This document shows, piece by piece, positions 1 to 64,000 of a stretch of DNA of 64,000 nucleotides; within the stretch, counting starts at the first letter, position 1; every line of letters starts with the position of its first letter. Location of the stretch: contig OZ245842.1 of the NCBI GenBank assembly GCA_965228895.1, forward strand, positions 2,839,964 to 2,903,963, read 5' to 3'. The notes beneath the pieces are model-generated. The model had not been told where the DNA came from. It searched no databases and saw only the letters and a program-made list of their open reading frames with translations. Source of the DNA: Alphaproteobacteria bacterium. GTDB lineage: Bacteria > Pseudomonadota > Alphaproteobacteria > SP197. Both the position numbers and the translations under genes were made by a program.

Positions 1-243
1 GTCCGGTGCAAAGTCTCTGACCGCGCGGCCATAAGCCAAACGCGACGCCAGGTCGAACGGTCCGCCGAAACGCAGGCCGACGGTTTCGACACCGGCGAGG
101 TTGAGGGCTTCCTGCCGCACATCGTGGCGGCGGATGATCGCCCGCTGCTCGACGCCGGCGTCCGCCAGGGCAGGCACCAACCGCATGAAGAAGGCTTCGG
201 CGCCGCCGACCTCCGCGCCCGCCATGGCTTGGACGAGACGCAT
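1..243 (-). CDS. Glycosyltransferase, 5' part only; continues past the left edge of the window
   Basis: The minus-strand ATG at 243..241 opens 'MRLVQAMAGAEVGGAEAFFMRLVPALADAGVEQ', a typical family-4 (GT4) N-terminus. The reading frame stays open to position 1. Its ATG overlaps the TGA of the upstream family-2 glycosyltransferase gene in a TGATG arrangement. Confidence 0.5.
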   Translation of the reverse strand, partial: MRLVQAMAGAEVGGAEAFFMRLVPALADAGVEQRAIIRRHDVRQEALNLAGVETVGLRFGGPFDLASRLAYGRAVRDFAPD

Positions 244-998
244 CAGTCGCGCTCCAGCCGCGCCTTCAAATGCGAGATCAGCGGATAGAGACCGGCAAAC
301 AAGGCGTTCAGGAACCCGTATCCGCCTTCCCGGTAACCCCGGCGCATGACGTAGCACTTGAAGAAGCGGGAGTAGAAACGGCGGATGTTGCCGGCGAGCG
401 TGCCGATATCGCCGCTTTCTCTGAGGTCCCGTGCGCGCGCCTCCGTGTAACGGTCCAGGCGCTGGATCATGTCGGAGATGTTACGGTCGACATAGTGATC
501 AATGCGCTCTTTGAGCCAGCGCTTCTCGCCCTCTAGAGCAAGCGAGGGATGGACACGGTCATCGCCCCAGCGTTTGGCGCCCGGCGAAAACAGACGCACC
601 GCCGCGCTGACGCCCCATGATCCGCCCCAACCGTAACGCACACGGTGTTCGCCGATGTAGTTGTCGAACGGCACGAGGTAGTGGGCAGGCGCGGTGGCGG
701 TTTGGATGACCGACGTGATCTCCTGGGCGAGCGCCGGCGTCACGCGCTCATCGGCGTCGACTTCCACGATCCAATCGCCGGTCGCGGCATCCAGGCCGGT
801 ATTGCGGCGCGGGCCTTCGATCTCCCACGCGCCTTCGATCACCTGGTCGGTATGGCGCCGCGCAATCTCTGCCGAACCGTCGGTGCTGCGGTCGAGCACG
901 ACGACGATCTCGTCGCAGAAGCCGAGACAGGCAAGGCACGCGTCGAGCTGGGCCTCCTCGTTGCGTGCCACGACAACGGCGCTCAGGCGAACGCTCAC
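243..998 (-). CDS. Family-2 glycosyltransferase (LPS core or polysaccharide biosynthesis)
   Basis: This is the ORF 243..1064. 'AVVVARNEEAQLDACL...DGSAEIA...DWIVEVDADE' matches the family-2 signature, including a DxD-type motif. I placed the start at the GTG near 998 ('VSVRLSAVVV'), which removes the overlap with the upstream gene. The start remains uncertain. Confidence 0.65.
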   Translation of the reverse strand: MSVRLSAVVVARNEEAQLDACLACLGFCDEIVVVLDRSTDGSAEIARRHTDQVIEGAWEIEGPRRNTGLDAATGDWIVEVDADERVTPALAQEITSVIQTATAPAHYLVPFDNYIGEHRVRYGWGGSWGVSAAVRLFSPGAKRWGDDRVHPSLALEGEKRWLKERIDHYVDRNISDMIQRLDRYTEARARDLRESGDIGTLAGNIRRFYSRFFKCYVMRRGYREGGYGFLNALFAGLYPLISHLKARLERD

Positions 999-1029
999 CG
1001 GCTGTCCGCTGGTGTCGCTGGCCGGCGCA

Positions 1030-2055
1030 TCACGCCGCCATCGCCTCGATCTCGGCGGCGGCATCGTCCCACGTGCGGCCGCGCTGCATCTGGAATGCGT
1101 CCTTGCTGCGCCCGCGGTAGACGATGTCTTCCTTCAGACACAGCACCGCGCAGTTGACGAAGGCCTCGTCGTCGGGTGTCAGGAAACCGCTGCGCCCGTC
1201 GGTGATACGTTCCTGGGCAGCACCCAACCGGCGTGCGACGGCCGGCAGGCCGGTCGCCTGGGATTCGGCAAGCGTCGAGGCATAGACCTCGCGTTCGGTG
1301 CCCGGGTAGAGATGCACGCGGGCGCGGCGGTAGACCTCGGCCATGTCGTGGTCGGCGAGCGGACGCTTCACCTTGACTCCCTGCCCTGCCGCCGCGAGCG
1401 CCTGATCCAGAAGCGGGCGCAGCTCCGCGTCCATCGTCCGCTCCTGGCTGCCGGCGTAAAGCGAGCCGGAATAGATGTGCAGCTCCGATCCCTTGATCAG
1501 CGGTTCGATCTTCTCGGTCCATCGATCGATCAGCCAGTCGAGGTCCATGCGTGGGTGGGTCGTGACAATCGCGCGCGACGGCCAATAGCCGGCCGGCGCT
1601 TCGGATTTGAGATAGGCCGGCGCGACGCCCGGCAGAACCACCTTGGCGCGCTCGTCCGGCCCATCCCAGGTGGCGCGATGGTTCGCTCCCATGAAGATCA
1701 GCGGCGTCGCCGGGTGACGCTCCATAGCAGCCGCCGCGTCGGCGCGTTTCAGGATGCTGGCGGGCGTCACCAGCCACAGCATGCGATGGCGCGCGGCGAC
1801 CGCGTCCAGGAGTTCGGCATGACGCAGCGCGATCAGCAGATCGGCGGTTTCGGGCAGACCGTCATCGATCGGCCGCCAGGCGACATCGGCGCAGGTCACC
1901 GCCTGCTCACACCGGTTATAGACGGTGACCGCGTGGCCGCGGCGCGCCAGCGCTTCGGCCAGATAGACCAGACCTTTTTCGGGTCCGCCCAACGGGTCGT
2001 TGCGCGGGGTATAGCCGTCAAAGGCGAAGGAATCGTCAACGAGAACCACATCCAT
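1030..2055 (-). CDS. Family-1/4 glycosyltransferase
   Basis: This ORF is trimmed to the internal Met at 'MDVVLVDDSFAFDGY...'. The C-terminal half has the family-4 'E(x7)E'-like region 'YPGTEREVYASTLAESQATGLPAVA'. Confidence 0.7.
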   Translation of the reverse strand: MDVVLVDDSFAFDGYTPRNDPLGGPEKGLVYLAEALARRGHAVTVYNRCEQAVTCADVAWRPIDDGLPETADLLIALRHAELLDAVAARHRMLWLVTPASILKRADAAAAMERHPATPLIFMGANHRATWDGPDERAKVVLPGVAPAYLKSEAPAGYWPSRAIVTTHPRMDLDWLIDRWTEKIEPLIKGSELHIYSGSLYAGSQERTMDAELRPLLDQALAAAGQGVKVKRPLADHDMAEVYRRARVHLYPGTEREVYASTLAESQATGLPAVARRLGAAQERITDGRSGFLTPDDEAFVNCAVLCLKEDIVYRGRSKDAFQMQRGRTWDDAAAEIEAMAA

Positions 2056-2165
2056 GGCGCGGTTTATAGGGTTTGCGGGCGCGCAAGTCCAAGGCCGACA
2101 AATCCTGGACTTGCCACGGGCGCCCGCTCCGCCCACCTTAGGGGACAGTAAGGAAAAGGACGGCG

Positions 2166-3055
2166 ATGACCGCTATCAAGACAATCGCGCTGCCGGGACG
2201 CGGCGTCCTGGGCGTCACAGGCCCCGAAGCCACGGCCTTTCTGCAGGGTCTGATCACCAACGATATCGAGCTGGTCAACCCGGCGCGCGCCATCTATGCG
2301 GCGCTGTTGACGCCCCAGGGCAAGTTCCTGTTCGACTTCCTGATCGCCGATGACGGCGACGGCGGCTACCTGCTGGAGACCGACCGCGAACGCCTCGCCG
2401 ATCTTGCCAAGCGGCTGACGTTTTACAAGCTGCGCAGCCAGGTCGACATTACCGACAGGTGCGACGACCTCACCGTCTCAGCCCTGATTGGCGACGGCGC
2501 GGCCGCCCGCGCCAAGCTGAACGCCGCCGCCGGCAATGCCTGGCGCTGCGGCACCACGATGATCTATGTCGACCCGCGCCTGGCGATGCTGGGCGTGCGC
2601 ATGATTCACCCGGCGAACGAGGAGCCCGCCATTGCCGGCGACGCCGCCGGCACCGTCGAGGACTACGAGGCGCTCCGCTTGGAGCTTGGTGTGCCGGAAG
2701 CCGGGCGCGATGTGCTGGTCGACAAGTCGTTCATTCTGGAAAGCAACTTCGAGGAATTGAACGCGGTCGATTTCGACAAAGGTTGTTACGTCGGCCAGGA
2801 GTTGACCGCGCGCACGAAACACCGGGGCAAGATCCGCAAGCGACTGTTCCGCATCGACGTCGATGGCGACCTGCCGCCCGCCGGCACGCCGATCATGGCC
2901 GGCGAAGCGGAGATCGGCGAGGTACGGTCGGGCAATGGCCGCACCGGCATCGCGCTCATCCGCACCGACCGTCTGGACGAAGCACGCGACAAGGGCAACG
3001 CCCTGGTCGCCGCCGGCGTCCCGCTCAAACCGGTCAAACCAGATTGGGTAAGTTT

Positions 3056-3059
<4 letters not shown>
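2166..3059 (+). CDS. ygfZ: YgfZ-type folate-binding protein (GcvT-like; Fe-S cluster repair and tRNA modification)
   Basis: Contains 'LPGRGVLGVTGPEATAFLQGLITNDI' and 'YAALLTPQGKFLFDFLI' together with the conserved C-terminal 'KGCYVGQE' motif. Confidence 0.7.
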
Positions 3060-5707
<2,648 letters not shown>

Positions 5708-5711
5708 GCCG

Positions 5712-7808
5712 TTAACCTTCGATCCTGGAGAAGTCGGCCACACGGTCGAGCGCATGGCGAATACCTGATAGCAGACGCAGGCGGTTTTGACGCAAGCCAG
5801 CGTCGTCGCAATTGACAGTCACCTCATCAAAAAACGCATCGACCGGTGCGCGAAGACCGGAAAGCGCCGCCATGGCATCGGCGAAACGTTCTTCGTTCAG
5901 GGCCTCATCAGCCTGACTTGCGGCCTCCGCGAGCCCGGCGACAACGGCCTTTTCTTCGTCCTCTTCAAGCGCGCTCGTGTCGACGTTGCCATCATAGACG
6001 ACGCCGTCCTTCTTTTCCTCGATCTTCACGATGTTGCCGGCACGCCGATAGGCGGTCAGCAGGTTGGCGCCGTCCTCGCTCGCCAGGAACGCGCCCAACG
6101 CTTCGACCTTGGCGAGCAGGCGCACCAGATCGTCTTCACCGCTTTGTGCAAACACCGCATCAATGAGGTCGTGACGCACGCCCTCGCCGCGCAGATGCAC
6201 CTTCAACCGGTCGGCGATGAAGGCGAGTAGCTCGACGTTCTGCGTTATGACACCTTTGTCACGTCCCGGCCAACTGACCATCCCGCGCCCGTCGGGTTTG
6301 TACAGTTCGACCGCCAATTCAAAAGCGTCCATCAATCCAACTCGTAGTCCGTTTTCCACGACAAGTCGGATTAGACCAAGCGCAGCGCGCCGCAGGGCGA
6401 AGGGATCTTTCGAACCAGTTGGTTTCTCTTGGATCAAGAAAAACCCTACCAGCGTATCGATCTTATCCGCCAATGCGACGGCCACGCTTTCCGGTGCGCT
6501 GGGGCAAACATCGCCCGGCCCTTGAGGCGCATAGTGTTCGGCGATGGCCAAGGCGACGGCGTCATCCTCGCCGTCATGGCGGGCGTAGTAGGACCCCATC
6601 AGGCCTTGAAGATCGGGGAACTCGCCGACCATCTCGGTGGTCAGGTCGGCTTTGGCGAGGTTTGCGGCGCGGGCGGCCTTCTCGGCATCGCAATCCGGAA
6701 TCGCCTCGGCCAGCCGTCGCGCGAGCTTGATGAGGCGCGTTGTCTTGTTCGCGACCGTACCAAGCTTGGCGTGAAACACCACGGCACCCAGATCGTCGAC
6801 GCGATCTGCAAGCTCCCGCTTGCGGTCCTGATCCCAGAAATGACGGGCGTCTGCGAGGCGCGCGTTCAGCACCCGCTCGTTGCCGCCGGTGACCGTCTTG
6901 CCGTCGTCGAGGCCCGGCGCGTTGGCGGCAAAGATGAAACGCGGCGCGAGCTTTCCCTGCCTGTCGCGCACCGGCAGATAGCGTTGGTGGGAGGTCATGG
7001 AGCTGACCAGGACTTCCGGCGGCACTTCCATGAAGGCATCGTCGAAGGAGCCCATCAGCACGACCGGCCACTCGACCAGGCCGGCGATCTCGTCGAATAG
7101 GCCCTTCGGCGCGTCGACGGCAAGGCCGGCCTCTGTCGCCAGACGCGCCGCGCCCTCTTCGACCAACGCGCGCCGCTCGCCGCCTTCGAGCACGACCTTG
7201 GCCTCGCGCAGTTTCGTCTCATAGTCGGCGAACCCCGATACCGAAAACGCGCCGGGCGCCAGGAACCGATGCCCCTCGGTCTCGTCGCCCGATGTCACGG
7301 GACCGAAGGCGAACGGCACGACGGCGCCGTCGAACAGGGCGGTGATGCGGTGCATGGGCCGGACCCAGCGTTCGTCATGATCGCCCCAGCGCATGGATTT
7401 CGGCCACGGCAGCGCGGCCATGGTGGCGGGCAGGATCTCGGCCAGCACCTCGCCGGTCGCCCGGCCCTGACGTTCGACCACGGCGAACCAGCAGGGACCC
7501 TTGTCAGTATCGCGTTCGACGAGGTCGCCGGCGGCAATCCCGGCGGAGCGCGCAAACCCTTCGACCGCCTTGTCCGGTGCGCCGACCTTCGGGCCCTTAC
7601 GCTCTTCCTTCAGGTCTGGCTGGCTCGCTGCCAGACCGTCGATCACGAGGGTCAGCCGGCGTGGCGTGGCGAAATGGCGCGCGGGCTCGTGCTCAAGCCG
7701 CGCCTCGCCAAGCGCCTTGGTAACAAGGTCCGCAAGATCGCCCGCGGCGCGTTCCTGCATGCGCGCGGGGATCTCCTCGGAGAAGATTTCAAACAGAAGC
7801 TCAGCCAT
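5712..7808 (-). CDS. glyS: Glycine--tRNA ligase beta subunit
   Basis: 698 aa beginning '[18 protein letters not shown]'. The product has the canonical GlyS length and N-terminus. It overlaps glyQ by 8 nt and lies 4 nt upstream of ppdK. Confidence 0.9.
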
Positions 7809-8694
7809 CGGCGGCCTCGTCGAGATGGCCGCGGCTGGTCAACCACTCGGTGGCGCAGGCGCGGCTCAGCGCCCGCACCCGGCCGATATAGGCAGCGCGC
7901 TCGGTGACCGAGATGACGCCGCGCGCATCCAACAGATTGAAGGTGTGGCTGGCCTTGATGCACTGGTCATAAGCAGGCAGCGGCAGATGCGCTTCGACCA
8001 GCGCGTGACACGCCTTTTCCGCGTCCTCGAAATGGCGCGTCAGCGTCTCGGTATCCGCGTATTCAAAGTTGAAGGCGGAGTATTCCTTTTCAGCCTGCAG
8101 GTAGACGTCGCCATAGCTGACGCCGGCGCCGTTCCAGTCGAGATCGTAGACGTTGTCGACGCCCTGCAGATACATGGCGAGCCGCTCGAGGCCATAGGTC
8201 GCTTCACCCGGCACCGGTCGGCAGTCATAGCCGCCGACCTGCTGGAAATAGGTGAACTGGGTGACCTCCATGCCGTCGCACCAGACTTCCCAGCCGAGCC
8301 CCCACGCGCCCAGCGTCGGACTTTCCCAGTCGTCCTCGACAAAGCGGATATCGTGCGCCAGGGGATCGATGCCGATGGCCTTCAGGCTCTCCAGGTAGAT
8401 GTCCTGGAAGTTGTCGGGCGACGGCTTCATCAGCACCTGGAACTGGTAATAGTGCTGGAGGCGGTTGGGGTTCTCGCCATAGCGACCGTCGGTCGGCCGT
8501 CTGGACGGCTGGACATAGGCGACGTTCCAGGGCTCCGGCCCCAGGCTGCGCAAGGTCGTCGCCCAGTGGAAGGTGCCGGCGCCAACCTCCATGTCATAGG
8601 GCTGCAGGATGACGCAGCCCTGCCCGGCCCAGAACTCCTGAAGCCTTAGAATGAGCTGTTGAAACGGGAGGGCGGACCCGTTGGGCGCGGTCAT
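7801..8694 (-). CDS. glyQ: Glycine--tRNA ligase alpha subunit
   Basis: 297 aa containing '[26 protein letters not shown]', which is highly conserved in GlyQ. Confidence 0.9.
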
Positions 8695-8791
8695 CTCGAA
8701 CCGTCTCCGTGAATGTCGTGGGGCATGGCCGCGTGCGGTTCGCCCAACCGGCTGAAATCGCGGCGCAACTTAGGAGTCAGGCCGGGCCGGG

Positions 8792-9088
8792 TCAAGCGGC
8801 GGGCGGCTTCTGACACGTGTGTTTGGTGTCGCCGACCGGCACGTAGGCGCCGCAATGCGGGCACGCCGCCAACTCAACCTCGCTGGCCGCCGAACGGCTG
8901 GCCCCCGGCGCGTCGACCCTGTCACGACGGCCAAATCGGCTGAACCAGGACGAGCGCACCCGTCCGGCCTGCCGCTCCTCAGCCTTGCGTTTCTTGTCCA
9001 TGTTGCTGACCAGCCGGAAACCGAGCCAAAGCGCGGCGATGATGATCGCGAAGACAATCAGCTTCTGGATTGAGAACATGGCAGGCAC
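8792..9088 (-). CDS. Small membrane protein with a putative zinc ribbon (hypothetical)
   Basis: Begins with an N-terminal hydrophobic helix 'KLIVFAIIIAALWLGF'. The C-terminus carries 'CPHCGAYVPVGDTKHTCQK', which could form a Cys4-type knuckle. Confidence 0.4.
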   Translation of the reverse strand: MPAMFSIQKLIVFAIIIAALWLGFRLVSNMDKKRKAEERQAGRVRSSWFSRFGRRDRVDAPGASRSAASEVELAACPHCGAYVPVGDTKHTCQKPPAA

Positions 9089-9210
9089 TTAAGGCGCAGA
9101 CCCGCGGCGGTCAAGGAATTGCTCGGGCTGCAGAGCGATGGCACCGGCAACCCTGACGTGCCGATCGAAGCACCCTGTGTTACGCCAACGCCTGCTCTCG
9201 GGAGGCAATC

Positions 9211-9678
9211 ATGGCACCAGCGCACAATATTGTTGAGGTGACGGACGACCGCGAAGCCGTCTGCCGGCGCATCCTCGCCGACCTGCCCGATTGGTTTGGC
9301 ATTCCCGAGGCGACAGAAAACTACATCAAGGCCGCCGGCCGCATGCCCATGCTGGGCTGGCGCGATGGCGACGAAATCGCCGGTTTTGTCTCGCTGGATA
9401 GAACCAGCGATGCGACGGTCGACATGCATGTCATCGGCGTCCTTGCCAGCCATCACCGCAAGGGTGTGGGCTGCGCCCTGGTCGATGCCGCAGCCAACTG
9501 GGCGCGTGCCCAAGGCGCGTCGCTGCTCGCCGTCAAGACGCTCGGCGCGAGCTATCCCGACCCGTTCTATGAGCGCACCCGGCTGTTCTATGAGGCCATG
9601 GGTTTTCTGCCGGTCGAGGAGTTCAAGAACCTCTGGGGTCCCGACAACCCCTGCCTGCTGATGATCAAACCACTCTGA
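9211..9678 (+). CDS. GNAT-family N-acetyltransferase
   Basis: 155 aa with the acetyl-CoA binding motif 'HRKGVGCALVDAAANWARAQGA'. Confidence 0.7.
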   Translation: MAPAHNIVEVTDDREAVCRRILADLPDWFGIPEATENYIKAAGRMPMLGWRDGDEIAGFVSLDRTSDATVDMHVIGVLASHHRKGVGCALVDAAANWARAQGASLLAVKTLGASYPDPFYERTRLFYEAMGFLPVEEFKNLWGPDNPCLLMIKPL

Positions 9679-9694
9679 GGCCGCCGAACCGAGG

Positions 9695-10459
9695 CTAGGT
9701 CCGGGTGATCGAGACGCCACCATCGACCGGGATCGACGCGCCGGTGATGAAGCTCGACGCGTCGGAGGCCAGATGCAGCACGGTCTGCGCGATCTCCTCC
9801 GGCGCCGCCGTGCGTTTGAGCGCGTGCAAGTTTTCGACGAAGGCCAGGCTCTCCGGCGTGTTGGCGACCGAGCGGCCCATCGGCGTATCGGTGCCGCCGG
9901 GCAGGACCGCGTTGACCCGGATACCGTCGCCGCCGTGCTCGACGGCCAGCACCTTGGTGAGGCCGTTGAGGCCCGCCTTGCTGGCCGCATAGGCCGCCAT
10001 CCCCGGCATGCCGACCGTGTATCCGACGAAGGTCGAATTGAAGATCAGCGAGCCGCCGCCGCGCTTGATCATCGCGGGGATCTGATACTTCGCGCCAAGA
10101 AAGGCGCTGGTCAGGTTGGTATCCATGGTGTCGTGCCAACCGGCCAGCGATAGGTCGGCCACATCGCCCATCTCGCCCAAAATGCCCGCGTTGTTGAAGG
10201 CGATATCCAGGCCGCCGAACCGATCCACCGCCGTCGCGACCAGCGTCTCGGCAAGGGCCTCGTCCTTGATGTCGCCGGCGATCGCCACCGCATCTCCGCC
10301 ATCGGCCTCGATCTCGCCGACCAGATCGTCCAGCGCACCCTGCCGCCGACCGGTTACCACGACCTCCGCGCCCTCGTCCGCGAAAAGCCGGGCGGTCGCC
10401 CAACCGATGCCCGAACTGGCGCCCGTTACGATCGCCACCTTGCCTTTCAACATACCCAT
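9695..10459 (-). CDS. Short-chain dehydrogenase/reductase (SDR)
   Basis: The start is placed at 'MGMLKGKVAIVTGASSGIGWA' (TGxxxGxG motif), preceded by an AGGAGG ribosome-binding site. The protein has NNAG and YxxxK ('YAASKAG') active-site motifs. Confidence 0.8.
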   Translation of the reverse strand: MGMLKGKVAIVTGASSGIGWATARLFADEGAEVVVTGRRQGALDDLVGEIEADGGDAVAIAGDIKDEALAETLVATAVDRFGGLDIAFNNAGILGEMGDVADLSLAGWHDTMDTNLTSAFLGAKYQIPAMIKRGGGSLIFNSTFVGYTVGMPGMAAYAASKAGLNGLTKVLAVEHGGDGIRVNAVLPGGTDTPMGRSVANTPESLAFVENLHALKRTAAPEEIAQTVLHLASDASSFITGASIPVDGGVSITRT

Positions 10460-10670
10460 GCCTGCCTCCTGCTCTGTCATGCGTTGTCTCTCTGCCGACA
10501 ACAGATGCAGAGGCGGCAGGCGATCCTCCACCCGGATCTTGCTACGCCCTGGAAGAAACAACATAAAGATAAGATATAAAATTGTTATATAATAATGGTT
10601 TATAGTTATATTTTAAACTAATTTCTAACCACCTATTCCATCCAGTTTCCAACGGCTCGGACGCAACGGC

Positions 10671-11756
10671 CTAGAGCCATCGCTCCAGAAAACGCCGGAC
10701 ATCGGGACCCCAGACGTGGGGGCCGTTGCGCTCGAAGACGTGGCCCTCGTCCTCGGTCAGGCCCCAGGCGGGAAAGACCTTCTGCTCGGTCGTGATGCCG
10801 GCAGCCCGGGCGGCAGCGGCCAGCTCAACCGTCGGCCGGGTCGAATAGTCGGTCTGGGCCTGGATGAAAAAGATTGGACACGAGAGCTTGCCGGTGGCCT
10901 CCAGCATGGTGCGACGCAGACCGGGCGTGTGCTCCCAGTTGATCGCCGCACCGGCGAACTCGACAGCGCAACGAAAACGGTTGGTCTTGGCGGCCGCGAG
11001 CAGCGTCGTCGTGCCGCCGAAACTGCTCCCCATCACGCCAATATGATCGCTTCGTGCGGTGTCGAGGCTGCAGACATGATCCAGCGCAGCCAGCACATCG
11101 TCGCTCTCGCGATCGAGCCGTGGCGCCAGTTGTTCGTCATAGGCGGGGGTTCCAAATTCGGCCGTGACCTCATCCAGCCAGCCCGCGCCCGGCGAATTGC
11201 CGTAACCCGCGCGGTGCGGCAGGAACGACGCGATGCCCCATTGCATCAGCAGCGCCGCGGTACCCGGCCGACAGATGTCGTCGGTTCCCTGATGGATCTG
11301 GCTGCCGTGGTTGGTGATCATGCAGGGGAAAGGGCCCGGGCCCGGCGGGCGATAGAAGTAACCCTTCAGCAGTTCACCTCGACTGGGAAAGCTGTGTTCT
11401 TCCGGCACGATAGGCCAGTCACCCAACACCGTCGCGTGCATCGCCGACGGTGTCACCGGCTCGTCATCATGGCGCTCGAAGAGGCGTTCGAACCGGTCGA
11501 CCAGTGCCGCCATGCGTTGGCGCGCGGCCGTGAACTCAGGGCTGGCGTCACGCCGGTCGAGGTCATCCTGGTGCGCGGTCTCGTCGGCGAAGGCGCAACA
11601 CCAGGCGACGTCCGGGCCGTCGCCGCCATCGTTGATGTGGATGTCACCCGGCGCCAAGCCCATCGCGACCCGCGCCCGGCTGGCCTCGCGGCGAACCGCC
11701 AAGACGTCGCCCGCCTTGCCCGGTTTGGCGTAGTAGTGCGTTCTCTCGACAATCAT
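10671..11756 (-). CDS. Alpha/beta hydrolase (dienelactone hydrolase-like) with an extra N-terminal domain
   Basis: The C-terminal half contains the nucleophile elbow 'GVMGSSFGG' and the sequence 'FIQAQTDYS'. The first ~100 residues form a separate small domain. Confidence 0.55.
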   Translation of the reverse strand: MIVERTHYYAKPGKAGDVLAVRREASRARVAMGLAPGDIHINDGGDGPDVAWCCAFADETAHQDDLDRRDASPEFTAARQRMAALVDRFERLFERHDDEPVTPSAMHATVLGDWPIVPEEHSFPSRGELLKGYFYRPPGPGPFPCMITNHGSQIHQGTDDICRPGTAALLMQWGIASFLPHRAGYGNSPGAGWLDEVTAEFGTPAYDEQLAPRLDRESDDVLAALDHVCSLDTARSDHIGVMGSSFGGTTTLLAAAKTNRFRCAVEFAGAAINWEHTPGLRRTMLEATGKLSCPIFFIQAQTDYSTRPTVELAAAARAAGITTEQKVFPAWGLTEDEGHVFERNGPHVWGPDVRRFLERWL

Positions 11757-11854
11757 AAGGTGAGTCGACCTCTACATCGTACAGGGCTACCATCCCGTCC
11801 TGCGACCGGAGTTACAACAACGACCCCCAATAGTCAGCAAAGGAGAGCCATCCG

Positions 11855-13012
11855 ATGGGTCACGTCAACGACATGCTCGAAAAGCGCCGCGAGTTTCTCG
11901 CGGGCAAGATAAACCGGCGCCAATTCAACCAGGCGCTGGCGGCGGTCGGACTGACGACCACCGCATTCCCGATGCACGCGGCGATGGCGCAAAGCGGCGA
12001 ACACCCGACGGTCTTCACATGGTCGGGATACGAGGAAGAAGCCTTCATCGCGAGCTATGTGAACCTGCACGGCACCGCGCCCGACTTCTCGTTCTTCGCC
12101 GACGAGGAAGAAGCCTATGCCAAGTTGCGGTCGGGCTTCCCGGCGGATGTCTTGATGCCGTGCACCTATAAGGTTCCGCCGTGGTACCGGGCCGGCCTCT
12201 TGGCGCCGATCGATACGTCGAGACTCACCCACTGGAACGATATCGTACCGAGCCTGAAGGAAATTCCGGGTACGGTGTTCGACGGTGAGCACTATTTCGT
12301 GCCGCAGGATTTCGGTTTTACCGCCATCACGTTCCGTCACGACCTGGCACCTGAGTATCTGGAGCCTGAGAACGCAAGCTGGGGTTTCCTTTGGGACACC
12401 AACTATGCCGGTCGCTTGGCAATGATCGACAGTCTGATCGACGGTGTCGCCGTCGCGTCAATCTATGGCGGCTACAACCCGTTCGACATGAACGAGCTTG
12501 AGATCGAAGGGACGAAGAAACTCCTGCAGGAACAGCTGCCTCTGCTGCGCTACTACGCAGGCGGTATGTCAGACGTCGAGCAGTCCTTGGCCGCGGGTGA
12601 ACTGGTCGCCTCGGCAACGTGGAACGGCTCGCGCATCCGTCTGACCGAACAGGGCGTTCCCGTCACCTTCATGAAACCGGACCAACCGGCCCTGAACGGT
12701 GAGCCCCAGGGTCCGATGACCTGGGTCTGCGGCATCTGCCTGTCGGCGACCATGGATCCGTCACTCGAACAACAGGCTTATGACGTGATGGACGCCTATA
12801 TGTCGCCGGAAGCCGGTGTCTATGAAGTCACCGAGTGGGCCGCCGGCCACGCCAACAACAGGGTCTATGAAATGATCGATGAGCAGCAGCTGCTCGATTA
12901 TGGCTTGGCGAAAAACCCCGACGAGGTCCTGGCGAAGGGCATCTTCCAGGAAGAAATGAAACAGGAAGCCCGGCTGCAGGAAATGTTCGAAGAAGTCAAA
13001 GCCGGCATGTAA
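11855..13012 (+). CDS. Periplasmic solute-binding protein (PotD/PotF-like), Tat-exported; orphan paralog 1
   Basis: The Tat motif 'KRREFLAG' is followed by an h-region ending 'AMAQ'. Motifs 'FTWSGYEE' and 'DSLIDGVAVASIYGG' are shared with the ORFs at 13198 and 37005. Confidence 0.7.
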   Translation: MGHVNDMLEKRREFLAGKINRRQFNQALAAVGLTTTAFPMHAAMAQSGEHPTVFTWSGYEEEAFIASYVNLHGTAPDFSFFADEEEAYAKLRSGFPADVLMPCTYKVPPWYRAGLLAPIDTSRLTHWNDIVPSLKEIPGTVFDGEHYFVPQDFGFTAITFRHDLAPEYLEPENASWGFLWDTNYAGRLAMIDSLIDGVAVASIYGGYNPFDMNELEIEGTKKLLQEQLPLLRYYAGGMSDVEQSLAAGELVASATWNGSRIRLTEQGVPVTFMKPDQPALNGEPQGPMTWVCGICLSATMDPSLEQQAYDVMDAYMSPEAGVYEVTEWAAGHANNRVYEMIDEQQLLDYGLAKNPDEVLAKGIFQEEMKQEARLQEMFEEVKAGM

Positions 13013-13036
13013 CCGACTTTCTTATCGACGATTTGC

Positions 13037-13071
13037 GGCGCCGGGGCCTTGTGCCCCGGCGCCATTTTTTT
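13037..13071 (+). terminator. Rho-independent terminator after SBP paralog 1
   Basis: GGCGCCGGGGC-cttgt-GCCCCGGCGCC followed by ATTTTTTT. Confidence 0.65.
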
Positions 13072-13197
13072 GCCACCGTGAGAAGTCTTCTTTATGGCTA
13101 CTTGTTGACCTTGATCCTGCCAGGCGCAATGATCCGGGCTGAGGGGATCGGTTTGCACTAACACATAAGCGTACAAAACGCTTAGGGAGACGATTGA

Positions 13198-14367
13198 ATG
13201 AAAAATCTTGATGTTAACCGCATCTGTGACGGTATCCGCGAAGGCAAGATGTCGCGTCGCGAAATCCACACAGTGCTTGGTGCCGTTGGTTTCGGCCTGG
13301 CTGTCGTGCCGCTGACCAAAGGTGCACAAGCCCAAGAGATTGCCGCCGCAAGTTGTGGTGATGGTCATCCGATGACATTTACTTGGTCGGGCTACGACGA
13401 AGTTAACTTCCACAAACAGTACATCGCCGAGTACGGCTGCGCTTCGAACTTCACCTTCTGGGGTGACGAAGAAGAGGCCTTCGCCAAGATGCGGGCGGGC
13501 TTTGAGCCCGACGTCATGGCGCCGTGCACCTACGAGCTGAACCGCTGGTTCAATGCCGGCCTTTTGGCACCGATCGACACGTCGATGCTGTCGAACTGGG
13601 ATCAGATCATCCCGGCACTGAAGGAAGTGGATGGTTCGATTCAGGGCGGCAACCGCGTGTTCGTGCCAATGGATTGGGGCCAAACCTCCGTCACGTTCCG
13701 CACCGATCTGGCGCCGGAGTATGTCGACGTCGAGAACCACACCTGGGGCATCCTGTGGGATCCCAAGTATGCCGGTCGCCTGTCGATGATCGACAGCTTG
13801 ATCGACGGTGTCGCCGTTGCATCGATCTATGCCGGCCTTGAGGACCCTTACGACCTTTCCGACCCCGCCGATATGGAAACGACGGCCAATTTGCTGCGCG
13901 AACAGCTTCCGTTGCTGCGTTACTATTCCAACACCATGTCGGACGTCGAGCAGTCGCTGGCCTCCGGTGAGCTGGTTGCCGCGGCAACGTGGAACAGCTC
14001 GATCGTCGCGCTGCGCGGCCAGGGCCTACCGGTCATGTTCATGCAGCCAAAGGAAGGCGCGATGACATGGGTGTGCGGTCTGGTCCGTCATCCCTCCAAC
14101 GACGGCAGGGGCGAAGAGCAGATCGAGAAGGCGCATCAGATCCTCGACTCCTATCTCAGTGCCGAAGCCGGTGCGTGGGAGATCATCAACTACGGTTACG
14201 GTCACGCCAACCTCGGCGCCTACGAAATGGTGAGCGAAGAAGAGCTCGCCGAGCGTGGTCTGTCGAAGAACCCGGACGACCTGCTGGAAACCGGTATCTT
14301 CCAGGTGGAGATGACACCGCAGCAAGATATCCAAACCATGTTCGAGGAAGTCAAAGCCGGCATGTAA
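13198..14367 (+). CDS. Periplasmic solute-binding protein (PotD/PotF-like); orphan paralog 2
   Basis: Carries an 'SRREIHTVLGAVGFGLAVVPL' signal sequence. It shares 'FTWSGYDE' and 'DSLIDGVAVASIYAG' with paralog 1 and is roughly 55-60% identical to it by eye. Confidence 0.7.
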   Translation: MKNLDVNRICDGIREGKMSRREIHTVLGAVGFGLAVVPLTKGAQAQEIAAASCGDGHPMTFTWSGYDEVNFHKQYIAEYGCASNFTFWGDEEEAFAKMRAGFEPDVMAPCTYELNRWFNAGLLAPIDTSMLSNWDQIIPALKEVDGSIQGGNRVFVPMDWGQTSVTFRTDLAPEYVDVENHTWGILWDPKYAGRLSMIDSLIDGVAVASIYAGLEDPYDLSDPADMETTANLLREQLPLLRYYSNTMSDVEQSLASGELVAAATWNSSIVALRGQGLPVMFMQPKEGAMTWVCGLVRHPSNDGRGEEQIEKAHQILDSYLSAEAGAWEIINYGYGHANLGAYEMVSEEELAERGLSKNPDDLLETGIFQVEMTPQQDIQTMFEEVKAGM

Positions 14368-14396
14368 GCCGACCTAACTTCTTGATGGTGATCAAG

Positions 14397-14429
14397 GGCC
14401 GGGGTGGCGACGCCCCGGCCCTTTTCTTT
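14397..14429 (+). terminator. Rho-independent terminator after SBP paralog 2
   Basis: GGGCCGGGG-tggcgacg-CCCCGGCCC followed by TTTTCTTT. Confidence 0.55.
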
Positions 14430-14517
14430 GCACCACATCGTCACAACAACGCTTGCCCTGCATGCTATAAGGCCGCGCATCAACCTTGCCTTCGTGCCGT
14501 GGTGAAAGGGGACCGCG

Positions 14518-15726
14518 ATGGCCGATGCCGAAACCCTGCACGTCGACGACTTCGTCGCGTTGACCATCGGGATCGTCGTCTACTTTGTCGGCGTACTGCT
14601 GACTCGCCGCTTTGAGTTGCTGCGCAGCTTCAACATTCCCGAACCGGTAACCGGCGGCCTGATCGCTGCGGGCGCGACCTATGCGGTGTTCGTCATCTTT
14701 GATTTGTCCATCACGTTCGACCTTTCGACGCGGGATGAACTGCTGGTCTACTTCTTTACCGCCATCGGCTTGAACGCGCGGTTTTCCGACCTGTTGCGCG
14801 GCGGGCGAGCGCTCGCCATCCTTCTGGTTCTGACGCTGGGCTACATCGTCATCCAGAATCTTGTCGGCCTGGCCGGCGTATCGATCTTCGACCTGCCTGA
14901 ACCGGTCGCCGTGCTGGCGGGTTCGGCGTCCCTGATTGGCGGACACGGCACGGCGATTGCCTGGGCGCCGGATATTGCCGAGCGTTTCGGCATCGAGAAT
15001 GCCATGGAGATCGGCATCGCCTGCGCCACGTTCGGGTTGATCCTGGCCAGCCTGATCGGCGGACCTCTCGCCAAAATCCTGATCGACCGCAACAACCTGA
15101 AGGCAGACCCTGACGCCGCCAACATTGTCGGCATCGCCTATGACACCGATGGCGGGCGCACGGTCAACCACATCAGCATCATGGCGGCGCTGCTGGCGCT
15201 GAACGTCGCCATCATCATCGGCTACCTGATCAACGTCGAACTGGAAGAGCGCGGTTTTAAACTGCCGCTTTTCGTGACCTGTCTGTTGGTCGCGATTTTG
15301 ATGTCGAACGCCGTGACGTATCTGCTGCCCCGGGTTCCCTGGCCGGCGCGGACCCGCGCGCTGGCCCTGATCTCGGACTATGCCCTCAACATCTTTCTGG
15401 CGATGTCGCTGATGAGCATGCAGCTATGGACGCTTGCCGGTTTGGCCGGCCCGTTGTTCGGCATCCTGATCCTGCAAACGATCGCGGTCATGCTCTTCGT
15501 GCTGTTCCTGTTGTTCCGATTCATGGGCAGTAACTATGAAGCAGCCGTGTTGGGCGCGGGCTTCGGCGGCTTTGCGCTGGGCGCGACGCCGACCGCGGTG
15601 GCCAACATGACGGCAGTGACCAAGGAACACGGTCCCGCCCCTAACGCCTTCATCATCCTGCCGCTGGTCGCAGCCTTCTTCGTCGACCTGGCCAACGCCA
15701 TCGTTATTCGGACATTTGTCGGCTAG
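14518..15726 (+). CDS. gltS: Sodium/glutamate symporter
   Basis: A 402-aa polytopic membrane protein with the GltS-family N-terminus 'LTIGIVVYFVGVLLTRR...FNIPEPVTGGLIAA'. Confidence 0.75.
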   Translation: MADAETLHVDDFVALTIGIVVYFVGVLLTRRFELLRSFNIPEPVTGGLIAAGATYAVFVIFDLSITFDLSTRDELLVYFFTAIGLNARFSDLLRGGRALAILLVLTLGYIVIQNLVGLAGVSIFDLPEPVAVLAGSASLIGGHGTAIAWAPDIAERFGIENAMEIGIACATFGLILASLIGGPLAKILIDRNNLKADPDAANIVGIAYDTDGGRTVNHISIMAALLALNVAIIIGYLINVELEERGFKLPLFVTCLLVAILMSNAVTYLLPRVPWPARTRALALISDYALNIFLAMSLMSMQLWTLAGLAGPLFGILILQTIAVMLFVLFLLFRFMGSNYEAAVLGAGFGGFALGATPTAVANMTAVTKEHGPAPNAFIILPLVAAFFVDLANAIVIRTFVG

Positions 15727-16847
15727 GCGAATTCGCTCGCCTGATAGCTGGCCTTGTCCAGCCAGTCGGGGTTGATCGTCACACCCCACCCGGGACCGTC
15801 CGGGATCCGCACCTTGCCGTCCTCGGGCATCAGGGCCGGTTGGTAGAGATCGGTTTGCCAGGGATAGTAGTCGTCATCCGGCTCGATGGAGAACTCGACA
15901 TAAGGCCCGGCGTTGGCGATGGCACCCATCATATGCAGCGAGAAAACCGTGATCATGGAGAGGTTGGCGGAATGGGGCGTGCAGGGCAGCCCGGCTACCT
16001 CCGCCATACGCGCCACCTGTAGCGCGCGGGTCAGGCCGCCGATGTAGCAGATATCGGGTTGGACCACGTCGACCGCGCCGCTGCCGATGATGGTGCGCCA
16101 GACCGGCAGGTAGATGTCCTGTTCGCCGCCGGTGACATCGAGGTCGAGCGCCTGTTTCACCTCCCGCGTCCAGTCGATCTCCCAATACGGACACGGCTCC
16201 TCGAAGTGGACGACGCCGTTGTCCTGCAACATGTGACCGACCTCGATCGCCTTTCTGGGCGAATAGCAGCTGTTGCCATCGACCAGCAGGCGCATGTCAT
16301 CGCCCAGCGCCTTGCGCACCGCCGGCACTACCGCCTCGGTGCGGCCCGGCCATTCGTCGAGGTCATGGCCGCACTCGCGACCGACGCGGAACTTCACCGC
16401 CGTGTAGCCATGGGTTTCGCACAAGCGTTTGAGTCGATCCGCTTCATCATCAGGCGTGATGTCGCGCCGCATGCTGGAACCGTAAACGCGAAACGGCCTT
16501 GGCGTGCCACCCAGCAATTCGCATACGCTCTTGCCCTGGCGCTTGCCGCGCAAGTCCCACAGCGCCGTGTCCAAGCCGCCTAACGCACGGCAGATGTAGG
16601 CGCCCGGAAACTTGTGCTCACGTTCGAGAACCAGTTCGCTCAGACCATCCAGATCCTCGGCATCATGACCCAGCGCATGCGGCGCGACCTGCCGATGCAT
16701 GACAAGGGACGCAATGTCCGAGTGATAGGTGGAGATCTGGCCCCAGCCTTCAGCGCCGTCATCGGCGGTGACGCGCACGAATGCGACGAACTCGTTCGAG
16801 AACGTCTCGACCTTGGCGATGGTTGGTGCGTCAGAAGATGATGACAT
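15723..16847 (-). CDS. Enolase-superfamily enzyme (mandelate racemase / muconate lactonizing family)
   Basis: The start is trimmed to 'MSSSSDAPTIAKVETF'. It contains 'AVKFRVGRE' and metal-ligand regions 'LLVDGN' and 'FEEPCPYWEIDW', and 'VQPDICYIGG'. Confidence 0.7.
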   Translation of the reverse strand: MSSSSDAPTIAKVETFSNEFVAFVRVTADDGAEGWGQISTYHSDIASLVMHRQVAPHALGHDAEDLDGLSELVLEREHKFPGAYICRALGGLDTALWDLRGKRQGKSVCELLGGTPRPFRVYGSSMRRDITPDDEADRLKRLCETHGYTAVKFRVGRECGHDLDEWPGRTEAVVPAVRKALGDDMRLLVDGNSCYSPRKAIEVGHMLQDNGVVHFEEPCPYWEIDWTREVKQALDLDVTGGEQDIYLPVWRTIIGSGAVDVVQPDICYIGGLTRALQVARMAEVAGLPCTPHSANLSMITVFSLHMMGAIANAGPYVEFSIEPDDDYYPWQTDLYQPALMPEDGKVRIPDGPGWGVTINPDWLDKASYQASEFA

Positions 16848-17910
16848 TGCGCAACGCCTCACCGCGCCTGACTGAGGCAATGGCCTCATTGATCTGGTCG
16901 AGGGGATAGCGCCCCGAAATCAACTCATCGAGCTTGAGCTGGCCATCTTGGTAGAGCGCCACGAGCTTGGGAATGTCGACGGCCAGACGGGTCGAGCCCA
17001 TCTTGCTGCCCAGGATGGTCTGGGCGTTGTTGGCGACATCGCCGATTTCGATTTCCGCCATCTCGCCATTGGCCGGCATGCCGACCATCACCATGGTACC
17101 GCCCTTGCGCATCAGACCGACAGCCTGCTCGGCCGCCTTGGTCGAACCGACGGTGACAAAGACGTAGTCGGCGCCGCGGCCGTCCGTCAGTTGCTTGACG
17201 TCAGCGACGACGTCGTTGCTTTTGGGATTGATGCCATGTGTCGCGCCGAACGTCTTCGCAGCCTCGATCTTGGCATCATCGAGATCCATGGCGATCACGG
17301 GATAGGCGCCGGAAATAGCAGCGCCCTGCACACTGTTCAGGCCGACGCCGCCGGTCCCGATGACCACGACACTGGCACCCTGCGGAACCTTGGCCGTGTT
17401 GACGACGGCGCCGAGCCCGGTGATAACGCCGCACGACAAAAGCGAGGCGCTATCAAGCGGGACGTCGTCGGGGATCGCAGCGACCTGCGATCGGTCGACA
17501 ACGACTTCTTCGGCGAAAGCGCCGGTGCGCAGCCCCTGCACCAACGGCTTGCTGTCGCTGTCCTGCAAAGGGCCGTGGCGGTCGAGGGGAAACTCGGCAT
17601 CGCAGATATGCCGGTCGCCTTGTGCACAATGGTAGCAATGCCCGCATGAGCGGATCAACGTGACGAGCACACGGTCACCAGGCTTAATGTCGTCGACACC
17701 AGGCCCGACTTTCTCGACAAGCCCTGACGCCTCATGGCCATAGACAGCAGGCAGCGTCCCGCCCCAGCCGCCATCCATATAGATGATGTCGCTGTGGCAG
17801 ATCGCGCAGGCGGCGAGCTTGACATGCACCTCGCCTGGACCAGGCGGTTCAAGCGTCACCTCCTCGATGACAAGGGGTGCACCAAACTCACGACAGACTG
17901 CGGCCTTCAT
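16831..17910 (-). CDS. Zinc-dependent alcohol dehydrogenase (class III / formaldehyde dehydrogenase-like)
   Basis: Begins 'MKAAVCREFGAPLVIEEV'. It has the catalytic zinc ligands 'CAICHSD' and the structural zinc site 'GHCYHCAQG...C'. The NAD-binding fold reads 'VVVIGTGGVG'. Confidence 0.8.
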   Translation of the reverse strand: MKAAVCREFGAPLVIEEVTLEPPGPGEVHVKLAACAICHSDIIYMDGGWGGTLPAVYGHEASGLVEKVGPGVDDIKPGDRVLVTLIRSCGHCYHCAQGDRHICDAEFPLDRHGPLQDSDSKPLVQGLRTGAFAEEVVVDRSQVAAIPDDVPLDSASLLSCGVITGLGAVVNTAKVPQGASVVVIGTGGVGLNSVQGAAISGAYPVIAMDLDDAKIEAAKTFGATHGINPKSNDVVADVKQLTDGRGADYVFVTVGSTKAAEQAVGLMRKGGTMVMVGMPANGEMAEIEIGDVANNAQTILGSKMGSTRLAVDIPKLVALYQDGQLKLDELISGRYPLDQINEAIASVRRGEALRNVIIF

Positions 17911-18001
17911 GGCAAAACTCCGGGCAGAAAACGGCGGCACAATCTAGCGGTTTCGCCGTTCAGCGCATCAGCAAAGTGCAGGCCCGACAGCAAAAAAACG
18001 A

Positions 18002-19867
18002 TCACGTCTCCAGGCGGTAGACCTCAATCGACGCCGACCGGCCCTTCACCTCGTGGTGGCCGACCGCATGGACCACCGTCGAACCGTCGAGGGCCCGCCA
18101 TGTGGTATCGCTGATCAGCACGATGACATCACCGCTGGCCTGATCATCGAATGACTTGCCGAGCTGCTCCAGCCGCTGGCAGGTGTTCACGGTGTCGCCG
18201 ACGATGGTGTAGTTGACCCGGTCGGGCGCACCAATGTTGCCGACGATCACCGGGCCTGTGTGCAATCCGATGCGCACGCGCACGGCCTCTTCGCCACGTG
18301 CCCGCCGCTCGGCGTTGAGCGTCGCCATAGCCTCGGCAATGGCCTTGGCCGCACGGCAAGCGCGCATGGCGTGGTCGGGTTGATGTTCTGGCGCGCCCCA
18401 GAAGGCCATGACGGCATCGCCAATGTACTTGTCGACCGTGCCGCCCTCGGCCTCGACGCAGCTCGTGATAAGGGCGAAGTGTTCGTTCAGAAAGCGCGCC
18501 GTCTCAGCAGCCGGCAGGCGTTCGGCAAACGGCGTGAAACCGATGATATCGGTGAACATCACGGTGACCTCGCGCTCTTCGGACACGAAGTCGCGGTCCT
18601 CGATCATCAGGCGATGCACCAGCTTGCGCGGCACATAGTTCTCGAACCAGCGCAAGCCCGTCAGCATCAGATTGAAGGCGCCGTTGGCTTCGTCCAACTC
18701 GCGCATACGGCTTCGCGCGAGCGGGTCAACCTTGTCGAACTCGAGCGCGCCGATGCGCTGCGCCGAAATTGCGAGGTTGTGCACGGGTCCCGCGATGCGA
18801 TGGCCGATGAAGAACGCCGCCGCGACGCCCAACGCCAGCACAATCAGGCCCGCGATGATTGCCATGTTCAACCGCTCGAACTCGTCTTCGAAATCACTGC
18901 CGCGGTAGTAGCTGCCTAACAACCACGATACGTTCCCGAACGTGTCGATACGGTGATAGACGTAAAACCACTCCTCGCCGTCTATCTCAGTCATATGCGA
19001 TAAGACGCCGGAGCCCGAGATGTCCTCCGCCGGAAAAGTAGGCTCTTCCCATATTGCCGCAAGGATAGGGTCATCGACTTCGTCGATCAGCGGCACCGGT
19101 TTTTCCGGTGACAGGCCGCGTTCAATCGCGCCGACATCATCGGCCAGCGATGGATGGGCGAGGATCATGTCTTCACCCTGAAGAATGAAGACGCGGCTTC
19201 CGAAATCCTCTTCCAGTTCCGCAGCAAGACGGGAGAGCTTCTGGATTGAAACGCCGGCGCCTAAAACGCCGATGACGTCGCCATTGACGGACACAGGCCG
19301 ACGGATGGTCTGAACCGCGATCTCCAGGCCCGGCGACCAGACGACATCCCCCCAGCCGCCGCCCCGCATGTTGTCCATATCGTCGGTCAATGCATCGATG
19401 TCAGGTCCGCCAGCGTAGTCGTCGCTGATCCAATAGGCACCGCCGCCAACACGGCCGACGCCGCGAAGGCGTCCGTTCGTGTCGACGAAGATGATACCGT
19501 CAACCTGCGGCGTCGCCGCCAGCGCACCGGTCAGGACATCCTCCATCTGTTGATCATCATTGGGATCAAGCCGGCCGGCCGTGATCAGGTCATTGATAAA
19601 GTCGAGCTGGTCCTCCGCCGGTACCAGATGTTCTTCCAGCCGTGCCTCGACCGTGTCGATCGCGAAGACAGCTTGGTCCTGCAGCAGATCAATGGTCGAT
19701 TGGATGCCGCTCCAGATACTGATGACCAACACGCTCGCGGCCGCCAACAACACCAGCGCGCCCAGGCTCAGGCCCAGCAACATCGCAATGGGAATGCGCC
19801 AGGGCTTGCGCGCGTGCTGTGCCGCTGGCCCAGCATCAAGCCGTTCTGAAGATGTCCTTACCGCCAT
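18002..19867 (-). CDS. Class III adenylate/guanylate cyclase with N-terminal TM-anchored periplasmic sensor (Cache-like) and HAMP
   Basis: Two transmembrane helices flank a ~280-aa extracytoplasmic domain. The C-terminus has the cyclase core 'VTVMFTDIIGFT...KYIGDAVMAFWGAP...RIGLHTGPVIVGNIG'. Confidence 0.8.
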   Translation of the reverse strand: MAVRTSSERLDAGPAAQHARKPWRIPIAMLLGLSLGALVLLAAASVLVISIWSGIQSTIDLLQDQAVFAIDTVEARLEEHLVPAEDQLDFINDLITAGRLDPNDDQQMEDVLTGALAATPQVDGIIFVDTNGRLRGVGRVGGGAYWISDDYAGGPDIDALTDDMDNMRGGGWGDVVWSPGLEIAVQTIRRPVSVNGDVIGVLGAGVSIQKLSRLAAELEEDFGSRVFILQGEDMILAHPSLADDVGAIERGLSPEKPVPLIDEVDDPILAAIWEEPTFPAEDISGSGVLSHMTEIDGEEWFYVYHRIDTFGNVSWLLGSYYRGSDFEDEFERLNMAIIAGLIVLALGVAAAFFIGHRIAGPVHNLAISAQRIGALEFDKVDPLARSRMRELDEANGAFNLMLTGLRWFENYVPRKLVHRLMIEDRDFVSEEREVTVMFTDIIGFTPFAERLPAAETARFLNEHFALITSCVEAEGGTVDKYIGDAVMAFWGAPEHQPDHAMRACRAAKAIAEAMATLNAERRARGEEAVRVRIGLHTGPVIVGNIGAPDRVNYTIVGDTVNTCQRLEQLGKSFDDQASGDVIVLISDTTWRALDGSTVVHAVGHHEVKGRSASIEVYRLET

Positions 19868-19958
19868 GGGTCCTTCGTTTGCGCTGCTCTGGCGTGAACG
19901 TCAAGTCTGGGACGGCGTGAACGGCCGACCCACCGCGCCTACGCGGCCGATCACCCAA

Positions 19959-20549
19959 TCAACGTTCTTCGACCCCTTTGATCGCGATATCGATGAGTTC
20001 AAGCCTCCGTGCTGGCGGGAATCGGCGCGGCCGAGCGATGACGCACGAATAGATTCCGTCGGCCGCCGCGATCAGGCTGTCCGTGGCGTCCCGCAAACTC
20101 AGGCTCAGCGCCAATGAGCCGTCCGCCACCGCGCTTTCGATCCGGGATTGCACGATCTGGTCAAAGTGCTTGTACATGCGCCGAGAACGCTCGCCCATGG
20201 CGCCACTTTTCGGTGCAGCAGCCAGCCGGAGGAAGAAGACGCTGCCCGACACCGCGTCGGCGAAAAGACACAGGCGCTGAAGCGTGCGGCGAAGGGCGTC
20301 GCGTCCGTCGACAGCGCCCTTGGCGACCGCCGACAGATCGTCGAACAACCGGCGATCTTGAAGATCGAGCGCATGAGCGATCAATGCCTCTCGGTCGCCG
20401 AAGTAATGGGTCAGCAGTCCGGTCGTCGAACCCAGCTCCGCCGCGATCTTACGCATCGTGACCTGCTCCAGCCCATCACGCGCCATAACCGTCAGAACGG
20501 CCTCGGCAATCTGCGCCCTCTGGGCTCCGTGATCGACGTGTCTGGGCAT
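19959..20549 (-). CDS. TetR-family transcriptional regulator
   Basis: The helix-turn-helix is 'VTMRKIAAELGSTTGLLTHYFGDREAL'. The start is trimmed to 'MPRHVD'. Confidence 0.8.
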   Translation of the reverse strand: MPRHVDHGAQRAQIAEAVLTVMARDGLEQVTMRKIAAELGSTTGLLTHYFGDREALIAHALDLQDRRLFDDLSAVAKGAVDGRDALRRTLQRLCLFADAVSGSVFFLRLAAAPKSGAMGERSRRMYKHFDQIVQSRIESAVADGSLALSLSLRDATDSLIAAADGIYSCVIARPRRFPPARRLELIDIAIKGVEER

Positions 20550-20558
20550 GTTATTTCG

Positions 20559-20594
20559 TAACAAAACAATTGTTGCGCAACAACTGTTTTGTTA
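20559..20594. promoter_or_regulatory. 36-bp near-perfect palindrome (probable TetR operator) in the divergent promoter
   Basis: TAACAAAACAATTGTTG-CG-CAACAACTGTTTTGTTA has 17-bp arms with one mismatch. It lies 10 bp upstream of the TetR start and 77 bp upstream of the ureohydrolase start. Confidence 0.55.
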
Positions 20595-20670
20595 TGAGTC
20601 ACTGCCATCATGGCCAGAGCACCGGCGGCATCATTCACGCCGACGCGCGTCATCGAAGAGGAACCGAAGC

Positions 20671-21672
20671 ATGACCGAGTTCGATATCGAGAAAGCCAAG
20701 AAAGAGATGGAGGCCTGGTATTGGTGGGGCATTCAGACGTTCTTCAAGTGCCCGTGGAACGAGGACCCCAACGACTGCGATATCGCGCTGATCGGCGTGC
20801 CCCACAGTTCCGGCAACGGTTCAACCGAGCGCGACCAACATCTGGGCCCACGCGCCGTGCGTAACGTCTCCGGCTGGCACCGGCGCGGCCATCAGGCGTT
20901 CGGCATGGTGCCGTGGGACGTCTGCCGCATCCACGACCTCGGTGACGTGCCGCTGCCCCAGGCCATGGTCAACGACATCAGCGTCGAGCATATCGAAGCC
21001 TATTACAAAACGGTCGACGAAGCCGGCGCGCGCCCGGTCTCAATCGGTGGCGACCATGCGATCACCGGACCTATTTTGAAGGCGATCGCCGGCGCCAACG
21101 CCAAGACCACGGGGGGCGAGAAAGCCGCCCTGCTCCACTTCGACGCGCACCGCGACGACTACATGCACATCCCCCACTGGCTCGGCAACATACGTTCGGC
21201 GGCCCACTGGGCGGCCTATACGGTGGTCGAGGAACATGTCGACCCGTCGAAAAGCATTCAGGTCGGCATGCGGGGCAACCCGATCAAGCCGCGACCGGAC
21301 ATCTACGAGAGCAAGCTGGGCTATCAACTGTTGCCGGCTGAGGATTTTCACAAGATCGGCGTCGAGGAAACCATCAAGATCATTCGCGAACGGGTCGGCG
21401 ACGCGCCGCTTTACATCACCTTCGATCTCGACGTGCTGGATGCCACCGAAGCGCCGGGCGTCGCGAACCTGGAGCCGGTCCATCGCGGCATGCGCGGTTG
21501 GCAGATCGTCGAGATCTTCCATGGCCTGCGCGGCATGAACATCATCGGCGCCGACATCGTCTGCCTGATCCCGTCAAAGGACACCGCCGCCAAGATCACC
21601 TCGATGACGGCGATGGTCCTGATGTTCGAGATGGTCGCCCTGATCGCCGACAGCATCCAGACGACACGGTAG
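20671..21672 (+). CDS. Ureohydrolase (arginase/agmatinase/guanidino-acid hydrolase family)
   Basis: The start is trimmed to 'MTEFDIEK', with an AAGAGGAA ribosome-binding site. The Mn-binding motifs are 'SIGGDHAIT', 'HFDAHRD' and 'ITFDLDVLD'. Confidence 0.8.
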   Translation: MTEFDIEKAKKEMEAWYWWGIQTFFKCPWNEDPNDCDIALIGVPHSSGNGSTERDQHLGPRAVRNVSGWHRRGHQAFGMVPWDVCRIHDLGDVPLPQAMVNDISVEHIEAYYKTVDEAGARPVSIGGDHAITGPILKAIAGANAKTTGGEKAALLHFDAHRDDYMHIPHWLGNIRSAAHWAAYTVVEEHVDPSKSIQVGMRGNPIKPRPDIYESKLGYQLLPAEDFHKIGVEETIKIIRERVGDAPLYITFDLDVLDATEAPGVANLEPVHRGMRGWQIVEIFHGLRGMNIIGADIVCLIPSKDTAAKITSMTAMVLMFEMVALIADSIQTTR

Positions 21673-21694
21673 GCGAAGCAGTATAGCGACCAGG

Positions 21695-22588
21695 TCAGGC
21701 CGCCTTTTCCGCCAGCACCTTCGCCATGGTTGAGCCAAGCTCGGCCGGGCTTGGCGCCACGGCAATGCCGGCTTCCTTCAGGATCTCGACCTTTTCAGCG
21801 GCGCTTTCGCCGAATGCCGAGATGATCGCGCCAGCATGGCCCATCTTGCGGCCCTTCGGCGCGGTCAGGCCGGCGACATAAGCCACCACCGGCTTCGACA
21901 TGTTCTCCTTGGCGAACTGGGCGGCCTCGGCTTCCTGGGGACCGCCGATCTCGCCGATCATCATGACCGCGTGGGTTTCCGGATCCTGCTCGAACAGCTC
22001 CAGGATGTCGCGGAACGAGCTGCCGTTGATCGGATCGCCGCCGATGCCGACGCTGGTCGAAATACCGATGCCGAGATCCTGCATCTGCGACGCCGCTTCA
22101 TAACCCAGCGTGCCCGAGCGGCCGACAATACCGATATTGCCCTGGGCATAGATGTGGCCGGGCATGATGCCCATCATCGCCTTGCCCGGGCTAATGACGC
22201 CGGCGCAGTTGGGTCCGATCAGACGCATGCGCTTCTCGTAGCGGTAGCGACGCATATAGCGCTTCACATGCATCATGTCCTGGGCCGGGATGCCGTCGGT
22301 GATGGAGACGCAGAAGCTGATGCCGGCGTCCGCGGCCTCCATGATCGAGTCCGCGGCAAACGGCGGCGGCACCAGCACCAGACTGGCTTGCGCGCCGGTC
22401 TCACGCACCGCGTCCTTGACCGTGTTGAAGACCGGCTTGCCCAGATGGGTGGTGCCGCCTTTGCCCGGCGTCACCCCGCCGACCACGTTGGTGCCGTAGT
22501 CGATGGCTTCCTGGGCATGGAAGGTGCCGGTCTTGCCGGTGAAACCCTGCACGATGACCGGTGTCGTTTCGTTGAGAAGAATGCTCAT
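21695..22588 (-). CDS. mtkB: Malate--CoA ligase (malate thiokinase) alpha subunit; SucD paralog
   Basis: The core 'MSILLNE...GGVTPGKGGTTHLG' resembles SucD. The insertion 'QDMMHVKRYMRRYRYEKRMRLIGPNC' is absent from E. coli SucD but present in MtkB as I recall it. The gene is adjacent to sgaA. Confidence 0.65.
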   Translation of the reverse strand: MSILLNETTPVIVQGFTGKTGTFHAQEAIDYGTNVVGGVTPGKGGTTHLGKPVFNTVKDAVRETGAQASLVLVPPPFAADSIMEAADAGISFCVSITDGIPAQDMMHVKRYMRRYRYEKRMRLIGPNCAGVISPGKAMMGIMPGHIYAQGNIGIVGRSGTLGYEAASQMQDLGIGISTSVGIGGDPINGSSFRDILELFEQDPETHAVMMIGEIGGPQEAEAAQFAKENMSKPVVAYVAGLTAPKGRKMGHAGAIISAFGESAAEKVEILKEAGIAVAPSPAELGSTMAKVLAEKAA

Positions 22589-22592
22589 CGCC

Positions 22593-23771
22593 TCACCCCT
22601 TCCCCGTCGCTTGTTTCCACGCGGCGACCGCCTTGTCGGCGGCATCGGCCAGCGTGTCGGCGGTGATGATATCCAGGCCGCTGTCGTCGAGAATCTTGCG
22701 GCCCTGCTCCACGTTGGTGCCGGCCAGACGCACGACCAGCGGCACGTCGATCTTGGTCGTCGTCACCGCCTGCACAACACCCTCGGCGACCCAGTCGCAC
22801 CGGTTGATGCCGGCGAAGATATTCACAAGGATCGCCTCGACGCCGTCGTCAGACAGCACAAGGTTGAACGCCTTGGTGACGCGCTCGGGCGAGGCGCCGC
22901 CGCCGATATCCAGGAAGTTCGCGGGCTCGCCCCCGGCATGCTTGATCATGTCCATGGTCGCCATGGCAAGACCGGCGCCGTTGATGATGCAGCCGATATT
23001 GCCGTCCAAGCCGACATAGCTGAGACCGCGGTCGGCGGCATCGCGCTCGCGGATATCCTCCTGCGACTTGTCGCGCAGCTCCGAGACGTTGGGACGGCGG
23101 AACAGCGCGTTGTCGTCGAAGGTCATCTTGGCGTCGAGTGCCAAGAGGTGTCCGTCGACAGTCACGACCAACGGATTGATCTCGACCATCGTCGCGTCGA
23201 GATCGGTGAAGGCGCGGTAGCAACCCTGCAGGATCTGCGTCATCTGCGCCACCTGCGCGGTGTCGAGCCCAAGCCCAAAGGCCATCTCGCGCGCCTGGAA
23301 CGCCTCCATACCGATGGCCGGATCGACGCTTGCGCGGATAATCGAGTCGGGTTTCTCTTCCGCGATTTCTTCGATCTCCATGCCGCCGGCGGCCGAGGCC
23401 ACGACCATGATGCGTTCGGATTTGCGGTCGAGCACGAGACCCAGATAGATCTCGCGGTCGAACGGCGTCGCTTCCTCGACATAGAGCCGGTGGATCAATT
23501 TGCCGCGCGGTCCCGTCTGGATCGTCTCCAGGCGTTTGCCGAGCAACGCGTCGGCGGCGTCCCAGACTTCGTGCTGGTCGCCGCACATCAAGACGCCACC
23601 GGCTTTGCCGCGCGCGCCGCTGTGGATCTGTGCCTTGACGACCCAGCGTTCGCCGCCCAGTTCCTGCGAACGATAGGCAGCCTGTTCAGGGCTGTAGGCA
23701 AGCCCGCCTCGCGGCACGGGCACACCGAAGTCGGCCAAGAGTTCCTTGGCCTGATACTCGTGAATGTCCAT
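22593..23771 (-). CDS. mtkA: Malate--CoA ligase beta subunit; SucC paralog
   Basis: Begins '[20 protein letters not shown]' with an ATP-grasp fold. It lies 4 nt upstream of the alpha-subunit gene. The assignment to Mtk rather than Suc rests on the partner-gene signature and the sgaA linkage. Confidence 0.6.
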
Positions 23772-23823
23772 CTGTCCCCTCCCCGGACCCGCCATAAAGG
23801 CGGGCGATGTTTAACCGGGCTTT

Positions 23824-25029
23824 TTACTCGGCAGCTTGCGCTAGCACCTCGCTGCCTTCCCGGTACCACGATTGGGCGGCGGCGACACCCGATCCCAATT
23901 CTACGGCAATGCCCGCATCGCGCATCGCCATTTCAGCACCGGCGATAGCACTGATCAGCATCAACTCGGTGACACTGCCCAAGTGGCCGATGCGAAATAC
24001 CTTACCTGAAAGCTGCGCCAGGCCGGTGCCCAGCGACAGACCGTAACGGTGGTAGGCGCCGGTGATGACCGCGGTCGCATCCCCGCCTTCGGGGACACGG
24101 ATGGCGCTGACCGTGTCAGACCGCCACTGCGGTCCGGCCGAAACCAGCTCCATATCCCAGGCCTGGACGGCACGACGCACGCCTTCGGCCATGCGGTAGT
24201 GGCGGGCGAAGACGTTGTCGAGCCCTTCTTCCAGCAACAGGTCGAGCGAGGCGCGCAGACCGCGCATCAGGCCGACGGCGGGCGTATAGGGGAAGAAGCC
24301 GCTGCGATTGAGCGTCAGCATGGCGTCGAAATCGAAATAGCACCGCGGCAGTTGCGCCGACTTTGCGGCTTCCAGACCACGCTGGCTGACGGCGATCAGC
24401 GCCAGGCCTGGCGGCAGCATGAAACCTTTCTGCGAACCGCTGACCGCGCAATCGACACCCCACTCGTCCATGCGGAAATCGATACTGGCGATCGAGCTGA
24501 CGCCGTCGACGAACAGCAGGGCCGGATGACCGGCGTCGTCGAGTACGCGGCGCACGCCGGGAATGTCGCTGGTGACACCGGTCGCCGTCTCGTTGTGACA
24601 GGCGAGCACCGCCTTGATCTCGTGGCCTTTGTCGGCGCCAAGGATGTCGGCGAACTGATCGAGCGGCACGCCTTCGCCCCACGGCACGTCAGCGGTGACG
24701 ACCTCAAGCCCCAGGCGCTCACACATCTCCGCCCATAGCATGGAGAACTGGCCGAAGCGGCTGGTCAGCACCTTGTCGCCCGGCGACAGCATGTTGGTCA
24801 GCGCGGCTTCCCAGCCGCCGGTGCCGGATGCCGGAAAGATCAGGGCTTCGCCGGTCTCGGTCTTGAAGACGCGTTTCAGGTCTGCAAACAGCGGCAGCGT
24901 GAAATCGGGGAAGTCGGGCGCCCGCTGGTCCTCCATGGGAACATCCAGCGCGCGGCGCACCGCTTCGGGAAGGTTGGTCGGGCCCGGAATAAAAATCGGG
25001 TTCTGGGTCGGCATGGCCAGCACTCCCAT
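23824..25029 (-). CDS. sgaA: Serine--glyoxylate (class V) aminotransferase
   Basis: Contains 'IFIPGPTNLPE', 'LLFVDGVSSIASI' and 'VFRIGHLG' together with 'GSQKGFMLPPGL'. This is an AGXT-family PLP enzyme. Confidence 0.7.
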   Translation of the reverse strand: MGVLAMPTQNPIFIPGPTNLPEAVRRALDVPMEDQRAPDFPDFTLPLFADLKRVFKTETGEALIFPASGTGGWEAALTNMLSPGDKVLTSRFGQFSMLWAEMCERLGLEVVTADVPWGEGVPLDQFADILGADKGHEIKAVLACHNETATGVTSDIPGVRRVLDDAGHPALLFVDGVSSIASIDFRMDEWGVDCAVSGSQKGFMLPPGLALIAVSQRGLEAAKSAQLPRCYFDFDAMLTLNRSGFFPYTPAVGLMRGLRASLDLLLEEGLDNVFARHYRMAEGVRRAVQAWDMELVSAGPQWRSDTVSAIRVPEGGDATAVITGAYHRYGLSLGTGLAQLSGKVFRIGHLGSVTELMLISAIAGAEMAMRDAGIAVELGSGVAAAQSWYREGSEVLAQAAE

Positions 25030-25080
25030 CGCGAGTCGTCAAGGGAATCGCCCTATAACGACTCGCGTGACTTCCTACTA

Positions 25081-25260
25081 GGCAAACCAATTTACAAGTA
25101 GGAAACAGGCAGATTCGGGCGCGTTTTGGATTGAAACAGACCAATTTCGTGGTGATCTGGGCCGAAAACCGCACTTCTCGGATCGCGCCAGACACCAACT
25201 AGACCAAACATGCGAATCGGATTCGTTTGCCGACCAATTTAGACCGAGCCCTAAGGTGGC
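25081..25260. promoter_or_regulatory. Upstream region of sgaA with three GACCAATTT-type direct repeats
   Basis: AAACCAATTTACAAG, AGACCAATTTCGTGG and CGACCAATTTAGACC are spaced roughly 70 to 80 bp apart. A fourth, weaker copy reads ACACCAACTAGACC. The region is noncoding. Confidence 0.4.
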
Positions 25261-25288
25261 CATTGGCTGGCAGGCCGGTTGGCGGGTT

Positions 25289-25428
25289 CTAGAGCAGATC
25301 CCGTTTTGATGGAATCGCTTCGCGATGCCGTCAAGACGGGTGAATCCGCTCTATTCATCGATAGAGAGCGGATTCACGCCGTTAGGGGGAACCGTCAAAC
25401 GGTTCCCCCTAACGACGATCCGCTCTAG
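25289..25428 (+). repeat. ~140-bp structured intergenic repeat element, copy A
   Basis: This copy is about 85% identical to the element at 38598..38737. It has terminal inverted repeats (CTAGAGCAGATC...GATCCGCTCTAG) and internal hairpins, including TTAGGGGGAACCG-tcaa-ACGGTTCCCCCTAA. Confidence 0.7.
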
Positions 25429-25646
25429 CCCTTGGAATCGCTGGAGAACATGCGTTCGATCCGAACGGCAACGGCATCCAAGACGGAGAGCACCAGGAAG
25501 AAGACAAGAATGATGGGCAGGTATTTGAAATCGCTGACAAAGGTGCCCTTGATCTCGTCCTCCATCAACGGCCAGGCCTCGTACCCGCCATAGGCGAGAC
25601 CCGCGGTAACAATCGCGGCGAGGACGACGCGCAGCATCCAGGTCAT
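25425..25646 (-). CDS. Small membrane protein (74 aa), last gene of the five-gene operon
   Basis: Reads 'MTWMLRVVLAAIVTAGLAYGG...YLPIILVFFLVLSVL' with two predicted helices. Its start lies 2 nt after the TGA of the upstream gene. Confidence 0.45.
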   Translation of the reverse strand: MTWMLRVVLAAIVTAGLAYGGYEAWPLMEDEIKGTFVSDFKYLPIILVFFLVLSVLDAVAVRIERMFSSDSKG

Positions 25647-25648
25647 CG

Positions 25649-26434
25649 TCAAAAGACCTCGGCCGACGACAGGTCGACCTTGAAGACGAGAATATCGTCG
25701 CGGCGCTCGACCTCGCCTTCCAAGCTCACGCGAAGCGCAACGAGGTCGTAGTAGGCGTCCGGCAACGGTCCGCCGTCGGCATTGGCGAGCCACATGAAGT
25801 TCATGCCCTCGATCTCGCCGGTCGTGACGAACACGGGCGGCACGCCTCCCAAGAGACAGAGATCCGCGCAGGCCAGATGCGCCAGACCGTTGCCTGGGCG
25901 CATCGCGCCGGCGTAGCACTTGCCGTCGCAGATCTCGCCTTCCAGGCGCCAGTAGCCGAGCGATTCAGCGGCGGCCGGCGTGAAGTTCTGCTGGTCGGCG
26001 GTGAGCGTCGCCGCCGTCGGCGTCAGCTTCATGTTGTTGACGCCGCCGCGCACCACCAGCATGTCGAGTTCGCCGCGCCTGAGGAAGAAACCTTCGATAT
26101 CGACGATCTGGCCATCGAGCGGTTCGGCCGCGTTCATGACGCCCCACTTGCCCTGTCCGGTCAGCGGAATGGCGCGGGCTTCCTGATCACCGTCCGGCAT
26201 GACACGCAGGATCGGATAGGGCTGCAGTTCCACAATGCCGGTCAATGTCTTCAAGTTCGCCGCGCCGCCGATGAAACGGCCGTTGCCCGGGTCTGCGGTA
26301 CCGGCGCCAAGCGCAAATGCGACCACGGCGGCGATAACCAGAAGCGAGCCGGCGACAGCCGCCAGAAAAGCCATCAGGCGCGGCGGCACCTTGCGGGAAT
26401 ATCCGATGAAAAAGTCGTCATGCGAACTGGCCAT
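25649..26434 (-). CDS. Membrane-anchored periplasmic protein (hypothetical)
   Basis: 261 aa with an N-terminal anchor 'LMAFLAAVAGSLLVIAAVVAFAL'. It is co-directional and tightly spaced with the di-heme-b/Rieske gene. Confidence 0.5.
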   Translation of the reverse strand: MASSHDDFFIGYSRKVPPRLMAFLAAVAGSLLVIAAVVAFALGAGTADPGNGRFIGGAANLKTLTGIVELQPYPILRVMPDGDQEARAIPLTGQGKWGVMNAAEPLDGQIVDIEGFFLRRGELDMLVVRGGVNNMKLTPTAATLTADQQNFTPAAAESLGYWRLEGEICDGKCYAGAMRPGNGLAHLACADLCLLGGVPPVFVTTGEIEGMNFMWLANADGGPLPDAYYDLVALRVSLEGEVERRDDILVFKVDLSSAEVF

Positions 26435-26436
26435 GG

Positions 26437-27495
26437 TTAGGCCTCTCCAATCGTCACCGGCTCGATAAAGGTGCCGGGCGCCAATGGGTTGGGATCAAGC
26501 AGGATGCGCGACCCGTCCAGTTTCAAACGATAGGTCGGGATCTTCTCGGTGAACGGTGCGGGCGCGCAGCCATCGGCCGGGTTGTATTGGAAACCGTGCC
26601 AGGGACACGTGACGCAGCCGCCGATGATGCGGCCCTCGCCCAGCGGCCCGTTCTGATGCGCGCAAACATTGCCGACCGCCGAGAGTTTGCCGTCATAGCG
26701 GAACACGGCGACACGCTCGCCGTCTGTCAACGGCACGACGATCGCCTGGTTGTTGGGGATGTCGTCGACCTGGCCGGCTACCAGCCATGAACCGTCGCCC
26801 GCGCTTGTCGCAGCCCGGCGGTCGCGCCGTCTCTCCGCCAACGCGGCAGCCAGATGAAGTCCGACGACAGCGGTCACGCCGACGGCGACGATCAGCGGCA
26901 GCACCGGCCCGGTCTCCGCCTGCAACGCGCCGAACGCGATGTGCAGCACGATCGCGAGATAGGCCGCATAGACCAGCATGTGGATCGCCTTCCACACCGG
27001 CGGCGTCAGGAAACTCAGCCAGAAGTCATGACTGGTCACCGCCATGATGACGAGGATCAACAGAGCGAAGATGCCGAACGCCTCGAACGGGAATCCGAGA
27101 AGCTGATCATAGTTGGTGTTGGTGCCCAGCACCGCGACGTACTTGTCGAAGAACGGGCTGAACGAAAAGTAAATGCCGATGACGAAGCTGGCATGGATCA
27201 GCGCGACGATGCAGGTGATGACGCCGAAGTGGCGTCGATTGTAGACGAGCGGCAGGAAACGCCGATCGAGGCGCGCCAATGGACCGAGACACAAGATCAG
27301 ACTGAGCATCAGGAAGGCGCACGACCCGAACGCGCGCGCCTTGTAGATATTCCCGCTGACCGGCCGCGTCGTCGATTGATAGGCCGGCGCGATTTCCAGG
27401 AACATCCAGATGTAAACGAAGACACCAACCAACAAGACGGCGTCATAGATGATCTTGTTGCTGTTCCAGAGAACCGGCTGATAGCGCGCGCTCAT
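26437..27495 (-). CDS. Ferric-reductase/YedZ-like di-heme-b transmembrane domain fused to a C-terminal Rieske [2Fe-2S] domain
   Basis: The start is trimmed to 'MSARYQPVL', with a GGAGG ribosome-binding site. Four transmembrane histidines (ALIHASF, VTSHDFW, KAIHMLV, IVLHIAF) are present. The Rieske ligands are 'CAHQNGPL...(15)...CPWHGF'. Confidence 0.65.
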   Translation of the reverse strand: MSARYQPVLWNSNKIIYDAVLLVGVFVYIWMFLEIAPAYQSTTRPVSGNIYKARAFGSCAFLMLSLILCLGPLARLDRRFLPLVYNRRHFGVITCIVALIHASFVIGIYFSFSPFFDKYVAVLGTNTNYDQLLGFPFEAFGIFALLILVIMAVTSHDFWLSFLTPPVWKAIHMLVYAAYLAIVLHIAFGALQAETGPVLPLIVAVGVTAVVGLHLAAALAERRRDRRAATSAGDGSWLVAGQVDDIPNNQAIVVPLTDGERVAVFRYDGKLSAVGNVCAHQNGPLGEGRIIGGCVTCPWHGFQYNPADGCAPAPFTEKIPTYRLKLDGSRILLDPNPLAPGTFIEPVTIGEA

Positions 27496-27653
27496 GGTGT
27501 GGATGCCTCCGCAGACGGCGCTTCGATTCGTTCGGCGCGGGTCTCCAGCGGCCCTTGCTGGCGGACCACCATGGCAACAAAAATGACAAGCGGCAGCAGA
27601 ACCGCAAGCGTCATCCAGATACGGGCATGGGTTCTTCGATGACCACGCTTCAT
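27492..27653 (-). CDS. Small ORF (~52 aa, single TM), translationally coupled
   Basis: Reads 'MKRGHRRTHARIWMTLAVLLPLVIFVAMVV...'. Its ATG overlaps the TGA of the upstream gene (ATGA), and its own TGA overlaps the ATG of the Rieske gene. It is not in the ORF track because it is shorter than 60 aa. Confidence 0.3.
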   Translation of the reverse strand: MKRGHRRTHARIWMTLAVLLPLVIFVAMVVRQQGPLETRAERIEAPSAEASTP

Positions 27654-27865
27654 GACGGCCTCGCGCGTTCAAGCGCCATCCAGCGCAACAAAACGAGCGG
27701 CCACAAGACGATGCAGCCGGGTATCAACAGCGCGCGAAACACATACGAGCCGCGCGCACCCGGTTCGACACGATCAACGCCAATAATCAGAAATAGGGCC
27801 GCAACCCCAAGACCGACCCAGAAATAGATCTGGACGATCTGGATGATAAGGCTCGCCGTTTCCAC
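27650..27865 (-). CDS. Small membrane protein (71 aa), first gene of the operon
   Basis: Reads 'METASLIIQIVQIYFWVGLGVAALFLIIGV...LIPGCIVLWPLVLL', two predicted helices. Confidence 0.4.
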   Translation of the reverse strand: METASLIIQIVQIYFWVGLGVAALFLIIGVDRVEPGARGSYVFRALLIPGCIVLWPLVLLRWMALERARPS

Positions 27866-27961
27866 GACTACCCCCTTCGCTGCGATCCCAGGCCCTTATA
27901 TCGCGAGAGCGCGCGAGAACCAACCGGCTGGGCGATCAACCTTTGTTACGCGTGGCGTTCG

Positions 27962-28807
27962 CTAGAGGCCGTAGCGGTTCCAGGTCAGGCGGTGTTCGGT
28001 CTCGTCGGCGAGCGCTTCGGCGAAACCTTCGCCCACTTTGCTCGATCCCAGCCCCAGACGGGCGAGCAGCGGTTTGGAAACGTGCACCGCCTTGAACTTC
28101 ACTTTGTCGCCGAACTTCTCACGCATGATGGTGCGCACATCGCCCATGCCGTCGACGAGACCAAGATCCAGGCTGCGTTGGCCGCTCCAGAATGCGCCGC
28201 TGAAGCGTTCCTCCTCGTCGCCCTTCAAGCGGCCGCCACGCCGGTTGCGCACGTGCTGCTTAAAGACCTCGTGCAATTCATCCTGCAGTTCTTTCAGGCG
28301 CACGACGTCGTCGGGGTCTTCCGGGCGAAACGGATCGAGCATGCTCTTGCGCGTGCCCGCCGTGTGCATTCGGCGCTCGACACCGAGCTTGGCCATGGCA
28401 TCGACAAAACCGAAACCGGCCGAGATGACGCCGATCGAGCCGATGATCGAACTGGGTTGCGCGTAGATCTCATCACCCGCGCAGGCGAGCCAATAGCCGC
28501 CGGACGCCGCGACGTCCTCGCAGAAGACATAGACCGGCAGTTTCTTTTCGTCCGCCAACGCGCGGATACGGTCGTGCACCAGCGCCGATTGCGTCGGCGA
28601 GCCGCCTGGCGAATTGATCACCACCGCGACAGCCTTGGCCCGCGACACGCCGAACGCCTGCTCGATCGCGCTGGCATGGCTTTCGATGGAAATGCCCTTG
28701 CCCATACGCCCGCGCGGCGCGATGACGCCGTCCAATCGCAGCACGGCGATCTGAGGACGCCGGCGCAGGAACTTGGGCAGCGGGATAAGGGAAAAGAGTT
28801 TTTTCAT
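27962..28807 (-). CDS. sppA: Signal peptide peptidase SppA (S49 family, 36K type)
   Basis: Contains 'VVINSPGGSPTQS' and 'VAASGGYWLACAGDEI' together with the Ser/Lys dyad region. 281 aa. Confidence 0.8.
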   Translation of the reverse strand: MKKLFSLIPLPKFLRRRPQIAVLRLDGVIAPRGRMGKGISIESHASAIEQAFGVSRAKAVAVVINSPGGSPTQSALVHDRIRALADEKKLPVYVFCEDVAASGGYWLACAGDEIYAQPSSIIGSIGVISAGFGFVDAMAKLGVERRMHTAGTRKSMLDPFRPEDPDDVVRLKELQDELHEVFKQHVRNRRGGRLKGDEEERFSGAFWSGQRSLDLGLVDGMGDVRTIMREKFGDKVKFKAVHVSKPLLARLGLGSSKVGEGFAEALADETEHRLTWNRYGL

Positions 28808-28879
28808 GCGAAAACCAGTCTGTGAATTTCGATCCTAAGACATGGGCTCGCCCGCTCCTGACTCAAGGTCATCAGCACC

Positions 28880-29622
28880 TCAAGACCACAACAAAGGTTT
28901 GCCGTCGCGCAGAATGGCCTCGGCCGCCTCAGAAAAACCACCACCTGGGCCATGCATCACGAGACCCGGCAGCAGGCGAAGCGGCGCCTTGACGCCCTTG
29001 CGCGCGCGCACCAGGACCCGGCGCGCCGGTTTGTCGCGGTCATCGTTCGACCACAGCGGATAGATCGCGATGTCCCCGGCCGGCCCCGACAGCACGTCCA
29101 GCAGATCATCCAGTCGATCGGCGCGATGCACGACGGTGAGCGACCCACGCGGCCGCAGCTTTTCGAGCGCGAAGCCGAGCCAGGTCGCGAGATCGACGCT
29201 TTCGACGGTCGCCCTATCACGCGCCGTATCGTCGCTGCGCCGTGTGCGCCCGACCGGCAGATAGGGCGGGTTGGTCATGACGTGATCGAACGGCCCGTCG
29301 AGCGCCGTCGATGTCGTCTCCGGCAGCGTATCCGTCACGATATCGACACGCACCTCGACCTCGTTCAGCGCGGCGTTGGTGGCGGCCAGCGCGGCCAGGG
29401 ACTTATCGTGCTCCAGACCGGTTACCCGGCAGCCGCCGACGCGCGCGGTCAAACAGAACGTCGCCGCACCTGTACCGCAGCCCATGTCGAGCACGTGATC
29501 GACCGGCCCGGCGCGAACGGCGGCGGCCAGCAGCACAGCATCGGTGGTCGCACGCAGGCCCGAAGCGGGCTGGCGCAGCACCACCCGGCCATCCAGGAGG
29601 CTATCGCGCGTCGGCTCAGCCA
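28880..29622 (-). CDS. SAM-dependent methyltransferase, tRNA (adenine-N6)-methyltransferase (YfiC/TrmN6)-like
   Basis: Has the SAM-binding region 'VLDMGCGTGAATFCL' and the N6-adenine motif 'NPPY'. I chose the GTG start near 'VAEPTRDSLLDG'; the ORF extends to 29764. Confidence 0.6.
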
Positions 29623-29843
29623 CCGGGCTTGTCGGGAACGTCGAGGCCGGCGTCGCGCAGGATCGCGCGCGCCTCGTCGAGATCCTCGTCAAGCACGACC
29701 ACACGCCGCTGAATGGCCAATACGCTGCCTTCCAGGCTGCTGGTATGGCCATCAAACACATCAAATGCGATAGCCGCCTCCTTCAAGAGCGCGCTGGCAA
29801 AGGAGATCTGAACGGGGTCGTTGGTGCGTAACAGTTCTTTCAA
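29616..29843 (-). CDS. DUF2007-like small protein
   Basis: From a TTG start the product reads 'LKELLRTNDPVQISFASALLKEAAIAFDVFDGHTS...VVVLDEDLDEARAILRDAGL'. Its stop overlaps the methyltransferase start. Confidence 0.4.
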   Translation of the reverse strand: MKELLRTNDPVQISFASALLKEAAIAFDVFDGHTSSLEGSVLAIQRRVVVLDEDLDEARAILRDAGLDVPDKPGG

Positions 29844-30001
29844 GGGTGTTGTTCTCTCAAACCAGTAAAACGGTTCTGCTTTTGCCGGACTTCGTGGGAG
29901 TGCTAAAGTGGTAGACGAGACAGCGGCCTCGCGATGCTGTCGATTGGGGGCCGTCGGGTCAAGCCGGCGGTCCAACGCGTGATTCAACGGGAGACCACGG
30001 T

Positions 30002-31024
30002 TTGAGCCTTGCCCTCAACGTCGCCGGGCAGAATGCCAGCGCCGCTCGCCAGTCCTATGAGCTGCTGCGTGATCTTGTCGCCGACGACTTGAACCAGGTC
30101 AATCAGGTGATTGTCGAGCACATGCAAAGCTCGGTCACCTTGATCCCGCAGCTTGCCGGTCACCTCGTCGCGTCGGGCGGCAAGCGGCTGCGCCCGATCC
30201 TGACGCTGACCACAGCGCGCATGTGCGGTTATGCCGGGCGCCGTCATGTCGACTTGGCGGCCTGTGTCGAATTCATCCATACGGCGACCTTGTTGCACGA
30301 CGATGTCGTTGATGACAGCGACTTGCGGCGCGGCAGCGCGACGGCCAACGCGGTCTGGGGCAACAAGCCAAGCGTGCTGGTCGGCGATTTTCTGTTCAGC
30401 CGCGCCTTCCAATTGATGGTCGCCGACGGCTCGCTGCAGGTTTTGAAGATCCTCTCCGATGCGTCCGCCGTGATCGCCGAGGGCGAGGTCGATCAGTTGA
30501 TGATCTCCAACGACATCGCGACCGATGAAGCCGCCTATATGCAGGTGATCGGCGCCAAGACCGCCGCCCTGTTTGCCGCGGCGAGCGAGATCGGCGCCGT
30601 CGTCGCCGACGAGACCGATGCCAACCAGGCGGCACTCAGGACCTACGGCATGTCACTCGGCATCGCCTTCCAGCTTGTCGACGACGTGCTCGACTATTCC
30701 GCGCGCGAGGCCGACCTCGGCAAATCGGTCGGCGACGATTTCCGCGACGGCAAGATCACGCTGCCGGTGGTCTACGCCATCGCGCGCGGCAACGACGCCG
30801 AACGCTCGTTCTGGAAACGCACCCTGGAAGACGAGGATCAGCAGGACGGCGACCTCGACCAGGCGATGATGCTGATGCAGCGCCACAACGCGCTGGCCGA
30901 CGCCATGGCGCGCGCCAGGGAACACGGCGCCCGCGCTAGCGAGGCGCTCGCCGGCTTCCCCCCGAACCCCTACCGCGACGCGCTGCTGGAGCTGGTCGCC
31001 TTCTGCGTCGACCGCGAGTTCTAG
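30002..31024 (+). CDS. ispB: Polyprenyl (octaprenyl/decaprenyl) diphosphate synthase
   Basis: Contains the first aspartate-rich motif 'LLHDDVVDDSDLRRG' and the second 'FQLVDDVLDY'. It uses a TTG start. Confidence 0.8.
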   Translation: MSLALNVAGQNASAARQSYELLRDLVADDLNQVNQVIVEHMQSSVTLIPQLAGHLVASGGKRLRPILTLTTARMCGYAGRRHVDLAACVEFIHTATLLHDDVVDDSDLRRGSATANAVWGNKPSVLVGDFLFSRAFQLMVADGSLQVLKILSDASAVIAEGEVDQLMISNDIATDEAAYMQVIGAKTAALFAAASEIGAVVADETDANQAALRTYGMSLGIAFQLVDDVLDYSAREADLGKSVGDDFRDGKITLPVVYAIARGNDAERSFWKRTLEDEDQQDGDLDQAMMLMQRHNALADAMARAREHGARASEALAGFPPNPYRDALLELVAFCVDREF

Positions 31025-31116
31025 ACCGCTTTAGCCCGACCAACACGCCGCCTAAACCGACCCCGTCACACCTGTTGCGGGCCAAGGACCTTGGCGCTAT
31101 AAGCCCGGCTCTGGTT

Positions 31117-31193
31117 CGGAGTGTAGCTCAGCCTGGTAGAGCACCGTCTTCGGGAGGCGGGGGCCGGAGGTTCGAATCCTCCCACTCCGACCA
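31117..31193 (+). tRNA. tRNA-Pro (anticodon CGG)
   Basis: 77 nt. The acceptor stem CGGAGTG pairs with CACTCCG. The D-arm is GCTC/GAGC. The anticodon stem CCGTC/GGCGG encloses the loop TTCGGGA. The T-arm GGAGG-TTCGAAT-CCTCC has the GTTCGAATC signature. A discriminator A and a genomically encoded CCA follow. Confidence 0.85.
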
Positions 31194-31374
31194 TGATCTC
31201 AGCACACAACAAGCGTTTGTGGGCCTTGGACAGCCGACGGGTTTGCCGTCCGGCTCGACGATCGGTTGCTGTGCAGCGCATCCCGGACAGGAACACCAGA
31301 CTTGCCACGCACCTTGCGGTAGTGGTTAGGTCGTCGGCACGTCTCGGGTAGGTTGCCATCCAAGGCACCATTTT

Positions 31375-32274
31375 ATGCGTCAGTTTGGGTTCCTGGTTCT
31401 GATTGTGATCATGGGGGTTGCTTGGGGCGCCGAGTTCTCGATGCTGAAGCTCGCGCTACAGGGCGGCTATGACGAGATCACCGTCCTCACGGTTTCCCTG
31501 GGCCTGATCGCGATCGCCTACTTCGTCGTGCTGGTCGTGCGCGGCAAGGTGTTCTGGGTGACCTGGGACACCGTGGTGTTCCTGATCATCACGGCGCTCA
31601 TGGGTTATCTGATACCGCTGTTGGCGGTGCTCTATGCGGCACCCCATTTACCGGTCGGCATCATGACGTTGATCGCGTCGCTCTCGCCGGTGGTCACGGT
31701 CAGTACCGCGTTGCTGCTGCGCACCGAACTGGTCTCAGCACGCCGCGTCGCCGCCATCGCGTTGGGCACACTGGCGGCACTCCTGGTCCTGGCGCCCGAA
31801 GCCAGCCTGCCCGGCTTCGGCACCCTGCCCTGGATGTTGCTGGTCTGCCTGGTGCCGCTCAGCTACGGCGTCGAATCCATCTATGTCGCCGCGCGTTGGC
31901 CGCGCCGTCTCGACGCGTGGCAGGTCAGCTTCGGCGAAGCGCTCATGGCCTTTCTCCTGATCCTGCCGGTTTGCGTGATCTTTGGCGACACGGCGTATGA
32001 CGGCTTCACGTGGTCGATCGCGGAGACCGGCATCGTCTTGTTCGTCGTCGCCGGGTTGATCAACATCGTGCTCTATTTCTACATTATCCAGCACACCGGC
32101 GGCGTGCTCGTCTCGTTCGGCAGCTTCGTTTCGCTCTTCGCCGGCATTGCGTGGGGCATGGTGCTGTTCTCCGAAAGCCACGGGATCATGGTTTGGATCG
32201 CGGTCGCGGTTTTGATTCTGGCGTTGGTGGTCGTGGCGATGGACAGCGCCGACAAACAACGCAAAAAAGATTGA
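31375..32274 (+). CDS. DMT-superfamily (EamA-like) transporter
   Basis: 299 aa with about ten predicted helices, arranged as two EamA-like halves. Confidence 0.6.
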   Translation: MRQFGFLVLIVIMGVAWGAEFSMLKLALQGGYDEITVLTVSLGLIAIAYFVVLVVRGKVFWVTWDTVVFLIITALMGYLIPLLAVLYAAPHLPVGIMTLIASLSPVVTVSTALLLRTELVSARRVAAIALGTLAALLVLAPEASLPGFGTLPWMLLVCLVPLSYGVESIYVAARWPRRLDAWQVSFGEALMAFLLILPVCVIFGDTAYDGFTWSIAETGIVLFVVAGLINIVLYFYIIQHTGGVLVSFGSFVSLFAGIAWGMVLFSESHGIMVWIAVAVLILALVVVAMDSADKQRKKD

Positions 32275-32322
32275 GAGCCTAGACCGGACTGGCAAGAGGA
32301 CGCGGCTCGGCGCGGCGAGATC

Positions 32323-33630
32323 CTAACGCGGCGCCGCAGCCTCACCTGTTATCGGCGCGCGATAGGCCAGCGCCGGCACCAGGCGACCAATCCAGCGGAA
32401 GAGGCCATGACGTTCGATCCACTCGGCATAGGCGACATAGGTCAGGTCCTCGGAGAGGTGGCGTTCCTCGGTGCGCGCGCGCGCGACATAGATCGCGTTG
32501 ACGACGAGCAACAGGAGACAGTTGCGCAGCGCGTCCTCCCAGCTTGTCAGCGAGATGAAGGGCACGCTTAAGAGCCACCAGTAGATGTTCTTGGCGATGT
32601 AGGACGGGTGTTTGGTCCAGCGGTAGGGCCCGTTGGTCAATATGCCGCGGTGTGTCAGGTTGGAGAAGCGCAGGCCGAACGTCATGTTGGCCCAGACCCA
32701 CAGAATGTTGGCGAGCACCATGAGGCCGGCCCATGCATAGAGCAGGACGCTGTCGTCCTTCAGCCAATCCCACCAGCCGAAACCGTCGTTGTAGCTGAGG
32801 TACTGATTGGCGATGACCGACCAAAACGGTTGATAGCAAATCAGGGCGACCAGCCAGCCGATAACCAGCGGATTGACCGAGCGGATGTGGTTATCGAGCA
32901 GGCGCAGGGTCACCACATAGCCGATCGAGACAAACGCAAGATCGGCGAAGACTGCGACCTTGAAGAACCAGGCGACGGTCCCGAACGCGTTGTCGAACCC
33001 GCCGCCGACAGGATTGGTCATGACCCAGCCGATGACGTCATAGAACCCCGAGACCATCAGCGGCAGAAAGAAGGCACGAATGACCCAGCCGAGCAGAAAG
33101 GTCTTGAGCGTCTGGCCGTCACGGCCGCGCCAACGACCGAGACAAAGCCGGCCCCAGTGCCAGGCGCCGTCCTTTGGCGCCGTCATGCGCCGGTCGATCC
33201 ACACGACGTAAGGCACGGTGAGGACGACGACAAGCGGCAGGCTCCAGGTGGCGAGCGTGATGAAGGGCGCATAGAAGTCGCGGCCATAGATCGGCATCGC
33301 CCAATAGAACAGCGCGAGAAGCGCGATCATCACGCCGAGCCCAAGCAGCTTCGTCGCGACACGTGCGGTGTCTATCGGGTCTAGCGGATCGCCTGGGCTT
33401 TTGAGCCCGGCCGTTGGACGCCGGTGGACCTTGAGCACGATGAGATCGCCAAGCGCCATGGGCAGCGCGACAAGCACGAGCGCGATGGCCGTCGCCCACA
33501 GCGTCGCGACCTCCAGCCACGCCATCATCACCAGACCGGCGCTGACGGCGCCGAGCCCCGCAAGGCAGATCCAACCGTTGGTGACCGAGGCCGGCGGCGC
33601 CGCCCTACCCGTGCTGTGCTCACTGGCCAT
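32323..33630 (-). CDS. Polytopic membrane protein with C-terminal ICMT/PEMT-like methyltransferase domain
   Basis: The C-terminus carries 'NGPYRWTKHPSYIAKNIYWW...RTEERHLSEDLTYVAYAEW', matching the isoprenylcysteine / phospholipid methyltransferase signature. About 300 residues of additional helices precede it. Confidence 0.55.
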   Translation of the reverse strand: MASEHSTGRAAPPASVTNGWICLAGLGAVSAGLVMMAWLEVATLWATAIALVLVALPMALGDLIVLKVHRRPTAGLKSPGDPLDPIDTARVATKLLGLGVMIALLALFYWAMPIYGRDFYAPFITLATWSLPLVVVLTVPYVVWIDRRMTAPKDGAWHWGRLCLGRWRGRDGQTLKTFLLGWVIRAFFLPLMVSGFYDVIGWVMTNPVGGGFDNAFGTVAWFFKVAVFADLAFVSIGYVVTLRLLDNHIRSVNPLVIGWLVALICYQPFWSVIANQYLSYNDGFGWWDWLKDDSVLLYAWAGLMVLANILWVWANMTFGLRFSNLTHRGILTNGPYRWTKHPSYIAKNIYWWLLSVPFISLTSWEDALRNCLLLLVVNAIYVARARTEERHLSEDLTYVAYAEWIERHGLFRWIGRLVPALAYRAPITGEAAAPR

Positions 33631-34490
33631 GGGAGGCGCACTATCGGCAAATCGCGCAAGGCCGGAAACGCAGCGCGACGCGTGATTGGGGCGTGCAGCA
33701 CCAAGACTGGTTGTTTACTTCCGCTTTTGGCGATCATTCGGTGCAGCGCCGGAAGGTCACTCGCGCGGCGGCTTGATGTTGCTTCCGCGCCGAATCTACC
33801 CGGTCAAACGCGACAGACGCAGCCGTCGGCTTGCCGCGTCATCCCTAGCGCTCTCATCTCAACGCAAGAACGTCTTGGTGGCCTATACTTTCGAGATAAT
33901 AAACGGTGTTTACCCTCAATAGTGGTAGATTGCTTCAAAGGGTGGGCCCCATGGCCGATCGCTCCATGTCGAGGGCTGTCAGCGTTGTATGTCAACGCCT
34001 TGGAGCCATCGGCCAGTGCTCAATTGAGCGCCGAGGCTGCGCTCACGGTGAGAGCGATGGCATCGCAAATCGATAGCCTGCGAGCACGGCAGAAACGATT
34101 TGGTGGCAGAACGACCGCCGAATGCGGCCAGACTCGCGCACGACGACGTCATGACGGCATGTGATGCAATCGTGAACGTGGTTCACGACATAACGTGACG
34201 GCAATCACCATCAAAAGTGGTAGTCAATAAGTGCATAATATGTAATGAATTCGGAGAGGAAGTTACCAAAACGTCGAGCGCATGACGGTAGAAGGTAGTA
34301 CCTCATTCGTGGAAGCAATTTACAAAGTTCTTAACGCATCATTCCCTAAACGATTGCCGCTGTTTGCCAAGCCCGGCGCCTGTCGACGGGCAGGCGGAAC
34401 ACCGCTGATGGGTCTACACGAGTCGGCGGCCGCCATGTCGAAGGCGGAGGTGGCGTCATGTTGACCGACGATGCCGCCACGCGGCCTCAG

Positions 34491-35378
34491 ATGCGCGCAG
34501 CACTCGACATCACCATCCTGCGCACGCTGGTCATGATCGTCGACAGCGGCGGATTCACGCGCGCGGCCGAACGCCTGGGCATTACCCAGTCGGCGGTCAG
34601 CCTGCAGATCAAACGGCTGGAAGAAGCCACCGGCCAAAGCATGTTCGTACGCGAGGGACGCCAGGTTCACCTGACGTCGGACGGCGAGATGCTGCTGGAT
34701 TACGCGCGCGAGATCGTCCGGCTGGAGGAAGAAGCGCGGCTGCGTCTGGTTGAACCGGGCGAGCGCCGCAGCGTCAGCCTGTGGGCGACCGAGGACATCG
34801 CGACCGCGTATCTCAACAACCTGCAGGCCGCGAGCCAGCGGATCGCGCTCAACGTGCGCTCCGACAACCCGGCCAGCGTCGTCAACCAGATGGCCCAAGG
34901 CGCTTTTGACCTGGCGCTCATCAGGCGCGAGCCCGGCGCGACCCGTGGCGGCGCGTGGCGCCATGACCTCGCCTGGATCGAGCCGCTGGCCTGGATCGGT
35001 CCGGTCGGCACCAAAACCGAGGAGTTCTCCGGCCGGGTGCCGCTGATCCTGCCGTCGCCGCCCAGCATCGCGCGCCAGCGCATGCTGGACCTTGTCGAAC
35101 GCGAGCGTCCGGCCTGGCGCATCGTGTTGTCGACAACCAGCCTGTCGATGCGCCTGGAAGCGGTTCGCCGCGGCCTCGGTGTCAGCATCGCGCCGCGCCA
35201 CACGGTGCCCGCCGACCTTTCCGTGCTGGAGGATATGCCGCCGATCACGGTGCCGGCGCTGCTCGCCATGGCACGTTCGCGCAATTCGATCAGCAACGAA
35301 GCGCGGCGCATCGAGGAGATGATCGTTGCCCTGCTCGATCAGCGGCTGATGCGCGACCGCCGGCTAAAAGAAAGCTGA
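34491..35378 (+). CDS. LysR-family transcriptional regulator
   Basis: The helix-turn-helix is 'LRTLVMIVDSGGFTRAAERLGITQSAVSLQIKRLEE'. The ORF opens at 34458; the internal Met was chosen as the start. Confidence 0.8.
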   Translation: MRAALDITILRTLVMIVDSGGFTRAAERLGITQSAVSLQIKRLEEATGQSMFVREGRQVHLTSDGEMLLDYAREIVRLEEEARLRLVEPGERRSVSLWATEDIATAYLNNLQAASQRIALNVRSDNPASVVNQMAQGAFDLALIRREPGATRGGAWRHDLAWIEPLAWIGPVGTKTEEFSGRVPLILPSPPSIARQRMLDLVERERPAWRIVLSTTSLSMRLEAVRRGLGVSIAPRHTVPADLSVLEDMPPITVPALLAMARSRNSISNEARRIEEMIVALLDQRLMRDRRLKES

Positions 35379-35391
35379 GCGCACCAATCCA

Positions 35392-36840
35392 CTAGTCGCC
35401 CATGGGGATGGCCGGCGGTGCGATATCCAACGCGCCGCCGCCGCTCCAATGGCGCTCACCGACGCCGGCATCGCTACGGATCTGCGCGGCTTCAAGGCCG
35501 GTGAGCGCGCCTTCGTAGTCCAGACCCAGCACCCTTCCCTCCTCGACCACCTTTTGGCCGTCGACATAGACCGCCGAGATCGGGCGTTCGAGCGCATGGA
35601 ACAACAGGCAGCGCAGCGGATCGCGCGCCGGTCGCATCGACGGATGGTCGAGGTTCACCGTCACCAAGTCAGCGCGGGCGCCGGGTGCCAGCCGGCCAAT
35701 ATCATCGCGGCCAAGCGCACGGGCGCCACCGATCGTCGCGGCCTCGAACACATCCGCGGTCACGGTGGCGTCCAGATTGGCGTCGGCTGCCTTGGCCAGA
35801 ACACAGGCCCAGCGCATCTCATCCAGCATGTTGTGGGGCGTCGTATCGGTACCGATTACCATGTTTACCCCGGCGCGCCGGTAGGCCCCGAAGCTTTCCA
35901 GGATGGCGCCGTAGCGCGCGAACGGCGTCGGACAATGGGCGACGGTGACGCCGGCATCTGCCATCAGGTCCAGGTCCTCGCGGGTGTGCCAGCGCACCCA
36001 GCTATGGGTGTCGATGTAGATCGCGTGCGCCAGGATGGTGCGCGGACCCAACAGCTCGAGATCGGCCAGGAATCGCACCGGCGACACGCCATGGCGGCGC
36101 CGGATCTCCTGCACTTCCTGAACGCTCTCCGAGATATGCATATGAAAGCGCCAGTCGCGCGCCTGACATAGGTCCATGGTTTCGCGCAGCAAGTCGGGCG
36201 AACAGGTGTCGCTGGTCGCCGGTGACGGCATGCCGCCCAACCGGCCGCACGGATGCGCCTCGGCCGCTTCGATCACCGCGATCGCGGCCGCCATATCGGC
36301 GGCGCCATCGTCGGTCCTCCAGTCATAGATGACCTCGCGGCCATTCTCCGAATGCCAACCGGCCGAGCCATACATCGGCGCGGCATAGGCACGCGCGCCG
36401 CTTGCGGCCATCAAATCGACCCAGCCGTCAAACGGGTGGCTCAGGTCGACAAAGGTGGTAACGCCCGACAGCAGCATCTCGGTATAGGCGACGGCGGCGG
36501 AATGCGGTTCGCCTTCCGCGTCCGTGGTGAACACGGCCTTGGCGTCATAGAGACCGCTCCACCAGAGCTCGGGGTTGCCGAGCTCCTCGACGATGCCTTT
36601 GTAGAGCGGCTGGGACGTCGGGTGACTATGCAGGTCGACCAGTCCGGGCATGACAAAAAGGTTACGGCCATCGACCTGGTGCGCGACATCGCCCTCGTAG
36701 CGGCCGCCGACCTGGATGAGTTCGCCACCGCGGAACGCGACATCGCCGCCGCGCAGATAGGTGTGCCGCCGATGATCGACGTCCCACGCGGCGATCCAGG
36801 CCGCATTCTTGATGACCGTGACCTCGTCGAGCTCATTCAT
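35392..36840 (-). CDS. Amidohydrolase, TRZ/ATZ (chlorohydrolase / MTA-SAH deaminase-like) family
   Basis: The start is trimmed to 'MNELDEV'. Metal ligands include 'LVDLHSHP', 'HMHISES' and 'VNMVIGTDTTP' (an HxH pair, then His and Asp). Confidence 0.75.
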   Translation of the reverse strand: MNELDEVTVIKNAAWIAAWDVDHRRHTYLRGGDVAFRGGELIQVGGRYEGDVAHQVDGRNLFVMPGLVDLHSHPTSQPLYKGIVEELGNPELWWSGLYDAKAVFTTDAEGEPHSAAVAYTEMLLSGVTTFVDLSHPFDGWVDLMAASGARAYAAPMYGSAGWHSENGREVIYDWRTDDGAADMAAAIAVIEAAEAHPCGRLGGMPSPATSDTCSPDLLRETMDLCQARDWRFHMHISESVQEVQEIRRRHGVSPVRFLADLELLGPRTILAHAIYIDTHSWVRWHTREDLDLMADAGVTVAHCPTPFARYGAILESFGAYRRAGVNMVIGTDTTPHNMLDEMRWACVLAKAADANLDATVTADVFEAATIGGARALGRDDIGRLAPGARADLVTVNLDHPSMRPARDPLRCLLFHALERPISAVYVDGQKVVEEGRVLGLDYEGALTGLEAAQIRSDAGVGERHWSGGGALDIAPPAIPMGD

Positions 36841-37004
36841 GACGGCGGCACTCCCGCAGTTCGGCGTTTTCAACAGGCTAGGATCTTTTTGACAGTCTTG
36901 GAAACGCCAGCGCCGCTGCCCACAGGGAAATGCGTTGGTGCGGCGCACTTGGCGGCCTAGGATCAAGTGACTGAAGACCGATAGACCGCCAGGATCCGGC
37001 AGGC

Positions 37005-38141
37005 ATGGCAACAGTGAGACACTTCTCCCGCATCATCGACCGCATGGCAGGCGGTCGCGCCGTCGACCGCCGCGACCTCATGCAGGCGATGACCGCACTC
37101 GGGCTTGGCGTTGCCGCCATGCCGCTGGTTCCAAGACGCGCCGATGCCCAGAACGTCGTGGCTTACTTCACCTGGTCCGGTTACGAGGTACGCGAGCTTC
37201 ACCCAGGCTTCATCGAGACCTATGGCGAGGGCAGTGTCGCCGCGACGTTTTTCGGCAGCGAGGAAGAAGCACTCTCCAAACTGCGGCGCGACTACCGGGC
37301 CGACATCGCTCACCCGTGCAGTTACTCCATGCCGCATTGGATCGACGCCGGTGTTGCCGGCCCGGTCGACGTGACCCGTCTCAGCAATTGGCCGGACTTG
37401 TTCGCGCACCTGCGCGAGTTACCCGATACCATGCGCGACGGCGAACATTACCTGGTGCCGTTCGACTGGGGCACCTCGTCGGTGCTCTACCGGTCCGACC
37501 TGGTCGACCCGAAATATGTCGACGATCCGACCTGGGGCATTCTGTTCGACGAGACCTATGCCGGGCGCCTGGCGATGTACGACACGTCGGTCATGGTTGA
37601 TGTCGCGATGCTGGTGAACGGCCACCATGACATCGCCTCGTTCACCGATGCGCAACTGGAAGAGGCCCGGCCCTTACTCGAAAAAGGCGACAGCCTGTTT
37701 CGCTTCTATTGGACCGACCCGACGGAGGTCACGCGCGATCTGGCCTCAGGCGACCTGGTCGCCGCCTATGCCTGGAACGGCATGACCAAACCGCTCGTCG
37801 AACAAGGCGTGCCGGTCACCTACATGAACCCGAAAGAAGGTCAGTTCACGTGGGTCTGCGGTTTGACCATCGACCCACGCAGCCAGGCCGACCCGGCGAT
37901 GGTCTATGCGTTCATCGACGCCATGATCTCGCCGGAAGCCGGGGTCTACGAAATCGAGGTCTATGATTACGGCCACGCCAACATGAAGGCGTTCGAGCTG
38001 GCCTCGCCTGACGCCTTGACGCGCCTCGGCTTCACCGATCCCAAGGCGGTCATCGACCAGGGCAACTTCATCCCTGCCCTGCCCGCCGATCTCGAAGCGA
38101 AGATCAACACGCTGGCCGACGAGATCAAAGCCGGCCTTTAA
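37005..38141 (+). CDS. Periplasmic solute-binding protein (PotD/PotF-like), Tat-exported; orphan paralog 3
   Basis: Carries 'RRDLMQAMTALGLGVAAMPLV' and shares 'FTWSGYEV' and 'DTSVMVDVAMLVNG' with paralogs 1 and 2. The start may instead be at 37044. Confidence 0.65.
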   Translation: MATVRHFSRIIDRMAGGRAVDRRDLMQAMTALGLGVAAMPLVPRRADAQNVVAYFTWSGYEVRELHPGFIETYGEGSVAATFFGSEEEALSKLRRDYRADIAHPCSYSMPHWIDAGVAGPVDVTRLSNWPDLFAHLRELPDTMRDGEHYLVPFDWGTSSVLYRSDLVDPKYVDDPTWGILFDETYAGRLAMYDTSVMVDVAMLVNGHHDIASFTDAQLEEARPLLEKGDSLFRFYWTDPTEVTRDLASGDLVAAYAWNGMTKPLVEQGVPVTYMNPKEGQFTWVCGLTIDPRSQADPAMVYAFIDAMISPEAGVYEIEVYDYGHANMKAFELASPDALTRLGFTDPKAVIDQGNFIPALPADLEAKINTLADEIKAGL

Positions 38142-38158
38142 CGTTCTGAGAGGGTTTC

Positions 38159-38554
38159 ATGATGTTGAAGGGGACTTGCCTTTGCGGCGCGGTGCGCCTT
38201 GAGGTCAGCGGACAGCTGGAACGCCTGCCCGAAGCGTGCCACTGCTCCCAATGCCGCAAGCAGTCAGGTCACTTTCTTGCAGCCGTCAACGTGCGGCGCA
38301 CGGAACTGTCGATTCTCGGCGGCGACAAGGTCACCTGGTATCGGTCGTCCGACAAGGTGCAACGTGGATTCTGCTCCGTCTGCGGATCGTCCCTGTTCTG
38401 GAACCCCACGATTGAGGGCTACGAATACACGGCTGTGGCAATGGGATTGTTCGATTCGCCAACCGGCAGCCGTATCGCCAAGCACACTTTTGTCGCTGAC
38501 AAAGGCGACTACTACGACCTCGATGACGACATCCCCCAAAGCGAGAGCTACTGA
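38159..38554 (+). CDS. GFA-family protein (glutathione-dependent formaldehyde-activating / CENP-V-like Zn-binding)
   Basis: The Cys ligands are 'CLCGAV', 'CHCSQC' and 'CSVCGSSLF'. Confidence 0.7.
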   Translation: MMLKGTCLCGAVRLEVSGQLERLPEACHCSQCRKQSGHFLAAVNVRRTELSILGGDKVTWYRSSDKVQRGFCSVCGSSLFWNPTIEGYEYTAVAMGLFDSPTGSRIAKHTFVADKGDYYDLDDDIPQSESY

Positions 38555-38597
38555 GTCGATCATCATTGGACATTCGCCCCGAGCCCGGCTATCCGGG

Positions 38598-38737
38598 TTA
38601 GAGCAGATCCTGTTTTGATGAAATCGCTTCGCGATGCCAGCAAAGCAGGTGAATCTGCTCTACTCATAGATAGAGAGCGGATTCACATGGTTAGGTGGAA
38701 CCGCCAAACGGTTCCACCTAACCATGATCCGCTCTAG
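38598..38737 (+). repeat. ~140-bp structured intergenic repeat element, copy B
   Basis: Same orientation and architecture as copy A. Compensatory changes preserve each hairpin: CCTGT...ACAGG here versus CCCGT...ACGGG in A, and TTAGGTGGAACCG...CGGTTCCACCTAA here versus GGGGG/CCCCC in A. Confidence 0.7.
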
Positions 38738-38764
38738 GCCGCATTCTTGCAGGAGCACAAACCC

Positions 38765-40078
38765 ATGGCTGCGTTAGCGATCGACCTGTTGCCCAAGGTT
38801 GCCTGGGGCAAGGGCATGTACATCTACGACACCGACGGCAAGCGTTACCTCGACGGATCCGGCGGGCCGGCGACTTTCTGTCTGGGCCATGGCAACGAAG
38901 AGGTCAACGCAGCGATCAAGGAACAGCTTGACCGCATCGCGTTTGGCTACCGCCATCACTTCCGCAGCGATGCCGCCGAGGAACTGCAAGACATCATTAC
39001 CGAACGCGGCGGCGGCAACCTGAAGCACTGCATCTTCACCACCGGCGGCTCGGAATCGACGGAGTCGTGTCTGAAACTGGCGCTGCAGTATCACGCGGCG
39101 CGCGGCGACATGTCACGCCGCCGCTTCATTTCGCGGCAGCGAAGCTGGCACGGCAACACGCTGGGCGCGCTCTCGGTCTCCGGCTTCCTTGCGCGTCAGG
39201 AACCTTACTTCGGCTCGTTGCTGGAAGTGAGCCACCTGTCGCCGGTCAACACCTATCGCCCGCCCGAGGGTGTCGCGCCGGAAGACGTAGCCGAATACTG
39301 TGCCAATGAGTTGGAAGATGAGATCCTGCGGCTCGGCGCCGACAAGGTTGCGGCCTTCATCTTCGAGCCGGTGGTCGGTGCCGCCGGCGGTGCTGTGCCG
39401 GCGCCTGACGGTTATGCCAAGCGTATCCGCGAGATCTGCGATCGCCATGGCGTCTTAATGATCTCCGATGAAGTGATGTGCGGCGTCGGACGCTGCGGCA
39501 CGTGGCGCGCCTTGGAGCATGACGGGGTCGAGCCGGACATCATGGCGATTGCCAAGGGCCTGGGCGGCGGTTATCTGCCCCTGGGTGCAGCGGTCTATAC
39601 CGACAAGGTCGCCGAGCCGATCAACCGGGTGCACGGCATGCCGATCACCGGCCATACCTTCACCGCCCACACGACGGCGTGCGCGGCCGGCGTCGCGGTG
39701 CAGAAGATCATGATTCGCGACGGTCTGGTCGACCGTGTCGCCGAAGAAGGTCAATACCTGCGAGACCAACTGGAGTCGGCGCTCGGGCAGAACCCCCATG
39801 TCGGCAACATTCGCGGCCGTGGATTTTTCCAGGGCGTTGAATTGGTCGAAGACCGCGAAACCAAAGAGCCGTTCGCGCCGGAGCATAAGATGTTCTTCCG
39901 CGTCATGCAGGAATCGGTCGAAGGCGGTTTGATCTGTTATCCGACCGGTGGCAACGTGGACGGTGTCAAAGGCGACCAGATCATCATCGCGCCGGCTTAT
40001 AACGCCACCCGTGACGAACTGGACGAGATCGTGAGCCTGCTGGTTCCGGCCATCGACCGGGCCGTCGCCTCGATTTAG
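38765..40078 (+). CDS. Class III (omega) aminotransferase
   Basis: The start is placed at 'MAALAIDLL' with an AGGAG ribosome-binding site 10 nt upstream; the ORF opens at 38747. The PLP-binding region is 'ISDEVMCGVGRCGT' with Lys in 'AIAKGLGGGYLPLGA'. Confidence 0.8.
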   Translation: MAALAIDLLPKVAWGKGMYIYDTDGKRYLDGSGGPATFCLGHGNEEVNAAIKEQLDRIAFGYRHHFRSDAAEELQDIITERGGGNLKHCIFTTGGSESTESCLKLALQYHAARGDMSRRRFISRQRSWHGNTLGALSVSGFLARQEPYFGSLLEVSHLSPVNTYRPPEGVAPEDVAEYCANELEDEILRLGADKVAAFIFEPVVGAAGGAVPAPDGYAKRIREICDRHGVLMISDEVMCGVGRCGTWRALEHDGVEPDIMAIAKGLGGGYLPLGAAVYTDKVAEPINRVHGMPITGHTFTAHTTACAAGVAVQKIMIRDGLVDRVAEEGQYLRDQLESALGQNPHVGNIRGRGFFQGVELVEDRETKEPFAPEHKMFFRVMQESVEGGLICYPTGGNVDGVKGDQIIIAPAYNATRDELDEIVSLLVPAIDRAVASI

Positions 40079-40186
40079 GCGGTATGGCGTATCGTCGACA
40101 TCACCGGTAACGCGTAAACAAATCAAACACACGCTCTCACGAAGCCTTGACTGGACGGTGTTCGGCTAAGTTTTCACCCTATTGCC

Positions 40187-41179
40187 ATGCGGGATTGGTG
40201 GCCACGTCGACGACTTGAACTAGCCGCGCTGTGTTTGGCCGGCCTGCTTCTGACCGGCACGGTCCAGGCGCAGCCGTCCGACTGGCTGTGGGAGTGGACG
40301 GAGACGGACTTCGACACCACGTCGATCTCGTTCGACGAGATCCTCTCCGGTGGCCCGCCCAAGGACGGCATTCCATCGATCGACGACCCGGTGTTTGAAC
40401 CGGTCGCCGACGCTGACCTGCCCGACAACGAACCCATGCTGACGGTCGAGGTCGACGGTCAAGCACGCGCCTATCCGCTGCGCATCTTGATGTGGCATGA
40501 AATCGTCAACGACGAGATCGCTGGCACGCCGCTGACCATCACGTTCTGTCCGCTGTGCAACACCGGCATCGTGTTTCACCGCGATGTCGATGGTCAGATG
40601 CTGGACTTCGGCACCACGGGCAAGCTGCGCAATTCCGACCTCGTCATGTACGACCGCCAGACCGAGAGCTGGTGGCAACAGTTCACCGGCGAGGCAATCG
40701 TGGGGGCCATGACGGGAACGCGCCTGGTGCCCTACCCGTCGCGCCTGGAATCACTCGCGCTGTTCAAAGAACGTTTTCCGTCCGGCGAGATTCTGGTGCC
40801 GTCGAACGACGGGTCACGCCGCTATGGCCAGAACCCCTATGTCGGTTATGACAGTCGATCGGAACCTTACGGTTTCTTTGACGGCGATTTGCCGGAAGGC
40901 ATCGCGCCACTGGCGCGCGTGATCCGGGTTGGCGACAAGGCATGGTCACTCGATTTGCTACGCCAGGAAAAGCGCCTGGAGGATGGCGACATCGTGATCA
41001 CCTGGGAACCCGGCCAGGCGTCCGCGCTCGATAGCGCAACAATCGCGTCGGGTTTCGATGTCGGCAACGTGGTGGTGCAGCGCCAGACGGAGAATGGCTG
41101 GGTCGACGAGGTCTACACGGTCGACTTCGCCTTTGCCTTTCACGCCTTCTATCCGGACTCCGTCATCACGACGCAGTAG
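40187..41179 (+). CDS. DUF3179-family secreted protein
   Basis: A signal peptide is followed by 'KDGIPSIDDPVF' and 'YPLRILMWHEIVND', which are characteristic of DUF3179. Confidence 0.55.
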   Translation: MRDWWPRRRLELAALCLAGLLLTGTVQAQPSDWLWEWTETDFDTTSISFDEILSGGPPKDGIPSIDDPVFEPVADADLPDNEPMLTVEVDGQARAYPLRILMWHEIVNDEIAGTPLTITFCPLCNTGIVFHRDVDGQMLDFGTTGKLRNSDLVMYDRQTESWWQQFTGEAIVGAMTGTRLVPYPSRLESLALFKERFPSGEILVPSNDGSRRYGQNPYVGYDSRSEPYGFFDGDLPEGIAPLARVIRVGDKAWSLDLLRQEKRLEDGDIVITWEPGQASALDSATIASGFDVGNVVVQRQTENGWVDEVYTVDFAFAFHAFYPDSVITTQ

Positions 41180-41271
41180 TCGGCGTGCCTCCCTGTCAAA
41201 CAACACTCGATTGCCGGTGGCTGGCGATCTAGTCTTTGGTGGTTCGACTGCCGCCAAGAACCGAGACTGCC

Positions 41272-42141
41272 ATGTCCGTCAACCGAGAACACCAGACCAT
41301 CGCGCATCGTCTGATTGAGCTGCCGGCCTTTGAGCTGGAAGACGGCTTGCCTGGCGAGGCTGCTATTCAGGCCTACGAACGCGATGGTGTCGTATGTCTG
41401 CGCAAGGCCTTCGACGCCGATTGGATCGCCACGCTGGCGGAGGGTATGGAGATTGCCATCGCGGAAGGCCACCGCGAGAGCAAGTTCCACATCGCCGAGC
41501 CCGGCGAACCCGGTTTCTTTTTCTATGACACCTTCATGTGGAAACGCATCGAACAGTTCCAGCGTTTCGCGATGGAGTCACCGGCCGCCGATCTGGCGCG
41601 CCAAATCATGCGCTCTCAGTCGCTCATCTATTACTTCGACTTCATGCTGGTGAAAGAGCCGGGGACCAGCCGCAAGACGCCGTGGCACTACGACGAGGCT
41701 TATTGGCCAATCAGCGGCAGCCAGATCTGCAATCTCTGGACCGCGCTTGACCGCATTCCGGTCGAGACCAGCCTGCGCTTCGTCAGGGGCTCGCACCGCT
41801 GGACCAAGAACTATCGCGCCGTCCACTTCGACCCGAACGACGCGTATGCGGACCTGCCTGACGATCCGGAGCCGCCGGACTGGGACCTCGAGCCGGGCGA
41901 TTACGAGATCGTCTTTGCCGCGCTTGAACCGGGCGACTGTCTGATCTTTCACAACCGCTGCCATCACAGCGCGCCCGGCAACTCGTTGGAGTCAACGCGG
42001 CGCCGAGCGCTCGCGACCCACTGGATCGGTGATGACATCACCTATTACGACAAACCACAGGAAACCGACCCGCCCTATCGCGGCGAAGGTCTGGTCCATG
42101 GCGGCTCCATGGAATGCGAGAGCTTCCCAAGGGTACGTTAG
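41272..42141 (+). CDS. Phytanoyl-CoA dioxygenase (PhyH) family Fe(II)/2OG oxygenase
   Basis: The start is trimmed to 'MSVNREHQ'. The 2-His-1-carboxylate ligands fall in 'WHYDEAYW...' and 'IFHNRCHHSA'. Confidence 0.65.
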   Translation: MSVNREHQTIAHRLIELPAFELEDGLPGEAAIQAYERDGVVCLRKAFDADWIATLAEGMEIAIAEGHRESKFHIAEPGEPGFFFYDTFMWKRIEQFQRFAMESPAADLARQIMRSQSLIYYFDFMLVKEPGTSRKTPWHYDEAYWPISGSQICNLWTALDRIPVETSLRFVRGSHRWTKNYRAVHFDPNDAYADLPDDPEPPDWDLEPGDYEIVFAALEPGDCLIFHNRCHHSAPGNSLESTRRRALATHWIGDDITYYDKPQETDPPYRGEGLVHGGSMECESFPRVR

Positions 42142-42148
42142 AGCCGAT

Positions 42149-42913
42149 TCAGATCCCGAGCAGGCTCGGCAGATCGGCAATCGATGTAACGCGGTAAGAC
42201 GGTTGCACCGGGGCCTTGGAATCGTCCTTGGTGAACTTGCCGGTCATGACCTGGACGGTCATCAGGCCGGCCTCGGCGCCGCCGCCGATGTCGCTGTCGA
42301 TATCGTCGCCGACCATCATCGTCGTCTCCGGCTGCGCGCCCATGTCACGCAGGGCCATGTCGAAGAATGCCGGTGACGGTTTGCCGACGACGATGGCTTT
42401 TGTTCGTGTCGCATACTCCAGCGCGGCGACGAAAGGGCCGAGATCTAGACCCAGGTCGTCGCCCCGGCGACAGTAACGGTTCTTGTGGAGTGCAATCAGC
42501 AGGGCGCCGGCGCGCATCATGGCGAAGAGATCGTTCAGCCGCTGCCAGGTGAAGTCCTGCTCGAGATCGCCGAGCACGATCGCTTCGACATCGCGTTCAC
42601 ACAGGGTGAAGCCGTCGAGGTCGTCGGCCAGCGTCGAATCGGCGGCCAGATGCACCCGGGTCAAGCCGTGATCATGCAGCACGCCGCGCGCAGCCATGAC
42701 GGGTGTAAAGAGCTGGGTGTCGTCCACGACGAACCCCATGTCGCGCATCCGCGCGGCGATAGCGTGGGCCGGGCGGGTCGTCGTGTTGGTCAGGAAGCGA
42801 AGGGACAGGCCGGCGGCGACCATCTGTTGCACCACCTCGCGCGCGGCGGGATACGGCGCGCCGGCTTCATAGAGAACGCCCTGCAGGTCGAGAAGCACCG
42901 CCCGGACATTCAT
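42149..42913 (-). CDS. HAD-superfamily hydrolase, subfamily IIA (NagD-like)
   Basis: Motif I is 'VLLDLQGVL', motif II 'FLTNTTT', and motifs III/IV 'VVGKPSP...VGDDIDSDIGG'. Confidence 0.7.
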   Translation of the reverse strand: MNVRAVLLDLQGVLYEAGAPYPAAREVVQQMVAAGLSLRFLTNTTTRPAHAIAARMRDMGFVVDDTQLFTPVMAARGVLHDHGLTRVHLAADSTLADDLDGFTLCERDVEAIVLGDLEQDFTWQRLNDLFAMMRAGALLIALHKNRYCRRGDDLGLDLGPFVAALEYATRTKAIVVGKPSPAFFDMALRDMGAQPETTMMVGDDIDSDIGGGAEAGLMTVQVMTGKFTKDDSKAPVQPSYRVTSIADLPSLLGI

Positions 42914-42922
42914 CGCGAAACG

Positions 42923-44062
42923 CTACCCGTCGGTTGTCTCGAACAGGGTGAGCACGCCGGTATAGGCATAGAGGCGGTCGAACGAGATCTCGCCGTTGCC
43001 GAAGAAACCAACCATCGGCACGTCGCCCAACACCTCGCGCACGATCGCCATCTCGCTCTGGGCGCCATCAAACATGTTGGGGCCGCGCGCCAGGCAGCTG
43101 AAGTAGAGACCTCCGGCCACGTTACCGGCGCGCTTGCGAACGTCGCCGACCATTCGCTTCAGATCGGCTTCCGCGGCCGCGCGGTCGCGGCGGCAGAACA
43201 TCAGGGCATCGCCCATGCCGACACGCTCGCCGATCACCACCGCGCCACTGTTGGGTTCGATGCCGACCAGATTGCGCACCAGATAATCACCGGTATCGGA
43301 TCCGGACACCGGCAGACCAACGTGAAGGGATCCCGACAATTGGCGCGGGTCCGAAATACCCTCAGTCGCCAGTTCCTCGACGAACACATCCATCGCCGGG
43401 CGGTCATTCAAACAATGAACGACGTTCTCATCGACCTTGGTCACCTGATGAATACCGCCCAGCGGCACGCAGCCCTGCGTTAAACCGGTGCTGACGCGCA
43501 CAGAGCTGTCGAAAAGAACACCAGAGATCTCTCGCTCGACCGGGCGCCCCGCCATCTGCATGGTTGCGCCGCGCGACGAACTTAAGCCACCGACCAGATA
43601 GCCGTCGGTATCGCGCGCCAGACCGGCGATCGCCTCGACCAGATTGGGCATACGCGGATCACCATGGACGACGGCGAAACTACCCTGCCCCATCGCGCCG
43701 CCGCGCCGGTCGTCGTAACTGCGGACCGCCTCCTCCGCGCTGGTGAAAAGGCTCAAGGCGTCTTCGGGAAACCTGCCGGTCATCGCCGCAACCGCCGGCC
43801 GGTCAAAGTACTCGCTGCCGGCTGCGCAGATTCCGATGCCGACCGTGCCGCACCAGCTCGTCACACCGGTCGCGGCGGCCAGGAACCCCGCGATTTCACC
43901 GAGGGCGTCGGCGAAATGATCGGTGACATAGACAAAGCCCAGCGTGTCGTCGTCGCGGTCGCCCAAAACCTCGGCAACCGATCGGGCGGCCTGCTGCCAT
44001 GTTTCCGCGCTGGCATGGGCAACGTGAAACTGGCCGGTCACAACGTCAGATGTTTCGTTCAT
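42923..44062 (-). CDS. FIST-domain sensor protein
   Basis: 379 aa with N- and C-terminal FIST-type regions ('FVYVTDHFADAL...', 'MVGFFGNGEI'). Confidence 0.6.
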   Translation of the reverse strand: MNETSDVVTGQFHVAHASAETWQQAARSVAEVLGDRDDDTLGFVYVTDHFADALGEIAGFLAAATGVTSWCGTVGIGICAAGSEYFDRPAVAAMTGRFPEDALSLFTSAEEAVRSYDDRRGGAMGQGSFAVVHGDPRMPNLVEAIAGLARDTDGYLVGGLSSSRGATMQMAGRPVEREISGVLFDSSVRVSTGLTQGCVPLGGIHQVTKVDENVVHCLNDRPAMDVFVEELATEGISDPRQLSGSLHVGLPVSGSDTGDYLVRNLVGIEPNSGAVVIGERVGMGDALMFCRRDRAAAEADLKRMVGDVRKRAGNVAGGLYFSCLARGPNMFDGAQSEMAIVREVLGDVPMVGFFGNGEISFDRLYAYTGVLTLFETTDG

Positions 44063-44182
44063 ATAACCAGAATAGGCTCGCCAACTGACGGGTCAACAGG
44101 ATCACGTCCTTCGCCTATAATGTGACCATGAGAGACCACATCACTTGCCGGCCGTGACCGCGCGATCAACGGCGGCATCACC

Positions 44183-44800
44183 GTGACAGCGAGATGCGGT
44201 TGGTTTCTGGGGTTCGCGTTGTCATGCCTGGTCATCGCACCGGCCACCGCCGAATCGATCACGGTCAAAGGACTGACCTTCACCGATGAGCTCGGCGGGT
44301 TTCGCCTGTTGGCGGCATGGGGCAGCGGTTCGCTCGAAGACCCGATCACGGTGGTCGAAGAAATCACCAGCACCAGGGGCGCCGTCTTGATGATCCGAGG
44401 CGTTGGCCCGCATACCGGCAACGCCATTCCGACCAACCATCCCGCCGGCTTCGCACTGCGCAAGATCGTCACCAACGCGACCAACCAGACCTGGACGTTC
44501 TTTGATATCGAGTTGCAGAAGTTGCTGGGTACACCAAGCGACATCTACGACGGGCTGTCGTTCGGCCAGGATGCGCAGGCCGGGCGGCCGTTTACCTCCA
44601 ATCGATTCGGCCAAAGCGTGTCGCAGGACGAGCCGCGCGATCACGTCACGTTTTTTGATGGCGTGGTCGAACCGGGCGAAACCGTCAGCATGGACTTCGT
44701 CATCACCGCAACCGGTTACGTCACAGAACTGATGCTGCTGCAAAAACCGAACCGCCCGGTCGCATCGATCGACGGCGGCGCCACGGACCACGGCGGATGA
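44183..44800 (+). CDS. Secreted hypothetical protein, translationally coupled to the downstream cyclase
   Basis: The signal peptide is 'FLGFALSCLVIAPATAES'. The stop overlaps the next gene's ATG (ATGA at 44797-44800). Confidence 0.5.
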   Translation: MTARCGWFLGFALSCLVIAPATAESITVKGLTFTDELGGFRLLAAWGSGSLEDPITVVEEITSTRGAVLMIRGVGPHTGNAIPTNHPAGFALRKIVTNATNQTWTFFDIELQKLLGTPSDIYDGLSFGQDAQAGRPFTSNRFGQSVSQDEPRDHVTFFDGVVEPGETVSMDFVITATGYVTELMLLQKPNRPVASIDGGATDHGG

Positions 44801-46464
44801 TCGCGCGCATCAGACTGGGCTCCGGGCTGGTGCTTATGGTCTTTCTTGCCAGCCACCTGATCAACCACGCGCTGGGCATCCATTCTCTGGCCTGGATGGA
44901 GGCTGGCCGGCGTGTCTTCGATGGGGTTTGGCGCAGTACGCCGGGCACGGTCGTGCTGTGCGCGGCACTGGTCCTCCATCTGGGCCTGGTCTTCTGGGCG
45001 CTCTACCGGCGCAACAGCCTGGCCATGCCGCCACGCGAGTGGGCCCAGCTCTTGCTGGGGCTCACCATACCGCTGCTGGTCGCAGAACACGTGGCCGGCA
45101 CAAGGGGCGCCAACGAACTGTTCGGCGTCAACGACACTTATCCCTACGTTATCTATGCGCTATGGGTGGACGCGCCGTGGAAAGGCGTTCTGCAGTCGGT
45201 CCTGATCATCACCGCCTGGCTGCACGGCTGCTTGGGGATACACTTCTGGCTGCGCCTGAAACCCTGGTATCGGCGCTGGCAATGGTGCGCCTTCAGCTTG
45301 GCAATCCTGGTCCCCATCCTTGCCCTTGGCGGTTTTGTCGGCGCCGGCATTGACGTCGCGCGCTTGGCCAGTGACCCCGACTGGCTGCCCGAGTTTCTCG
45401 CCTCGACCGGCGTCGGGCGCGTCTTCGAACAGCTCTCAGCCTTCATGGCCCAAGCGCAACTCTGGACGATCGCCGTGGTCGTGGCCTTGGTCGCCACCGT
45501 TCTGCTTCTCAGATGGCTTCGCATGGCATTTGCCGCCCGGCGAAAAGCCCCTCGCCTGACCTACCCCAACGGTCAGGTGGTCGAGATCGCGCCGGGCTCG
45601 ACCGTGCTGGAGACCAGCCGCGCCGCCGACATTCCCCACGCCTCGGTTTGCGGCGGGCGCGGCCGTTGCTCGACCTGCCGCGTCCGGCTGGGCCACGGTC
45701 GAGATGATCTGGAACCGCCCGACGCCGATGAGCGCAAGGTCTTGGAGCGCATCGGCGATCCACCCCATGTCCGCTTGGCGTGTCAGCTTCGCCCGACCGC
45801 GGACCTTGCAGTCACCCCCTTGCTGCCCGCGCACGCCGGCCCCGCCGACGCGGTCATGCGCCAACGACCCGCCGGCGCCGGACGGGAACAGGAGATCGCC
45901 GTATTGTTTGCCGACCTCCGGGGCTTCACCACGCTGTCGGAAGCCAACCTTCCCTATGACACCGTCTTTGTCCTGAACCGCTATTTCGAAGCCATGGGCC
46001 ATGCCATCGAGGGCGCCGGCGGGCAGATCGACAAGTTTATCGGTGACGGCGTCATGGCGCTGTTTGGCGTCGACGGCACGATCGATAATGGATGCCGCCA
46101 GGCACTCGACGCGACGGAGGCCATGAGCCACGCGCTTGCCGCGCTCAACCGTTCGCTCGCCAAGGAGATTGAACAGCCGCTTCGACTCGGCATCGGCCTG
46201 CATGTCGGGCCGGCGGTGATCGGCGAAATGGGGTACGGCGAAACCATGCACATGACGGCAATCGGCGACGTCGTGAACACGGCGAGCCGGCTGGAGGGTG
46301 CGACGAAAGATCTGCGCTGCGATCTCGTTGTCTCAGAGCGTGTCGTGGAGCTGGCCGGCGTGCCCGAGATGCCCGGGTTGCCTCACGATCTGACGGTTCG
46401 CGGCAAGCGGGAAACCCTTCGGGTACGCGCCATCAGCAACCTCGCCGGCACACCAAAGTTATAA
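44797..46464 (+). CDS. Class III adenylate cyclase with N-terminal 6TM domain and 2Fe-2S ferredoxin domain
   Basis: About 220 aa of transmembrane helices are followed by the Fer2-like region 'IPHASVCGGRGRCSTCRVRL...VRLACQ'. The cyclase core follows: 'IAVLFADLRGFT...KFIGDGVMALFG...GLHVGPAVIGEMG'. Confidence 0.75.
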   Translation: MIARIRLGSGLVLMVFLASHLINHALGIHSLAWMEAGRRVFDGVWRSTPGTVVLCAALVLHLGLVFWALYRRNSLAMPPREWAQLLLGLTIPLLVAEHVAGTRGANELFGVNDTYPYVIYALWVDAPWKGVLQSVLIITAWLHGCLGIHFWLRLKPWYRRWQWCAFSLAILVPILALGGFVGAGIDVARLASDPDWLPEFLASTGVGRVFEQLSAFMAQAQLWTIAVVVALVATVLLLRWLRMAFAARRKAPRLTYPNGQVVEIAPGSTVLETSRAADIPHASVCGGRGRCSTCRVRLGHGRDDLEPPDADERKVLERIGDPPHVRLACQLRPTADLAVTPLLPAHAGPADAVMRQRPAGAGREQEIAVLFADLRGFTTLSEANLPYDTVFVLNRYFEAMGHAIEGAGGQIDKFIGDGVMALFGVDGTIDNGCRQALDATEAMSHALAALNRSLAKEIEQPLRLGIGLHVGPAVIGEMGYGETMHMTAIGDVVNTASRLEGATKDLRCDLVVSERVVELAGVPEMPGLPHDLTVRGKRETLRVRAISNLAGTPKL

Positions 46465-46533
46465 ACACCCTACCGAAGTCTCGTTGGCCAAGGACCATCC
46501 CTGGGGTAGTTTAAAGCCTGGGGTGACACACAG

Positions 46534-47733
46534 GTGGGTTTAAGATCGGTGCAGAAACGATCCGGTATTTTGGTGTCCGTGGTCTTGGCCAGTGCGCTTG
46601 TGCTGTCGCCGGCCTATGCCGACTTCGAAGCCGGCATGCAGGCCTATGACGCCGGTGACTACGCGGCCGCCATCTCGGAATGGCAGCCGCTGGCCGAACA
46701 AGGCAATCTGGAAGCCCAATTCGGCATGGGCATCATCTATGAGAACGGCCGCGGCATTGGCCGTGATTATACCGAAGCAGCCAAGTGGTATGCCGCCGCA
46801 GCCGAGGGCGGCCATCCCGGCGCCCAGTTCAATCTTGGAAACATCTACCAACAGGGCCTGGGTGTACCCAAGGACCCCTCGCGGGCGGTCTACTGGTGGA
46901 CGTTGTCGGCGGCTCAGGGCTTGTCGGATGCCCAACTGAACCTGGGAATCGCCTATCACCGCGGCGACGGCGTCGCGCGTGACCAGGACTTGGCGTTCTC
47001 GTGGTTCGAGCGGGCGGCCGAAGCGGGCAACCCTATGGGCCAGTTCTCCGCCGGTTACGCCTATGAAACCGGCCTGGGGACCGAGGTCAATTTGAATGAA
47101 GCACGCCGCCTCTACGCGGCGGCTGCCGAAGCCGGTATCCAGCAGGCTGCAAATCGGCTGGCCGTTCTGGGTCCGCCCGATGACGTGGCCGCCACCGAAC
47201 TCGTCCCCGAACCGGTCATGGAGACCGAGCCCGTCGAGTCGATTGAGTCGGCCGAGGTGATTCTGGAAGACGCGCCAAGCGAGGACATCACGGAGACCGA
47301 GCCCGTCGAGACAGACGAGGTCGCGGAAACCGTGCCGGAGCCGACCGTTGGCGACAGCGGTACGGAGCCGACAACCGATAGTTCGGCGATCGACTACAGC
47401 GCGGTCGAAGCGACCGAGACGGTCGAAACTGTCGAAACAGCCGCTGTCGAGACCGAGACGACCGTTGCCCCCGCGCAAGGCGGCGGCCCCTATATCCAGA
47501 TCGCCGCATACCTGAGCGAAGACCGTGCCGAGGCCGCGTGGCAGGACATTACCGGGCGGTTTCCCGATCTGCTGGGCGGCCTGCCCCACCGTGTCTTGAT
47601 GGTCGATCTTGGTGGTGAATTGGGCACGGTCTATCGCCTGCAGGCCGGACCGATGCCGGCCCAGGCTGAAGCGCAGGCTATCTGTAACGAGCTAAAGGCC
47701 AAGAACGCCGATTGTTTCCTGGTTGGACCTTAG
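46534..47733 (+). CDS. Sel1-repeat protein with C-terminal SPOR (peptidoglycan-binding) domain
   Basis: A signal peptide is followed by about five Sel1 repeats ('AQFNLGNIYQQGLGVPKD' and similar) and an acidic linker rich in E, T, P and V. The SPOR-like C-terminus reads 'YIQIAAYLSEDRAEAAWQDI...YRLQAGPM'. Confidence 0.65.
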   Translation: MGLRSVQKRSGILVSVVLASALVLSPAYADFEAGMQAYDAGDYAAAISEWQPLAEQGNLEAQFGMGIIYENGRGIGRDYTEAAKWYAAAAEGGHPGAQFNLGNIYQQGLGVPKDPSRAVYWWTLSAAQGLSDAQLNLGIAYHRGDGVARDQDLAFSWFERAAEAGNPMGQFSAGYAYETGLGTEVNLNEARRLYAAAAEAGIQQAANRLAVLGPPDDVAATELVPEPVMETEPVESIESAEVILEDAPSEDITETEPVETDEVAETVPEPTVGDSGTEPTTDSSAIDYSAVEATETVETVETAAVETETTVAPAQGGGPYIQIAAYLSEDRAEAAWQDITGRFPDLLGGLPHRVLMVDLGGELGTVYRLQAGPMPAQAEAQAICNELKAKNADCFLVGP

Positions 47734-47736
47734 ATC

Positions 47737-48129
47737 CTACTGAGCGTCCGGGCTGTTGGCTTTCAGATAGGCAATGACGTTGGCGATGTCGTCCTCCTTG
47801 GTCAGGCGGAACGTCATTTTGACGCCAGAGATGTATTTGGTCGGCCCGGCCAACCATTCGGTCAGTGTTGCTTCGTCCCAAACGATGCCGGATTCGGGCA
47901 GCTTGCCGGAATCGAGCGATCCCGCTTCGTTTGAACCCGCCGCGCTGCCGTAGACCCCAAACAAATTTGGACCTTGCTTCGGTGCGCCGCCTTGTTCGAT
48001 CGTGTGGCAGACCTTGCAGCGGTTGAACACCTTCTCACCTTGGGCAACATCGCCTTCGGCCCAAGCCGATTGCGCGGTGAGCCCAAGAGCGAGCGTGAGC
48101 AAAGATCCGAAAGCGGCAACACGTTTCAT
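47737..48129 (-). CDS. Class I c-type cytochrome (c2/c550-like)
   Basis: The signal peptide is followed by the heme motif 'CKVCHT'. Met appears as sixth ligand in 'GVKMTF', and 'NVIAYLK' is typical of cytochrome c2. Confidence 0.8.
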   Translation of the reverse strand: MKRVAAFGSLLTLALGLTAQSAWAEGDVAQGEKVFNRCKVCHTIEQGGAPKQGPNLFGVYGSAAGSNEAGSLDSGKLPESGIVWDEATLTEWLAGPTKYISGVKMTFRLTKEDDIANVIAYLKANSPDAQ

Positions 48130-48227
48130 CGAAACACTCCGTTAAGAAAGAACTGAAAAACCGTGCAGGTCAATACGATCGTCAGGCGGGATGTTACAAA
48201 TCAAATAACACTGTTCTTACGATCCTC

Positions 48228-48716
48228 TTACGATCCCGTGCACTCACCGCAGTTTTCGACCGGCAGATCCCTGGCCAACCATCCCGGACCGTCGCCGCTG
48301 CCGACCATGCCCTCGCCAATATCGTAGATCTGTTCAAACCCCTCGCCCTCCAGAAGGACATGCGCGATCGCGGAACGAACGCCGGCGGCGCAAATCAACG
48401 CGATCGGGCGTGACCTGTCGCCACCGGCAAGAGCCGTGACCTCTTCGACAAAATCCAGGTTCGGCAGACCATAGGCCAGAAACAGACTTGCCCTGCCAGC
48501 GCCCTCAGGAATACCGGTTTCGCGCCACTCCGATTCCGTCCGGATGTCGACAATCAGAAGCTCGCCCTGGCCAGACTGCTGCCATGCGTCCGGTGCCGAG
48601 AGCAGACCGTCGCCCTCCGCATAAGCCGGCGCAATAACAAAGAACACGAGCGCAAAAGCAAGGGATGGGCCGCGAACGGCCCATCCCCAGATCATCAAGC
48701 AGACGTTGGTTGTCAT
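48228..48716 (-). CDS. Periplasmic rhodanese-domain protein (sulfurtransferase)
   Basis: The start is trimmed to 'MTTNVCLMIWGW' with a signal peptide 'AFALVFFVIAPAYA'. The rhodanese active-site loop is 'ICAAGVRS'. Confidence 0.65.
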   Translation of the reverse strand: MTTNVCLMIWGWAVRGPSLAFALVFFVIAPAYAEGDGLLSAPDAWQQSGQGELLIVDIRTESEWRETGIPEGAGRASLFLAYGLPNLDFVEEVTALAGGDRSRPIALICAAGVRSAIAHVLLEGEGFEQIYDIGEGMVGSGDGPGWLARDLPVENCGECTGS

Positions 48717-48729
48717 CGGTTGATGATGA

Positions 48730-51282
48730 TCAGTTTCGATACTCCTCGGGGATGAAGAGCAGCGAATCCACCTCGGCGCCAATATGACAGTCGATGCAGA
48801 ACGCCACCTTTTCTGTACCCTCCCCGTTTGTGGTGCCGACAGTCTTGCCGTTGGGCATGATCAGGGTGTAGCGCCAGTCATCGGAGTCGGCGTTAAATCC
48901 CGAAGCCATCTTCTCCATGACAAACAACGGTCCGGGCACCACCGTGCCCTTTGCCGTCACCGCGAAGCTGTCCTTGGCCAGCACGGCACCAGCAGGCATG
49001 GTGCCGCCGTTTTCGTACTCGCCATATGACTGCGCCGCTGCGGCGTCAGCGTAATTGTTCACGAAGCGTCCGCCGTGGGTGTACGACTTGTAGGGCACGG
49101 AGTTGTACTTTTCCCATCCGCTGTAGGCGGACGAGATGTCAAGACCGGTGCTGGACATCAAATTGGCCTTGGCATAGCCGACTTCCATCTGCGCCTTGAT
49201 GCAGTCGTAAGCCGCCACAGCCTCGTCATTGGTCAGTTCGATGTCGACGCCGGCACCGCAGCCGCCGCACGCACCACAGCCGCCACACGCACCGCAACCG
49301 CCGCACGCACCACAGGCTCCACAAGCACCACAAGCACCACAGCCGCCACACGCACCGCAGCCACCGCAAGCGCCACAGGCTCCGCAAGCGCCGCAGGCCG
49401 AGCAGGCATCGCAGGCACTGCAGCCCGCCGCCATGCCGGCCGCAGGAACCGCCTCCGGATTCTCCTGCAAGCTCGCGCCGCAACCGCCGCACGCGCCACA
49501 GGCACCGCACGCGCCGCAGCCGCCACAGGCTCCGCAATCGGCCCAAGCGATGCTCGGCACCACGCAACCGGTGTCGGCTTCTGCCGCACAACCGCCGCAT
49601 GCACCACAACCACCGCACGCGCCACACGCTCCGCAAGCACCACACGCGCCGCAGCCACCACAGGCTCCGCATGCACCGCATGCACCGCATGCACCGCATG
49701 CACCGCATGCGTCACAAGCAGAACATGCGCCGCAAGCAGAACATGCGCCGCAGCCTGCCGCCATGCCGCTTGGCAACGCTTCCGGGTTCTCATGGCTGGC
49801 GCCATCTTCGTCGTCGGACCCGTCGGATTTCTCACCGCGCGGTTCCCACCAGTCCTCGCCGTCGCGTTTGGCACGCACTGCAAACTTCATGGCGCCATTC
49901 GAGTCTTCCAGGCTGGCGCCGCAACATCCACCACACGCACCGCAGGCATCACAGGCCGCGCAACACGCCGAGCACGCATCACACGCGCCGCAAGCCGAGC
50001 ACGCATCGCAGGCACCGCAGCCCGCCGCCATGCCAGTCGGCAGGGCGTCCGGATTGTCGAGGCTGGCGCCGCAGCATCCACCACACGCACCGCAGGCATC
50101 ACAAGCCGCACAACATGCCGAACACGCATCACACGCGCCGCAAGCCGAGCACGCATCGCACGCACCGCAGCCCGCCGCCATGCCGGTCGGCAGGGCGTCC
50201 GGATTGTCGAGGCTGGCGCCGCAGCATCCACCGCACGCACCGCAGGCATCACAGGCCGCACAACATGCCGAACACGCATCGCACGCGCCGCAAGCCGAGC
50301 ACGCATCGCACGCACCGCAGCCCGCCGCCATGCCGGTCGGCAGGGCGTCCGGATTGTCGAGGCTTGCGCCGCAACATCCACCGCACGCTCCGCAGGCATC
50401 ACAAGCCGCGCAACACGCCGAGCACGCATCACACGCGCCGCAAGCCGAGCACGCATCGCAGGCACCGCAGCCCGCCGCCATGCCAGTCGGCAGGGCGTCC
50501 GGATTGTCGAGGCTGGCGCCGCAACATCCACCGCAAGCTCCGCAGGCATCACAGGCCGCGCAACACGCCGAGCACGCATCACACGCGCCGCAAGCCGAGC
50601 ACGCATCGCACGCACCGCAGCCAGCCGCCATGCCGGTCGGCAGGGCGTCCGGATTGTCGAGGCTGGCGCCGCAACATCCACCGCAAGCTCCGCAGGCATC
50701 ACAAGCCGCGCAACATGCCGAACACGCATCACACGCGCCGCAAGCCGAGCACGCATCGCACGCACCGCAGCCCGCCGCCATGCCAGTCGGCAGGGCGTCC
50801 GGATTGTCGAGGCTTGCGCCGCAACATCCACCACACGCACCGCAGGCATCACAAGCCGCGCAACATGCCGAACACGCATCACACGCGCCGCAAGCCGAGC
50901 ACGCATCGCACGCACCGCAGCCCGCCGCCATGCCAGTCGGCAGGGCGTCCGGATTGTCGAGGCTTGCGCCGCAACATCCACCACACGCACCGCAGGCATC
51001 ACAGGCCGCGCAACACGCCGAACACGCATCGCACGCGCCGCAAGCCGAGCACGCATCGCACGCACCGCAGCCCGCCGCCATGCCGGTCAAAGCACGATCG
51101 GCGATGGACAAGGAGGCGGGCATGGGAACGGCGGCCGGATTTTCGACCGCGCGTGGATTGACAAGGCGACAGCTGGCGCGACCACAAGGCGCTGCCGCAA
51201 CGCTGACGGCAAGCGCAACGCCGGCGCCCATAAAGGCCGGCAGCATCGTGCTCGACAGCAGATTACGTTTGAGTTCACTCAT
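48730..51282 (-). CDS. Secreted giant Cys-periodic repeat protein fused to a cytochrome P460-like heme domain
   Basis: A GGGAGG ribosome-binding site sits 11 nt upstream. The signal peptide is 'MSELKRNLLSSTMLPAFMGAGVALAVSVAAAP'. Eight 43-aa units 'MAAGCGACDACSACGACDACSACCAACDACGACGGCCGASLDNPDALPTG' follow, then further (CxA/CxG)n blocks. The ~165-aa C-terminus 'DDWRYTLIMPNGK...VAFCIDCHIGAEVDSLLF' has a CXXCH motif and the P460/c'-beta family pattern. The heme domain has no signal peptide of its own, so it must be exported using the N-terminal one. Confidence 0.6.
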   Translation of the reverse strand: MSELKRNLLSSTMLPAFMGAGVALAVSVAAAPCGRASCRLVNPRAVENPAAVPMPASLSIADRALTGMAAGCGACDACSACGACDACSACCAACDACGACGGCCGASLDNPDALPTGMAAGCGACDACSACGACDACSACCAACDACGACGGCCGASLDNPDALPTGMAAGCGACDACSACGACDACSACCAACDACGACGGCCGASLDNPDALPTGMAAGCGACDACSACGACDACSACCAACDACGACGGCCGASLDNPDALPTGMAAGCGACDACSACGACDACSACCAACDACGACGGCCGASLDNPDALPTGMAAGCGACDACSACGACDACSACCAACDACGACGGCCGASLDNPDALPTGMAAGCGACDACSACGACDACSACCAACDACGACGGCCGASLDNPDALPTGMAAGCGACDACSACGACDACSACCAACDACGACGGCCGASLEDSNGAMKFAVRAKRDGEDWWEPRGEKSDGSDDEDGASHENPEALPSGMAAGCGACSACGACSACDACGACGACGACGACGACGGCGACGACGACGACGGCGACGGCAAEADTGCVVPSIAWADCGACGGCGACGACGACGGCGASLQENPEAVPAAGMAAGCSACDACSACGACGACGACGGCGACGGCGACGACGACGACGGCGACGGCGACGGCGAGVDIELTNDEAVAAYDCIKAQMEVGYAKANLMSSTGLDISSAYSGWEKYNSVPYKSYTHGGRFVNNYADAAAAQSYGEYENGGTMPAGAVLAKDSFAVTAKGTVVPGPLFVMEKMASGFNADSDDWRYTLIMPNGKTVGTTNGEGTEKVAFCIDCHIGAEVDSLLFIPEEYRN
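49990..51081. repeat. Eight near-identical tandem 129-bp in-frame DNA repeats
   Basis: The period is 129 bp and the units are nearly identical, differing by about 1-5 nt each. A less regular 9-bp (CxA)n periodicity continues to about 49230. Confidence 0.85.
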
Positions 51283-51457
51283 AACCGAAGAAACCTCCCA
51301 AATATCCCAGTTGCCCTGCCCTCACGACAACGTGTCGACCGCTGCCTTTGAAAGTCGGCGAAACTATCGCCCCATAGCTCGAGGGTGCAGGGCGATGATA
51401 TCGACTGACTTCGACATGGAACCAGTGATTTCCCTTTCACGTTAGCGTGAGAATGTA

Positions 51458-52336
51458 GTGGTGAAAAAGCCAGGGCTAGTGCGGCTTTCCGGCCTAACAC
51501 TTGTAATCTTTGCAGGCATAGTGATGACGCCGGCATGGGCCCAGGACCCACCCCTGCCCGGCATGGACGTCATCGAGATTCCGGCCGGATCGTTTCTTGC
51601 CGGATCAACATCGGAAGAACGCGAGCGCGCCTATCAGCTCGACGAAGCTGCTTACGGCCACAGCCGCACCCGCGAACGCGGCTGGTACGAAGACGATGAC
51701 GACCTGCACGAGGTCTATCTCGACACCTATTGGATCACCAAGAATCTGATCACCAACGCCCAGTATCAGGTCTTTGTCGAGGCTACGGGCCATCGAGTCC
51801 CGGACATCGACAAGGAGACCTGGGACGGCTTCGGCCTGATCCACCCTTACGAAAGAACGCGTCAATTCGCCTGGACAGATGGTGTGCCGCCGACCGGCCG
51901 CGAGGATCATCCGGTGGTCATGGTCAACCATGCCGATGCAACAGCGTTCGCCGTATGGCTATCTGAGGAAACCGGTCAGACCTGGCGGTTGCCGAGCGAA
52001 ATGGAGTGGCAAAAGGCGGCGCGCGGCACGGACGGGCGGATGTTCCCGTGGGGCGACGAATGGGATCCCAACCTGGCGAACACGCACGATGCCGGCCCGT
52101 TTCGAACCGTGCCGGTGGGCTCTTTTCCCGAAGCCGCAAGTCCTTATGGCATGTTGGATGCCGCGGGCCAGGTGTTTGAATGGACGACGACCTTGAAACG
52201 CCCCGGCCGTTACTGGGTCAAGGGCGGGTCCTGGGATGACCGCGGGTGCGGCGTGTGCCGGCCAGCCGACCGGCACAGCCGCCCCGAGGACATTCAGCAC
52301 ATACTTGTCGGATTCAGGCTCGTGCTGGAACCCTGA
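51458..52336 (+). CDS. Secreted FGE-sulfatase (SUMF1/EgtB/PvdO) family protein
   Basis: The signal peptide is 'LTLVIFAGIVMTPAWAQ'. Family motifs are 'HPVVMVNHADATAFAVWLS', 'RLPSEMEWQKAARG' and 'GNVFEWT'-like 'GQVFEWTT'. Confidence 0.75.
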   Translation: MVKKPGLVRLSGLTLVIFAGIVMTPAWAQDPPLPGMDVIEIPAGSFLAGSTSEERERAYQLDEAAYGHSRTRERGWYEDDDDLHEVYLDTYWITKNLITNAQYQVFVEATGHRVPDIDKETWDGFGLIHPYERTRQFAWTDGVPPTGREDHPVVMVNHADATAFAVWLSEETGQTWRLPSEMEWQKAARGTDGRMFPWGDEWDPNLANTHDAGPFRTVPVGSFPEAASPYGMLDAAGQVFEWTTTLKRPGRYWVKGGSWDDRGCGVCRPADRHSRPEDIQHILVGFRLVLEP

Positions 52337-52647
52337 GCCAGGCGCATGGGACCGGCCGGCGGCGCCTCAAGCGCCAGAAGGTTCCGCTCCTCGGCCGCCT
52401 CATAGGACGTTGTCCCTCGATCGGCGTGACCCGGCAGACCGGCCAGATGCGCTTCCGGCTGCCAACCACCGCGCGGCACTTCAACGCCGTGCAAGGCGAT
52501 GTCCGCTTTGTGTGAGTTCTGATCAACACAGGCTATGGCCTGACTGGCCACCGACGTCGAGTCGCGCCATCCCCAAACAGCGATGATGGCGAAGGCCAGC
52601 GCGGCTACGACGAGCCAAGCGCCTAAGACTTCACGTATCGACTGCAT
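52294..52647 (-). CDS. Small membrane-anchored hypothetical protein
   Basis: Reads 'MQSIREVLGAWLVVAALAFAIIAVWGW...'. It is convergent with the FGE-like gene and overlaps its 3' end, which weakens the call. Confidence 0.3.
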   Translation of the reverse strand: MQSIREVLGAWLVVAALAFAIIAVWGWRDSTSVASQAIACVDQNSHKADIALHGVEVPRGGWQPEAHLAGLPGHADRGTTSYEAAEERNLLALEAPPAGPMRLAQGSSTSLNPTSMC

Positions 52648-52800
52648 ACCCTTGATCTCCAATGTAAAAGCGGCCTTACCTGGCCGCGTGGGCCTCACCT
52701 GGCCTCGTGCGTTGCCACCATATGGTCATGAGGAATACGCAAGAAAAGGCACAAACGATCATCGCCCAGTCACATATGCTTCACGTAATCGATCACAATC

Positions 52801-53592
52801 TTGAAAGGTGGTGGCGCTGACGCCATCCTCACGCCCATGGCAATGACAGAAACCGCGACACCGGGCCTGGACGTCGATCTACCGCGACGGGTCCAGCTCG
52901 ATGATTTGGACCGCAGCGACCTCGAAGAGATGCTCGAGGCCGGGCGTGATGTGCTCGAATGCTACCGGGTGCTGCGCAAAAACAACGACAACGTGGTCGG
53001 CGAACTGCTGCGCGACGTCGAAACCTTCTACCAGTGGCAGCACTATCCAAAGGGTGACATCTTCGACCGGGAGACCGGCAGCCAGTTCTATTATCACGCC
53101 CACCCTAAGGCCAGCCGGCCGGGTGAGCATGGCCATTTCCACACCTTCATGCGCGCCAAAGGGATGCCCAAGGGCACCGAACCCGTCCCTTACGACGGCG
53201 ACAAGGTGTGGCCCTTGGGTCCCGATGCGCTGAGCCATCTGATCGCGATATCGATGGATCCAAAGGGGTATCCCATCGGCTTGTTCACGGTGAACCGGTG
53301 GGTCACCGGGGACACGTGGTATGCCGCCGAGGATGTGGTGAAGATGGTCGACCTGTTCGACATCGATCACGCCCGCCCCTCCTGGCCGGTCAACCGCTGG
53401 GTCACGGCGATGATGCGCCTGTTCCGTCCGCTGGTGCATGACCTCGTAAGGGAACGCGATCTGGTCATGGCGGCATGGCGCGACAGTCATCCGGGAACCG
53501 ATGTCTATGCCGACCACGGTCTTGAGATCACGTCGGCCAGCACGATTTCCGTCGAGAAGCAGATCACGCGCATCCGCAGTCTTCTCGCCTAG
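52801..53592 (+). CDS. Conserved hypothetical protein
   Basis: 263 aa containing 'YYHAHPKASRPGEHGHFHTF'. I do not recognise a characterised family. The start may be the internal 'MAMTETA'. Confidence 0.45.
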   Translation: MKGGGADAILTPMAMTETATPGLDVDLPRRVQLDDLDRSDLEEMLEAGRDVLECYRVLRKNNDNVVGELLRDVETFYQWQHYPKGDIFDRETGSQFYYHAHPKASRPGEHGHFHTFMRAKGMPKGTEPVPYDGDKVWPLGPDALSHLIAISMDPKGYPIGLFTVNRWVTGDTWYAAEDVVKMVDLFDIDHARPSWPVNRWVTAMMRLFRPLVHDLVRERDLVMAAWRDSHPGTDVYADHGLEITSASTISVEKQITRIRSLLA

Positions 53593-53643
53593 AACAGATC
53601 CCGTATTGCCGATCTGCCCGCTCCTGCGGTGCCTCAAACAAGT

Positions 53644-53680
53644 GGCGCCGTCTCCGGGAGGGGGGATCGGAGACGGCGCC
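53644..53680 (+). terminator. Perfect 13-bp stem hairpin downstream of the 52801 gene
   Basis: GGCGCCGTCTCCG-ggaggggggat-CGGAGACGGCGCC. The trailing T-tract is weak (TATTACAAAG), so this may be a Rho-dependent or structural element. Confidence 0.4.
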
Positions 53681-54053
53681 TATTACAAAGACCGAAATGA
53701 ACTGGCGAAAACCCTATTGGGGGACGGGGTGGGTTTCACCAAACCGGAGAGAATCCAGGGGAGTACATTCCCCCCGGCCTACGACGCTGCGAGTCGTCTT
53801 CCGGCCTTCCTTGCCCCAGATATGTCGATCCGAAGCCCCTTGTACAAGACCATGAATGACGCCTCGCACCGATGTGATGGAACATTGAGCGAGTTTTTGC
53901 ACAGATCACAAATTTGCCCGCTAAATCATCAGCTTCGGGCGTCTGTTCGCGTTGTTAACTGCCACGTTTTTGCCGGATTTAATGGGGCTAGAAAACCGCC
54001 GGGACTACAACCGCTTGCACAGCGCGCCATTGCGCCGGGGGAATCGGAAACGA

Positions 54054-54572
54054 TCATTCGGCAAAGCCTATCCATGGCGAATCGGGCTTACGGCTGAATG
54101 CCGCCGAGCCATCCGCGACCTGCGCCTGAACGGTCTTCCAGTTATCGGCGCCGCGCGTGATGCGCGAACGCATGTCGGAGGTCCATTGGCCTTTAACCTG
54201 TTCATCCCAATTCAGATAGAGCTTGTCGTCGACAACGCTCCACGCCGTCGCGGGATCGACTTCGGCGGCATACGCGCCAACCGACAGCGCATAGGCACAC
54301 CAACCGCCGAACTGCGGCGCGTAGGCTTCGGGATCGCCGGCAAAGAGGTCACGGTTTTCGGCGCTGGCGAAATGCCACGTCGCGCCGTTCCAAGCATGGC
54401 TCAGTGTGGGATCGCCTTGCACGGCTTCACCTTGGGTGAAGTAAGCGACCGTGTCATAGCCACCAATCGCGACGCCATCGGGCGTCACATTCACTGAGCT
54501 GTCGGCATGCGCCCAATGGGTGAAGAGCGCCGACGCCAGCATCACACACAGCACGAAAGCGATTCGTCGCAT
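54054..54572 (-). CDS. Secreted YHS-domain protein
   Basis: The start is trimmed to 'MRRIAFVLCVMLASALFTHWAHA'. 'AIGGYDTVAYF' and 'GGWCAYAL' are YHS-like. Confidence 0.55.
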   Translation of the reverse strand: MRRIAFVLCVMLASALFTHWAHADSSVNVTPDGVAIGGYDTVAYFTQGEAVQGDPTLSHAWNGATWHFASAENRDLFAGDPEAYAPQFGGWCAYALSVGAYAAEVDPATAWSVVDDKLYLNWDEQVKGQWTSDMRSRITRGADNWKTVQAQVADGSAAFSRKPDSPWIGFAE

Positions 54573-54668
54573 AGCCCGATCCTCTCCGGTCGTTTCGCGC
54601 AACATCATCGGCCAAAGTGACCTCGACGCGCCAATCGCCGTTGGCCACCATGTCGATAGCCTGGTGCT

Positions 54669-54681
54669 ATGGTCCGACCAT
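54669..54681. promoter_or_regulatory. 13-bp perfect palindrome in the divergent YHS/ZIP promoter
   Basis: ATGGTC-C-GACCAT lies about 40 bp upstream of the ZIP transporter start. It is a candidate operator for a metalloregulator. Confidence 0.35.
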
Positions 54682-54719
54682 CGCATCACCGGCGCCAACC
54701 CGCTGCAGGAATCCTGCCG

Positions 54720-55403
54720 ATGACGAATACTCTCTTAGGGGTTCTCGCCTTCACGCTGATCCCCTGTATCGGCATTCTTGCCGGCAGCGCAGCCGCCCTG
54801 GCACGTGCGCCAGGGCCGAGACTGATCAGCGCGTTTCAGCACTTTGCCGCCGGTGTGGTGTTTGCCGCGGTGGCGGTGGAACTACTGCCGCAACTCCACA
54901 CTCTGGATTCACCAGTCGCCATGATCGTCGGCTTTGTGCTGGGGATCGGGGCGATGCTGATGTTCAAGGCCCTGTTCGAAGATGCCGGTATCGTTGTTCC
55001 CATGACCGTGGACCTTTTCGTCGACGGCTTACTGATCGCCGTCGGTTTTGCTGCCGGCGTGATGGGCGGGACGGTTCTGTTGATTGGCCTGACGCTGGAA
55101 ACGCTGTCGCTGGGACTGTCGACGGCCCCCGCGCTGGTAAAGCGCGGCATGACACGGTCGCGGGCTGTTGTGATGTTGGTCGCGATCAGCCTGGCCATCC
55201 TTGTCGGCGCGGCGGCCGGTCATCTCATTGCCGGCATGTCGGGCGCCTTTCTGGCCGGTATTCTTGGTTTCGGTGTCGCGGCGCTGCTCTATCTGGTGAC
55301 CGAAGAATTGTTGAGCGAAGCGCACGAGGTGCCGGATACGCCGATCGTCACCGCGACCTTCTTCGCCGGTTTCCTGGTGCCTATCGTGATAGCGGCCGCC
55401 TGA
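54720..55403 (+). CDS. zupT: ZIP-family metal (zinc) transporter
   Basis: The start is trimmed to 'MTNTLLGVLAF'. Eight helices are predicted, with a metal-binding TM4-5 region 'HLIAGMSG' and the ZIP signature 'LVTEELLSEAHE'. Confidence 0.7.
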   Translation: MTNTLLGVLAFTLIPCIGILAGSAAALARAPGPRLISAFQHFAAGVVFAAVAVELLPQLHTLDSPVAMIVGFVLGIGAMLMFKALFEDAGIVVPMTVDLFVDGLLIAVGFAAGVMGGTVLLIGLTLETLSLGLSTAPALVKRGMTRSRAVVMLVAISLAILVGAAAGHLIAGMSGAFLAGILGFGVAALLYLVTEELLSEAHEVPDTPIVTATFFAGFLVPIVIAAA

Positions 55404-55532
55404 GACACTCTCCGATCAATCTTCACCACCGGCCCACTCCCCCGCCCGGCCACGCCGAGGATGCTGCAATGGCTGGCCGGGCGCGGGAGTGGGCCGGCTA
55501 CGATGCGAAGGCAAATGCTCAAACACCGCTCG

Positions 55533-56786
55533 CTAGCGATCGACCACCACCTGACCCTGACGCACGGCTCGGTAGAGTGGGTTACGTCCGACCCAATAGG
55601 CGAGATCGCCCGGGCGCTCGATGTTCCAGATCGCCAGATCGGCCGCCTTGCCCACCTCCAGTGTGCCATGCGTCGCGCCCATGCCGAGCGCAAGGGCGGC
55701 ATTGCGCGTCACGCCAGCCAGTGCCTCCTGGGGCGTCAACCGGAACAAGGTGGCCGCCATGCTGAGCATCAACAACAGCGACAACACCGGTGAGCTGCCC
55801 GGGTTGGCATCGGTCGCGACGGCAATCGGCACGCCCCGTTCGCGCAACAGGTCGACGGGCGGGAGCTTGGTTTCGCGCAGGACATAGAACGCACCGGGCA
55901 GCAGCACCGCCACCGTACCGGCCTTTGCCATCGCCTCGACACCGTCGGCTGAGAGATACTCCAGATGATCGGCCGAGAGCGCACCGTAGTCCGCGGCAAG
56001 CGCGGCGCCTCCCATGTCGGAAAGCTGTTCGGCGTGGATCTTGGTCGGCAGTCCAAGGTCGCGCGCCTTCATAAGGACACGTTCGGTGTTGGCCAGGTCA
56101 AAGCCGATGGTTTCACAGAAGACGTCGACGGCATCGGCCAATCCCGCGCGTGCCGCCGCCGGCATCATCTCGTCGACGACAAGGTCGATATAGGCATCTT
56201 CGCGGTCCTTAAAGTCTTCCGGCAAAGCATGCGCACCAAGGAAAGTTGTCTTGATCGTCACCGGCCGCATCTCCGCAAGCCGACGTGCCACCGATAACAT
56301 CTTCAGTTCGCTCTCGGTCTCCAGACCGTAACCAGATTTGATCTCAATCGTCGTCACGCCTTCCGCGCGCAACACATCGAGACGCGGTAACGCCAGGTCG
56401 ACAAGTTGATCGTCACTGGCGCTGCGTGTCGCACGCACGGTCGAGAGGATGCCGCCGCCTGCTTGTTGCAGCTCGGCATAGCTGGCGCCGTTGAGCCGCA
56501 TCTCGAACTCCTGCGAACGGTCACCGCCGAATACGAGATGGGTATGACAGTCGATCAACCCGGGCGTCACCCAGCGTCCGTCGCCATACCATACGTCGTG
56601 CGCCAACGACGACGGCTGGCCAGGCAAGTCCGAAGCCGGACCGGCAAAGACGATCTCGCCGTCGGCAATAGCCAAGGCGCCGTGGTCGATGGCGCCATAC
56701 CCGTCCTCCCCTGGCAGCATGGTCGCCAGGCGCACGTCCAGCCACAGCGTATCCCACATGGTTGCCACGCTTTCCTTTTCGATCAT
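55533..56786 (-). CDS. hutI: Imidazolonepropionase
   Basis: Contains '[13 protein letters not shown]' and 'KIHAEQLS', plus '[11 protein letters not shown]', which is the HutI metal site. Confidence 0.85.
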
Positions 56787-56892
56787 GAAGTGGCACGCTT
56801 ATGCGGCTTTGCGCCGCTGTGCAAGGTGTCGACTGACAAGATGGTGGTGGTTCTGCGCTGCGTGGCGAGTGTCGGCGCGAGATTGGGGAGCC

Positions 56893-58266
56893 ATGGATTT
56901 TTTTGCCAAGTCCGCCCTTTTATCCAGGGGTTGGGCGCAGGACGTGTTGTTGCGAACCGACGACGACGGTCTGCTGAGCGAGGTTCGCAGCAACGCTCGA
57001 CCGACACGCTCGTCCCTGCGTTTGGCCGGCCCGGTTATGCCCGGCATGCCAAACCTCCACAGTCACGCGTTTCAGCGCGCCATGGCCGGCCTTGCCGAAA
57101 GCGCCGGTAAGGAGCCCGACAGTTTCTGGACATGGCGTGAGGTCATGTACCGGTTCGTGAGTCGGCTTGACCCCGAGCAACTGGGTGCCATCGCCGCGCA
57201 GCTCTATCTGGAAATGCTGAAGGCCGGCTATACGTCGGTCGCTGAGTTTCATTACTTGCACCACCAGCCGGGTGGTCGCCCGTATGACGACTTGGCGGAG
57301 ATGGCGAACCGCATTGTGCGTGCCGCCCAGCAGACCGGCATCGGTCTGACCTTGCTGCCGGTGCTCTACGCCTATGGCGGGTTCGGCGGCAAACAGCCGG
57401 CGCGCGGCCAGGCGCGGTTTATCAACGGCGCCGACCGGTTCTTGAGACTGGTGCAGGAGTTGAAGGCGCGTCACGACAACAAACTCAACATGCGGATCGG
57501 CATCGCGCCGCATTCGCTGCGCGCCGTCACCAAGGGACTTCTTTCGGAAACACTGACCGGCCTGAACCGGATGGACGACACCGCGCCGGTGCACATTCAT
57601 ATCGCCGAACAAACGCGCGAAGTCGAAGACTGCCAAGAGTGGTCGGGCATGCGACCTGTGACGTGGCTCTATAACCACTTCAACGTCGGGCCGCGCTGGT
57701 GCCTGGTGCATGCCACCCATATCAACCGGATGGAAGCCTGGATGGTCGCAAACAGCCAGGCGGTCGTCGGTTTGTGCCCGACAACGGAAGCCAACCTGGG
57801 CGACGGCATCTTTCCGCTTGGCCTATATCTGCGCGGCGAAGGTTCGTTCGGCATCGGGTCGGACAGTCACATCTCCGTCAGTCCGATCGAGGAACTGCGC
57901 TGGCTTGAATACGTGCAGCGGCTGCGTCGCGAGATTCGCAATGTCGCGGTCACCGACCGCCAGCGCCATGTCGGCATGCGGCTGTGGCACGATACCGTCG
58001 CCGGCGGCGCCCAAGCGCTTGGCCAGCCGGTTGGCGGGCTGAAGATCGGCAACCGCGCAGATTTTATTGTCGTCGATCCCAACCATCCGCTGCTGATTGG
58101 TCGCGAAGGTGCGACGTTGGTCGACTCGCTGGTTTTCTCCGGCAACCAGAATCCGATAACCGATGTTTTCGTCGGCGGCGAACAGGTGATCACCGACGGT
58201 TTCCACGAACGCGAAGAGTCGATCAACCGGCGGTTCCGCCGCGCCATCAACCAACTTCACGCCTAG
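56893..58266 (+). CDS. hutF: Formimidoylglutamate deiminase
   Basis: The start is trimmed to 'MDFFAKS'. 'PGMPNLHSHAFQR' and 'HIHIAEQ' show an amidohydrolase with HutF-type length and motifs. Confidence 0.75.
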   Translation: MDFFAKSALLSRGWAQDVLLRTDDDGLLSEVRSNARPTRSSLRLAGPVMPGMPNLHSHAFQRAMAGLAESAGKEPDSFWTWREVMYRFVSRLDPEQLGAIAAQLYLEMLKAGYTSVAEFHYLHHQPGGRPYDDLAEMANRIVRAAQQTGIGLTLLPVLYAYGGFGGKQPARGQARFINGADRFLRLVQELKARHDNKLNMRIGIAPHSLRAVTKGLLSETLTGLNRMDDTAPVHIHIAEQTREVEDCQEWSGMRPVTWLYNHFNVGPRWCLVHATHINRMEAWMVANSQAVVGLCPTTEANLGDGIFPLGLYLRGEGSFGIGSDSHISVSPIEELRWLEYVQRLRREIRNVAVTDRQRHVGMRLWHDTVAGGAQALGQPVGGLKIGNRADFIVVDPNHPLLIGREGATLVDSLVFSGNQNPITDVFVGGEQVITDGFHEREESINRRFRRAINQLHA

Positions 58267-58512
58267 AACGGACCAAACATTGTAGTCGGTCAGCGTTTGC
58301 CGGCACTTCGGGCAAAACCCAGCAACATTCAACATGTAAGCAATATTCGCAAACTATGACAGCCGTCACACCGTTCTTTCTCGCGTAGGTTGCGACTCAT
58401 TAGTATTGTCAATCCCGCCAACTGCTCTATCGCGGGTTGTGGTCGGCTGTTTCCCCGGCATACGCCCCGGCTGAGCGACTTGATTAAGACAAAATCTGGA
58501 GGGACTTGGATT

Positions 58513-58992
58513 ATGTCTTTTGGACGCCGAGACGTTTACGACCGACGGAGCGAGCCACGCACCGATATCCTGCAACGGGTCAGCCTAGTCTTCGGAGAAA
58601 AAGATGCGACGGCGACTGGGTTAATCCGCAACATCTCGATGAGCGGCCTAAGGTTTGTCGCCGACACGCCGCTCAACCTGCCGCGCCACGTAACCTTGGT
58701 CTTCGGCAACGGCGAGCGCTTCGACTGCGATGTCGTGCGCGAGGAAAACGGTACGGAGTTCGGTTTGAAGTTCGCCGACCTCGGCGCCTTCGGCCGCTCC
58801 GAGGCTAAGGAGAGCATCGACGCAGTCTATCAAATCACCAAAAGCCGCTCGCCCATGGACATCTACAACATGATGGAGCGGGTCGAATTTTTTGGTGACG
58901 AGGAACTCGAGTCGGCAACGCGCGACTATGCCGCCGCCTATGATCACATGATCGGCCTTTACCGAAAGCGGGTCTTTGCGCAGCAAACGTAG
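58513..58992 (+). CDS. PilZ-domain protein (c-di-GMP binding)
   Basis: Contains 'RRSEPR' followed by 'DxSxSG' in 'LIRNISMSGLRF'. The ORF opens at 58390. Confidence 0.55.
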   Translation: MSFGRRDVYDRRSEPRTDILQRVSLVFGEKDATATGLIRNISMSGLRFVADTPLNLPRHVTLVFGNGERFDCDVVREENGTEFGLKFADLGAFGRSEAKESIDAVYQITKSRSPMDIYNMMERVEFFGDEELESATRDYAAAYDHMIGLYRKRVFAQQT

Positions 58993-59081
58993 TGCACACC
59001 GGGCTCATTGCCCGCCGGACCGCAACCAACCCGGGCACGAGCGCCACAGCGGCGAAAGCGGGTTCTCTCGATGTCATGCGG

Positions 59082-60644
59082 TCAGACGTTCATCGCAAAC
59101 AGATCCGCGGGCATAAATCGACGGAACCCGCCATCGCGCACCAACGTGGCGATGGTTTCGATGTCGGGCGCGAAAAATCGGTCTTCGTCATAAAAGGGCA
59201 CGCGTTCGCGTACCAGGTTCATCGCGCCGGCAAGCTTTGCCGAGGTGTGAAGCGGCTTTCTGAAATCGATACCTTGGGCGGCGGCCAACAGCTCGATCGC
59301 GGTAATCGCGGCTGCGCTATCGGCCATGGCGAGCAGCCGGAATGCGCCGTGGGTCGCCATCGAGACGTGGTCTTCCTGGTTGGCTGATGTCGGCAGGCTG
59401 TCGATGCTGGCCGGTGCTGCCTTCTGTTTGTTCTCGGCGGCAAGCGCGGCAGCCGTCACCTGGGCGATCATGAAACCGGAGTTGACGCCGCTGTCGTCGA
59501 CCAGGAACGGCGGCAGGTTACTCATCCGGGCATCGGTCAGAAGCGCGATGCGGCGCTCACTGAGCGAACCGATCTCGGCCAGCGCGAGCGCCAGGTTGTC
59601 GGCGGCAAGCGCAATCGGCTCGGCGTGAAAGTTTCCGCCAGAGAGCACATCACCGTCGGCGGCAAACACAAGTGGATTGTCGGTAACACCGTTCGCTTCG
59701 CGCGTGATGATATCACCGGCAAAGCGCAGATGGTCGAGGCACGCGCCCATCACCTGGGGCTGGCAGCGCAGCGAATACGGATCCTGCACACGATCGCAAT
59801 CGACATGGGACTTGCGGATCTCGCTGCCGTCGAGCAGATCGCGGTAGAGTGCCGCGATGTCCTGCTGACCTCGTTGCCGGCGTACGGCGTTGATGCGCTC
59901 GTCAAACGGGGCGTCGCTACCGAGCGAGGCGTCGATACTCATGGTGCCGGCGATGACGGCGGCGGCGAAGACGTCGTGGATGGCCAGCAGGCCACCCGCC
60001 GCAAGCGCGGTCGACACCTGGGTGCCGTTCAGCAGCGCCAGACCTTCTTTGGCATCGAGTTGAAGCGGCGCCATGCCGAGCGCTTCAAGGCCCTCCTCCG
60101 CCGGCATCGATTTGCCGGCGACCTTGATCGACCCGACGCCGATCAACGCGGCCGAGAGATGGGCCAGCGGCGCCAGATCACCGGACGCGCCGACCGACCC
60201 TTGCTGCGGCATCCGCGGCAGGGCGTCCGCATTGTAAAATGCCAGAAGCGCTTCGATGACCTCGCGCCGACACCCGGAGAAACCCTGGCTGAGCGCGTTG
60301 ATTTTGAGAGCCAGCGTCCGGCGCACGACGGCATCGGGCAGCTCGGCACCGACACCCGCCGCGTGGCTCAAGACGATACGGCGCTGCAGGTCGCGCAGAC
60401 GGTCATGCGGGATCGAGGTGTTGGCCAGGCTGCCGAAACCCGTGTTGATGCCATAAACCCGCTCGGTCCCGTTGGCGACCGCCTGGACCAGATCGGATGC
60501 CCGTTCGATCGCAGGCCACGCGTCGTCGTCTATCGTCAGGCGGTTTCCCGCGTCACCAAGCACGGCAATATTGCTGAGCGTGAGCTGGCCGGGCACCAGC
60601 CGAAAGTCATTGGTCATCGTTTCGATCTGCACCACCAGGGGCAT
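59082..60644 (-). CDS. hutH: Histidine ammonia-lyase
   Basis: The MIO-forming 'ASG' sits in 'GSVGASGDLAPLAHL'. The 520-aa product is PAL/HAL-family size. Confidence 0.85.
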   Translation of the reverse strand: MPLVVQIETMTNDFRLVPGQLTLSNIAVLGDAGNRLTIDDDAWPAIERASDLVQAVANGTERVYGINTGFGSLANTSIPHDRLRDLQRRIVLSHAAGVGAELPDAVVRRTLALKINALSQGFSGCRREVIEALLAFYNADALPRMPQQGSVGASGDLAPLAHLSAALIGVGSIKVAGKSMPAEEGLEALGMAPLQLDAKEGLALLNGTQVSTALAAGGLLAIHDVFAAAVIAGTMSIDASLGSDAPFDERINAVRRQRGQQDIAALYRDLLDGSEIRKSHVDCDRVQDPYSLRCQPQVMGACLDHLRFAGDIITREANGVTDNPLVFAADGDVLSGGNFHAEPIALAADNLALALAEIGSLSERRIALLTDARMSNLPPFLVDDSGVNSGFMIAQVTAAALAAENKQKAAPASIDSLPTSANQEDHVSMATHGAFRLLAMADSAAAITAIELLAAAQGIDFRKPLHTSAKLAGAMNLVRERVPFYDEDRFFAPDIETIATLVRDGGFRRFMPADLFAMNV

Positions 60645-60770
60645 CGCACGATCTGCGACGCCGGAACTCCTCGATTAAACCCGTGATTGCGCCAGCGCAA
60701 GCTTGTTTACATGGCTCGATTGCGGCCTTAGCGTCATCGTCTAAAGGGTTCTGCTCAAAGGATAACATCC

Positions 60771-62297
60771 ATGACAAGGGAGCGGGCGCGCCGGCGCGAG
60801 AGGCGCAGCAAGGGGCAACGCTTTCATCAACTGCCGTGGCGGCGGGTGACCAACCCGTTCCCGCCGCTTGAGGCCGTTTCCGCCGACGAACTGCAGATGA
60901 TCCAGGATCGTTCGCTGGAGGTCCTGGAAGATATCGGCATCGAGTTCCTGGACGACCGCGCGCTCGACATTCTTCAAAAGGCCGGCGCCGATGTCGATCG
61001 CGGCAACCGGCGCGTTCGCTTTGACCGCAATCTCGTCGCCGAGGCCGTCGCCAAGGCGCCGGCCCGTTTCACACTTCATGCCCGTAACCCCGAACGCAAT
61101 CTGGAGATTGGCGGCAACGCGATCGCATTTTCGCCAGTCGCCAGTCCGCCGTTTGCTTCCGACCTGGACAACGGCCGGCGCGAGGGCAACTTCGCCGATT
61201 ACCAGAATTTCTTGAGGCTCGCGCAAAGCCTCAACATCCTGCATCTGGTGTGCGGTTATCCGGTCGAACCGACGGACCTACCGGCACCGACCCGACATCT
61301 CGATTGTTACGCGGCCTTCGCACGGCTGACCGATCGCGCTTGGCACGCCTATTCGCTGGGCCGCGACCGTGTCGAAGACGCGCTCGACATTATCTGTATG
61401 GTGCGCGGCATCGATCGCGAGCAATTGATGCACGAGCCAAGCGTCGTTACGGTCGTCAATGCCAACTCGCCGCTTCGCTATGACGGCCCGATGCTGGATG
61501 GGCTTCTGCGTATGGCCGATCATCACCAGCCGGTCATCGTGACGCCGTTCACGTTGTGCGGTGCCATGGCGCCGGCGACGGTGGTCGGCGCGTTGACGCA
61601 GCAGAACGCGGAAGCGCTGGCCGGCATGACGTTGATCCAACTCGCCAATCCCGGCGCGCCGGTGATGTATGGCGGCTTTACCAGCAATGTCGACATGAAG
61701 TCCGGCGCGCCGGCCTTCGGCACGCCGGAATACACCCGCGCCGCCTTGATCGGCGGTCAGCTTGCCCGGTTGAACGGCGTGCCCTATCGCTCCAGCAACA
61801 CCAACGCGTCGAACGCGCCCGATGCCCAAGCGGCGTACGAATCCCAGATGTCGATCTGGGGCGCCGTAATGGGCCACGTGAACCTGATGATGCACGGCGC
61901 CGGTTGGCTGGAGGGCGGCCTGGTGGCGAGTTTTGAAAAGATGATCATCGACGTCGAGATGCTGCAGATGATTGCCGAAGTCCTGGAGCCGATCACGGTC
62001 ACGGACGCGGAGATCGGCATCGAAGCCATGGCCGATGTCGGCCCTGGCGGTCACTTCTTCGGGACCCAGCACACACTGGATCGCTACGAGCACGCCTTCT
62101 ACGAACCCGTCGTCTCGGACTGGCGCAACTTCGAAAGCTGGGTCGAGGCCGGCAGTCCCGATGCCGCCCAGCGCGCCAACGTCATCTGGAAACAATTGCT
62201 GGATGACTACACGCCACCACCAATGGACCCGGCGATCGAAGAAGAACTTGAGGCGTTCGTGAGCCGGCGCAAGGCTGAGACCAAAGACGCCGCCTGA
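60771..62297 (+). CDS. MttB-superfamily (trimethylamine/quaternary-amine) methyltransferase, non-pyrrolysine type
   Basis: 508 aa containing 'PFTLCGAMAPAT' and 'GAGWLEGGL' and 'DWRNFE'. There is no in-frame TAG. Confidence 0.8.
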   Translation: MTRERARRRERRSKGQRFHQLPWRRVTNPFPPLEAVSADELQMIQDRSLEVLEDIGIEFLDDRALDILQKAGADVDRGNRRVRFDRNLVAEAVAKAPARFTLHARNPERNLEIGGNAIAFSPVASPPFASDLDNGRREGNFADYQNFLRLAQSLNILHLVCGYPVEPTDLPAPTRHLDCYAAFARLTDRAWHAYSLGRDRVEDALDIICMVRGIDREQLMHEPSVVTVVNANSPLRYDGPMLDGLLRMADHHQPVIVTPFTLCGAMAPATVVGALTQQNAEALAGMTLIQLANPGAPVMYGGFTSNVDMKSGAPAFGTPEYTRAALIGGQLARLNGVPYRSSNTNASNAPDAQAAYESQMSIWGAVMGHVNLMMHGAGWLEGGLVASFEKMIIDVEMLQMIAEVLEPITVTDAEIGIEAMADVGPGGHFFGTQHTLDRYEHAFYEPVVSDWRNFESWVEAGSPDAAQRANVIWKQLLDDYTPPPMDPAIEEELEAFVSRRKAETKDAA

Positions 62298-62423
62298 TCG
62301 TCACCGCAGTCTCGGCTTTGGCGTTTTCGTGACCAAAGGTGACGCCCTGGTGCTTTCCAGCGGCATGAGGCGCTCCCTAGCCTTTCGCCGACCCTCATAG
62401 AGAACAGTTCAGGCGGATTCCTC

Positions 62424-63953
62424 ATGGCCCGACGCACATCTAGACGCCAAGCCGGCGGCCGGGCCAAAGGCGCCCTTCATCAGTTGCCCTGGCGGCAGGT
62501 CAGAAACCGGTTCCCGCCGGTCGATATCCTGAGCGCCGATCAGATCGAGCACATCCACAACAGCTCGCTTCAGGTGCTCGAAGAATTGGGCATGGAAGTC
62601 ATGGGCGAGAGTGCGCGGCGTCTTCTGAAAGACGCCGGCGCCGATGTCGACGACGCGACCATGCGCGTGCGCTTCGACCGCACCATGGTGATGGAACAGA
62701 TTGAGAAGGCGCCGGCGGAGTTCACCATCCACAGCCGCAACCCCGACCGCGACGTTGTCTTTGGCGGCAACCACGTGGTCGTCACGCCGGTCAGCAGCAC
62801 ACCGAACTGTTCGGATCTCGACCGCGGCCGCCGCCCCGGCAGCTACGACGACTTCTGCGATCTCCTGCGTCTCTCCCAAAGCCTCAATGTCGTCCACTAC
62901 TACGGCGGCTATCCGGTCGAACCGCAGGACCTGCCGGTGCCGACCCGTCACCTGGATTGTTACATCGCGTTCATCACCTTGACCGACCGCGCGTGGCGCA
63001 CCTATTCGCTGGGCGGCGACCGGTGCCGTGACGGCATCGCGATGAACAAGATCGCGCGCCAGATCGGCGACGATGAGATGCGCGCCAAACCCGGCCTGAT
63101 GACCATGATCAACACCAACTCGCCGCTGCGCCTGGACGGGCCGATGAGCGAGGGTTTGATGGAGATGGCGCGCGCCGGTCAGGGCGTTGCCATCACGCCC
63201 TTCACCCTGTGCGGGGCGATGGCGCCGGCGACGCTTGCCGGCGCCCTGGTGCAGCAGAATGCCGAGGCGTTGGCAGCGCTCGCCCTGGTGCAGTTGGCCA
63301 ACCCCGGCAATCCCGTGATGTATGGCGGCTTTACCAGCAATGTCGACATGAAGTCGGGCGCGCCGGCCTTCGGCACGCCGGAATACGTCAAAGCGACGCT
63401 GGCCGGCGGTCAGTTGGCGCGCCATTACGGCATTCCCTTCCGCACCAGCAACGTCAACGCCTCGAACGCGCCGGACGCGCAAGGCGCGTACGAGTCCGGC
63501 ATGTCGTTATGGGCCGCGTTCCTGGCGCACGGCAACATGATCCACCATGGCGCAGGCTGGCTGGAAGGCGGCCTGGTCTCCAGCTTCGAAAAGATGATCA
63601 TCGATGCGGAGATGCTGCAGATGATGTTCGAGACGCTGGAGCCGCTCGAGGTCACCGATGACGCCATCGGCCTCGACGCCATGCGCGAGGTCGGGCCGGG
63701 CGGCCACTTCTTCGGTGCTCAGCACACGCTCGAACGTTATGAGACCGCATTCTATGCGCCCATGCTGAGCGACTGGCGCAACTTCGAGACCTGGGCCGAA
63801 GCCGGCAGCCCGGACGCGGCGCAACGCGCCAACCGGATCTGGAAGCAGCTTCTGGAGAGTTACGAGGAACCGGCGCTTGATCCGGCAATTCGCGAAGAAC
63901 TCGACGCCTATGTCGCGCGGCGCAAGGAAGAAGGCGGCGCCGAAGACAGCTAG
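62424..63953 (+). CDS. MttB-superfamily methyltransferase, tandem paralog
   Basis: 509 aa, about 65% identical to the upstream paralog and with the same motifs. Confidence 0.8.
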   Translation: MARRTSRRQAGGRAKGALHQLPWRQVRNRFPPVDILSADQIEHIHNSSLQVLEELGMEVMGESARRLLKDAGADVDDATMRVRFDRTMVMEQIEKAPAEFTIHSRNPDRDVVFGGNHVVVTPVSSTPNCSDLDRGRRPGSYDDFCDLLRLSQSLNVVHYYGGYPVEPQDLPVPTRHLDCYIAFITLTDRAWRTYSLGGDRCRDGIAMNKIARQIGDDEMRAKPGLMTMINTNSPLRLDGPMSEGLMEMARAGQGVAITPFTLCGAMAPATLAGALVQQNAEALAALALVQLANPGNPVMYGGFTSNVDMKSGAPAFGTPEYVKATLAGGQLARHYGIPFRTSNVNASNAPDAQGAYESGMSLWAAFLAHGNMIHHGAGWLEGGLVSSFEKMIIDAEMLQMMFETLEPLEVTDDAIGLDAMREVGPGGHFFGAQHTLERYETAFYAPMLSDWRNFETWAEAGSPDAAQRANRIWKQLLESYEEPALDPAIREELDAYVARRKEEGGAEDS

Positions 63954-64000
63954 GGCGCGCCGCCGCCTTTCGTGTCAAGGCCGCTTTCATCCGGTTTAAG

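Follow-up and report, generated by a model that had tools for sequence, protein, structure and literature searches.

A 64-kb stretch of alphaproteobacterial DNA (64,000 nt, hereafter the window) carries a three-gene operon, sga-mtkA-mtkB, that we read as encoding a serine-glyoxylate (Sga) type aminotransferase together with both malate thiokinase subunits, enzymes of the serine cycle at its glyoxylate end; we give this reading a probability of about 0.82. Malate thiokinase, or malate--CoA ligase (MtkAB), is EC 6.2.1.9. The features discussed below are:

23824..25014, minus strand: class-V PLP aminotransferase, predicted serine-glyoxylate (Sga/SGAT) type, 396 aa
22593..23771, minus strand: mtkA, malate thiokinase large subunit (SucC-like, ATP-grasp), 392 aa
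21695..22588, minus strand: mtkB, malate thiokinase small subunit (SucD-like, CoA-binding, phosphohistidine), 297 aa
22238..22249, minus strand: Mtk-specific four-codon indel (R114-Y117) in mtkB, from an alignment of 10 Mtk-type and 6 SucD alpha subunits
25015..25289, minus strand: promoter/leader, a candidate regulatory region proposed from its repeats and hairpin

ORF calls on the window place the three genes co-oriented and tightly packed on the minus strand, as the original prediction had it. The CoA-ligase pair lies, again as predicted, directly downstream of the aminotransferase gene, across a 52-bp spacer; the mtkB start codon is 4 bp past the mtkA stop, and purine-rich ribosome-binding sites precede both mtkA and mtkB. 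The aminotransferase ORF also has an in-frame ATG upstream, at 25029, but the true start is most likely the ATG at 25014 (MPTQNP...), which has GGGAG 8 nt upstream and matches the start in all homologues. The trio is kept together across differing gene neighbourhoods.

The beta subunit (MtkA) has ATP-grasp_2 and Ligase_CoA domains (Pfam) and scores 707.5 bits with the NCBIfam model for malate--CoA ligase subunit beta (NF010647, cutoff 604), 159 bits above its score with the SucC model NF001913 (548.4 bits). It is 67-74% identical to proteins that PGAP names malate--CoA ligase beta (67% to the beta subunit of the Methylobacterium bullatum serine-cycle operon), 72.6% to MtkA from a plasmid of Aminobacter sp. 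NyZ550 and at most 57% to sucC. The alpha subunit (MtkB) has CoA_binding and Ligase_CoA domains (Pfam), and its translation contains the GHAGA catalytic-histidine motif; identity is 71% to the M. bullatum serine-cycle MtkB and 51-59% to SucD. All 10 of the 10 Mtk-specific positions are in the Mtk state: seven of seven in alpha, and Q30, V305 and A320 in beta.

It had been proposed that the alpha subunit carries a 25-residue insertion absent from SucD, QDMMHVKRYMRRYRYEKRMRLIGPN (residues 103-127, DNA 22208-22282). An Mtk-specific insertion does exist there, but it is only four residues long. MtkB has just 3-4 residues more than pig and E. coli SucD (a 3-residue gap against pig SCS alpha), and the flanking QDM..VK and RLIGPN are conserved across the family, SucD included. 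The four-residue indel occurs in 84/84 Mtk-type alpha subunits and 0/6 SucD, and wherever it occurs GPNCAG replaces GPNCPG.

Phylogeny separates the two families in the same way. In neighbour-joining (NJ) trees from Kimura-corrected p-distances, distance-based only, the split between Mtk and Suc has 100% bootstrap for alpha, for beta and for the concatenated subunits (84 Mtk versus 6 Suc, the SucCD comparison set being small at six sequences plus PDB matches). Support was counted over true bipartitions because rooted-clade support values misled. Both window subunits fall outside SucCD, the outcome that the original prediction had expected of such a tree. Among the Mtk sequences is the pair of the Methylobacterium sga-hpr-mtdA-fch-mtkAB-ppc-mcl operon, the M. 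bullatum reference being an orthologue of the assayed enzyme rather than the assayed protein itself. Family model, phylogeny, signature residues and synteny together support the predicted assignment of the pair to MtkAB, not SucCD.

The aminotransferase belongs to Aminotran_5 (PF00266, Pfam) and has the PLP-lysine motif SGSQK. Its best match among solved structures is Arabidopsis serine--glyoxylate aminotransferase (AGT1, 6pk1; 418 bits, E = 1.9e-124), and at 15 of the 16 positions that discriminate Sga from BhcA it has the Sga state, with F/Q/L at BhcA's N87/M89/R93. This supports the predicted activity, that of the Sga type within the serine-glyoxylate/BhcA family, and agrees with the serine-glyoxylate assignment first made for the gene. 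It shares with Sga the class-V PLP fold and the gene order sga-mtkA, and is 57-62% identical to mtk-linked sga genes. Unlike Methylobacterium and plant Sga, it falls in a subclade that branches next to BhcA; this subclade is shared with other loci that have no malyl-CoA lyase gene (mcl), with 70% identity among members. In the NJ trees the Sga-type sequences are paraphyletic with respect to BhcA, around which they form a grade.

Gene neighbourhoods were compared at the loci of 60 GTDB species, all with complete flanks, where mtkB was found in 60, mcl in 57, the aminotransferase gene in 51, ppc in 27 and hpr in 26. An Aestuariispira orthologue, 81% identical, has the order AT-mcl-mtkA-mtkB-hpr-gck. 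Linkage of sga to mtkAB, which the original prediction had invoked, is the rule in serine-cycle clusters, both among the loci compared and in the literature (PMC13199381). The window pair is like MtkAB of serine-cycle methylotrophs (Methylorubrum/Methylobacterium) in its two SucCD-like subunits, in a beta subunit that passes NF010647, in the alpha indel and signature residues, and in following directly after the aminotransferase gene as in most clusters. It differs in having no adjoining mcl, ppc, hpr, mtdA or fch, and in its host: this is an uncultured alphaproteobacterium, Rhodospirillales-like and of marine type, and the window gives no sign that it is a methylotroph. A search of essentially all plausible ORFs in the 64-kb window with NCBIfam and Pfam found no mcl, hpr, gck or second sucCD; there is likewise no HpcH_HpaI/CoA-ester-lyase gene within the window, and no ppc near the trio. 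The mcl-less loci are the window and those designated L001, L003, L004, L025, L037 and L039; L037 and L039 have unrelated neighbours, with no extra partner gene common to the mcl-less loci. In a protein-database search with the Aestuariispira Mcl, all of the 120 matches listed were at least 80% identical, too close to the query to show absence of mcl.

Three other readings of the trio were weighed. An ordinary TCA-cycle SucCD that happens to adjoin an aminotransferase gene would share many of the properties of the pair. Both subunits pass the Suc model cutoffs (beta 548 > 370; alpha 440 > 336), the solved homologues are all SCS, the NCBI label of every orthologue's alpha is 'sucD', and the likeness to SucCD (E. 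coli 1SCU/2SCU; pig 2FP4) extends to fold, domain order, the GHAGA histidine loop, the ATP-grasp beta subunit and 52-59% identity. This reading is nevertheless already contradicted, and we hold it to be highly improbable. The beta score is 159 bits better with the Mtk model; the pair is set apart with 100% bootstrap from E. coli SucCD and from bona fide alphaproteobacterial sucCD, which adjoins mdh/sucA or sucAB; and it carries the four-residue indel, GPNCAG rather than GPNCPG, beta FAGI rather than FGGI and the full set of Mtk signature residues. Neither sucAB nor mdh is found in the 64-kb window, and 95% of species have mcl beside the orthologues. Mtk orthologues moreover coexist with a separate sucCD in M. 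bullatum, and Sinorhizobium sp. M103 has mtkA on plasmid NZ_CP104128.1 and sucCD on NZ_CP104127.1.

The remaining two accept most of these assignments and change a substrate. The aminotransferase could be a BhcA-like aspartate-glyoxylate enzyme, the trio then being a hybrid of the serine and beta-hydroxyaspartate cycles that would link malate cleavage to glycine formation, aspartate being the donor. BhcA (NF045640) is in fact its best NCBIfam match at 629.4 bits, the N-terminus MPTQNPIFIPGPTN is BhcA-like, identity to BhcA of Paracoccus denitrificans is 57-60%, the NJ tree joins the window group to the BhcA clade as its sister (71% bootstrap), and there is no nearby hydroxypyruvate reductase to use the product of serine transamination. 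The score falls short, however, of the curated cutoff (650), the BhcA clade, with its 100% support, excludes the gene, and none of the 16 BhcA-specific residues is present; on these three grounds an identity as BhcA itself was rejected. True loci have bhcRABCD, whereas bhcB, bhcC, bhcD and bhcR are all absent from the window, and every other mtk-linked family member has a serine-cycle setting that includes hpr or glyA. We regard aspartate specificity as unlikely, with some reserve as to the amino donor because the family is promiscuous and BhcA itself accepts serine as well as aspartate (PMC9436414). A little less likely again is a shift of the Mtk-type ligase, in the mcl-less sublineage, to another dicarboxylate or hydroxy-acid substrate, such that malyl-CoA is no longer made. 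It would fit the seven loci where mcl is missing, as against 57/60 other species with mcl at the same locus, and the want of a conserved partner gene among them. Against it, the window pair branches well within the Mtk clade as a neighbour of Aestuariispira, which has mcl-hpr-gck, its branch is not long, the family-wide signature residues are all kept, and the ligase pair still comes with an aminotransferase of the Sga type.

Taking the trio as Sga with malate thiokinase, family membership suggests that MtkAB would be an ADP-forming enzyme that joins L-malate and CoA reversibly into (S)-malyl-CoA, at the cost of ATP and by way of a phosphohistidine on the small subunit. A malyl-CoA lyase, presumably encoded outside the 64-kb window, would supply the missing step by cleaving malyl-CoA to acetyl-CoA and glyoxylate, and the glyoxylate would then be aminated to glycine. 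The aminotransferase, again judging by its family, would transaminate glyoxylate/glycine with a hydroxy- or keto-acid as the partner, most likely serine/hydroxypyruvate. The identity of the genes down to family and orthologue, their operon layout and the conserved grouping of the trio are shown by the data; the substrates and the direction of flux are what we infer.

The C1 or C2 assimilation that the original prediction drew from the trio goes beyond what the window supports, mcl, hpr and gck being absent from its 64 kb. With no mcl, hpr, gck, ppc or SecR gene nearby, the trio may perhaps serve interconversion of glycine/glyoxylate and malate rather than full methylotrophic growth. A bolder and doubtful extension is that the trio of this Rhodospirillales-like lineage has lost its tie to the methylotrophic serine cycle and now works by itself, with a malyl-CoA lyase encoded at a distance, possibly in reverse. 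The same gene absences, the separate aminotransferase subclade and the trio's own promoter motifs are what suggest it. In reverse, glycine would give glyoxylate, which with acetyl-CoA would form malyl-CoA and then malate plus ATP. If true, the trio would stand in for malate synthase while conserving ATP, and would serve to assimilate glycine, or C2 units derived from glycolate, in the sea.

The published serine-cycle clusters regulated by SecR fall into types I-V, all with an sga and mtkBA core (PMC13199381). The sga-mcl-mtkBA-hpr-gck operon of Aminobacter sp. NyZ550 is induced by methylamines under SecR control, and without its SecR activators the strain does not grow on methylamines (PMC13199381). 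The window has the same core but departs from all five arrangements: mcl, hpr and any SecR-like ORF are missing throughout its 64 kb (a SecR-like ORF is present in 45 of the fetched loci), and the motif CCYACCCG is absent within 450 nt upstream of the aminotransferase gene. With neither the gene in the 64 kb nor the motif in those 450 nt, SecR regulation of the window operon was rejected. In the leader, instead, the direct repeat TTGGTC/TTGGTT occurs four times, with starts at 25237, 25207, 25144 and 25090, and a hairpin with a 16-bp stem (-30.7 kcal/mol, z = -3.0) lies at about 25030-25067, immediately ahead of the ribosome-binding site. The leader is conserved in L001 and in part in L025. 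No sigma-70 promoter or intrinsic terminator beyond chance was found for the operon, and no riboswitch or known RNA upstream of it; an Rfam scan of the whole window gave only a tRNA.

Since the enzymes are a known serine-cycle set in an unusually stripped-down layout, the result is a sound re-annotation and not a discovery. The layout adds modestly to the five cluster types already described and would be of interest only if the genome proves to be without the rest of the cycle, and the practical value lies in annotation quality. The expectation that automated pipelines would label the pair sucCD held for one subunit in one pipeline. In every RefSeq record inspected PGAP names alpha 'sucD succinate--CoA ligase subunit alpha' and beta, correctly, 'malate--CoA ligase subunit beta'; JGI, where only alpha names were searched, has the correct 'malate-CoA ligase subunit alpha'. 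With alpha named sucD, metabolic reconstructions can count one TCA enzyme too many and overlook malyl-CoA formation. The alpha indel with GPNCAG is a simple and apparently fully diagnostic marker that could seed the missing MtkB family model.

The operon comprises three genes in the same orientation:

21695-22588, (-), SucD-like gene (mtkB, alpha subunit)
22593-23771, (-), SucC-like gene (mtkA, beta subunit)
23824-25014, (-), class-V aminotransferase gene (sga)

As originally predicted, the CoA-ligase pair lies directly downstream of the aminotransferase gene; the intergenic spacers are short (52 bp and 4 bp) and each holds a purine-rich ribosome-binding site, and the three genes therefore form one operon. 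The aminotransferase ORF has a second in-frame ATG upstream, at 25029; its homologues all start at the position corresponding to MPTQNP, and the ATG at 25014 is preceded by GGGAG. A convergent arginase-family gene terminates 22 bp past the operon. This arginase/agmatinase-family gene is single in the window (20548-21672) and a tandem duplicate in L001 (11048-13092), the locus of the 98%-identical relative, and is followed in both by a BetI-type TetR regulator gene. The window is chromosomal DNA (G+C 63%) whose gene content includes glyQS, ppdK, ispB, hut genes and MttB-family methyltransferases, and its nearest public sequences are from uncultured Rhodospirillales-like alphaproteobacteria (98% and 96% identity).

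Judged by sequence, the CoA-ligase pair is the predicted malate thiokinase, MtkAB, and not SucCD, with several lines of evidence in agreement. The large subunit scores 707.5 bits against the NCBI malate--CoA ligase beta equivalog model (cutoff 604). Its identities to proteins of annotated plasmids and chromids fall into two blocks, 67-74% for malate--CoA ligase beta and ≤57% for sucC. The former block includes Methylobacterium bullatum, which has a separate sucCD on the same record and the locus order sga-hpr-mtdA-fch-mtkA-mtkB-ppc-mcl, the classical methylotroph arrangement (type V in PMC13199381). In a phylogeny of the kind proposed with the prediction, the pair fell outside SucCD: neighbor-joining (NJ) trees gave the Mtk/Suc bipartition 100% bootstrap support for alpha, for beta and for the concatenated subunits of 84 Mtk-type and 6 SucCD pairs, the latter including those of E. 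coli and of a Ruegeria locus flanked by mdh and sucA. Ten positions are near-invariant in Mtk, with a different invariant residue in SucCD; at every one of them the window shows the Mtk state, for example beta A320 (FAGI, vs FGGI in SucC). Identity as succinyl-CoA synthetase is contradicted by the 100% split and by the 159 bits by which the malate--CoA ligase beta model exceeds the SucC model. Separately, pairs named sucCD in L014 and L015 (Skermanella and Azospirillum plasmid loci) adjoin frc/oxc (oxalate catabolism) and formate dehydrogenase genes and fall outside the clade of TCA-type sucCD; the sucCD name may here cover a further specialised ligase of SucCD-like type.

The alpha-subunit insertion proposed as an Mtk marker is indeed one, but much smaller than proposed. 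The 25-residue string is present, yet it adds just 3-4 residues relative to pig and E. coli SucD, and its QDM..VK and RLIGPN portions are ordinary family sequence. A 4-residue indel, R114-Y117, is found in 84/84 collected Mtk-type alpha subunits and 0/6 SucD, and in this comparison is diagnostic for the Mtk type; GPNCAG (vs GPNCPG) goes along with it. The anticipated mis-annotation as sucCD applies to one subunit. In all records examined, PGAP labels the small subunit ‘sucD, succinate--CoA ligase subunit alpha’, since there is no MtkB model and the SucD model cutoff is exceeded, but it names the large subunit correctly, and KO-based JGI names give ‘malate-CoA ligase subunit alpha’ for many alpha-subunit homologues. 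The aminotransferase receives a generic PGAP name.

For the aminotransferase, the best match among solved structures is Arabidopsis serine--glyoxylate aminotransferase, and the top NCBIfam model is BhcA, the L-aspartate--glyoxylate aminotransferase of the beta-hydroxyaspartate cycle, at 629.4, below its cutoff of 650. Genuine BhcA proteins, from bhcRABCD loci, form one NJ clade (100% support) nested inside a grade of mtk/hpr/glyA-linked enzymes, and the sister of that clade (71%) comprises the window enzyme and its counterparts at other mcl-less loci. Sixteen positions discriminate: they are invariant in BhcA and hold another conserved residue in 44 enzymes linked to the serine cycle. In the window, 15 of them show the Sga state and none the BhcA state, with F/Q/L where BhcA has N87/M89/R93. 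BhcA identity was thus rejected on score, clade and residues, and because of the residue test we file the enzyme as Sga-type, in line with the serine--glyoxylate type predicted. BhcA itself also accepts serine (PMC9436414), so serine as the preferred amino donor stays putative. An isolated PGAP-named BhcA gene in L022 (Acidiphilium multivorum pACMV1, 5001-6191), flanked by transposase and integrase genes, has no adjoining bhcBCD, so the BhcA model picks up orphan copies as well.

Synteny was surveyed with one genome per GTDB species, yielding 80 loci, of which the 60 with adequate flanks were counted: mtkB was present in 60, mcl (malyl-CoA lyase) in 57, the aminotransferase in 51, ppc in 27, hpr (hydroxypyruvate reductase) in 26 and gck (glycerate kinase) in 13. 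The complete genome of Aestuariispira ectoiniformans has an 81%-identical orthologue in the order aminotransferase-mcl-mtkA-mtkB-hpr-gck, and Aminobacter, Sinorhizobium, Ruegeria and Paracoccus replicons share this core and add glyA, ppc, folD and ftfL. The plasmid MtkA of Aminobacter sp. NyZ550 is 72.6% identical to that of the window; its sga-mcl-mtkBA-hpr-gck operon was shown experimentally to be methylamine-induced and controlled by SecR, and inactivating the SecR activators abolished growth on methylamines (PMC13199381). Serine-cycle clusters of roseobacters and Paracoccus have, immediately 5′ of mtkA, a different class-V aminotransferase, 27% identical to the window's (L008, 7744-8985; L017, 5741-6982; about 20 other Rhodobacterales loci), which looks like a non-orthologous replacement of sga.

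The window trio fits none of the five published serine-cycle cluster types (PMC13199381). No mcl, hpr, gck, ppc, glyA or SecR regulator gene was found within the 64-kb window, nor the SecR motif CCYACCCG upstream of the operon. An equally bare trio is found in the close relatives L001, L025 and L004 and in L003, L037 and L039; its neighbourhoods are unrelated, and it has no shared extra partner gene. The sga-mtkAB operon is a known enzyme set, correctly read by function, in a minimal arrangement; the predicted part in C1 or C2 assimilation stays putative. Three distant mcl-less or short clusters (L003, 7394-7561; L036; L037) have before sga a small ORF of ~55 aa, immediately upstream in L036 and L037, with a shared C-terminal motif, F..AMR.VE.E.Y, and no Pfam match on record; it is absent from the window.

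The operon promoter region contains four TTGGTC/TTGGTT direct repeats (25090-25237) and, just 5′ of the aminotransferase ribosome-binding site, a hairpin with a 16-bp stem (25030-25067; -30.7 kcal/mol, z = -3). The stem is kept in L025 with a variable loop, and in L004, which is more distant, TTGGT..ACCAA sites take the place of the repeats. Hairpin and repeats are a candidate operator or leader for some regulator. Between the upstream gene and the promoter region is an inverted-repeat-rich element of 136 bp (25290-25425) that neither the 98%- nor the 96%-identical relative carries at this position; a duplicated CTAG(A) flanks it. A second copy near 38.7 kb (~38640-38730) shares the AGAGCGGATTCAC ends and carries a comparable hairpin of 18-19 nt; the element resembles small mobile elements of the MITE/REP type.

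Other genes in the window include:

38150-38554, GFA-domain gene
48730-51282, (-), 850-aa ORF, a C-terminal cytochrome P460 domain being its sole recognisable part
60732-62297 and 62343-63953, (+), a tandem pair of MttB-superfamily methyltransferase genes

The tandem genes score 308 and 336, well under the trimethylamine methyltransferase cutoff of 525, and probably encode non-pyrrolysine quaternary-amine methyltransferases. They and the GFA-domain gene are a hint of a metabolism of methylated amines or glycine betaine; if present, it could supply the sga-mtkAB module with glycine or C1 units. The stretch of the 850-aa ORF has a GC skew of -0.16, an AT skew of +0.27 and long overlapping ORFs on both strands.

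Follow-up and report, generated by a model that had tools for sequence, protein, structure and literature searches.

Does a repeated intergenic element whose predicted helices change on both arms at once mark a structured RNA, or is it a piece of mobile DNA? The question is raised by two copies (A and B) in the window, that is, the whole 64-kb stretch of DNA analysed, which the first-pass annotation had placed at 25289-25428 and 38598-38737 in the same orientation. Both copies and their shared orientation were borne out, with an identity of 87% over 139 nt, and the paired changes reported between copies A and B, from CCCGT/ACGGG to CCTGT/ACAGG and from the hairpin TTAGGGGGAACCG/CGGTTCCCCCTAA to TTAGGTGGAACCG/CGGTTCCACCTAA, are indeed present. 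With a probability of about 85%, these repeats are copies of a miniature transposable element (MITE) that is non-coding and non-autonomous and inserts at TA. They comprise a 134-bp non-coding core, terminal inverted repeats (TAGAGCAGATC ... GATCCGCTCTA), a TA that is duplicated when compared with empty sites, and dispersed copies that are present in some strains and absent from others. The MITE-like origin, originally offered as a second possibility, is thus supported by TA duplication, by many copies and by presence/absence differences between strains, and orthologous empty sites provide the target-site duplication that had been said to favour it.

Two copies, a remnant and their neighbours

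The element is somewhat shorter than the 140 bp first proposed, as the outermost C and G are host target bases and what remains is a core of 134 bp plus the duplicated TA (Table 1). A 12-bp terminal inverted repeat does exist, though with complementarity at 11 of 12 positions and one A.C mismatch, and the arms of a proposed third hairpin find better partners in the termini than in one another. Copy A has a profile score of 165 bits (nhmmer), and the profile built from 90 copies found no further copy in the 64-kb window. The possible 5' fragment at 53589-53608 proved real: it agrees with copy A at 18 of 20 bases, a match with three mismatches or fewer occurred in none of 100 shuffles of the window, and it begins at the TAG stop codon of a DUF6969 gene (52801-53592). 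The coding potential of the 134-bp core amounts to mechanical ORFs of 40-49 aa that lie within the palindromes.

As annotated, copy A lies directly against the 3' end of an operon with a Rieske-domain gene, but this operon is on the minus strand and not, as had been assumed, on the plus strand side. The long plus-strand ORFs at 22503-25081 were rejected as genes, having no Pfam match, and the real genes lie on the minus strand. To the right of copy A, these are a Rieske/ferric-reductase gene (26437-27672), a 261-aa gene (25649-26434) and a 73-aa membrane ORF (25425-25646), which is the last ORF of the operon and whose stop is the terminal TAG of the element; to the left are genes for a class-V aminotransferase (23824-25029; homologues of 396 aa) and a CoA-ligase beta subunit (22593-23795). 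Copy B is preceded by a GFA-family gene (38159-38554) and followed by a class-III aminotransferase gene, both on the plus strand, and the distance of 27 nt from its end to the transaminase start was confirmed (ATG at 38765). Given the strands of these neighbours, copy A is antisense and copy B sense to neighbouring transcription.

Table 1. Coordinates of the element copies and of their parts in the window.
Feature	Position	Strand	Remarks
Copy A, whole	25290-25427	+	core 25292-25425 (134 bp); duplicated TA 25290-25291 and 25426-25427
Copy A, edges	C25289, G25428		host target bases (CTAG)
Copy A, box 1 (outer left), TAGAGCAGATC	25290-25300	+	nearly invariant, n = 90 copies
Copy A, hairpin H1	25300-25340	+	variable covarying stem; apical GGAATCGC conserved
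Copy A, box 2 (inner), GTGAATCCGCTCTA	25340-25353	+	box in inverted form; partner of box 1
Copy A, central spacer	25354-25364	+	variable
Copy A, box 3 (inner), AGAGCGGATTCAC	25365-25377	+	partner of box 4
Copy A, hairpin H3	25377-25417	+	variable covarying stem
Copy A, box 4 (outer right), GATCCGCTCTA	25417-25427	+	last bases on the minus strand are the TAG stop of the 73-aa ORF 25425-25646
Copy B, whole	38599-38736	+	core 38601-38734 (134 bp); TA 38599-38600 and 38735-38736
Copy B, left unit	box 1 38599-38609; H1 38609-38649; box 2 38649-38662	+	
Copy B, spacer	38663-38673	+	
Copy B, right unit	box 3 38674-38686; H3 38686-38726; box 4 38726-38736	+	
Degenerate remnant of a third copy	53589-53608	+	box 1 and beginning of H1; overlaps the stop of the DUF6969 gene

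Insertion sites, target preference and distribution of the family

Four loci orthologous to that of copy A were fetched via the neighbouring aminotransferase, and the element is absent from three of them (L100, L102 and L103), each of which has GGGC-TA-GAAC at the site. One of these, L100, comes from a strain of the same species and matches the window at 95% identity in the flanks; the other two are relatives, and L102 is the metagenome-assembled genome (MAG) PL23b_bin.48. The empty site of L100 reads ...AAGGGC-TA-GAACC..., and the window, reverse-complemented, reads ...AAGGGC-TA-[134 bp]-TA-GAACC.... The insertion of copy A thus added 136 bp at a CTAG target whose TAG is the stop of the 73-aa ORF, and this stop codon was restored because the end of the element supplies the G. 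For copy B, a full copy is found in the conspecific L099, a copy truncated at its 5' side in L097 and L094 (box 1 and H1 are lost, and CTATC is joined directly to TGCTCTA), and an empty site in three relatives, L095, L096 and L098. The empty sites read GGGA-TA-GGGC in L098 and GGT-TG-GGCCGC in L095, against GGGT-TA-[...]-TA-GGCC in the window. Where the window has two TAs, L100, L102, L103 and L098 have one. Copy A is therefore a recent insertion specific to the strain of the window, and copy B is older. Since copy A separates two conspecific strains, the family could be used as a presence/absence marker, and it is also a likely source of rearrangements.

The inferred targets of 90 copies are CTAG (43), TTAG (14), CTAA (14) and TTAA (2) among others, and 81% conform to YTAR, compared with 12% of the NTAN sites in the same DNA. 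Longer duplications of 3 or 4 bp (TAG, CTA or CTAG) were rejected because the base before the left TA and the base after the right TA show no dependence on each other; a 2-bp duplication of TA is the only one compatible with every copy. The element inserts at a TA and duplicates it, with a strong preference for 5'-YTAR-3' and most often for CTAG, and the target is frequently a gene's TAG or TAA stop codon. An element end overlaps the stop codon of a neighbouring gene in 37 cases (18 at one end, 19 at the other), and the stop codon in the TAG or TAA target is rebuilt after insertion because the element begins with G. Insertion into stop codons followed by their rebuilding illustrates how a transposon can settle in the very short gaps between the genes of a GC-rich genome and leave those genes intact.

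When one genome per species was searched with the pattern TAGAGCRGATC-N(100-130)-GATCYGCTCTA, at least 93 stretches matched. The constancy of TA in copies found in this way is partly built in, because the pattern demanded TAGAGC...GCTCTA; the empty sites and the flank statistics are unaffected by this. A single-strand transposase that inserts 3' of a TA, acting on an element that itself ends in TA, would give the same picture as a true duplication. Among the matches listed, nearly all are from Pelagibius, Aquibaculum, Kiloniellaceae, Rhodospirillales and unclassified alphaproteobacterial MAGs; Pelagibius and Aquibaculum are placed in the Rhodovibrionaceae by NCBI. The few matches in Actinomycetota and Anaerolineales were set aside, as they have no significant nhmmer match at E ≤ 0.001 and look like chance matches to the termini. 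In the window and the fetched loci, nhmmer recovered 94 full and 6 partial copies, of which at least 33 full ones are from PL23b_bin.48, a MAG whose housekeeping proteins are 95% identical to those of the window and which holds all of the closest copies among the matches listed (115-160 bits). One genome can hold several subfamilies with unrelated stems and the same boxes. Smaller forms exist as well: a solo U1 unit (the left half of the element, described below) lies at L080 4418-4483, and Acidisoma has single units of 50 bp with the same box.

Searches of wider collections were negative. Copy A had no blastn match among the 72,556 plasmids of PLSDB, which include rhizobial megaplasmids; the pattern of the inner boxes had no match in the viral contigs searched; and a literature search for the box sequences returned chance primer matches only. 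The proposed Rfam check yielded no relevant family for either the window or copy A: Rfam 15 identified a single tRNA in the whole window at the gathering score, and the best sub-threshold match of copy A, at E up to 10, reached 22 bits against a cut-off of 37. With no Rfam, plasmid (PLSDB) or literature match for its boxes, the family appears to be undescribed, and the element belongs to a known kind, the MITE.

Fold, covariation and what maintains the pairing

The alignment of 90 copies resolves four nearly invariant boxes of the TAGAGCRGATC type and two variable hairpins, one (H1) separating boxes 1 and 2 and the other (H3) boxes 3 and 4, on either side of a central spacer of ~12 nt. In the consensus, box 1 (TAGAGCAGATC) is followed by box 2 (GTGAATCTGCTCTA, inverted), box 3 (TAGAGCGGATTCAC) and box 4 (GATCCGCTCTA, inverted), so that the four copies of the box are arranged + - + -; the outer boxes are of a GATC type and the inner ones of a GATTCAC type. 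A unit of ~64 nt carries its variable stem-loop between an outer box, TAGAGCRGATC, and an inner box, GTGAATCYGCTCTA. The first unit (U1) and the reverse complement of the second (U2) are identical at 47 of 64 ungapped positions in copy B and at 47 of 66 aligned columns in copy A, which makes the element an inverted dimer of a single palindromic unit of ~64 nt. The units are near-perfect palindromes with loops of 3-5 nt. Within the close subfamily (27 copies), divergence is 0.4-3.7% in the boxes, 11-12% in the stems, 14% in the spacer and 28% in the H3 loop. In 14 of 91 copies, compared with 0.8% of shuffles, the central spacer comes within one mismatch of the IHF consensus; these IHF-like matches have a constant place and strand and occur in several subfamilies.

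Predicted folds of copies A and B, on both strands, have energies of -82 to -96 kcal/mol, with z about -11 to -12 relative to shuffles. RNAalifold predicted 40 pairs from the 90-copy alignment, 29 of them with compensatory changes, and both sides have changed in 12 of the 13 pairs of H1 and 16 of the 18 pairs of H3. Under either full model of the fold, 91-92% of cells are paired, compared with 79% in shuffles and 27-42% when partners are shifted by 1-3 columns, and no shuffle reached the observed covariation score. The two models, a four-way junction and a pair of separate hairpins, are nearly equal in energy and are told apart by a diagnostic position. In the four-way junction, the fold of lowest energy for copy A and one similar to the model of the first-pass annotation, box 1 faces box 4 with an A.C mismatch that is unpaired in 88 of 90 copies. 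When box 1 is instead paired with box 2, the position is A-U in 79 copies and G-C in 2, and for box 3 with box 4 it is G-C in 87 copies, A-U in 1 and C-G in 1; L019, L041 and L044 exemplify such compensated swaps between boxes. The four-way junction was rejected on the A.C termini and on these box 1:2 and 3:4 swaps, and the diagnostic pairing therefore supports two separate long hairpins, U1 and U2, a fold that also has the lowest energy for copy B and for the subfamily consensus.

The first-pass annotation took such covariation as the hallmark of selection on RNA. The covariation itself is strong, but the same pattern has been reported for REPINs, in which compensated hairpins in mobile DNA were already described (PMC3116915). 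A structured RNA under host selection (a 3'-UTR stabiliser, an RNase target or a small RNA, with multicopy spread as a secondary matter) would fit the very stable predicted folds (z about -12), the covariation, the presence in H1 of U.G intermediates on the plus strand with almost no C.A, and the location of most copies at the 3' ends of genes, 22 lying between convergent and 5 between divergent genes. An excess between convergent genes is also usual for intergenic mobile repeats. Against such an RNA, the orientation of the element relative to genes is random, with no sense bias: gene 3' ends that read into the element within 60 nt do so in the sense direction in 36 cases and antisense in 33, gene starts downstream of the element number 24 and 21 by orientation, and between co-directional genes the element is sense in 28 pairs and antisense in 21. 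The two window copies are themselves oppositely oriented to their neighbouring genes. A scan of copies A and B for a sigma-70-like promoter and for an intrinsic-terminator-like site found neither, nor do they have a U-tract, and no Rfam family matches.

The history of individual loci is equally at odds with a host RNA, since uncompensated changes and deletions build up in orthologous copies and the conspecific strain L100 does without copy A altogether. Two orthologous pairs (L049/L046 and L084/L007) differ by six single-sided stem changes and no compensated one, and copy B in L097/L094 shows substitutions that lack compensation, a deletion and an inversion of the H3 loop. The comparison of copies within the close subfamily gives the opposite result: H3 has 42 compensated doubles against 34 singles, whereas independent change on the two sides predicts ~7 doubles. 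Pairing is therefore maintained in multiplying lineages and lost at fixed loci, which fits selection on the capacity of the element to spread and does not fit a host RNA function. The structured-RNA reading is not supported, with orientation, scans, Rfam and decay all against it, and we regard a host-selected RNA as highly improbable.

Compensation might also arise with no selection at all, as a mutational by-product of template switching or of mismatch correction in quasi-palindromes. The near-perfect palindromic units with their short loops are suited to such events, the H3 loop of L097 is exactly inverted (CCAAA to TTTGG), which is the signature of an intrastrand template switch, and doubles exceed singles in H3 at a per-site divergence of just 12%. 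However, the six changes between fixed-locus orthologues include no corrected double, and correction should erase U.G as readily as C.A, yet the two differ sharply in H1 (below). On balance we consider a purely mutational origin of the compensation unlikely, although it is the strongest of the alternatives.

The wobble pairs of the close subfamily are strand-specific. On the plus strand of the element, H1 has U.G at 11 positions (53 cells) and A.C or C.A at only 3 positions (3 cells), and in its 5' arm C occurs almost solely where the partner is G. H3 leans weakly the other way, with 9 cells of G.U and 12 of A.C, and the pattern of the two hairpins is mirror-symmetric because U2 is an inverted U1. 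Host transcription offers no explanation, because the orientation of the element is random. The bias suggests that propagation includes a step at which one strand of each unit folds. A more specific proposal, that the element multiplies via a folded single strand in which the reading of each unit starts at its own terminus and proceeds inward in the 5' to 3' direction, we consider rather doubtful. If true, a TA-duplicating element would be moving through a single-stranded intermediate (DNA or RNA) that is specific to one strand and recognised by its shape, a pathway that to our knowledge has not been described for MITEs of the IS630 or IS5 type.

A folded single strand is also central to a REPIN/BIME-like alternative, in which the palindromic units would be read as folded single-stranded DNA by a single-copy tyrosine transposase (HUH, RAYT-type) and the TA would be the target plus the 3' end of the element. 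As in REPINs (PMC3116915), structure is conserved and stem sequence variable, with frequent compensated changes from one paralogue to another; each unit sets a conserved box and its inverted copy around a compensated stem, the strand-specific tolerance of wobble suggests that one strand is folded and read, and subfamilies with unrelated stems and the same boxes coexist in one genome. On the other hand, the target is symmetric, with Y before the TA and R after it, as fits a dimer on duplex DNA; there is no GTAG tag, as TAG follows a G in only 4 of 91 copies; the boxes, taken alone, lack palindromic symmetry; and no RAYT gene was seen in the loci examined, which are a small part of each genome. 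We consider a REPIN-like mechanism improbable.

For the MITE reading, we envisage that a transposase supplied in trans would bind the four nearly invariant boxes and move the element. TA duplication together with the CTAG preference points to a DDE enzyme, which might be of the IS630/Tc1-mariner type or of the IS5 (IS427-group) type. The stems hold their pairing by compensation in multiplying lineages and copies decay once at a locus; either the folded form of each unit may be required for propagation, or the palindrome may be corrected mechanically, and the element would have no dedicated host RNA function. As no autonomous element or transposase with matching termini was seen in the ~0.75 Mb of window and loci, the identity of the transposase is one that we infer. 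A survey of solo boxes in all loci and of Pfam matches in the ORFs beside solo or clustered copies returned housekeeping genes only. Classical cut-and-paste DDE transposases need the terminal repeats only and have no known single-stranded stage; such a model leaves the internal stem compensation and the bias of H1 towards U.G and not C.A unaccounted for.

Relation to known mobile repeats

Correia elements (CREE) of Neisseria are ~100-155 bp long, duplicate TA and have a central IHF site, a feature that is also found in some BIMEs, and their RNA hairpins arise from inverted repeats. The element described here differs in that it occurs in another bacterial class, consists of nested palindromic units and has an IHF-like match (≤1 mismatch) in just 14 of 91 copies. 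The Correia repeat is 26 bp and has the terminal sequence TATAGTGGATTAAC, which agrees with box 3 (TAGAGCGGATTCAC) at 11 of 14 positions, a resemblance to be taken as a lead only (PMC5039591). Identity with the Correia element was rejected, as the likeness is confined to these 11 of 14 positions of box 3 and does not extend to a 26-bp repeat.

REPINs are intergenic inverted doublets of a conserved motif with a variable compensated hairpin and can persist in a lineage (PMC3116915). Unlike REPINs and BIMEs, the present element has TA on both sides, a symmetric YTAR target and no GTAG tag, and no RAYT was seen. The RIME/Sm-repeats of rhizobia are alphaproteobacterial intergenic mosaics of palindromes of ~100-140 bp that mislead predictors of small RNAs (PMC2573895). 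They are similar in size and setting to the element described here, and copy A matched none of the 72,556 plasmids. Palindromes of 138 nt at the ends of genes in many marine Alphaproteobacteria form an annotation trap, open to being misread as small RNAs, riboswitches or terminators by tools that rely on structure and covariation, although the covariation here has its source in mobile DNA of palindromic design.

With the IS5 family, and its IS427 group in particular, the element shares a 2-bp duplication (TA) and an IHF-like site, here in the spacer of some subfamilies. The IS427 group is common in Alphaproteobacteria, and the ends of IS5-family elements typically begin with GAG. The core described here also starts with GAG, and no partner element was found in the window and loci. 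IS427-group elements of Paracoccus (IS5 family, Alphaproteobacteria) have direct repeats of 2 bp (PMC3281130, Table 2) and an IHF-like site in the left end (PMC3281130).

IS630 inserts at the TA within CTAG (Tenzen and Ohtsubo 1991, cited in PMC2170065), and for ISY100 the terminal 30 bp of each end suffice for cleavage and transposition (PMC2170065). The element resembles MITEs of IS630/Tc1-mariner type in its TA duplication, CTAG preference, short terminal inverted repeats, lack of coding capacity and many copies. Its termini read GAGCRGATC, its likeness to IS630 is one of target, and no IS630-type partner was seen in the sequence searched. It departs from MITEs of the IS630/Tc1-mariner type in having four boxes (+ - + -) and compensated internal stems, and its nested palindromes, compensated stems and wobble bias make it a tractable case of what a bacterial MITE may need for mobility beyond its terminal repeats.

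Locus of copy B and decay of its orthologues

A roughly 35-nt motif (..TGGACWTT..CCCSRGCTATCCG) lies 5' of the class-III aminotransferase gene in all relatives, that is, in the window and in L094-L099, the orthologous loci of other genomes, and is present in two copies in L094. In L094 and L098 the interval between the GFA-family gene and the aminotransferase gene carries two additional genes, a minus-strand SBP_bac_8 gene and an HTH_31 gene, which are absent from this interval in the window, in L097 and in the conspecific L099; L095 possesses the SBP_bac_8 gene, with no HTH_31 match recorded. At the aminotransferase locus, the GFA gene call is absent in L095 and L098. The junction of this rearrangement between GFA and aminotransferase falls at the exact position of copy B of the MITE.

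Two orthologues of copy B, in L097 and L094, lack box 1 and the adjoining hairpin H1, and their deletion junction, CTATC/TGCTCTA, displays ATC microhomology. Moreover, the loop of the second hairpin, H3, is exactly inverted in the L097 copy (CCAAA to TTTGG). These sequence changes suggest that the DNA of the element forms hairpins.

Motifs within the element

The central spacer contains a putative IHF-like site, WATCAANNNNTTR, which was found with at most one mismatch in 14 of 91 copies, compared with 0.8% of shuffles. The site is clearer in elements from other genomes (L060, L029, L073, L067, L025, L017) than in window copies A and B, each of which has two mismatches when counted directly on both sequences. 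GANTC, the CcrM methylation motif of Alphaproteobacteria, occurs three to four times per element, and an alignment of the copies revealed its conservation in the inner boxes (2 and 3) and at the H1 apex, while the outer boxes carry GATC in its place.

Coordinates of features in the window and in loci from other genomes.
Feature	Position	Strand or context
~35-nt motif	window 38555-38597; L094 1600-1670, 3930-3970; L095-L099	L095-L099: upstream of aminotransferase
Truncated B copies	L097 3889-3973; L094 1672-1754	
Central spacer with IHF-like site	window 25354-25364 (copy A), 38663-38673 (copy B)	site on element minus strand
GANTC examples, copy A	window 25343-25347, 25371-25375, 25312-25316	boxes 2 and 3, top of H1
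Box-like debris GATCTGCCCGCTCCTG; GC-rich inverted repeat GGCGCCGTCTCCG...CGGAGACGGCGCC	within window 53609-53690	3' of third-copy remnant
Coding-type repeats	window 49248-49752	
150-bp tandem repeat	window 49910-51088	
Long ORF	window 49229-51445	+
Paralogous pair, 67-81% identity	window 61252-61841, 62905-63494	spacing 1653 bp
Paralogous pair, 67-81% identity	window 12069-12678, 13433-14048	spacing ~1364 bp
tRNA gene (64 bits)	window 31117-31190	+
Single and half units	L008 3044-3200	Acidisoma cellulosilyticum
Related elements	L086 1-140, 2006-2144, 6672-6775; L041 3795-3933, 5701-5839	Rhodobacterales MAG

Other features of the window

On the 3' side of the 20-nt third-copy remnant lie box-like debris, GATCTGCCCGCTCCTG, and then a GC-rich inverted repeat, a possible terminator for the DUF6969 gene. 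Elsewhere, repeats of coding type with periods of 9, 18 and 27 bp precede a 150-bp tandem repeat (7.9 copies, 96% identity); one long ORF encloses both, and at the matching position of L099 a gene is called for which no Pfam hit is recorded. Two paralogous gene pairs are arranged in tandem.

Related units in other genomes

Several related elements per 8 kb were identified in L086 and L041, some with the unit order swapped or a very short first unit. In Acidisoma cellulosilyticum, single palindromic units of 50 bp (TAGAGCAGATC-hairpin-GATCTGCTCTA) share the box of the element and are accompanied by half units; the range of the box family thus extends past Rhodospirillales.

Follow-up and report, generated by a model that had tools for sequence, protein, structure and literature searches.

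The locus analysed here raises the question of whether a ferric-reductase-domain (FRD) protein ending in a Rieske [2Fe-2S] domain, together with the small membrane proteins encoded around it, forms a transmembrane electron-transfer complex of an uncharacterised kind. To our knowledge, FRD proteins (NOX, FRE, STEAP and MsrQ) constitute the main known route by which cells drive electrons through a membrane and onto an acceptor outside, and every characterised member that we know of receives its electrons from a flavin module or from quinol. The window, that is, the whole 64,000-nucleotide stretch of DNA that was analysed, contains the following elements of the operon.

27865..27650, minus strand: g1, a two-helix membrane protein of 71 aa with a GTG start
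27653..27492, minus strand: g2, a single-helix peptide of 53 aa with ATGA overlaps at both ends
27495..26437, minus strand: g3, a protein of 352 aa with a six-helix Ferric_reduct part and a C-terminal Rieske domain
26434..25649, minus strand: g4, a membrane-anchored protein of 261 aa with two OB-like beta-barrels
25646..25425, minus strand: g5, a two-helix membrane protein of 73 aa
25340..25416, minus strand: two strong hairpins directly 3′ of the g5 stop, from RNA folding

The five minus-strand ORFs lie where the original prediction had placed them and are joined by the ATGA overlaps or 2-nt spacers that it had described: the g2 ATG overlaps the g1 stop as ATGA, the g2/g3 junction is a second ATGA overlap, and the g3/g4 and g4/g5 spacers are 2 nt each. 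The small single-TM peptide g2 is present as predicted, with a length of 53 aa instead of 52. A Shine-Dalgarno sequence resembling GGAGG or GAGG can be read 6–11 nt 5′ of every start from g1 to g5, and hydropathy assigns 2, 1, 6, 1 and 2 transmembrane segments to the five products in this order. The hairpins 3′ of g5 (−55.9 kcal/mol; z = −9.2 versus shuffles) probably mark the end of the transcription unit; since they lack a T-run, they are not a canonical intrinsic terminator. The next gene begins approximately 395 nt downstream of g5, and a polyprenyl synthase gene lies 2 kb upstream of the operon within the window. The scan gave no sigma-70 promoter match, and its terminator-like matches fall inside coding sequence. 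No riboswitch or sRNA was found upstream of the operon within the window, and the sole match in 11 related loci was an unrelated sRNA in one of them (L025). Among 76 upstream sequences scanned for FNR/FixK, Irr ICE, RirA IRO, Fur, CueR-like and OxyR boxes, FNR-like boxes (10 observed, 3.75 expected) and IRO boxes (9 observed, 3.65 expected) are too weak to use, and no convincing metal- or stress-responsive motif or riboswitch emerged from the window, the 11 loci and the 76 sequences together.

The five-gene membrane operon is real and is conserved in hundreds of Alphaproteobacteria. The synteny held up in 80 related genome loci, in all of which g3 and g4 were both found by tblastn with g4 after g3, while g1 preceded g3 in every one of the 78 loci where it could be scored without a contig-end cut. 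Almost every locus also has a counterpart of g2, either as its own ORF or joined to g1, and a two-helix ORF resembling g5, and the order g1-g2-g3-g4 plus a small two-helix g5, with the ATGA overlap between g2 and g3, recurs across the related loci inspected. This recurrence, determined by tblastn and for g5 by an iterated profile, indicates that the g1–g5 ORFs are more than chance. In six extra contexts (L081, L082, L084, L085, L087 and L088), one of them a 45% GC locus (L084), a g1-like ORF always precedes the cluster, and a weaker g2-like match was obtained in all except L085. A relative of g3 is encoded in at least 589 species, and carriers of the operon include Roseobacter-group bacteria, Roseibium and rhizobia. 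Moreover, g1 and g2 form a single in-frame ORF in 43 of the 78 loci, with the ATGA coupling to g3 kept, and g3 and g4 form a single protein in two cluster representatives, P0329 (583 aa) and P0396 (603 aa). These natural fusions support a physical complex of the gene products, and, taken with the translational coupling, they suggest that its subunits may occur in fixed stoichiometry.

The three small proteins carry recurrent motifs, while Pfam, NCBIfam and PDB profile searches of g1, g2 and g5 returned nothing above noise. The g1 homologues share the motif FL..GIDRIDEDARGAY.FRPLL.PG.LLIWPLVLWRW and 37–90% tblastn identity across the loci with a match, and all of their database entries are "hypothetical", with no Pfam domain. 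The N-terminal motif of g2 is (R/K)xHRxxHxxIW; tblastn detected g2 in 50 of the 80 loci, and elsewhere it constitutes the C-terminal third of the g1+g2 fusion ORF, while its counterpart on a Rhizobium leguminosarum plasmid is annotated by PGAP as a 54-aa hypothetical protein. The g5 sequence is poorly conserved, with direct tblastn matches in only 9 of the 80 loci; an iterated profile applied only to ORFs following g4 recovered a counterpart in 78 of the 80, of which 56 have a recurrent (K/R)GT motif between the two helices, and the Rhizobium counterpart is an annotated 69-aa hypothetical protein.

The central protein g3 had been predicted to join a membrane domain with four transmembrane histidines to a Rieske domain, and both Pfam and conservation agree, except that 16 residues, and not 15, separate the two halves of the Rieske motif (C278-A-H280 ... 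C297-P-W-H300). Ferric_reduct (PF01794) matches residues 57–182 (E 5.6e-14, 52.7 bits, cut-off 28) and Rieske (PF00355) residues 236–322 (E 3.9e-17, 62.4 bits, cut-off 20.3), a pair of domains common to at least 8000 clusters at 90% identity. The two parts are located as follows.

26809..27462, minus strand: g3 membrane domain, aa 12–229, from invariant columns, helices, hydropathy and loop charges
26530..26790, minus strand: g3 Rieske domain, aa 236–322, with ligands C278, H280, C297 and H300

As the original prediction required of homologues, the ligand residues are kept: in an alignment of 24 homologues with 58–76% identity, H89, H101, H172 and H185 are invariant, as are C278, H280 and C297 of the Rieske site, while at least 90% of the sequences keep H300. 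Further invariant elements are NRRH (86–89), GFPFE (134–138), TSHDFW (154–159) and H214. Helix 3 bears the putative heme ligands H89 and H101, and helix 5 the other two, H172 and H185; if the arrangement of NOX2 (PMC3591440) applies, H89/H172 would hold an inner and H101/H185 an outer heme b. The AF2 model comprises six long helices, the first starting at residue 12, followed by a beta domain, and the solved structures nearest to it in fold are STEAP1/2/4 and the membrane domain of NOX5 and, in addition, Rieske ferredoxins and NirD. The potential class of a Rieske domain is assigned by established sequence rules. The g3 boxes read CAHQNG and CPWHGF, without the extra Cys pair of the high-potential bc1/b6f type, and the best PDB sequence matches are Rieske ferredoxins of dioxygenases (2qpz, E 1.2e-10), so that a low-potential cluster would be expected from the sequence.

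The Rieske domain of g3 and the OB domains of g4 lie on opposite sides of the membrane. First, the basic segments R75–H89 and ERRRDRR (after helix 6) of g3, set against its acidic or neutral loops 110–136 and 193–197, place the Rieske domain in the cytoplasm. Second, in the g3+g4 fusions P0329 and P0396 exactly one helix separates the Rieske from the OB domains, which therefore lie opposite the Rieske domain, on the periplasmic side. Dual Sec/Tat export of the Rieske domain was rejected, as no hydrophobic helix follows ERRRDRR in g3; the Sec-Tat paper names MsrQ in passing, and the FRD-Rieske family is absent from its list (PMC5449189).

The g4 protein consists of a conserved FFxGY N-terminus, predicted to be cytoplasmic, one transmembrane helix (approximately residues 18–45) and the two OB-like barrels, predicted to be periplasmic. 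Profile searches gave no Pfam, NCBIfam or PDB match above noise, and fold searches gave only generic OB folds for this family of about 2000 clusters, whose signature is a single loop.

25838..25939, minus strand: g4 signature loop, aa 166–199, a candidate metal or redox site

The loop reads G-E-x2-D-x-K-C173-x2-G-x-M178-x-P-G-x4-H186-x2-C189-A-x2-C193-x3-G-x-P-P. Across 143 diverse representatives, C173, M178, P180, G166 and G176 are 100% conserved, H186, C189, C193, D170 and K172 98–99% conserved, and C169 just 36%. Its pLDDT in the AF2 model is low (47–57), as expected of a cofactor-dependent loop. A contrary reading takes g4 as a folding or structural subunit with ordinary disulfides or a structural Zn, the chemistry happening elsewhere, for instance in membrane lipid or isoprenoid modification. 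Periplasmic cysteines are usually oxidised by DsbA, and lipid-related genes (squalene/phytoene synthase, patatin, OpgC acyltransferase, esterase) adjoin the cluster at some loci, in addition to the polyprenyl synthase gene 2 kb upstream in the window. However, each of these neighbour types occurs in only 1–5 loci, and a loop that combines three conserved Cys, not four, with an invariant His, Met, Asp and Lys is atypical of structural disulfides, and we give this reading little credence.

Based on these findings, we regard it as about an even call that the operon encodes a membrane complex that carries electrons one at a time from the cytoplasm out to the periplasmic side, and we infer the cofactors bound, the direction of flow, the donors and the periplasmic substrate as follows. 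First, the cytoplasmic g3 Rieske cluster, of the ferredoxin/NirD type, would take electrons from cytoplasmic flavoenzymes. These electrons could then cross the six-helix FRD through the inner heme b (H89/H172) and the outer heme b (H101/H185), and reach the membrane-anchored tandem-OB protein g4, whose Cys3-His-Met loop would be the acceptor or catalytic site, most likely binding and reducing a thiophilic metal (an ion of Cu or Fe), or else acting as a cysteine-based reductase. The remaining proteins, g1/g2 with three helices and g5 with two, may act as small subunits for structure or assembly, much as p22phox does for NOX2. We know of no exact precedent for such transfer from heme to a Cys/metal site on a separate OB protein. 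A more specific and only tentative form of the proposal is a new class of envelope reductase, in which Rieske-tagged flavoenzymes dock on the g3 Rieske domain and g4 reduces Cu(II)/Fe(III) or a thiol substrate.

Candidate donors are found among the neighbouring genes. A Rieske-containing PoxB-like TPP enzyme lies beside the cluster in 31 of the 80 loci, plus L085 and L088, and a Rieske protein with a glutamate-synthase FMN domain in 32 of the 80, while single contexts contain a Rieske + FMN_red protein, a plain FMN_red protein and a nitroreductase. The order and orientation of the Rieske-tagged flavoenzyme genes around the core vary. The g3 and PoxB-like Rieske domains share the signature C-x-H-Q-x-G-P-L-G-E-G, and the Rieske-tagged flavoenzymes are likely the electron donors to g3. 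Docking of the PoxB-like 2-oxoacid oxidase, the GltS-like FMN/[3Fe-4S] enzyme and the FMN reductase would amount to a "Rieske-to-Rieske" wiring. The putative donor genes (PoxB-like, GltS-like) are absent from the 64-kb window, and a recognisable redox neighbour is missing in about half of the 80 loci. In about 8 loci, the neighbouring gene coupled to the cluster encodes a short-chain dehydrogenase; such enzymes cannot do one-electron chemistry, and this coupling hints at a small-molecule substrate.

These neighbours could also be wired differently. The commonest, the PoxB-like protein, is matched best by the models for pyruvate oxidase and for ubiquinone-dependent pyruvate dehydrogenase, PoxB reduces membrane ubiquinone, and respiratory dehydrogenases often have a di-heme cytochrome b as their membrane anchor. 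The FRD might thus trade electrons with the quinone pool as a dock for Rieske-tagged dehydrogenases that feed or draw on the respiratory chain, with g4 as an accessory or assembly factor; the related FRD protein MsrQ reportedly uses respiratory-chain electrons (a report cited in PMC5449189). We consider this unlikely, because it leaves unexplained a periplasmic protein with invariant Cys, His and Met at every locus, sometimes fused to g3, because no quinone-site motif was identified, and because the dehydrogenases are missing from half of the loci, this window included. The GltS-like neighbour, with its FMN domain and C-x5-C-x4-C cluster motif (GCLGMRACHTNNCPVGIATQ), allows the opposite direction, since an FMN plus cluster unit works reductively in true glutamate synthases and FRD electron wires are reversible in principle: a periplasmic donor would pass electrons through g4 and the hemes to the cytoplasmic Rieske domain and on to reductive Rieske-dependent enzymes such as this FMN protein. 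Such import is quite improbable, as electrons would move against the inside-negative membrane potential, and a donor role better suits the low-potential Rieske domains and the flavoenzymes encoded nearby that oxidise NAD(P)H or 2-oxoacids. In addition, all characterised FRD systems (NOX, FRE/FRO, STEAP, MsrQ) export electrons (PMC3591440).

Outward transfer might also end on oxygen, the outer heme generating periplasmic superoxide or peroxide from O2 as a signal or in a stress response, with g4 modulating or detoxifying the product. The g3 fold resembles the NOX5 membrane domain, and ECF sigma/anti-sigma pairs, which we take to be linked to oxidative or metal stress, adjoin the cluster in two contexts: L087, where the pair is of the ChrR type (Cupin_7), and the Rhizobium plasmid, where it is an NrsF/DUF1109 pair. 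Bacterial NOX enzymes exist (PMC5676040). A role of this kind is nevertheless very unlikely: the sigma-factor adjacency is sporadic (2–4 loci in all), g3 has no FAD/NADPH dehydrogenase domain, and the invariant Cys3-His-Met site of g4 is not accounted for.

The fusion had been put forward as unrecognised from any characterised system, and g3 indeed reaches the cut-off of no characterised family; its architecture, however, was catalogued in 2013, when Zhang et al. showed FRD plus Rieske/FMN modules as the bacterial architecture "M4" in a figure-legend schematic (PMC3591440). That legend gives no operon, partner proteins, topology or function, and it is the only published mention of the FRD-Rieske fusion that our literature search found. 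The operon itself is uncharacterised. It would add an Fe-S-fed version of the FRD with a dedicated periplasmic acceptor, and, if the proposal is true, it would be the first system in which an FRD is fed by iron-sulfur instead of flavin and would provide the first function for the g4 family. It would also offer a first functional handle on three or four families annotated only "hypothetical", and it directs attention to a set of TPP and FMN enzymes with a Rieske tag, which are highly conserved and unexplained. Should the g4 site reduce copper or iron, the system would bear on metal acquisition and cuproenzyme assembly in marine and symbiotic bacteria.

Compared with known systems, g4 has only a generic fold likeness to CusF/SilF, the SilB C-terminal domain and NlpE/CutF, as SSB and PriB score equally; no sequence similarity to these metal proteins was found, and its Cys3-His-Met loop is an insertion without counterpart in them. 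Membership in the CusF/SilF-type periplasmic metallochaperones, which have just one OB barrel and bind Cu(I) at a His/Met/Met(/Trp) site, was rejected. The bc1/b6f complexes resemble the operon in bringing together a cytochrome b that has two hemes and a Rieske [2Fe-2S] protein. However, their high-potential Rieske protein is periplasmic, with boxes C-T-H-L-G-C / C-P-C-H-G-S and a disulfide whose Cys are missing from g3, whereas the g3 Rieske domain is predicted cytoplasmic and best matches dioxygenase ferredoxins; g3 has no cytochrome b (PF00033 type) profile match, the operon has no cytochrome c1/f, and a bc1-like complex was rejected.

STEAP is the closest solved fold of the g3 membrane part and acts as a reductase of Fe(III) and Cu(II) on the outer side of the membrane, but shares just 15–17% identity with g3 and has one heme, an FAD within the membrane and an NADPH-binding domain at the N-terminus, whereas g3 lacks an N-terminal NADPH-dependent oxidoreductase domain and has four conserved heme-type His with a C-terminal Rieske domain; membership in STEAP was rejected. 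With NOX/FRE/FRO and p22phox the system shares a six-helix FRD with four His on helices 3 and 5, two stacked hemes (putative in g3), a cytoplasmic C-terminal electron input, a small membrane partner and, as predicted here, outward transfer. The helix-5 His spacing is 13 in both g3 and NOX2, whereas that of helix 3 is 12 in g3 (H89 to H101) and 14 in NOX2 (H101 to H115, PMC3591440). Only Ferric_reduct and Rieske-type families were detected in g3, without FAD- or NAD(P)H-binding domains, which excludes it from NOX/FRE/FRO: the FAD_binding_8 + NAD_binding_6 module is replaced by the Rieske [2Fe-2S] domain, and the acceptor is presumably a protein site, in place of O2 or free Fe(III).

The organisation also resembles that of MsrPQ (YedYZ), the periplasmic methionine-sulfoxide reductase system, a bacterial, envelope-serving system in which an FRD heme b protein passes electrons to a periplasmic partner encoded adjacently. 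The expectation that g3 falls outside MsrQ and other characterised families was upheld, with scores well below the cut-offs for MsrQ (28 bits against 130 for the NCBIfam equivalog NF003831) and MamZ (30 against 650), and neither the operon nor the conserved gene surroundings at the 80 loci include a molybdopterin partner MsrP. MsrP is a Tat-exported molybdoenzyme, whereas g4 is a Sec-type anchored OB-fold protein without a known domain; in addition, g3 has its own cytoplasmic Rieske input, and three extra small membrane subunits are present here. The best reading of the system is an electron exporter like MsrPQ, NOX and STEAP in which both the input domain and the periplasmic acceptor are new.

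This analysis establishes the architecture, conservation and fusions of a five-gene cluster (g1-g5, numbered in transcription order), and we propose, as the best-supported reading, that its products form a complex for outward single-electron transfer, whose cofactor loading, direction, donor and substrate we infer. The original prediction of five head-to-tail coupled genes is borne out, with ATGA overlaps or 2-nt spacers at each junction:

Genes of the cluster in the window
g1, 27865-27650, minus strand: 71 aa; GTG start
g2, 27653-27492, minus strand: 53 aa; ATGA overlap with g1
g3, 27495-26437, minus strand: 352 aa; ATGA overlap with g2
g4, 26434-25649, minus strand: 261 aa; 2-nt spacer
g5, 25646-25425, minus strand: 73 aa; 2-nt spacer

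A GAGG/GGAGG-type ribosome-binding sequence lies upstream of all five starts, and the homologue alignment favours the ATG at 27495 as the g3 start over the upstream TTG of a longer ORF. By hydropathy, g1 to g5 carry two, one, six, one and two transmembrane helices, respectively, so g1 and g5 are indeed the two anticipated two-helix proteins of about 70 aa, while g2, expected at 52 aa, has 53. Downstream of g5, two very stable hairpins (z = -9.2) occur, and the gap to the next gene is about 395 nt. Neither the upstream neighbours (an S49 peptidase and a methyltransferase) nor the downstream ones (a class-V aminotransferase and a succinyl-CoA-ligase-like pair) have a relation to the cluster, and the five genes were therefore treated as a unit of their own.

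Several features of the surroundings were recorded in passing. A 31-nt perfect palindrome, TTAGGGGGAACCGTCAAACGGTTCCCCCTAA, follows g5 at 25382-25412, and a second copy at 38691-38721 has three changes, two of which are compensatory, so that this copy likewise keeps perfect palindromic symmetry; shuffled versions of the window never yielded a match, and the palindrome may be a REP-like intergenic element. The S49 (SppA-like) peptidase (27962-28807) lies on the same strand, 96 nt upstream of the cluster, and a distant locus, L085, also encodes one (534-2396) on the same strand about 3.4 kb upstream, which is probably a coincidence. On the minus strand at 21695-25029, the class-V aminotransferase precedes an ATP-grasp/CoA-ligase beta-alpha pair, which could be of the succinyl-CoA synthetase or malate-thiokinase type, an arrangement reminiscent of serine-cycle or glyoxylate-assimilation genes. 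Also on the minus strand, at 18002-19867, a 621-aa membrane sensor fuses dCache_1 to an adenylate/guanylate cyclase catalytic domain.

The central protein g3 scores above threshold for both Pfam Ferric_reduct and Rieske, and its presumed position outside the characterised families is supported, as its scores are far under the cut-offs for MsrQ, for MamZ and for any oxygenase or ferredoxin equivalog. Among 24 aligned homologues, the four transmembrane histidines H89, H101, H172 and H185 are invariant, as are H156, H214 and the NRRH, GFPFE and TSHDFW motifs; the Rieske ligands C278, H280 and C297 are invariant and H300 is nearly so, and thus both the Rieske motif and the membrane histidines of the original prediction are conserved. 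The AF2 model (pLDDT 72) shows a beta domain C-terminal to six long helices. The membrane part, the ferric-reductase domain (FRD), finds its nearest Foldseek neighbours in STEAP1/2/4 and the NOX5 membrane domain, and a NOX-like reduction of O2 is considered less likely than outward transfer to g4. The nearest relatives of the Rieske part are dioxygenase ferredoxins and NirD. Because its boxes, CAHQNG and CPWHGF, are without the cysteines that form a disulfide in bc1-type Rieske proteins, we infer from these motifs a low-potential cluster; a bc1-type complex was rejected on this feature, on topology and on the lack of a cytochrome b profile match.

As for topology, g3 is basic at R75-H89 and in the ERRRDRR stretch that follows helix 6, but acidic or neutral in the loops 110-136 and 193-197; this charge pattern, together with the analogy to NOX, suggests that the N and C termini, and with the latter the Rieske domain, are cytoplasmic. 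Of 1978 matches to a g4 profile among 1.84 billion representatives, two are g3+g4 fusions (583 and 603 aa), in which one helix separates the Rieske domain from the OB domains, the two OB-like barrels of g4. The Rieske and g4 domains therefore lie on opposite sides of the membrane, and the OB domains are predicted to be periplasmic, which supports the view of g4 as a 261-aa membrane-anchored periplasmic protein; a twin-arginine motif was looked for in g4 and is absent. Across this arrangement, electron transfer directed inward is the less likely reading.

No sequence relative of g4 was found in Pfam, NCBIfam or PDB. In its AF2 model (pLDDT 83.6), an anchor helix accompanies two OB-like barrels, and about 30 residues modelled at low confidence form a loop between two strands of the second of these. 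Across 143 diverse representatives, D170, K172, C173, M178, P180, H186, C189 and C193 of this loop are 98-100% conserved and E167 is 94% conserved, and C169 is not conserved. From this pattern, the three Cys, the His and the Met look like a candidate metal or redox site, not two structural disulfides, and a purely structural role of g4 is regarded as less likely than a part in electron transfer.

The g3 architecture is abundant: clusters at 90% identity that have it number at least 8000, and of the species genomes scanned at least 589 encode a relative. Most of the 80 related loci retrieved are labelled alphaproteobacterial or unresolved Pseudomonadota, and the five-gene synteny is kept in them: g4 follows g3 in 80/80, g1 precedes g3 in all 78 uncut loci, and a small two-helix ORF stands 3′ of g4 in 78/80 by iterated profile. 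In 43 of the 78, g1 and g2 are fused in frame; elsewhere g2 is a separate peptide. The g2 stop usually overlaps the g3 ATG. A Rhizobium leguminosarum plasmid carries the same five genes in its PGAP annotation, four named hypothetical and one 'Rieske 2Fe-2S domain-containing protein'. Cultivable carriers of the operon include Rhizobium leguminosarum bv. trifolii WSM1689 (RLEG3_RS31985 to RS32000), Roseibium and Ruegeria. In six extra contexts with DNA, including one locus of 45% GC, a g1-like ORF is always ahead of the cluster, and a weaker g2-like match is found in five, with none in L085. In two of these contexts, L085 and L087, automated gene prediction overlooked g1 or g2 or called it wrongly. 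The exact g1 protein (27650-27865) is absent from a 15-billion-protein collection (best match 90% identical) in which g3 and g4 of the window are present at 100%, so the source assembly probably has no gene call for g1. In one related locus (L025:5399-5538), the alphaproteobacterial sRNA BjrC1505 (86 bits, above the gathering score) lies about 100 nt upstream of g1.

When all ORFs in the 80 loci were clustered, two Rieske-tagged enzymes emerged as recurrent neighbours of the cluster:

Rieske-tagged enzymes in other loci
A, L002:8157-9767, L003:1841-3451 and other loci: about 536 aa; N-terminal Rieske and glutamate-synthase FMN domain
B, L003:3481-5457, L023:8099-10072, L085:7858-9840 and L088:2812-4776: about 660 aa; N-terminal Rieske and pyruvate-oxidase/PoxB-like TPP enzyme

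A is present in 32/80 loci, has a GltS-like C-x5-C-x4-C cluster motif and, wherever it occurs, is 74-81% identical to the reference copy from L002; B, in 31/80, is 73-89% identical to the L003 copy, reaches 388 bits against a pyruvate oxidase model with a cut-off of 742, and is sometimes translationally coupled to g4. The two occur together in 24/80 loci, in variable order and orientation, always attached to the core cluster. Other neighbours elsewhere are a Rieske+FMN_red fusion, plain FMN_red, nitroreductase and a translationally coupled SDR; none of these, nor A or B, is in the window. An ECF sigma factor with a ChrR-type (Cupin_7) or NrsF/DUF1109 anti-sigma directly adjoins the cluster in two lineages (L087:4185-5449; L081:11915-14385), and on the Rhizobium plasmid a chlorite-dismutase-family gene accompanies such genes. 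A connection of the cluster with oxidative or metal stress may follow from this adjacency, which is sporadic and limited to a few loci.

The main rival reading, which bears on these neighbours, has the Rieske-tagged dehydrogenases anchored by a quinone-linked FRD. In the favoured outward transfer, a cytoplasmic flavoenzyme would reduce the g3 Rieske cluster, electrons would then pass to the inner and the outer heme, and the outer heme would deliver them to the Cys3-His-Met site of g4, with g1/g2 and g5 as presumed small structural subunits.

Neither the operon nor g4 nor the enzymes A and B with their Rieske tags turned up in the literature searched. The only published trace found is in Zhang et al. 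2013 (PMC3591440), where FRD+Rieske is listed as architecture 'M4', without operon context or function; the domain fusion itself was therefore already on record. Although the complex in its proposed mode would work like MsrPQ, NOX-p22phox and STEAP, by membership tests the cluster belongs to none of the three.

Follow-up and report, generated by a model that had tools for sequence, protein, structure and literature searches.

The 555-aa protein encoded in the window, the whole 64,000-nucleotide stretch of alphaproteobacterial DNA analyzed here, is very probably a class IIIb adenylate cyclase of the CyaC family, judged from its sequence and predicted structure, and represents a further example of an architecture that has already been described. 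The proposed membership rests on the features listed below and on the homologues known from rhizobia.

44797..46464, plus strand: putative CyaC-type adenylate cyclase, 555 aa (domains, alignments and conservation)
44797..45516, plus strand: predicted six-transmembrane (TM) anchor, aa 1-240, N-terminus cytoplasmic (hydropathy, positive-inside rule and AF2)
44854-56 and 44866-68, plus strand: codons of H20 and H24 in TM1 (HxxNH motif), predicted diheme-b histidines
44977-79, 45088-90 and 45223-25, plus strand: codons of H61 (TM2), H98 (TM3) and H143 (TM4), predicted diheme-b histidines
45568..45798, plus strand: [2Fe-2S] ferredoxin domain, aa 258-334 (Pfam Fer2, E 6e-9)
45883..46347, plus strand: class III cyclase catalytic domain, aa 363-517 (Pfam Guanylate_cyc, E 1e-17), with the metal ligands D373 and D417, the adenine-specifying K413, T487, and the transition-state residues N494 and R498

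Domain architecture and known relatives of the cyclase

Six TM helices were recognized in aa 1-240 by hydropathy and in the AlphaFold model (pLDDT 93.3), and this region contains 7 histidines and 14 tryptophans. The preliminary description of the locus correctly pointed out a six-helix domain rich in these residues but did not recognize it as a diheme-b anchor. In S. meliloti CyaC, this anchor is the actual input site. The hemes were overlooked in that description. As expected for a hexahelical anchor of the CyaC type, the C-terminal domains are placed in the cytoplasm by hydropathy, the positive-inside rule and AF2. The tetra-histidine signature, one histidine on each of four TM helices, was found, albeit the invariant TM histidines are five, not four, and both H20 and H24 are candidates for the heme ligand in TM1. 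Among 90 relatives sharing 45-86% identity with the window cyclase, H61, H98 and H143 are kept in all and H20 and H24 in 89, while H149 is variable (66/90).

The anchor model was compared with 350,542 PDB chains by Foldseek, and the top two matches were chain C of QFR from W. succinogenes (2bs4_C; TM-score 0.56/0.55, prob 1.0) and D. gigas (5xmj_C; TM-score 0.47/0.54). The E-values of the two matches were weak (0.26 and 0.9) despite these TM-scores, and the remaining matches reached TM-scores of 0.36 at most. Searches with a TM-domain profile, at E up to 10 against all PDB sequences and against Pfam, retrieved nothing relevant; thus, the link of the anchor to Frd/Sdh cytochrome b rests on the fold comparison and the literature. 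In other words, kinship to the diheme-b subunits of succinate:quinone oxidoreductases is seen in the fold and not in the sequence. Like the window anchor, the quinone-reactive subunit C of QFR (W. succinogenes FrdC and its Desulfovibrio gigas counterpart) is a helical bundle with heme-ligand histidines on four helices at alternating membrane faces. On the other hand, the window anchor has six TM helices instead of five, shares only 15-17% identity with subunit C, and continues into ferredoxin and cyclase domains in one polypeptide, whereas subunit C docks to FrdA/B; the role of the former would be signalling, by analogy, and that of the latter is catalysis. Altogether, the sequence and the model indicate that the anchor is of a predicted diheme-b type, with the fold of QFR subunit C and the four-helix histidine signature. 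No structure of a CyaC-type anchor was found in the PDB.

The ferredoxin domain lies between the anchor and the catalytic domain, the position of the four-cysteine binuclear Fe-S domain in CyaC-type cyclases. Its predicted cluster ligands, C285, C291, C294 and C329, are spaced as C-x5-C-x2-C-x34-C, while the spacing in plant-type ferredoxins is C-x4-C-x2-C-x29-C. Matches to NCBIfam were fdx_isc (3e-9) and nqrF (1e-8), and the closest ferredoxins were ISC Fdx, NqrF and those of the adrenodoxin type (PDB 3ah7, 2mjd and NqrF) rather than plant or cyanobacterial ones. Because of this spacing and these best matches, the label 'plant-type' given to the domain earlier is wrong, and we regard the domain as adrenodoxin/ISC-Fdx/NqrF-like. 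Substitution of the cysteines in orthologues had been named as a sign of degeneration. The four ligand cysteines are conserved in 89-90 of the 90 relatives, so a degenerate domain is not indicated.

The catalytic domain carries all six canonical residues in addition to the Pfam match, in agreement with the canonical class III core noted before. T487 replaces the second specificity Asp, a hallmark of class IIIb, and in the alignment to the solved cyclases 2w01 and 1wc1, the lysine and the threonine match those of Spirulina CyaC (1wc1). The adenylate-specific lysine and the class IIIb threonine of the CyaC type are therefore both present. D373, D417, T487 and R498 are kept in 90/90 relatives, K413 in 78/90 and N494 in 81/90. 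Class IIIb cyclases are often bicarbonate-responsive, which would be a second input. Both Fer2 and the cyclase domain were detected, at full length, in all of the best 120 database matches.

S. meliloti CyaC (SMc01818), likewise of an alphaproteobacterium, comprises a 6TM anchor with the histidine signature, a [2Fe-2S] ferredoxin domain and a class III(b) cyclase domain in the same order. Its 6TM domain holds two heme B and the protein has a [2Fe-2S] cluster (PMC10463352); regulation via the di-heme-B membrane domain is stated in a second article (PMC9552081). The class had been predicted from four intramembrane histidines and the ferredoxin domain as cluster 1 of Beltz et al. 2016 (PMC4821796), which held about 30 class IIIb cyclases, e.g., Rhodopseudomonas palustris Q132R4. 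The features of cluster 1, namely class IIIb, an intervening ferredoxin domain, four precisely spaced intramembrane histidines and elongated loops, are all found in the window protein. The similarity to Frd/Sdh cytochrome b is shared too, albeit detected by simple BLAST for cluster 1 (PMC4821796) and by the fold comparison only for the TM domain of the window protein.

Gene neighborhood and the upstream protein p205

The neighborhood of the cyclase gene and other signalling genes in the window comprise the following:

42923..44062, minus strand: FIST_N + FIST_C protein, 379 aa, divergent (Pfam domains)
44096-44069, minus strand: second candidate promoter, facing the FIST gene (consensus match only)
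44093..44121, plus strand: candidate sigma-70-like promoter, TCAACA-17-TATAAT, 10/12 (consensus match only)
44183..44800, plus strand: p205, 205-aa secreted protein, GTG start (ORF, signal peptide and AF2)
44797..44800, plus strand: ATGA start/stop overlap of p205 and the cyclase (sequence)
46534..47733, plus strand: secreted Sel1-repeat + SPOR protein, 69 nt 3' of the cyclase on the same strand
18002-19867, minus strand: second cyclase with dCache_1, HAMP and cyclase domains (domain scan)
58390-58992: PilZ protein (domain annotation)

The preliminary description gave the two coupled reading frames, the second cyclase with a Cache-like domain and HAMP, and the FIST and PilZ proteins, all of which were confirmed at these positions. 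The p205 frame (44183-44800, 205 aa) and the cyclase frame (44797-46464, 555 aa) overlap by ATGA, the cyclase ATG (44797-44799) sharing bases with the p205 TGA (44798-44800), which implies translational coupling. The candidate promoter of p205 sits in the 120-bp divergent FIST/p205 intergenic region, where two sites were seen against 0.4 expected. No promoter-like site was found at the p205-cyclase junction, such sites being only upstream of p205. From the overlap, the spacing, the promoter position and the clade described below, we infer that p205 and the cyclase are co-transcribed and translationally coupled in this sub-lineage. Synteny between the FIST gene and p205 is seen in many relatives, among them those from which the cyclase has been lost, and the synteny of the Sel1/SPOR gene is kept in most relatives.

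Based on the sequence and the model, p205 is a periplasmic beta-sandwich protein. A signal peptide (aa 1-23) with an A-x-A cleavage site (ATA|ES) conserved in homologues precedes a mature domain of ~175 aa, which is modeled as an all-beta sandwich and is devoid of cysteines (AF2 pLDDT 84.8, pTM 0.78). We also considered p205 as a lipoprotein (Cys15) and rejected this option, as there is no lipobox, the cysteine is unconserved and the A-x-A site is conserved. The motifs GLxFSDExGG, DPxxVVEE and DGLSFGQ are conserved in p205, and Foldseek retrieved only generic beta-sandwich matches from the PDB (TM-score 0.34 or lower). The family comprises 448 cluster representatives. To Pfam DUF6423, a domain without known function, p205 is at best a distant relative: the match over aa 87-177 scored 21.4 bits (E 2e-4), below the gathering threshold of 29.7 bits, and 13 of 30 p205 relatives matched at E up to 0.01 (best 1.4e-5). 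The literature search found no paper that mentions DUF6423.

The coupling raised the idea, put forward in the preliminary description, of a periplasmic co-sensor. Under this reading, p205 would be a dedicated regulatory subunit that docks to the diheme anchor from the periplasmic side and adds an extracytoplasmic input. Apart from the ATGA overlap, the reading is favored by the p205-cyclase distance, which ranges from -7 to +6 nt (13 of 14 listed linked loci, seven of them with a -4 overlap) though the cyclases of these loci are only ~50-55% identical, and by the linked p205 genes falling in one clade. The predicted location of p205 is on the same side of the membrane as the three loops of the anchor, at aa 29-50, 102-130 and 186-216. 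In another branch of the family, about 12 loci have a p205 relative directly 5' of a gene encoding a CHASE2 histidine kinase, which is a membrane sensor as well. These loci form one tight clade (76-92% identical), and the pairing may thus be simple synteny.

Against such a role, p205 was linked in only 2 of the 80 CyaC-like genome loci and was absent in 78; the p205-family metagenome loci with enough flank, surveyed with a closer alignment since that of the broad family was too divergent for locus scanning, had the cyclase in 8 of 56. The linkage is therefore not kept wherever either partner occurs. Even within the linked clade, there were at least three events of cyclase loss or decay in which p205 was retained intact; in L083, L084, L088 and L089, the cyclase is deleted or reduced to a remnant. 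Most members of the wider family are flanked by valS and ilvD/edd or have amidase, MFS or DUF502 genes as neighbors. Mature p205 contains no cysteine, heme motif or metal motif, and the only residues specific to p205-linked cyclases are V65 (TM2) and G348 (linker), none being in the periplasmic loops. In an NJ tree, the linked cyclases did not form one clean clade but were split into three neighboring groups; as the tree was star-like and unresolved, we draw no conclusion from it. Furthermore, S. meliloti CyaC functions without p205; its gene is preceded by that of the TetR-type CycR and is supposedly co-transcribed with a LysR-type gene. The coupled secreted protein upstream, the divergent FIST gene and the downstream Sel1/SPOR gene distinguish the window cyclase from it. 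Altogether, the tight coupling holds in one clade, and we consider a dedicated co-sensor rather doubtful; the role is possible but weakly supported. Most likely, p205 serves the same physiological response as the cyclase, which would not depend on it to function.

Proposed redox control and nucleotide specificity

By analogy with S. meliloti CyaC, two hemes b in the anchor would equilibrate with the respiratory quinone pool, and the dimeric catalytic domain would be switched by their redox state, with the Fe-S domain acting as a relay or in concert with them. Oxidizing conditions (oxidized quinone or O2) would yield more cAMP and reducing conditions (quinol or NADH) less. Which way the regulation would run in the window cyclase, and what its Fe-S cluster would do, are carried over from a relative of probably ~45-50% identity. 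According to PMC10463352 (citing Wissig et al. 2019), S. meliloti CyaC is oxidized or reduced by ubiquinone and activated by oxidation, and its activity responds to quinone/quinol, O2 and NADH. That cAMP synthesis would be gated by redox state or electron flux was also the proposal of the preliminary description; it agrees with these experiments and with the earlier prediction (PMC4821796). The idea is thus right but not new, as it had been published for S. meliloti CyaC.

A different reading takes the heme-heme-[2Fe-2S] chain as a transmembrane electron wire, or the cluster as the primary sensor of O2, NO or ROS, so that electron flux or the integrity of the cluster, and not the poise of the quinone pool, would be what the cyclase reports. 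In the wire variant, electrons would pass between a cytoplasmic donor or acceptor and the quinone or a periplasmic partner. In line with this reading, the ferredoxins nearest to the Fer2 domain (ISC Fdx, NqrF and adrenodoxin) function in electron transfer, and the arrangement resembles, by fold, that of QFR, in which the proximal heme receives electrons from the Fe-S clusters of subunit B. The CyaC descriptions consulted do not define what the cluster does. Genes for a cytochrome c, a rhodanese and a cytochrome P460 protein lie nearby; they are, however, on the strand opposite to the cyclase and belong to a gene order that is shared across the lineage and retained even after loss of the cyclase. 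Pfam detected no flavin or NAD(P)H-binding domain in the window protein that would feed the cluster, and quinone analogues oxidize or reduce the CyaC hemes and alter the activity (PMC10463352). We regard the wire or cluster-sensor reading as unlikely and retain control by the quinone pool through the hemes.

It is highly improbable that the window protein is a degenerate, non-cyclase relic or a guanylate cyclase: K413 is replaced by Gln in 12/90 relatives and N494 by His in 9/90, implying that some family members may differ in specificity or activity, but the window protein carries D373, K413, D417, T487, N494 and R498 together with intact ligand sets, and its Lys/Thr pair is that of adenylate-specific class IIIb enzymes. 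Wissig et al. (2019) reportedly did not detect guanylate cyclase activity of S. meliloti CyaC. The latter is described as a cAMP-synthesizing adenylate cyclase in PMC10463352.

Spread of the CyaC-like family and implications

The CyaC-like family, now far larger than the 30 sequences of cluster 1, was found in at least 573 loci in GTDB genomes and in 168 plasmid records. Full-length copies of less than 60% identity occur in 166 plasmid records, mostly of Rhizobium, and the Rhizobium/Sinorhizobium plasmid copies listed, including that of Sinorhizobium sp. RAC02, are full-length with about 46-47% identity. One Rhizobium plasmid copy is flanked by genes for a glycosyltransferase and an FkbM methyltransferase, suggesting that neighborhoods vary across the family; no CycR-like neighbor was found beside this copy.

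The locus is new only in its operon with a secreted protein, which is specific to one clade, and in the FIST and Sel1/SPOR neighbors. It is rather unlikely, in our view, that the p205 family, not described before, was recruited in one alphaproteobacterial sub-lineage as an accessory subunit that gives the CyaC-type anchor a periplasmic input. Should p205 prove to modulate the cyclase, it would be the first known periplasmic accessory factor for a membrane adenylate cyclase. The family may serve the CHASE2 histidine kinase likewise in another lineage, and if this were true too, it would constitute a portable periplasmic adaptor for membrane sensors.

To our knowledge, only one member of the CyaC class, from a rhizobial symbiont, has been studied biochemically. 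The window cyclase would be a good construct for structural work. By analogy, it appears to be a well-conserved further example of the coupling of respiratory-chain redox state to cAMP, in a family that is very widespread in free-living and marine or soil Alphaproteobacteria. This spread, the near-invariant cofactor ligands and the confident fit of the anchor model to the diheme subunit of fumarate reductase support CyaC as a general model.

Architecture and conserved ligands of the cyclase

The locus comprises two ORFs, the second of which carries two Pfam domains:

44183-44800, + strand, ORF of 205 aa with a GTG start, encoding a secreted protein (p205)
44797-46464, + strand, ORF of 555 aa, encoding the cyclase
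cyclase aa 258-334, Fer2 domain (Pfam E 6e-9)
cyclase aa 363-517, Guanylate_cyc domain (Pfam E 1e-17)

The window sequence bore out both ORFs and their junction as previously described, the cyclase ATG (44797) overlapping the TGA of the p205 ORF to give ATGA. The order of a six-helix anchor, a ferredoxin and a class III cyclase also agreed with hydropathy and the two Pfam domains. Six hydrophobic segments were found, with basic residues at the N-terminus and on the even-numbered loops, and we therefore place the N-terminus, Fer2 and the catalytic domain in the cytoplasm. Fer2 and the cyclase domain were present at full length in all of the 120 best database relatives; no Pfam family matched aa 1-240.

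The preliminary description overlooked the key input module, a diheme anchor. The AlphaFold model of aa 1-248 was very confident (pLDDT 93.3, pTM 0.86), and its best match among 350,542 PDB chains was the diheme-b subunit C of Wolinella succinogenes quinol:fumarate reductase (QFR; TM-score 0.56/0.55, probability 1.0), followed by subunit C of Desulfovibrio gigas QFR (0.47/0.54); beyond these two chains, no TM-score in that set exceeded 0.36. Among 90 sequences sharing 45-86% identity, H61, H98 and H143 were invariant and H20 and H24 were each kept in 89, while H149 is not a conserved ligand because it varies (66/90). Given the N-in topology, H20/H24 (TM1) and H98 (TM3) would lie toward the periplasmic side and H61 (TM2) and H143 (TM4) toward the middle or the cytoplasmic side. 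Judged from these helix positions, the placement would be the alternation expected of a distal and a proximal heme.

The ferredoxin cysteines are spaced C-x5-C-x2-C-x34-C and the best domain matches were ISC ferredoxin, NqrF and adrenodoxin-like proteins, so that the earlier label "plant-type" was wrong. Substitution of these cysteines, which had been named as grounds for doubting the domain, was all but absent, all four being kept in 89-90 of the 90 sequences. In the catalytic core, K413 and T487 aligned with the Lys and Thr of Spirulina CyaC (1wc1) in an alignment to solved cyclases, which is the class IIIb pattern. D373, D417, T487 and R498 were kept in 90/90, K413 in 78/90 and N494 in 81/90. 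Gln replaces the adenine-specifying K413 in 12 of the 90 and His replaces N494 in nine; all of these relatives retain the heme and Fe-S ligands and may form a group whose nucleotide specificity or activity is altered.

Neighbouring and other genes

42923-44062, - strand, stand-alone FIST_N+FIST_C protein, divergent from p205
46534-47733, + strand, secreted protein carrying four Sel1 repeats plus a peptidoglycan-binding SPOR domain, starting 69 nt after the cyclase
47737-48129 and 48228-48782, - strand, monoheme cytochrome c and rhodanese-domain protein, between the Sel1/SPOR and P460 genes
48730-51282, - strand, 850-aa ORF with a signal-peptide-like N-terminus and a C-terminal cytochrome P460 domain (Pfam 1.3e-6)
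18002-19867, - strand, 621-aa dCache_1-HAMP-cyclase protein
58390-58992, + strand, 200-aa PilZ-domain protein

The second cyclase, the FIST protein and the PilZ protein had all been recognised earlier, and domain searches recovered each of them. The FIST/p205 pairing was kept in the related loci L017, L081, L083-L091 and L095, including loci that have lost the cyclase, and p205 may be tied more constantly to FIST than to the cyclase; in some of these loci, a fatty-acid desaturase or transposase gene is inserted between the pair. IS elements (Transposase_mut, IS1595-type, DDE_Tnp_1) separate FIST from the p205-cyclase operon at L081 3470-4768 and L082 53-4772, in a 73%-identical relative. The Sel1/SPOR gene is syntenic in most relatives and also follows CyaC-like genes without p205 (L001, L022). 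A different branch of the p205 family has the order valS, p205 homologue, CHASE2-HisKA-HATPase histidine kinase, ilvD/edd (L127 4001-6732 and about 11 further loci, L104, L107, L110, L116-L118, L120, L122 and L131-L133), the kinase starting about 33 nt past the p205-homologue stop; sister loci have valS, p205 and ilvD without the kinase.

The cytochrome c, rhodanese and P460 trio is syntenic in L083. Within the P460 ORF, a 50-aa unit rich in Cys, Ala, Gly and Asp (MAAGCGACDACSACGACDACSACCAACDACGACGGCCGASLDNPDALPTG) recurs about eight times; in the DNA this is a tandem repeat of 150 bp at 49910-51088 (7.9 copies, 96% matches), a region with strong GC and AT skew. The repeats are followed by more CGAC-type low-complexity sequence. 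We regard the repeat region as a lineage-specific expansion because the syntenic gene in L083 encodes only 152 aa.

p205 and its linkage to the cyclase

p205 begins with a signal peptide whose A-x-A cleavage site is conserved, and its mature domain of about 175 aa has no cysteine. AlphaFold modelled it confidently as an all-beta sandwich (pLDDT 84.8); comparison with the PDB turned up no specific relative among solved structures (TM-score at most 0.34). Pfam gave only a below-threshold likeness to DUF6423, which a literature search found mentioned in no paper. Relatives numbered 37 by word-index search and 448 cluster representatives by exhaustive profile search; the latter each consist of a single domain and are some 200-300 aa long.

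The preliminary description proposed p205 as a periplasmic co-sensor of the cyclase. Three observations speak for a partnership. Across the 14 listed loci with p205 beside a cyclase, the stop-to-start distance was -7 to +6 nt in all but one, and seven had the 4-nt ATGA/GTGA overlap seen in the window, although their cyclases share only about 50-55% identity with the window cyclase. A neighbour-joining tree of 89 family members grouped the linked p205 genes in a single clade, and the sole promoter-like consensus match lies upstream of p205. Judging from gene arrangement, the predicted co-transcription is real and conserved in this sub-lineage.

On the other hand, an obligatory co-sensor role is unlikely. 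A p205 homologue was present at just two of 80 CyaC-like genome loci (L008, L017). Sinorhizobium meliloti cyaC, which encodes the same domain order, is flanked instead by TetR- and LysR-type regulator genes (PMC10463352), and a Rhizobium plasmid copy neighbours glycosyltransferase and methyltransferase genes. Furthermore, the cyclase was lost from some loci of the linked clade while p205, FIST and other neighbours were retained. In L083 a clean deletion took most of the Sel1/SPOR gene as well, leaving a 134-aa ORF (5612-6016) that matches Sel1 residues 13-76; L084 keeps a decayed TM-domain remnant (5464-5733; 33% identity to cyclase aa 1-117; 56-aa ORF called there); in L088 and L089, p205 is directly followed by Sel1/SPOR. 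These four absences are secondary losses, as the loci are nested among cyclase-bearing ones in the tree. In the wider family, 56 metagenome loci extended far enough downstream to be scored. A cyclase adjoined the p205-family gene in eight of them and a CHASE2 histidine kinase in about 12, the kinase-linked loci being one tight clade; the rest had ilvD/edd, amidase, MFS, DUF502 or other genes, and valS frequently lay upstream. The three periplasmic loops of the cyclase contained no residue specific to p205-linked cyclases.

At L092 (1796-3514), the p205-homologue frame is stop-free for 1.15 kb beyond its expected end, although the cyclase has its normal start there, at 2361 in a different frame. 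The overrun probably reflects an assembly error or the loss of the stop codon.

Relation to CyaC and proposed mechanism

A 2016 study predicted the class from some 30 class IIIb cyclases of alpha- and beta-proteobacteria that cluster together and have four intramembrane His and a ferredoxin domain (PMC4821796). S. meliloti CyaC carries two hemes B in a six-TM domain together with a [2Fe-2S] cluster; ubiquinone oxidises or reduces the hemes, and oxidation activates the cyclase (PMC10463352; see also PMC9552081). Redox gating of cAMP synthesis, as proposed for the window cyclase, would be correct by analogy but had already been published for CyaC (PMC10463352). The CyaC-like family is common, with at least 573 loci in species-representative genomes, mostly of Alphaproteobacteria (including Kiloniella, Sneathiella, Nisaea, Dongia, Ferrovibrio, Microvirga and one Rhizobiaceae MAG). 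Copies under generic annotation also occur in 168 plasmid or chromid records, mainly of Rhizobium and Sinorhizobium (46-47% identity among the matches listed).

The ligand sets, fold, topology, catalytic residues and operon structure of the locus are documented directly here, and the mechanism follows CyaC by homology: hemes b would exchange electrons with the quinone pool, and the catalytic domain, as a homodimer, would make cAMP when activated by oxidation and be inhibited by reduction. The [2Fe-2S] domain may serve as a relay or as a second sensor. That the heme and Fe-S chain acts as an electron wire, or the cluster as the sensor, seems rather improbable and is retained because the closest relatives of the domain are electron-transfer ferredoxins and the Fe-S subunit of fumarate reductase adjoins the proximal heme.

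Altogether, the architecture is already known and experimentally tested, and the window cyclase is a further member of a characterised kind. Its pairing with an uncharacterised periplasmic protein in a clade-specific operon adds something new, if modest, and the evidence on it is mixed.
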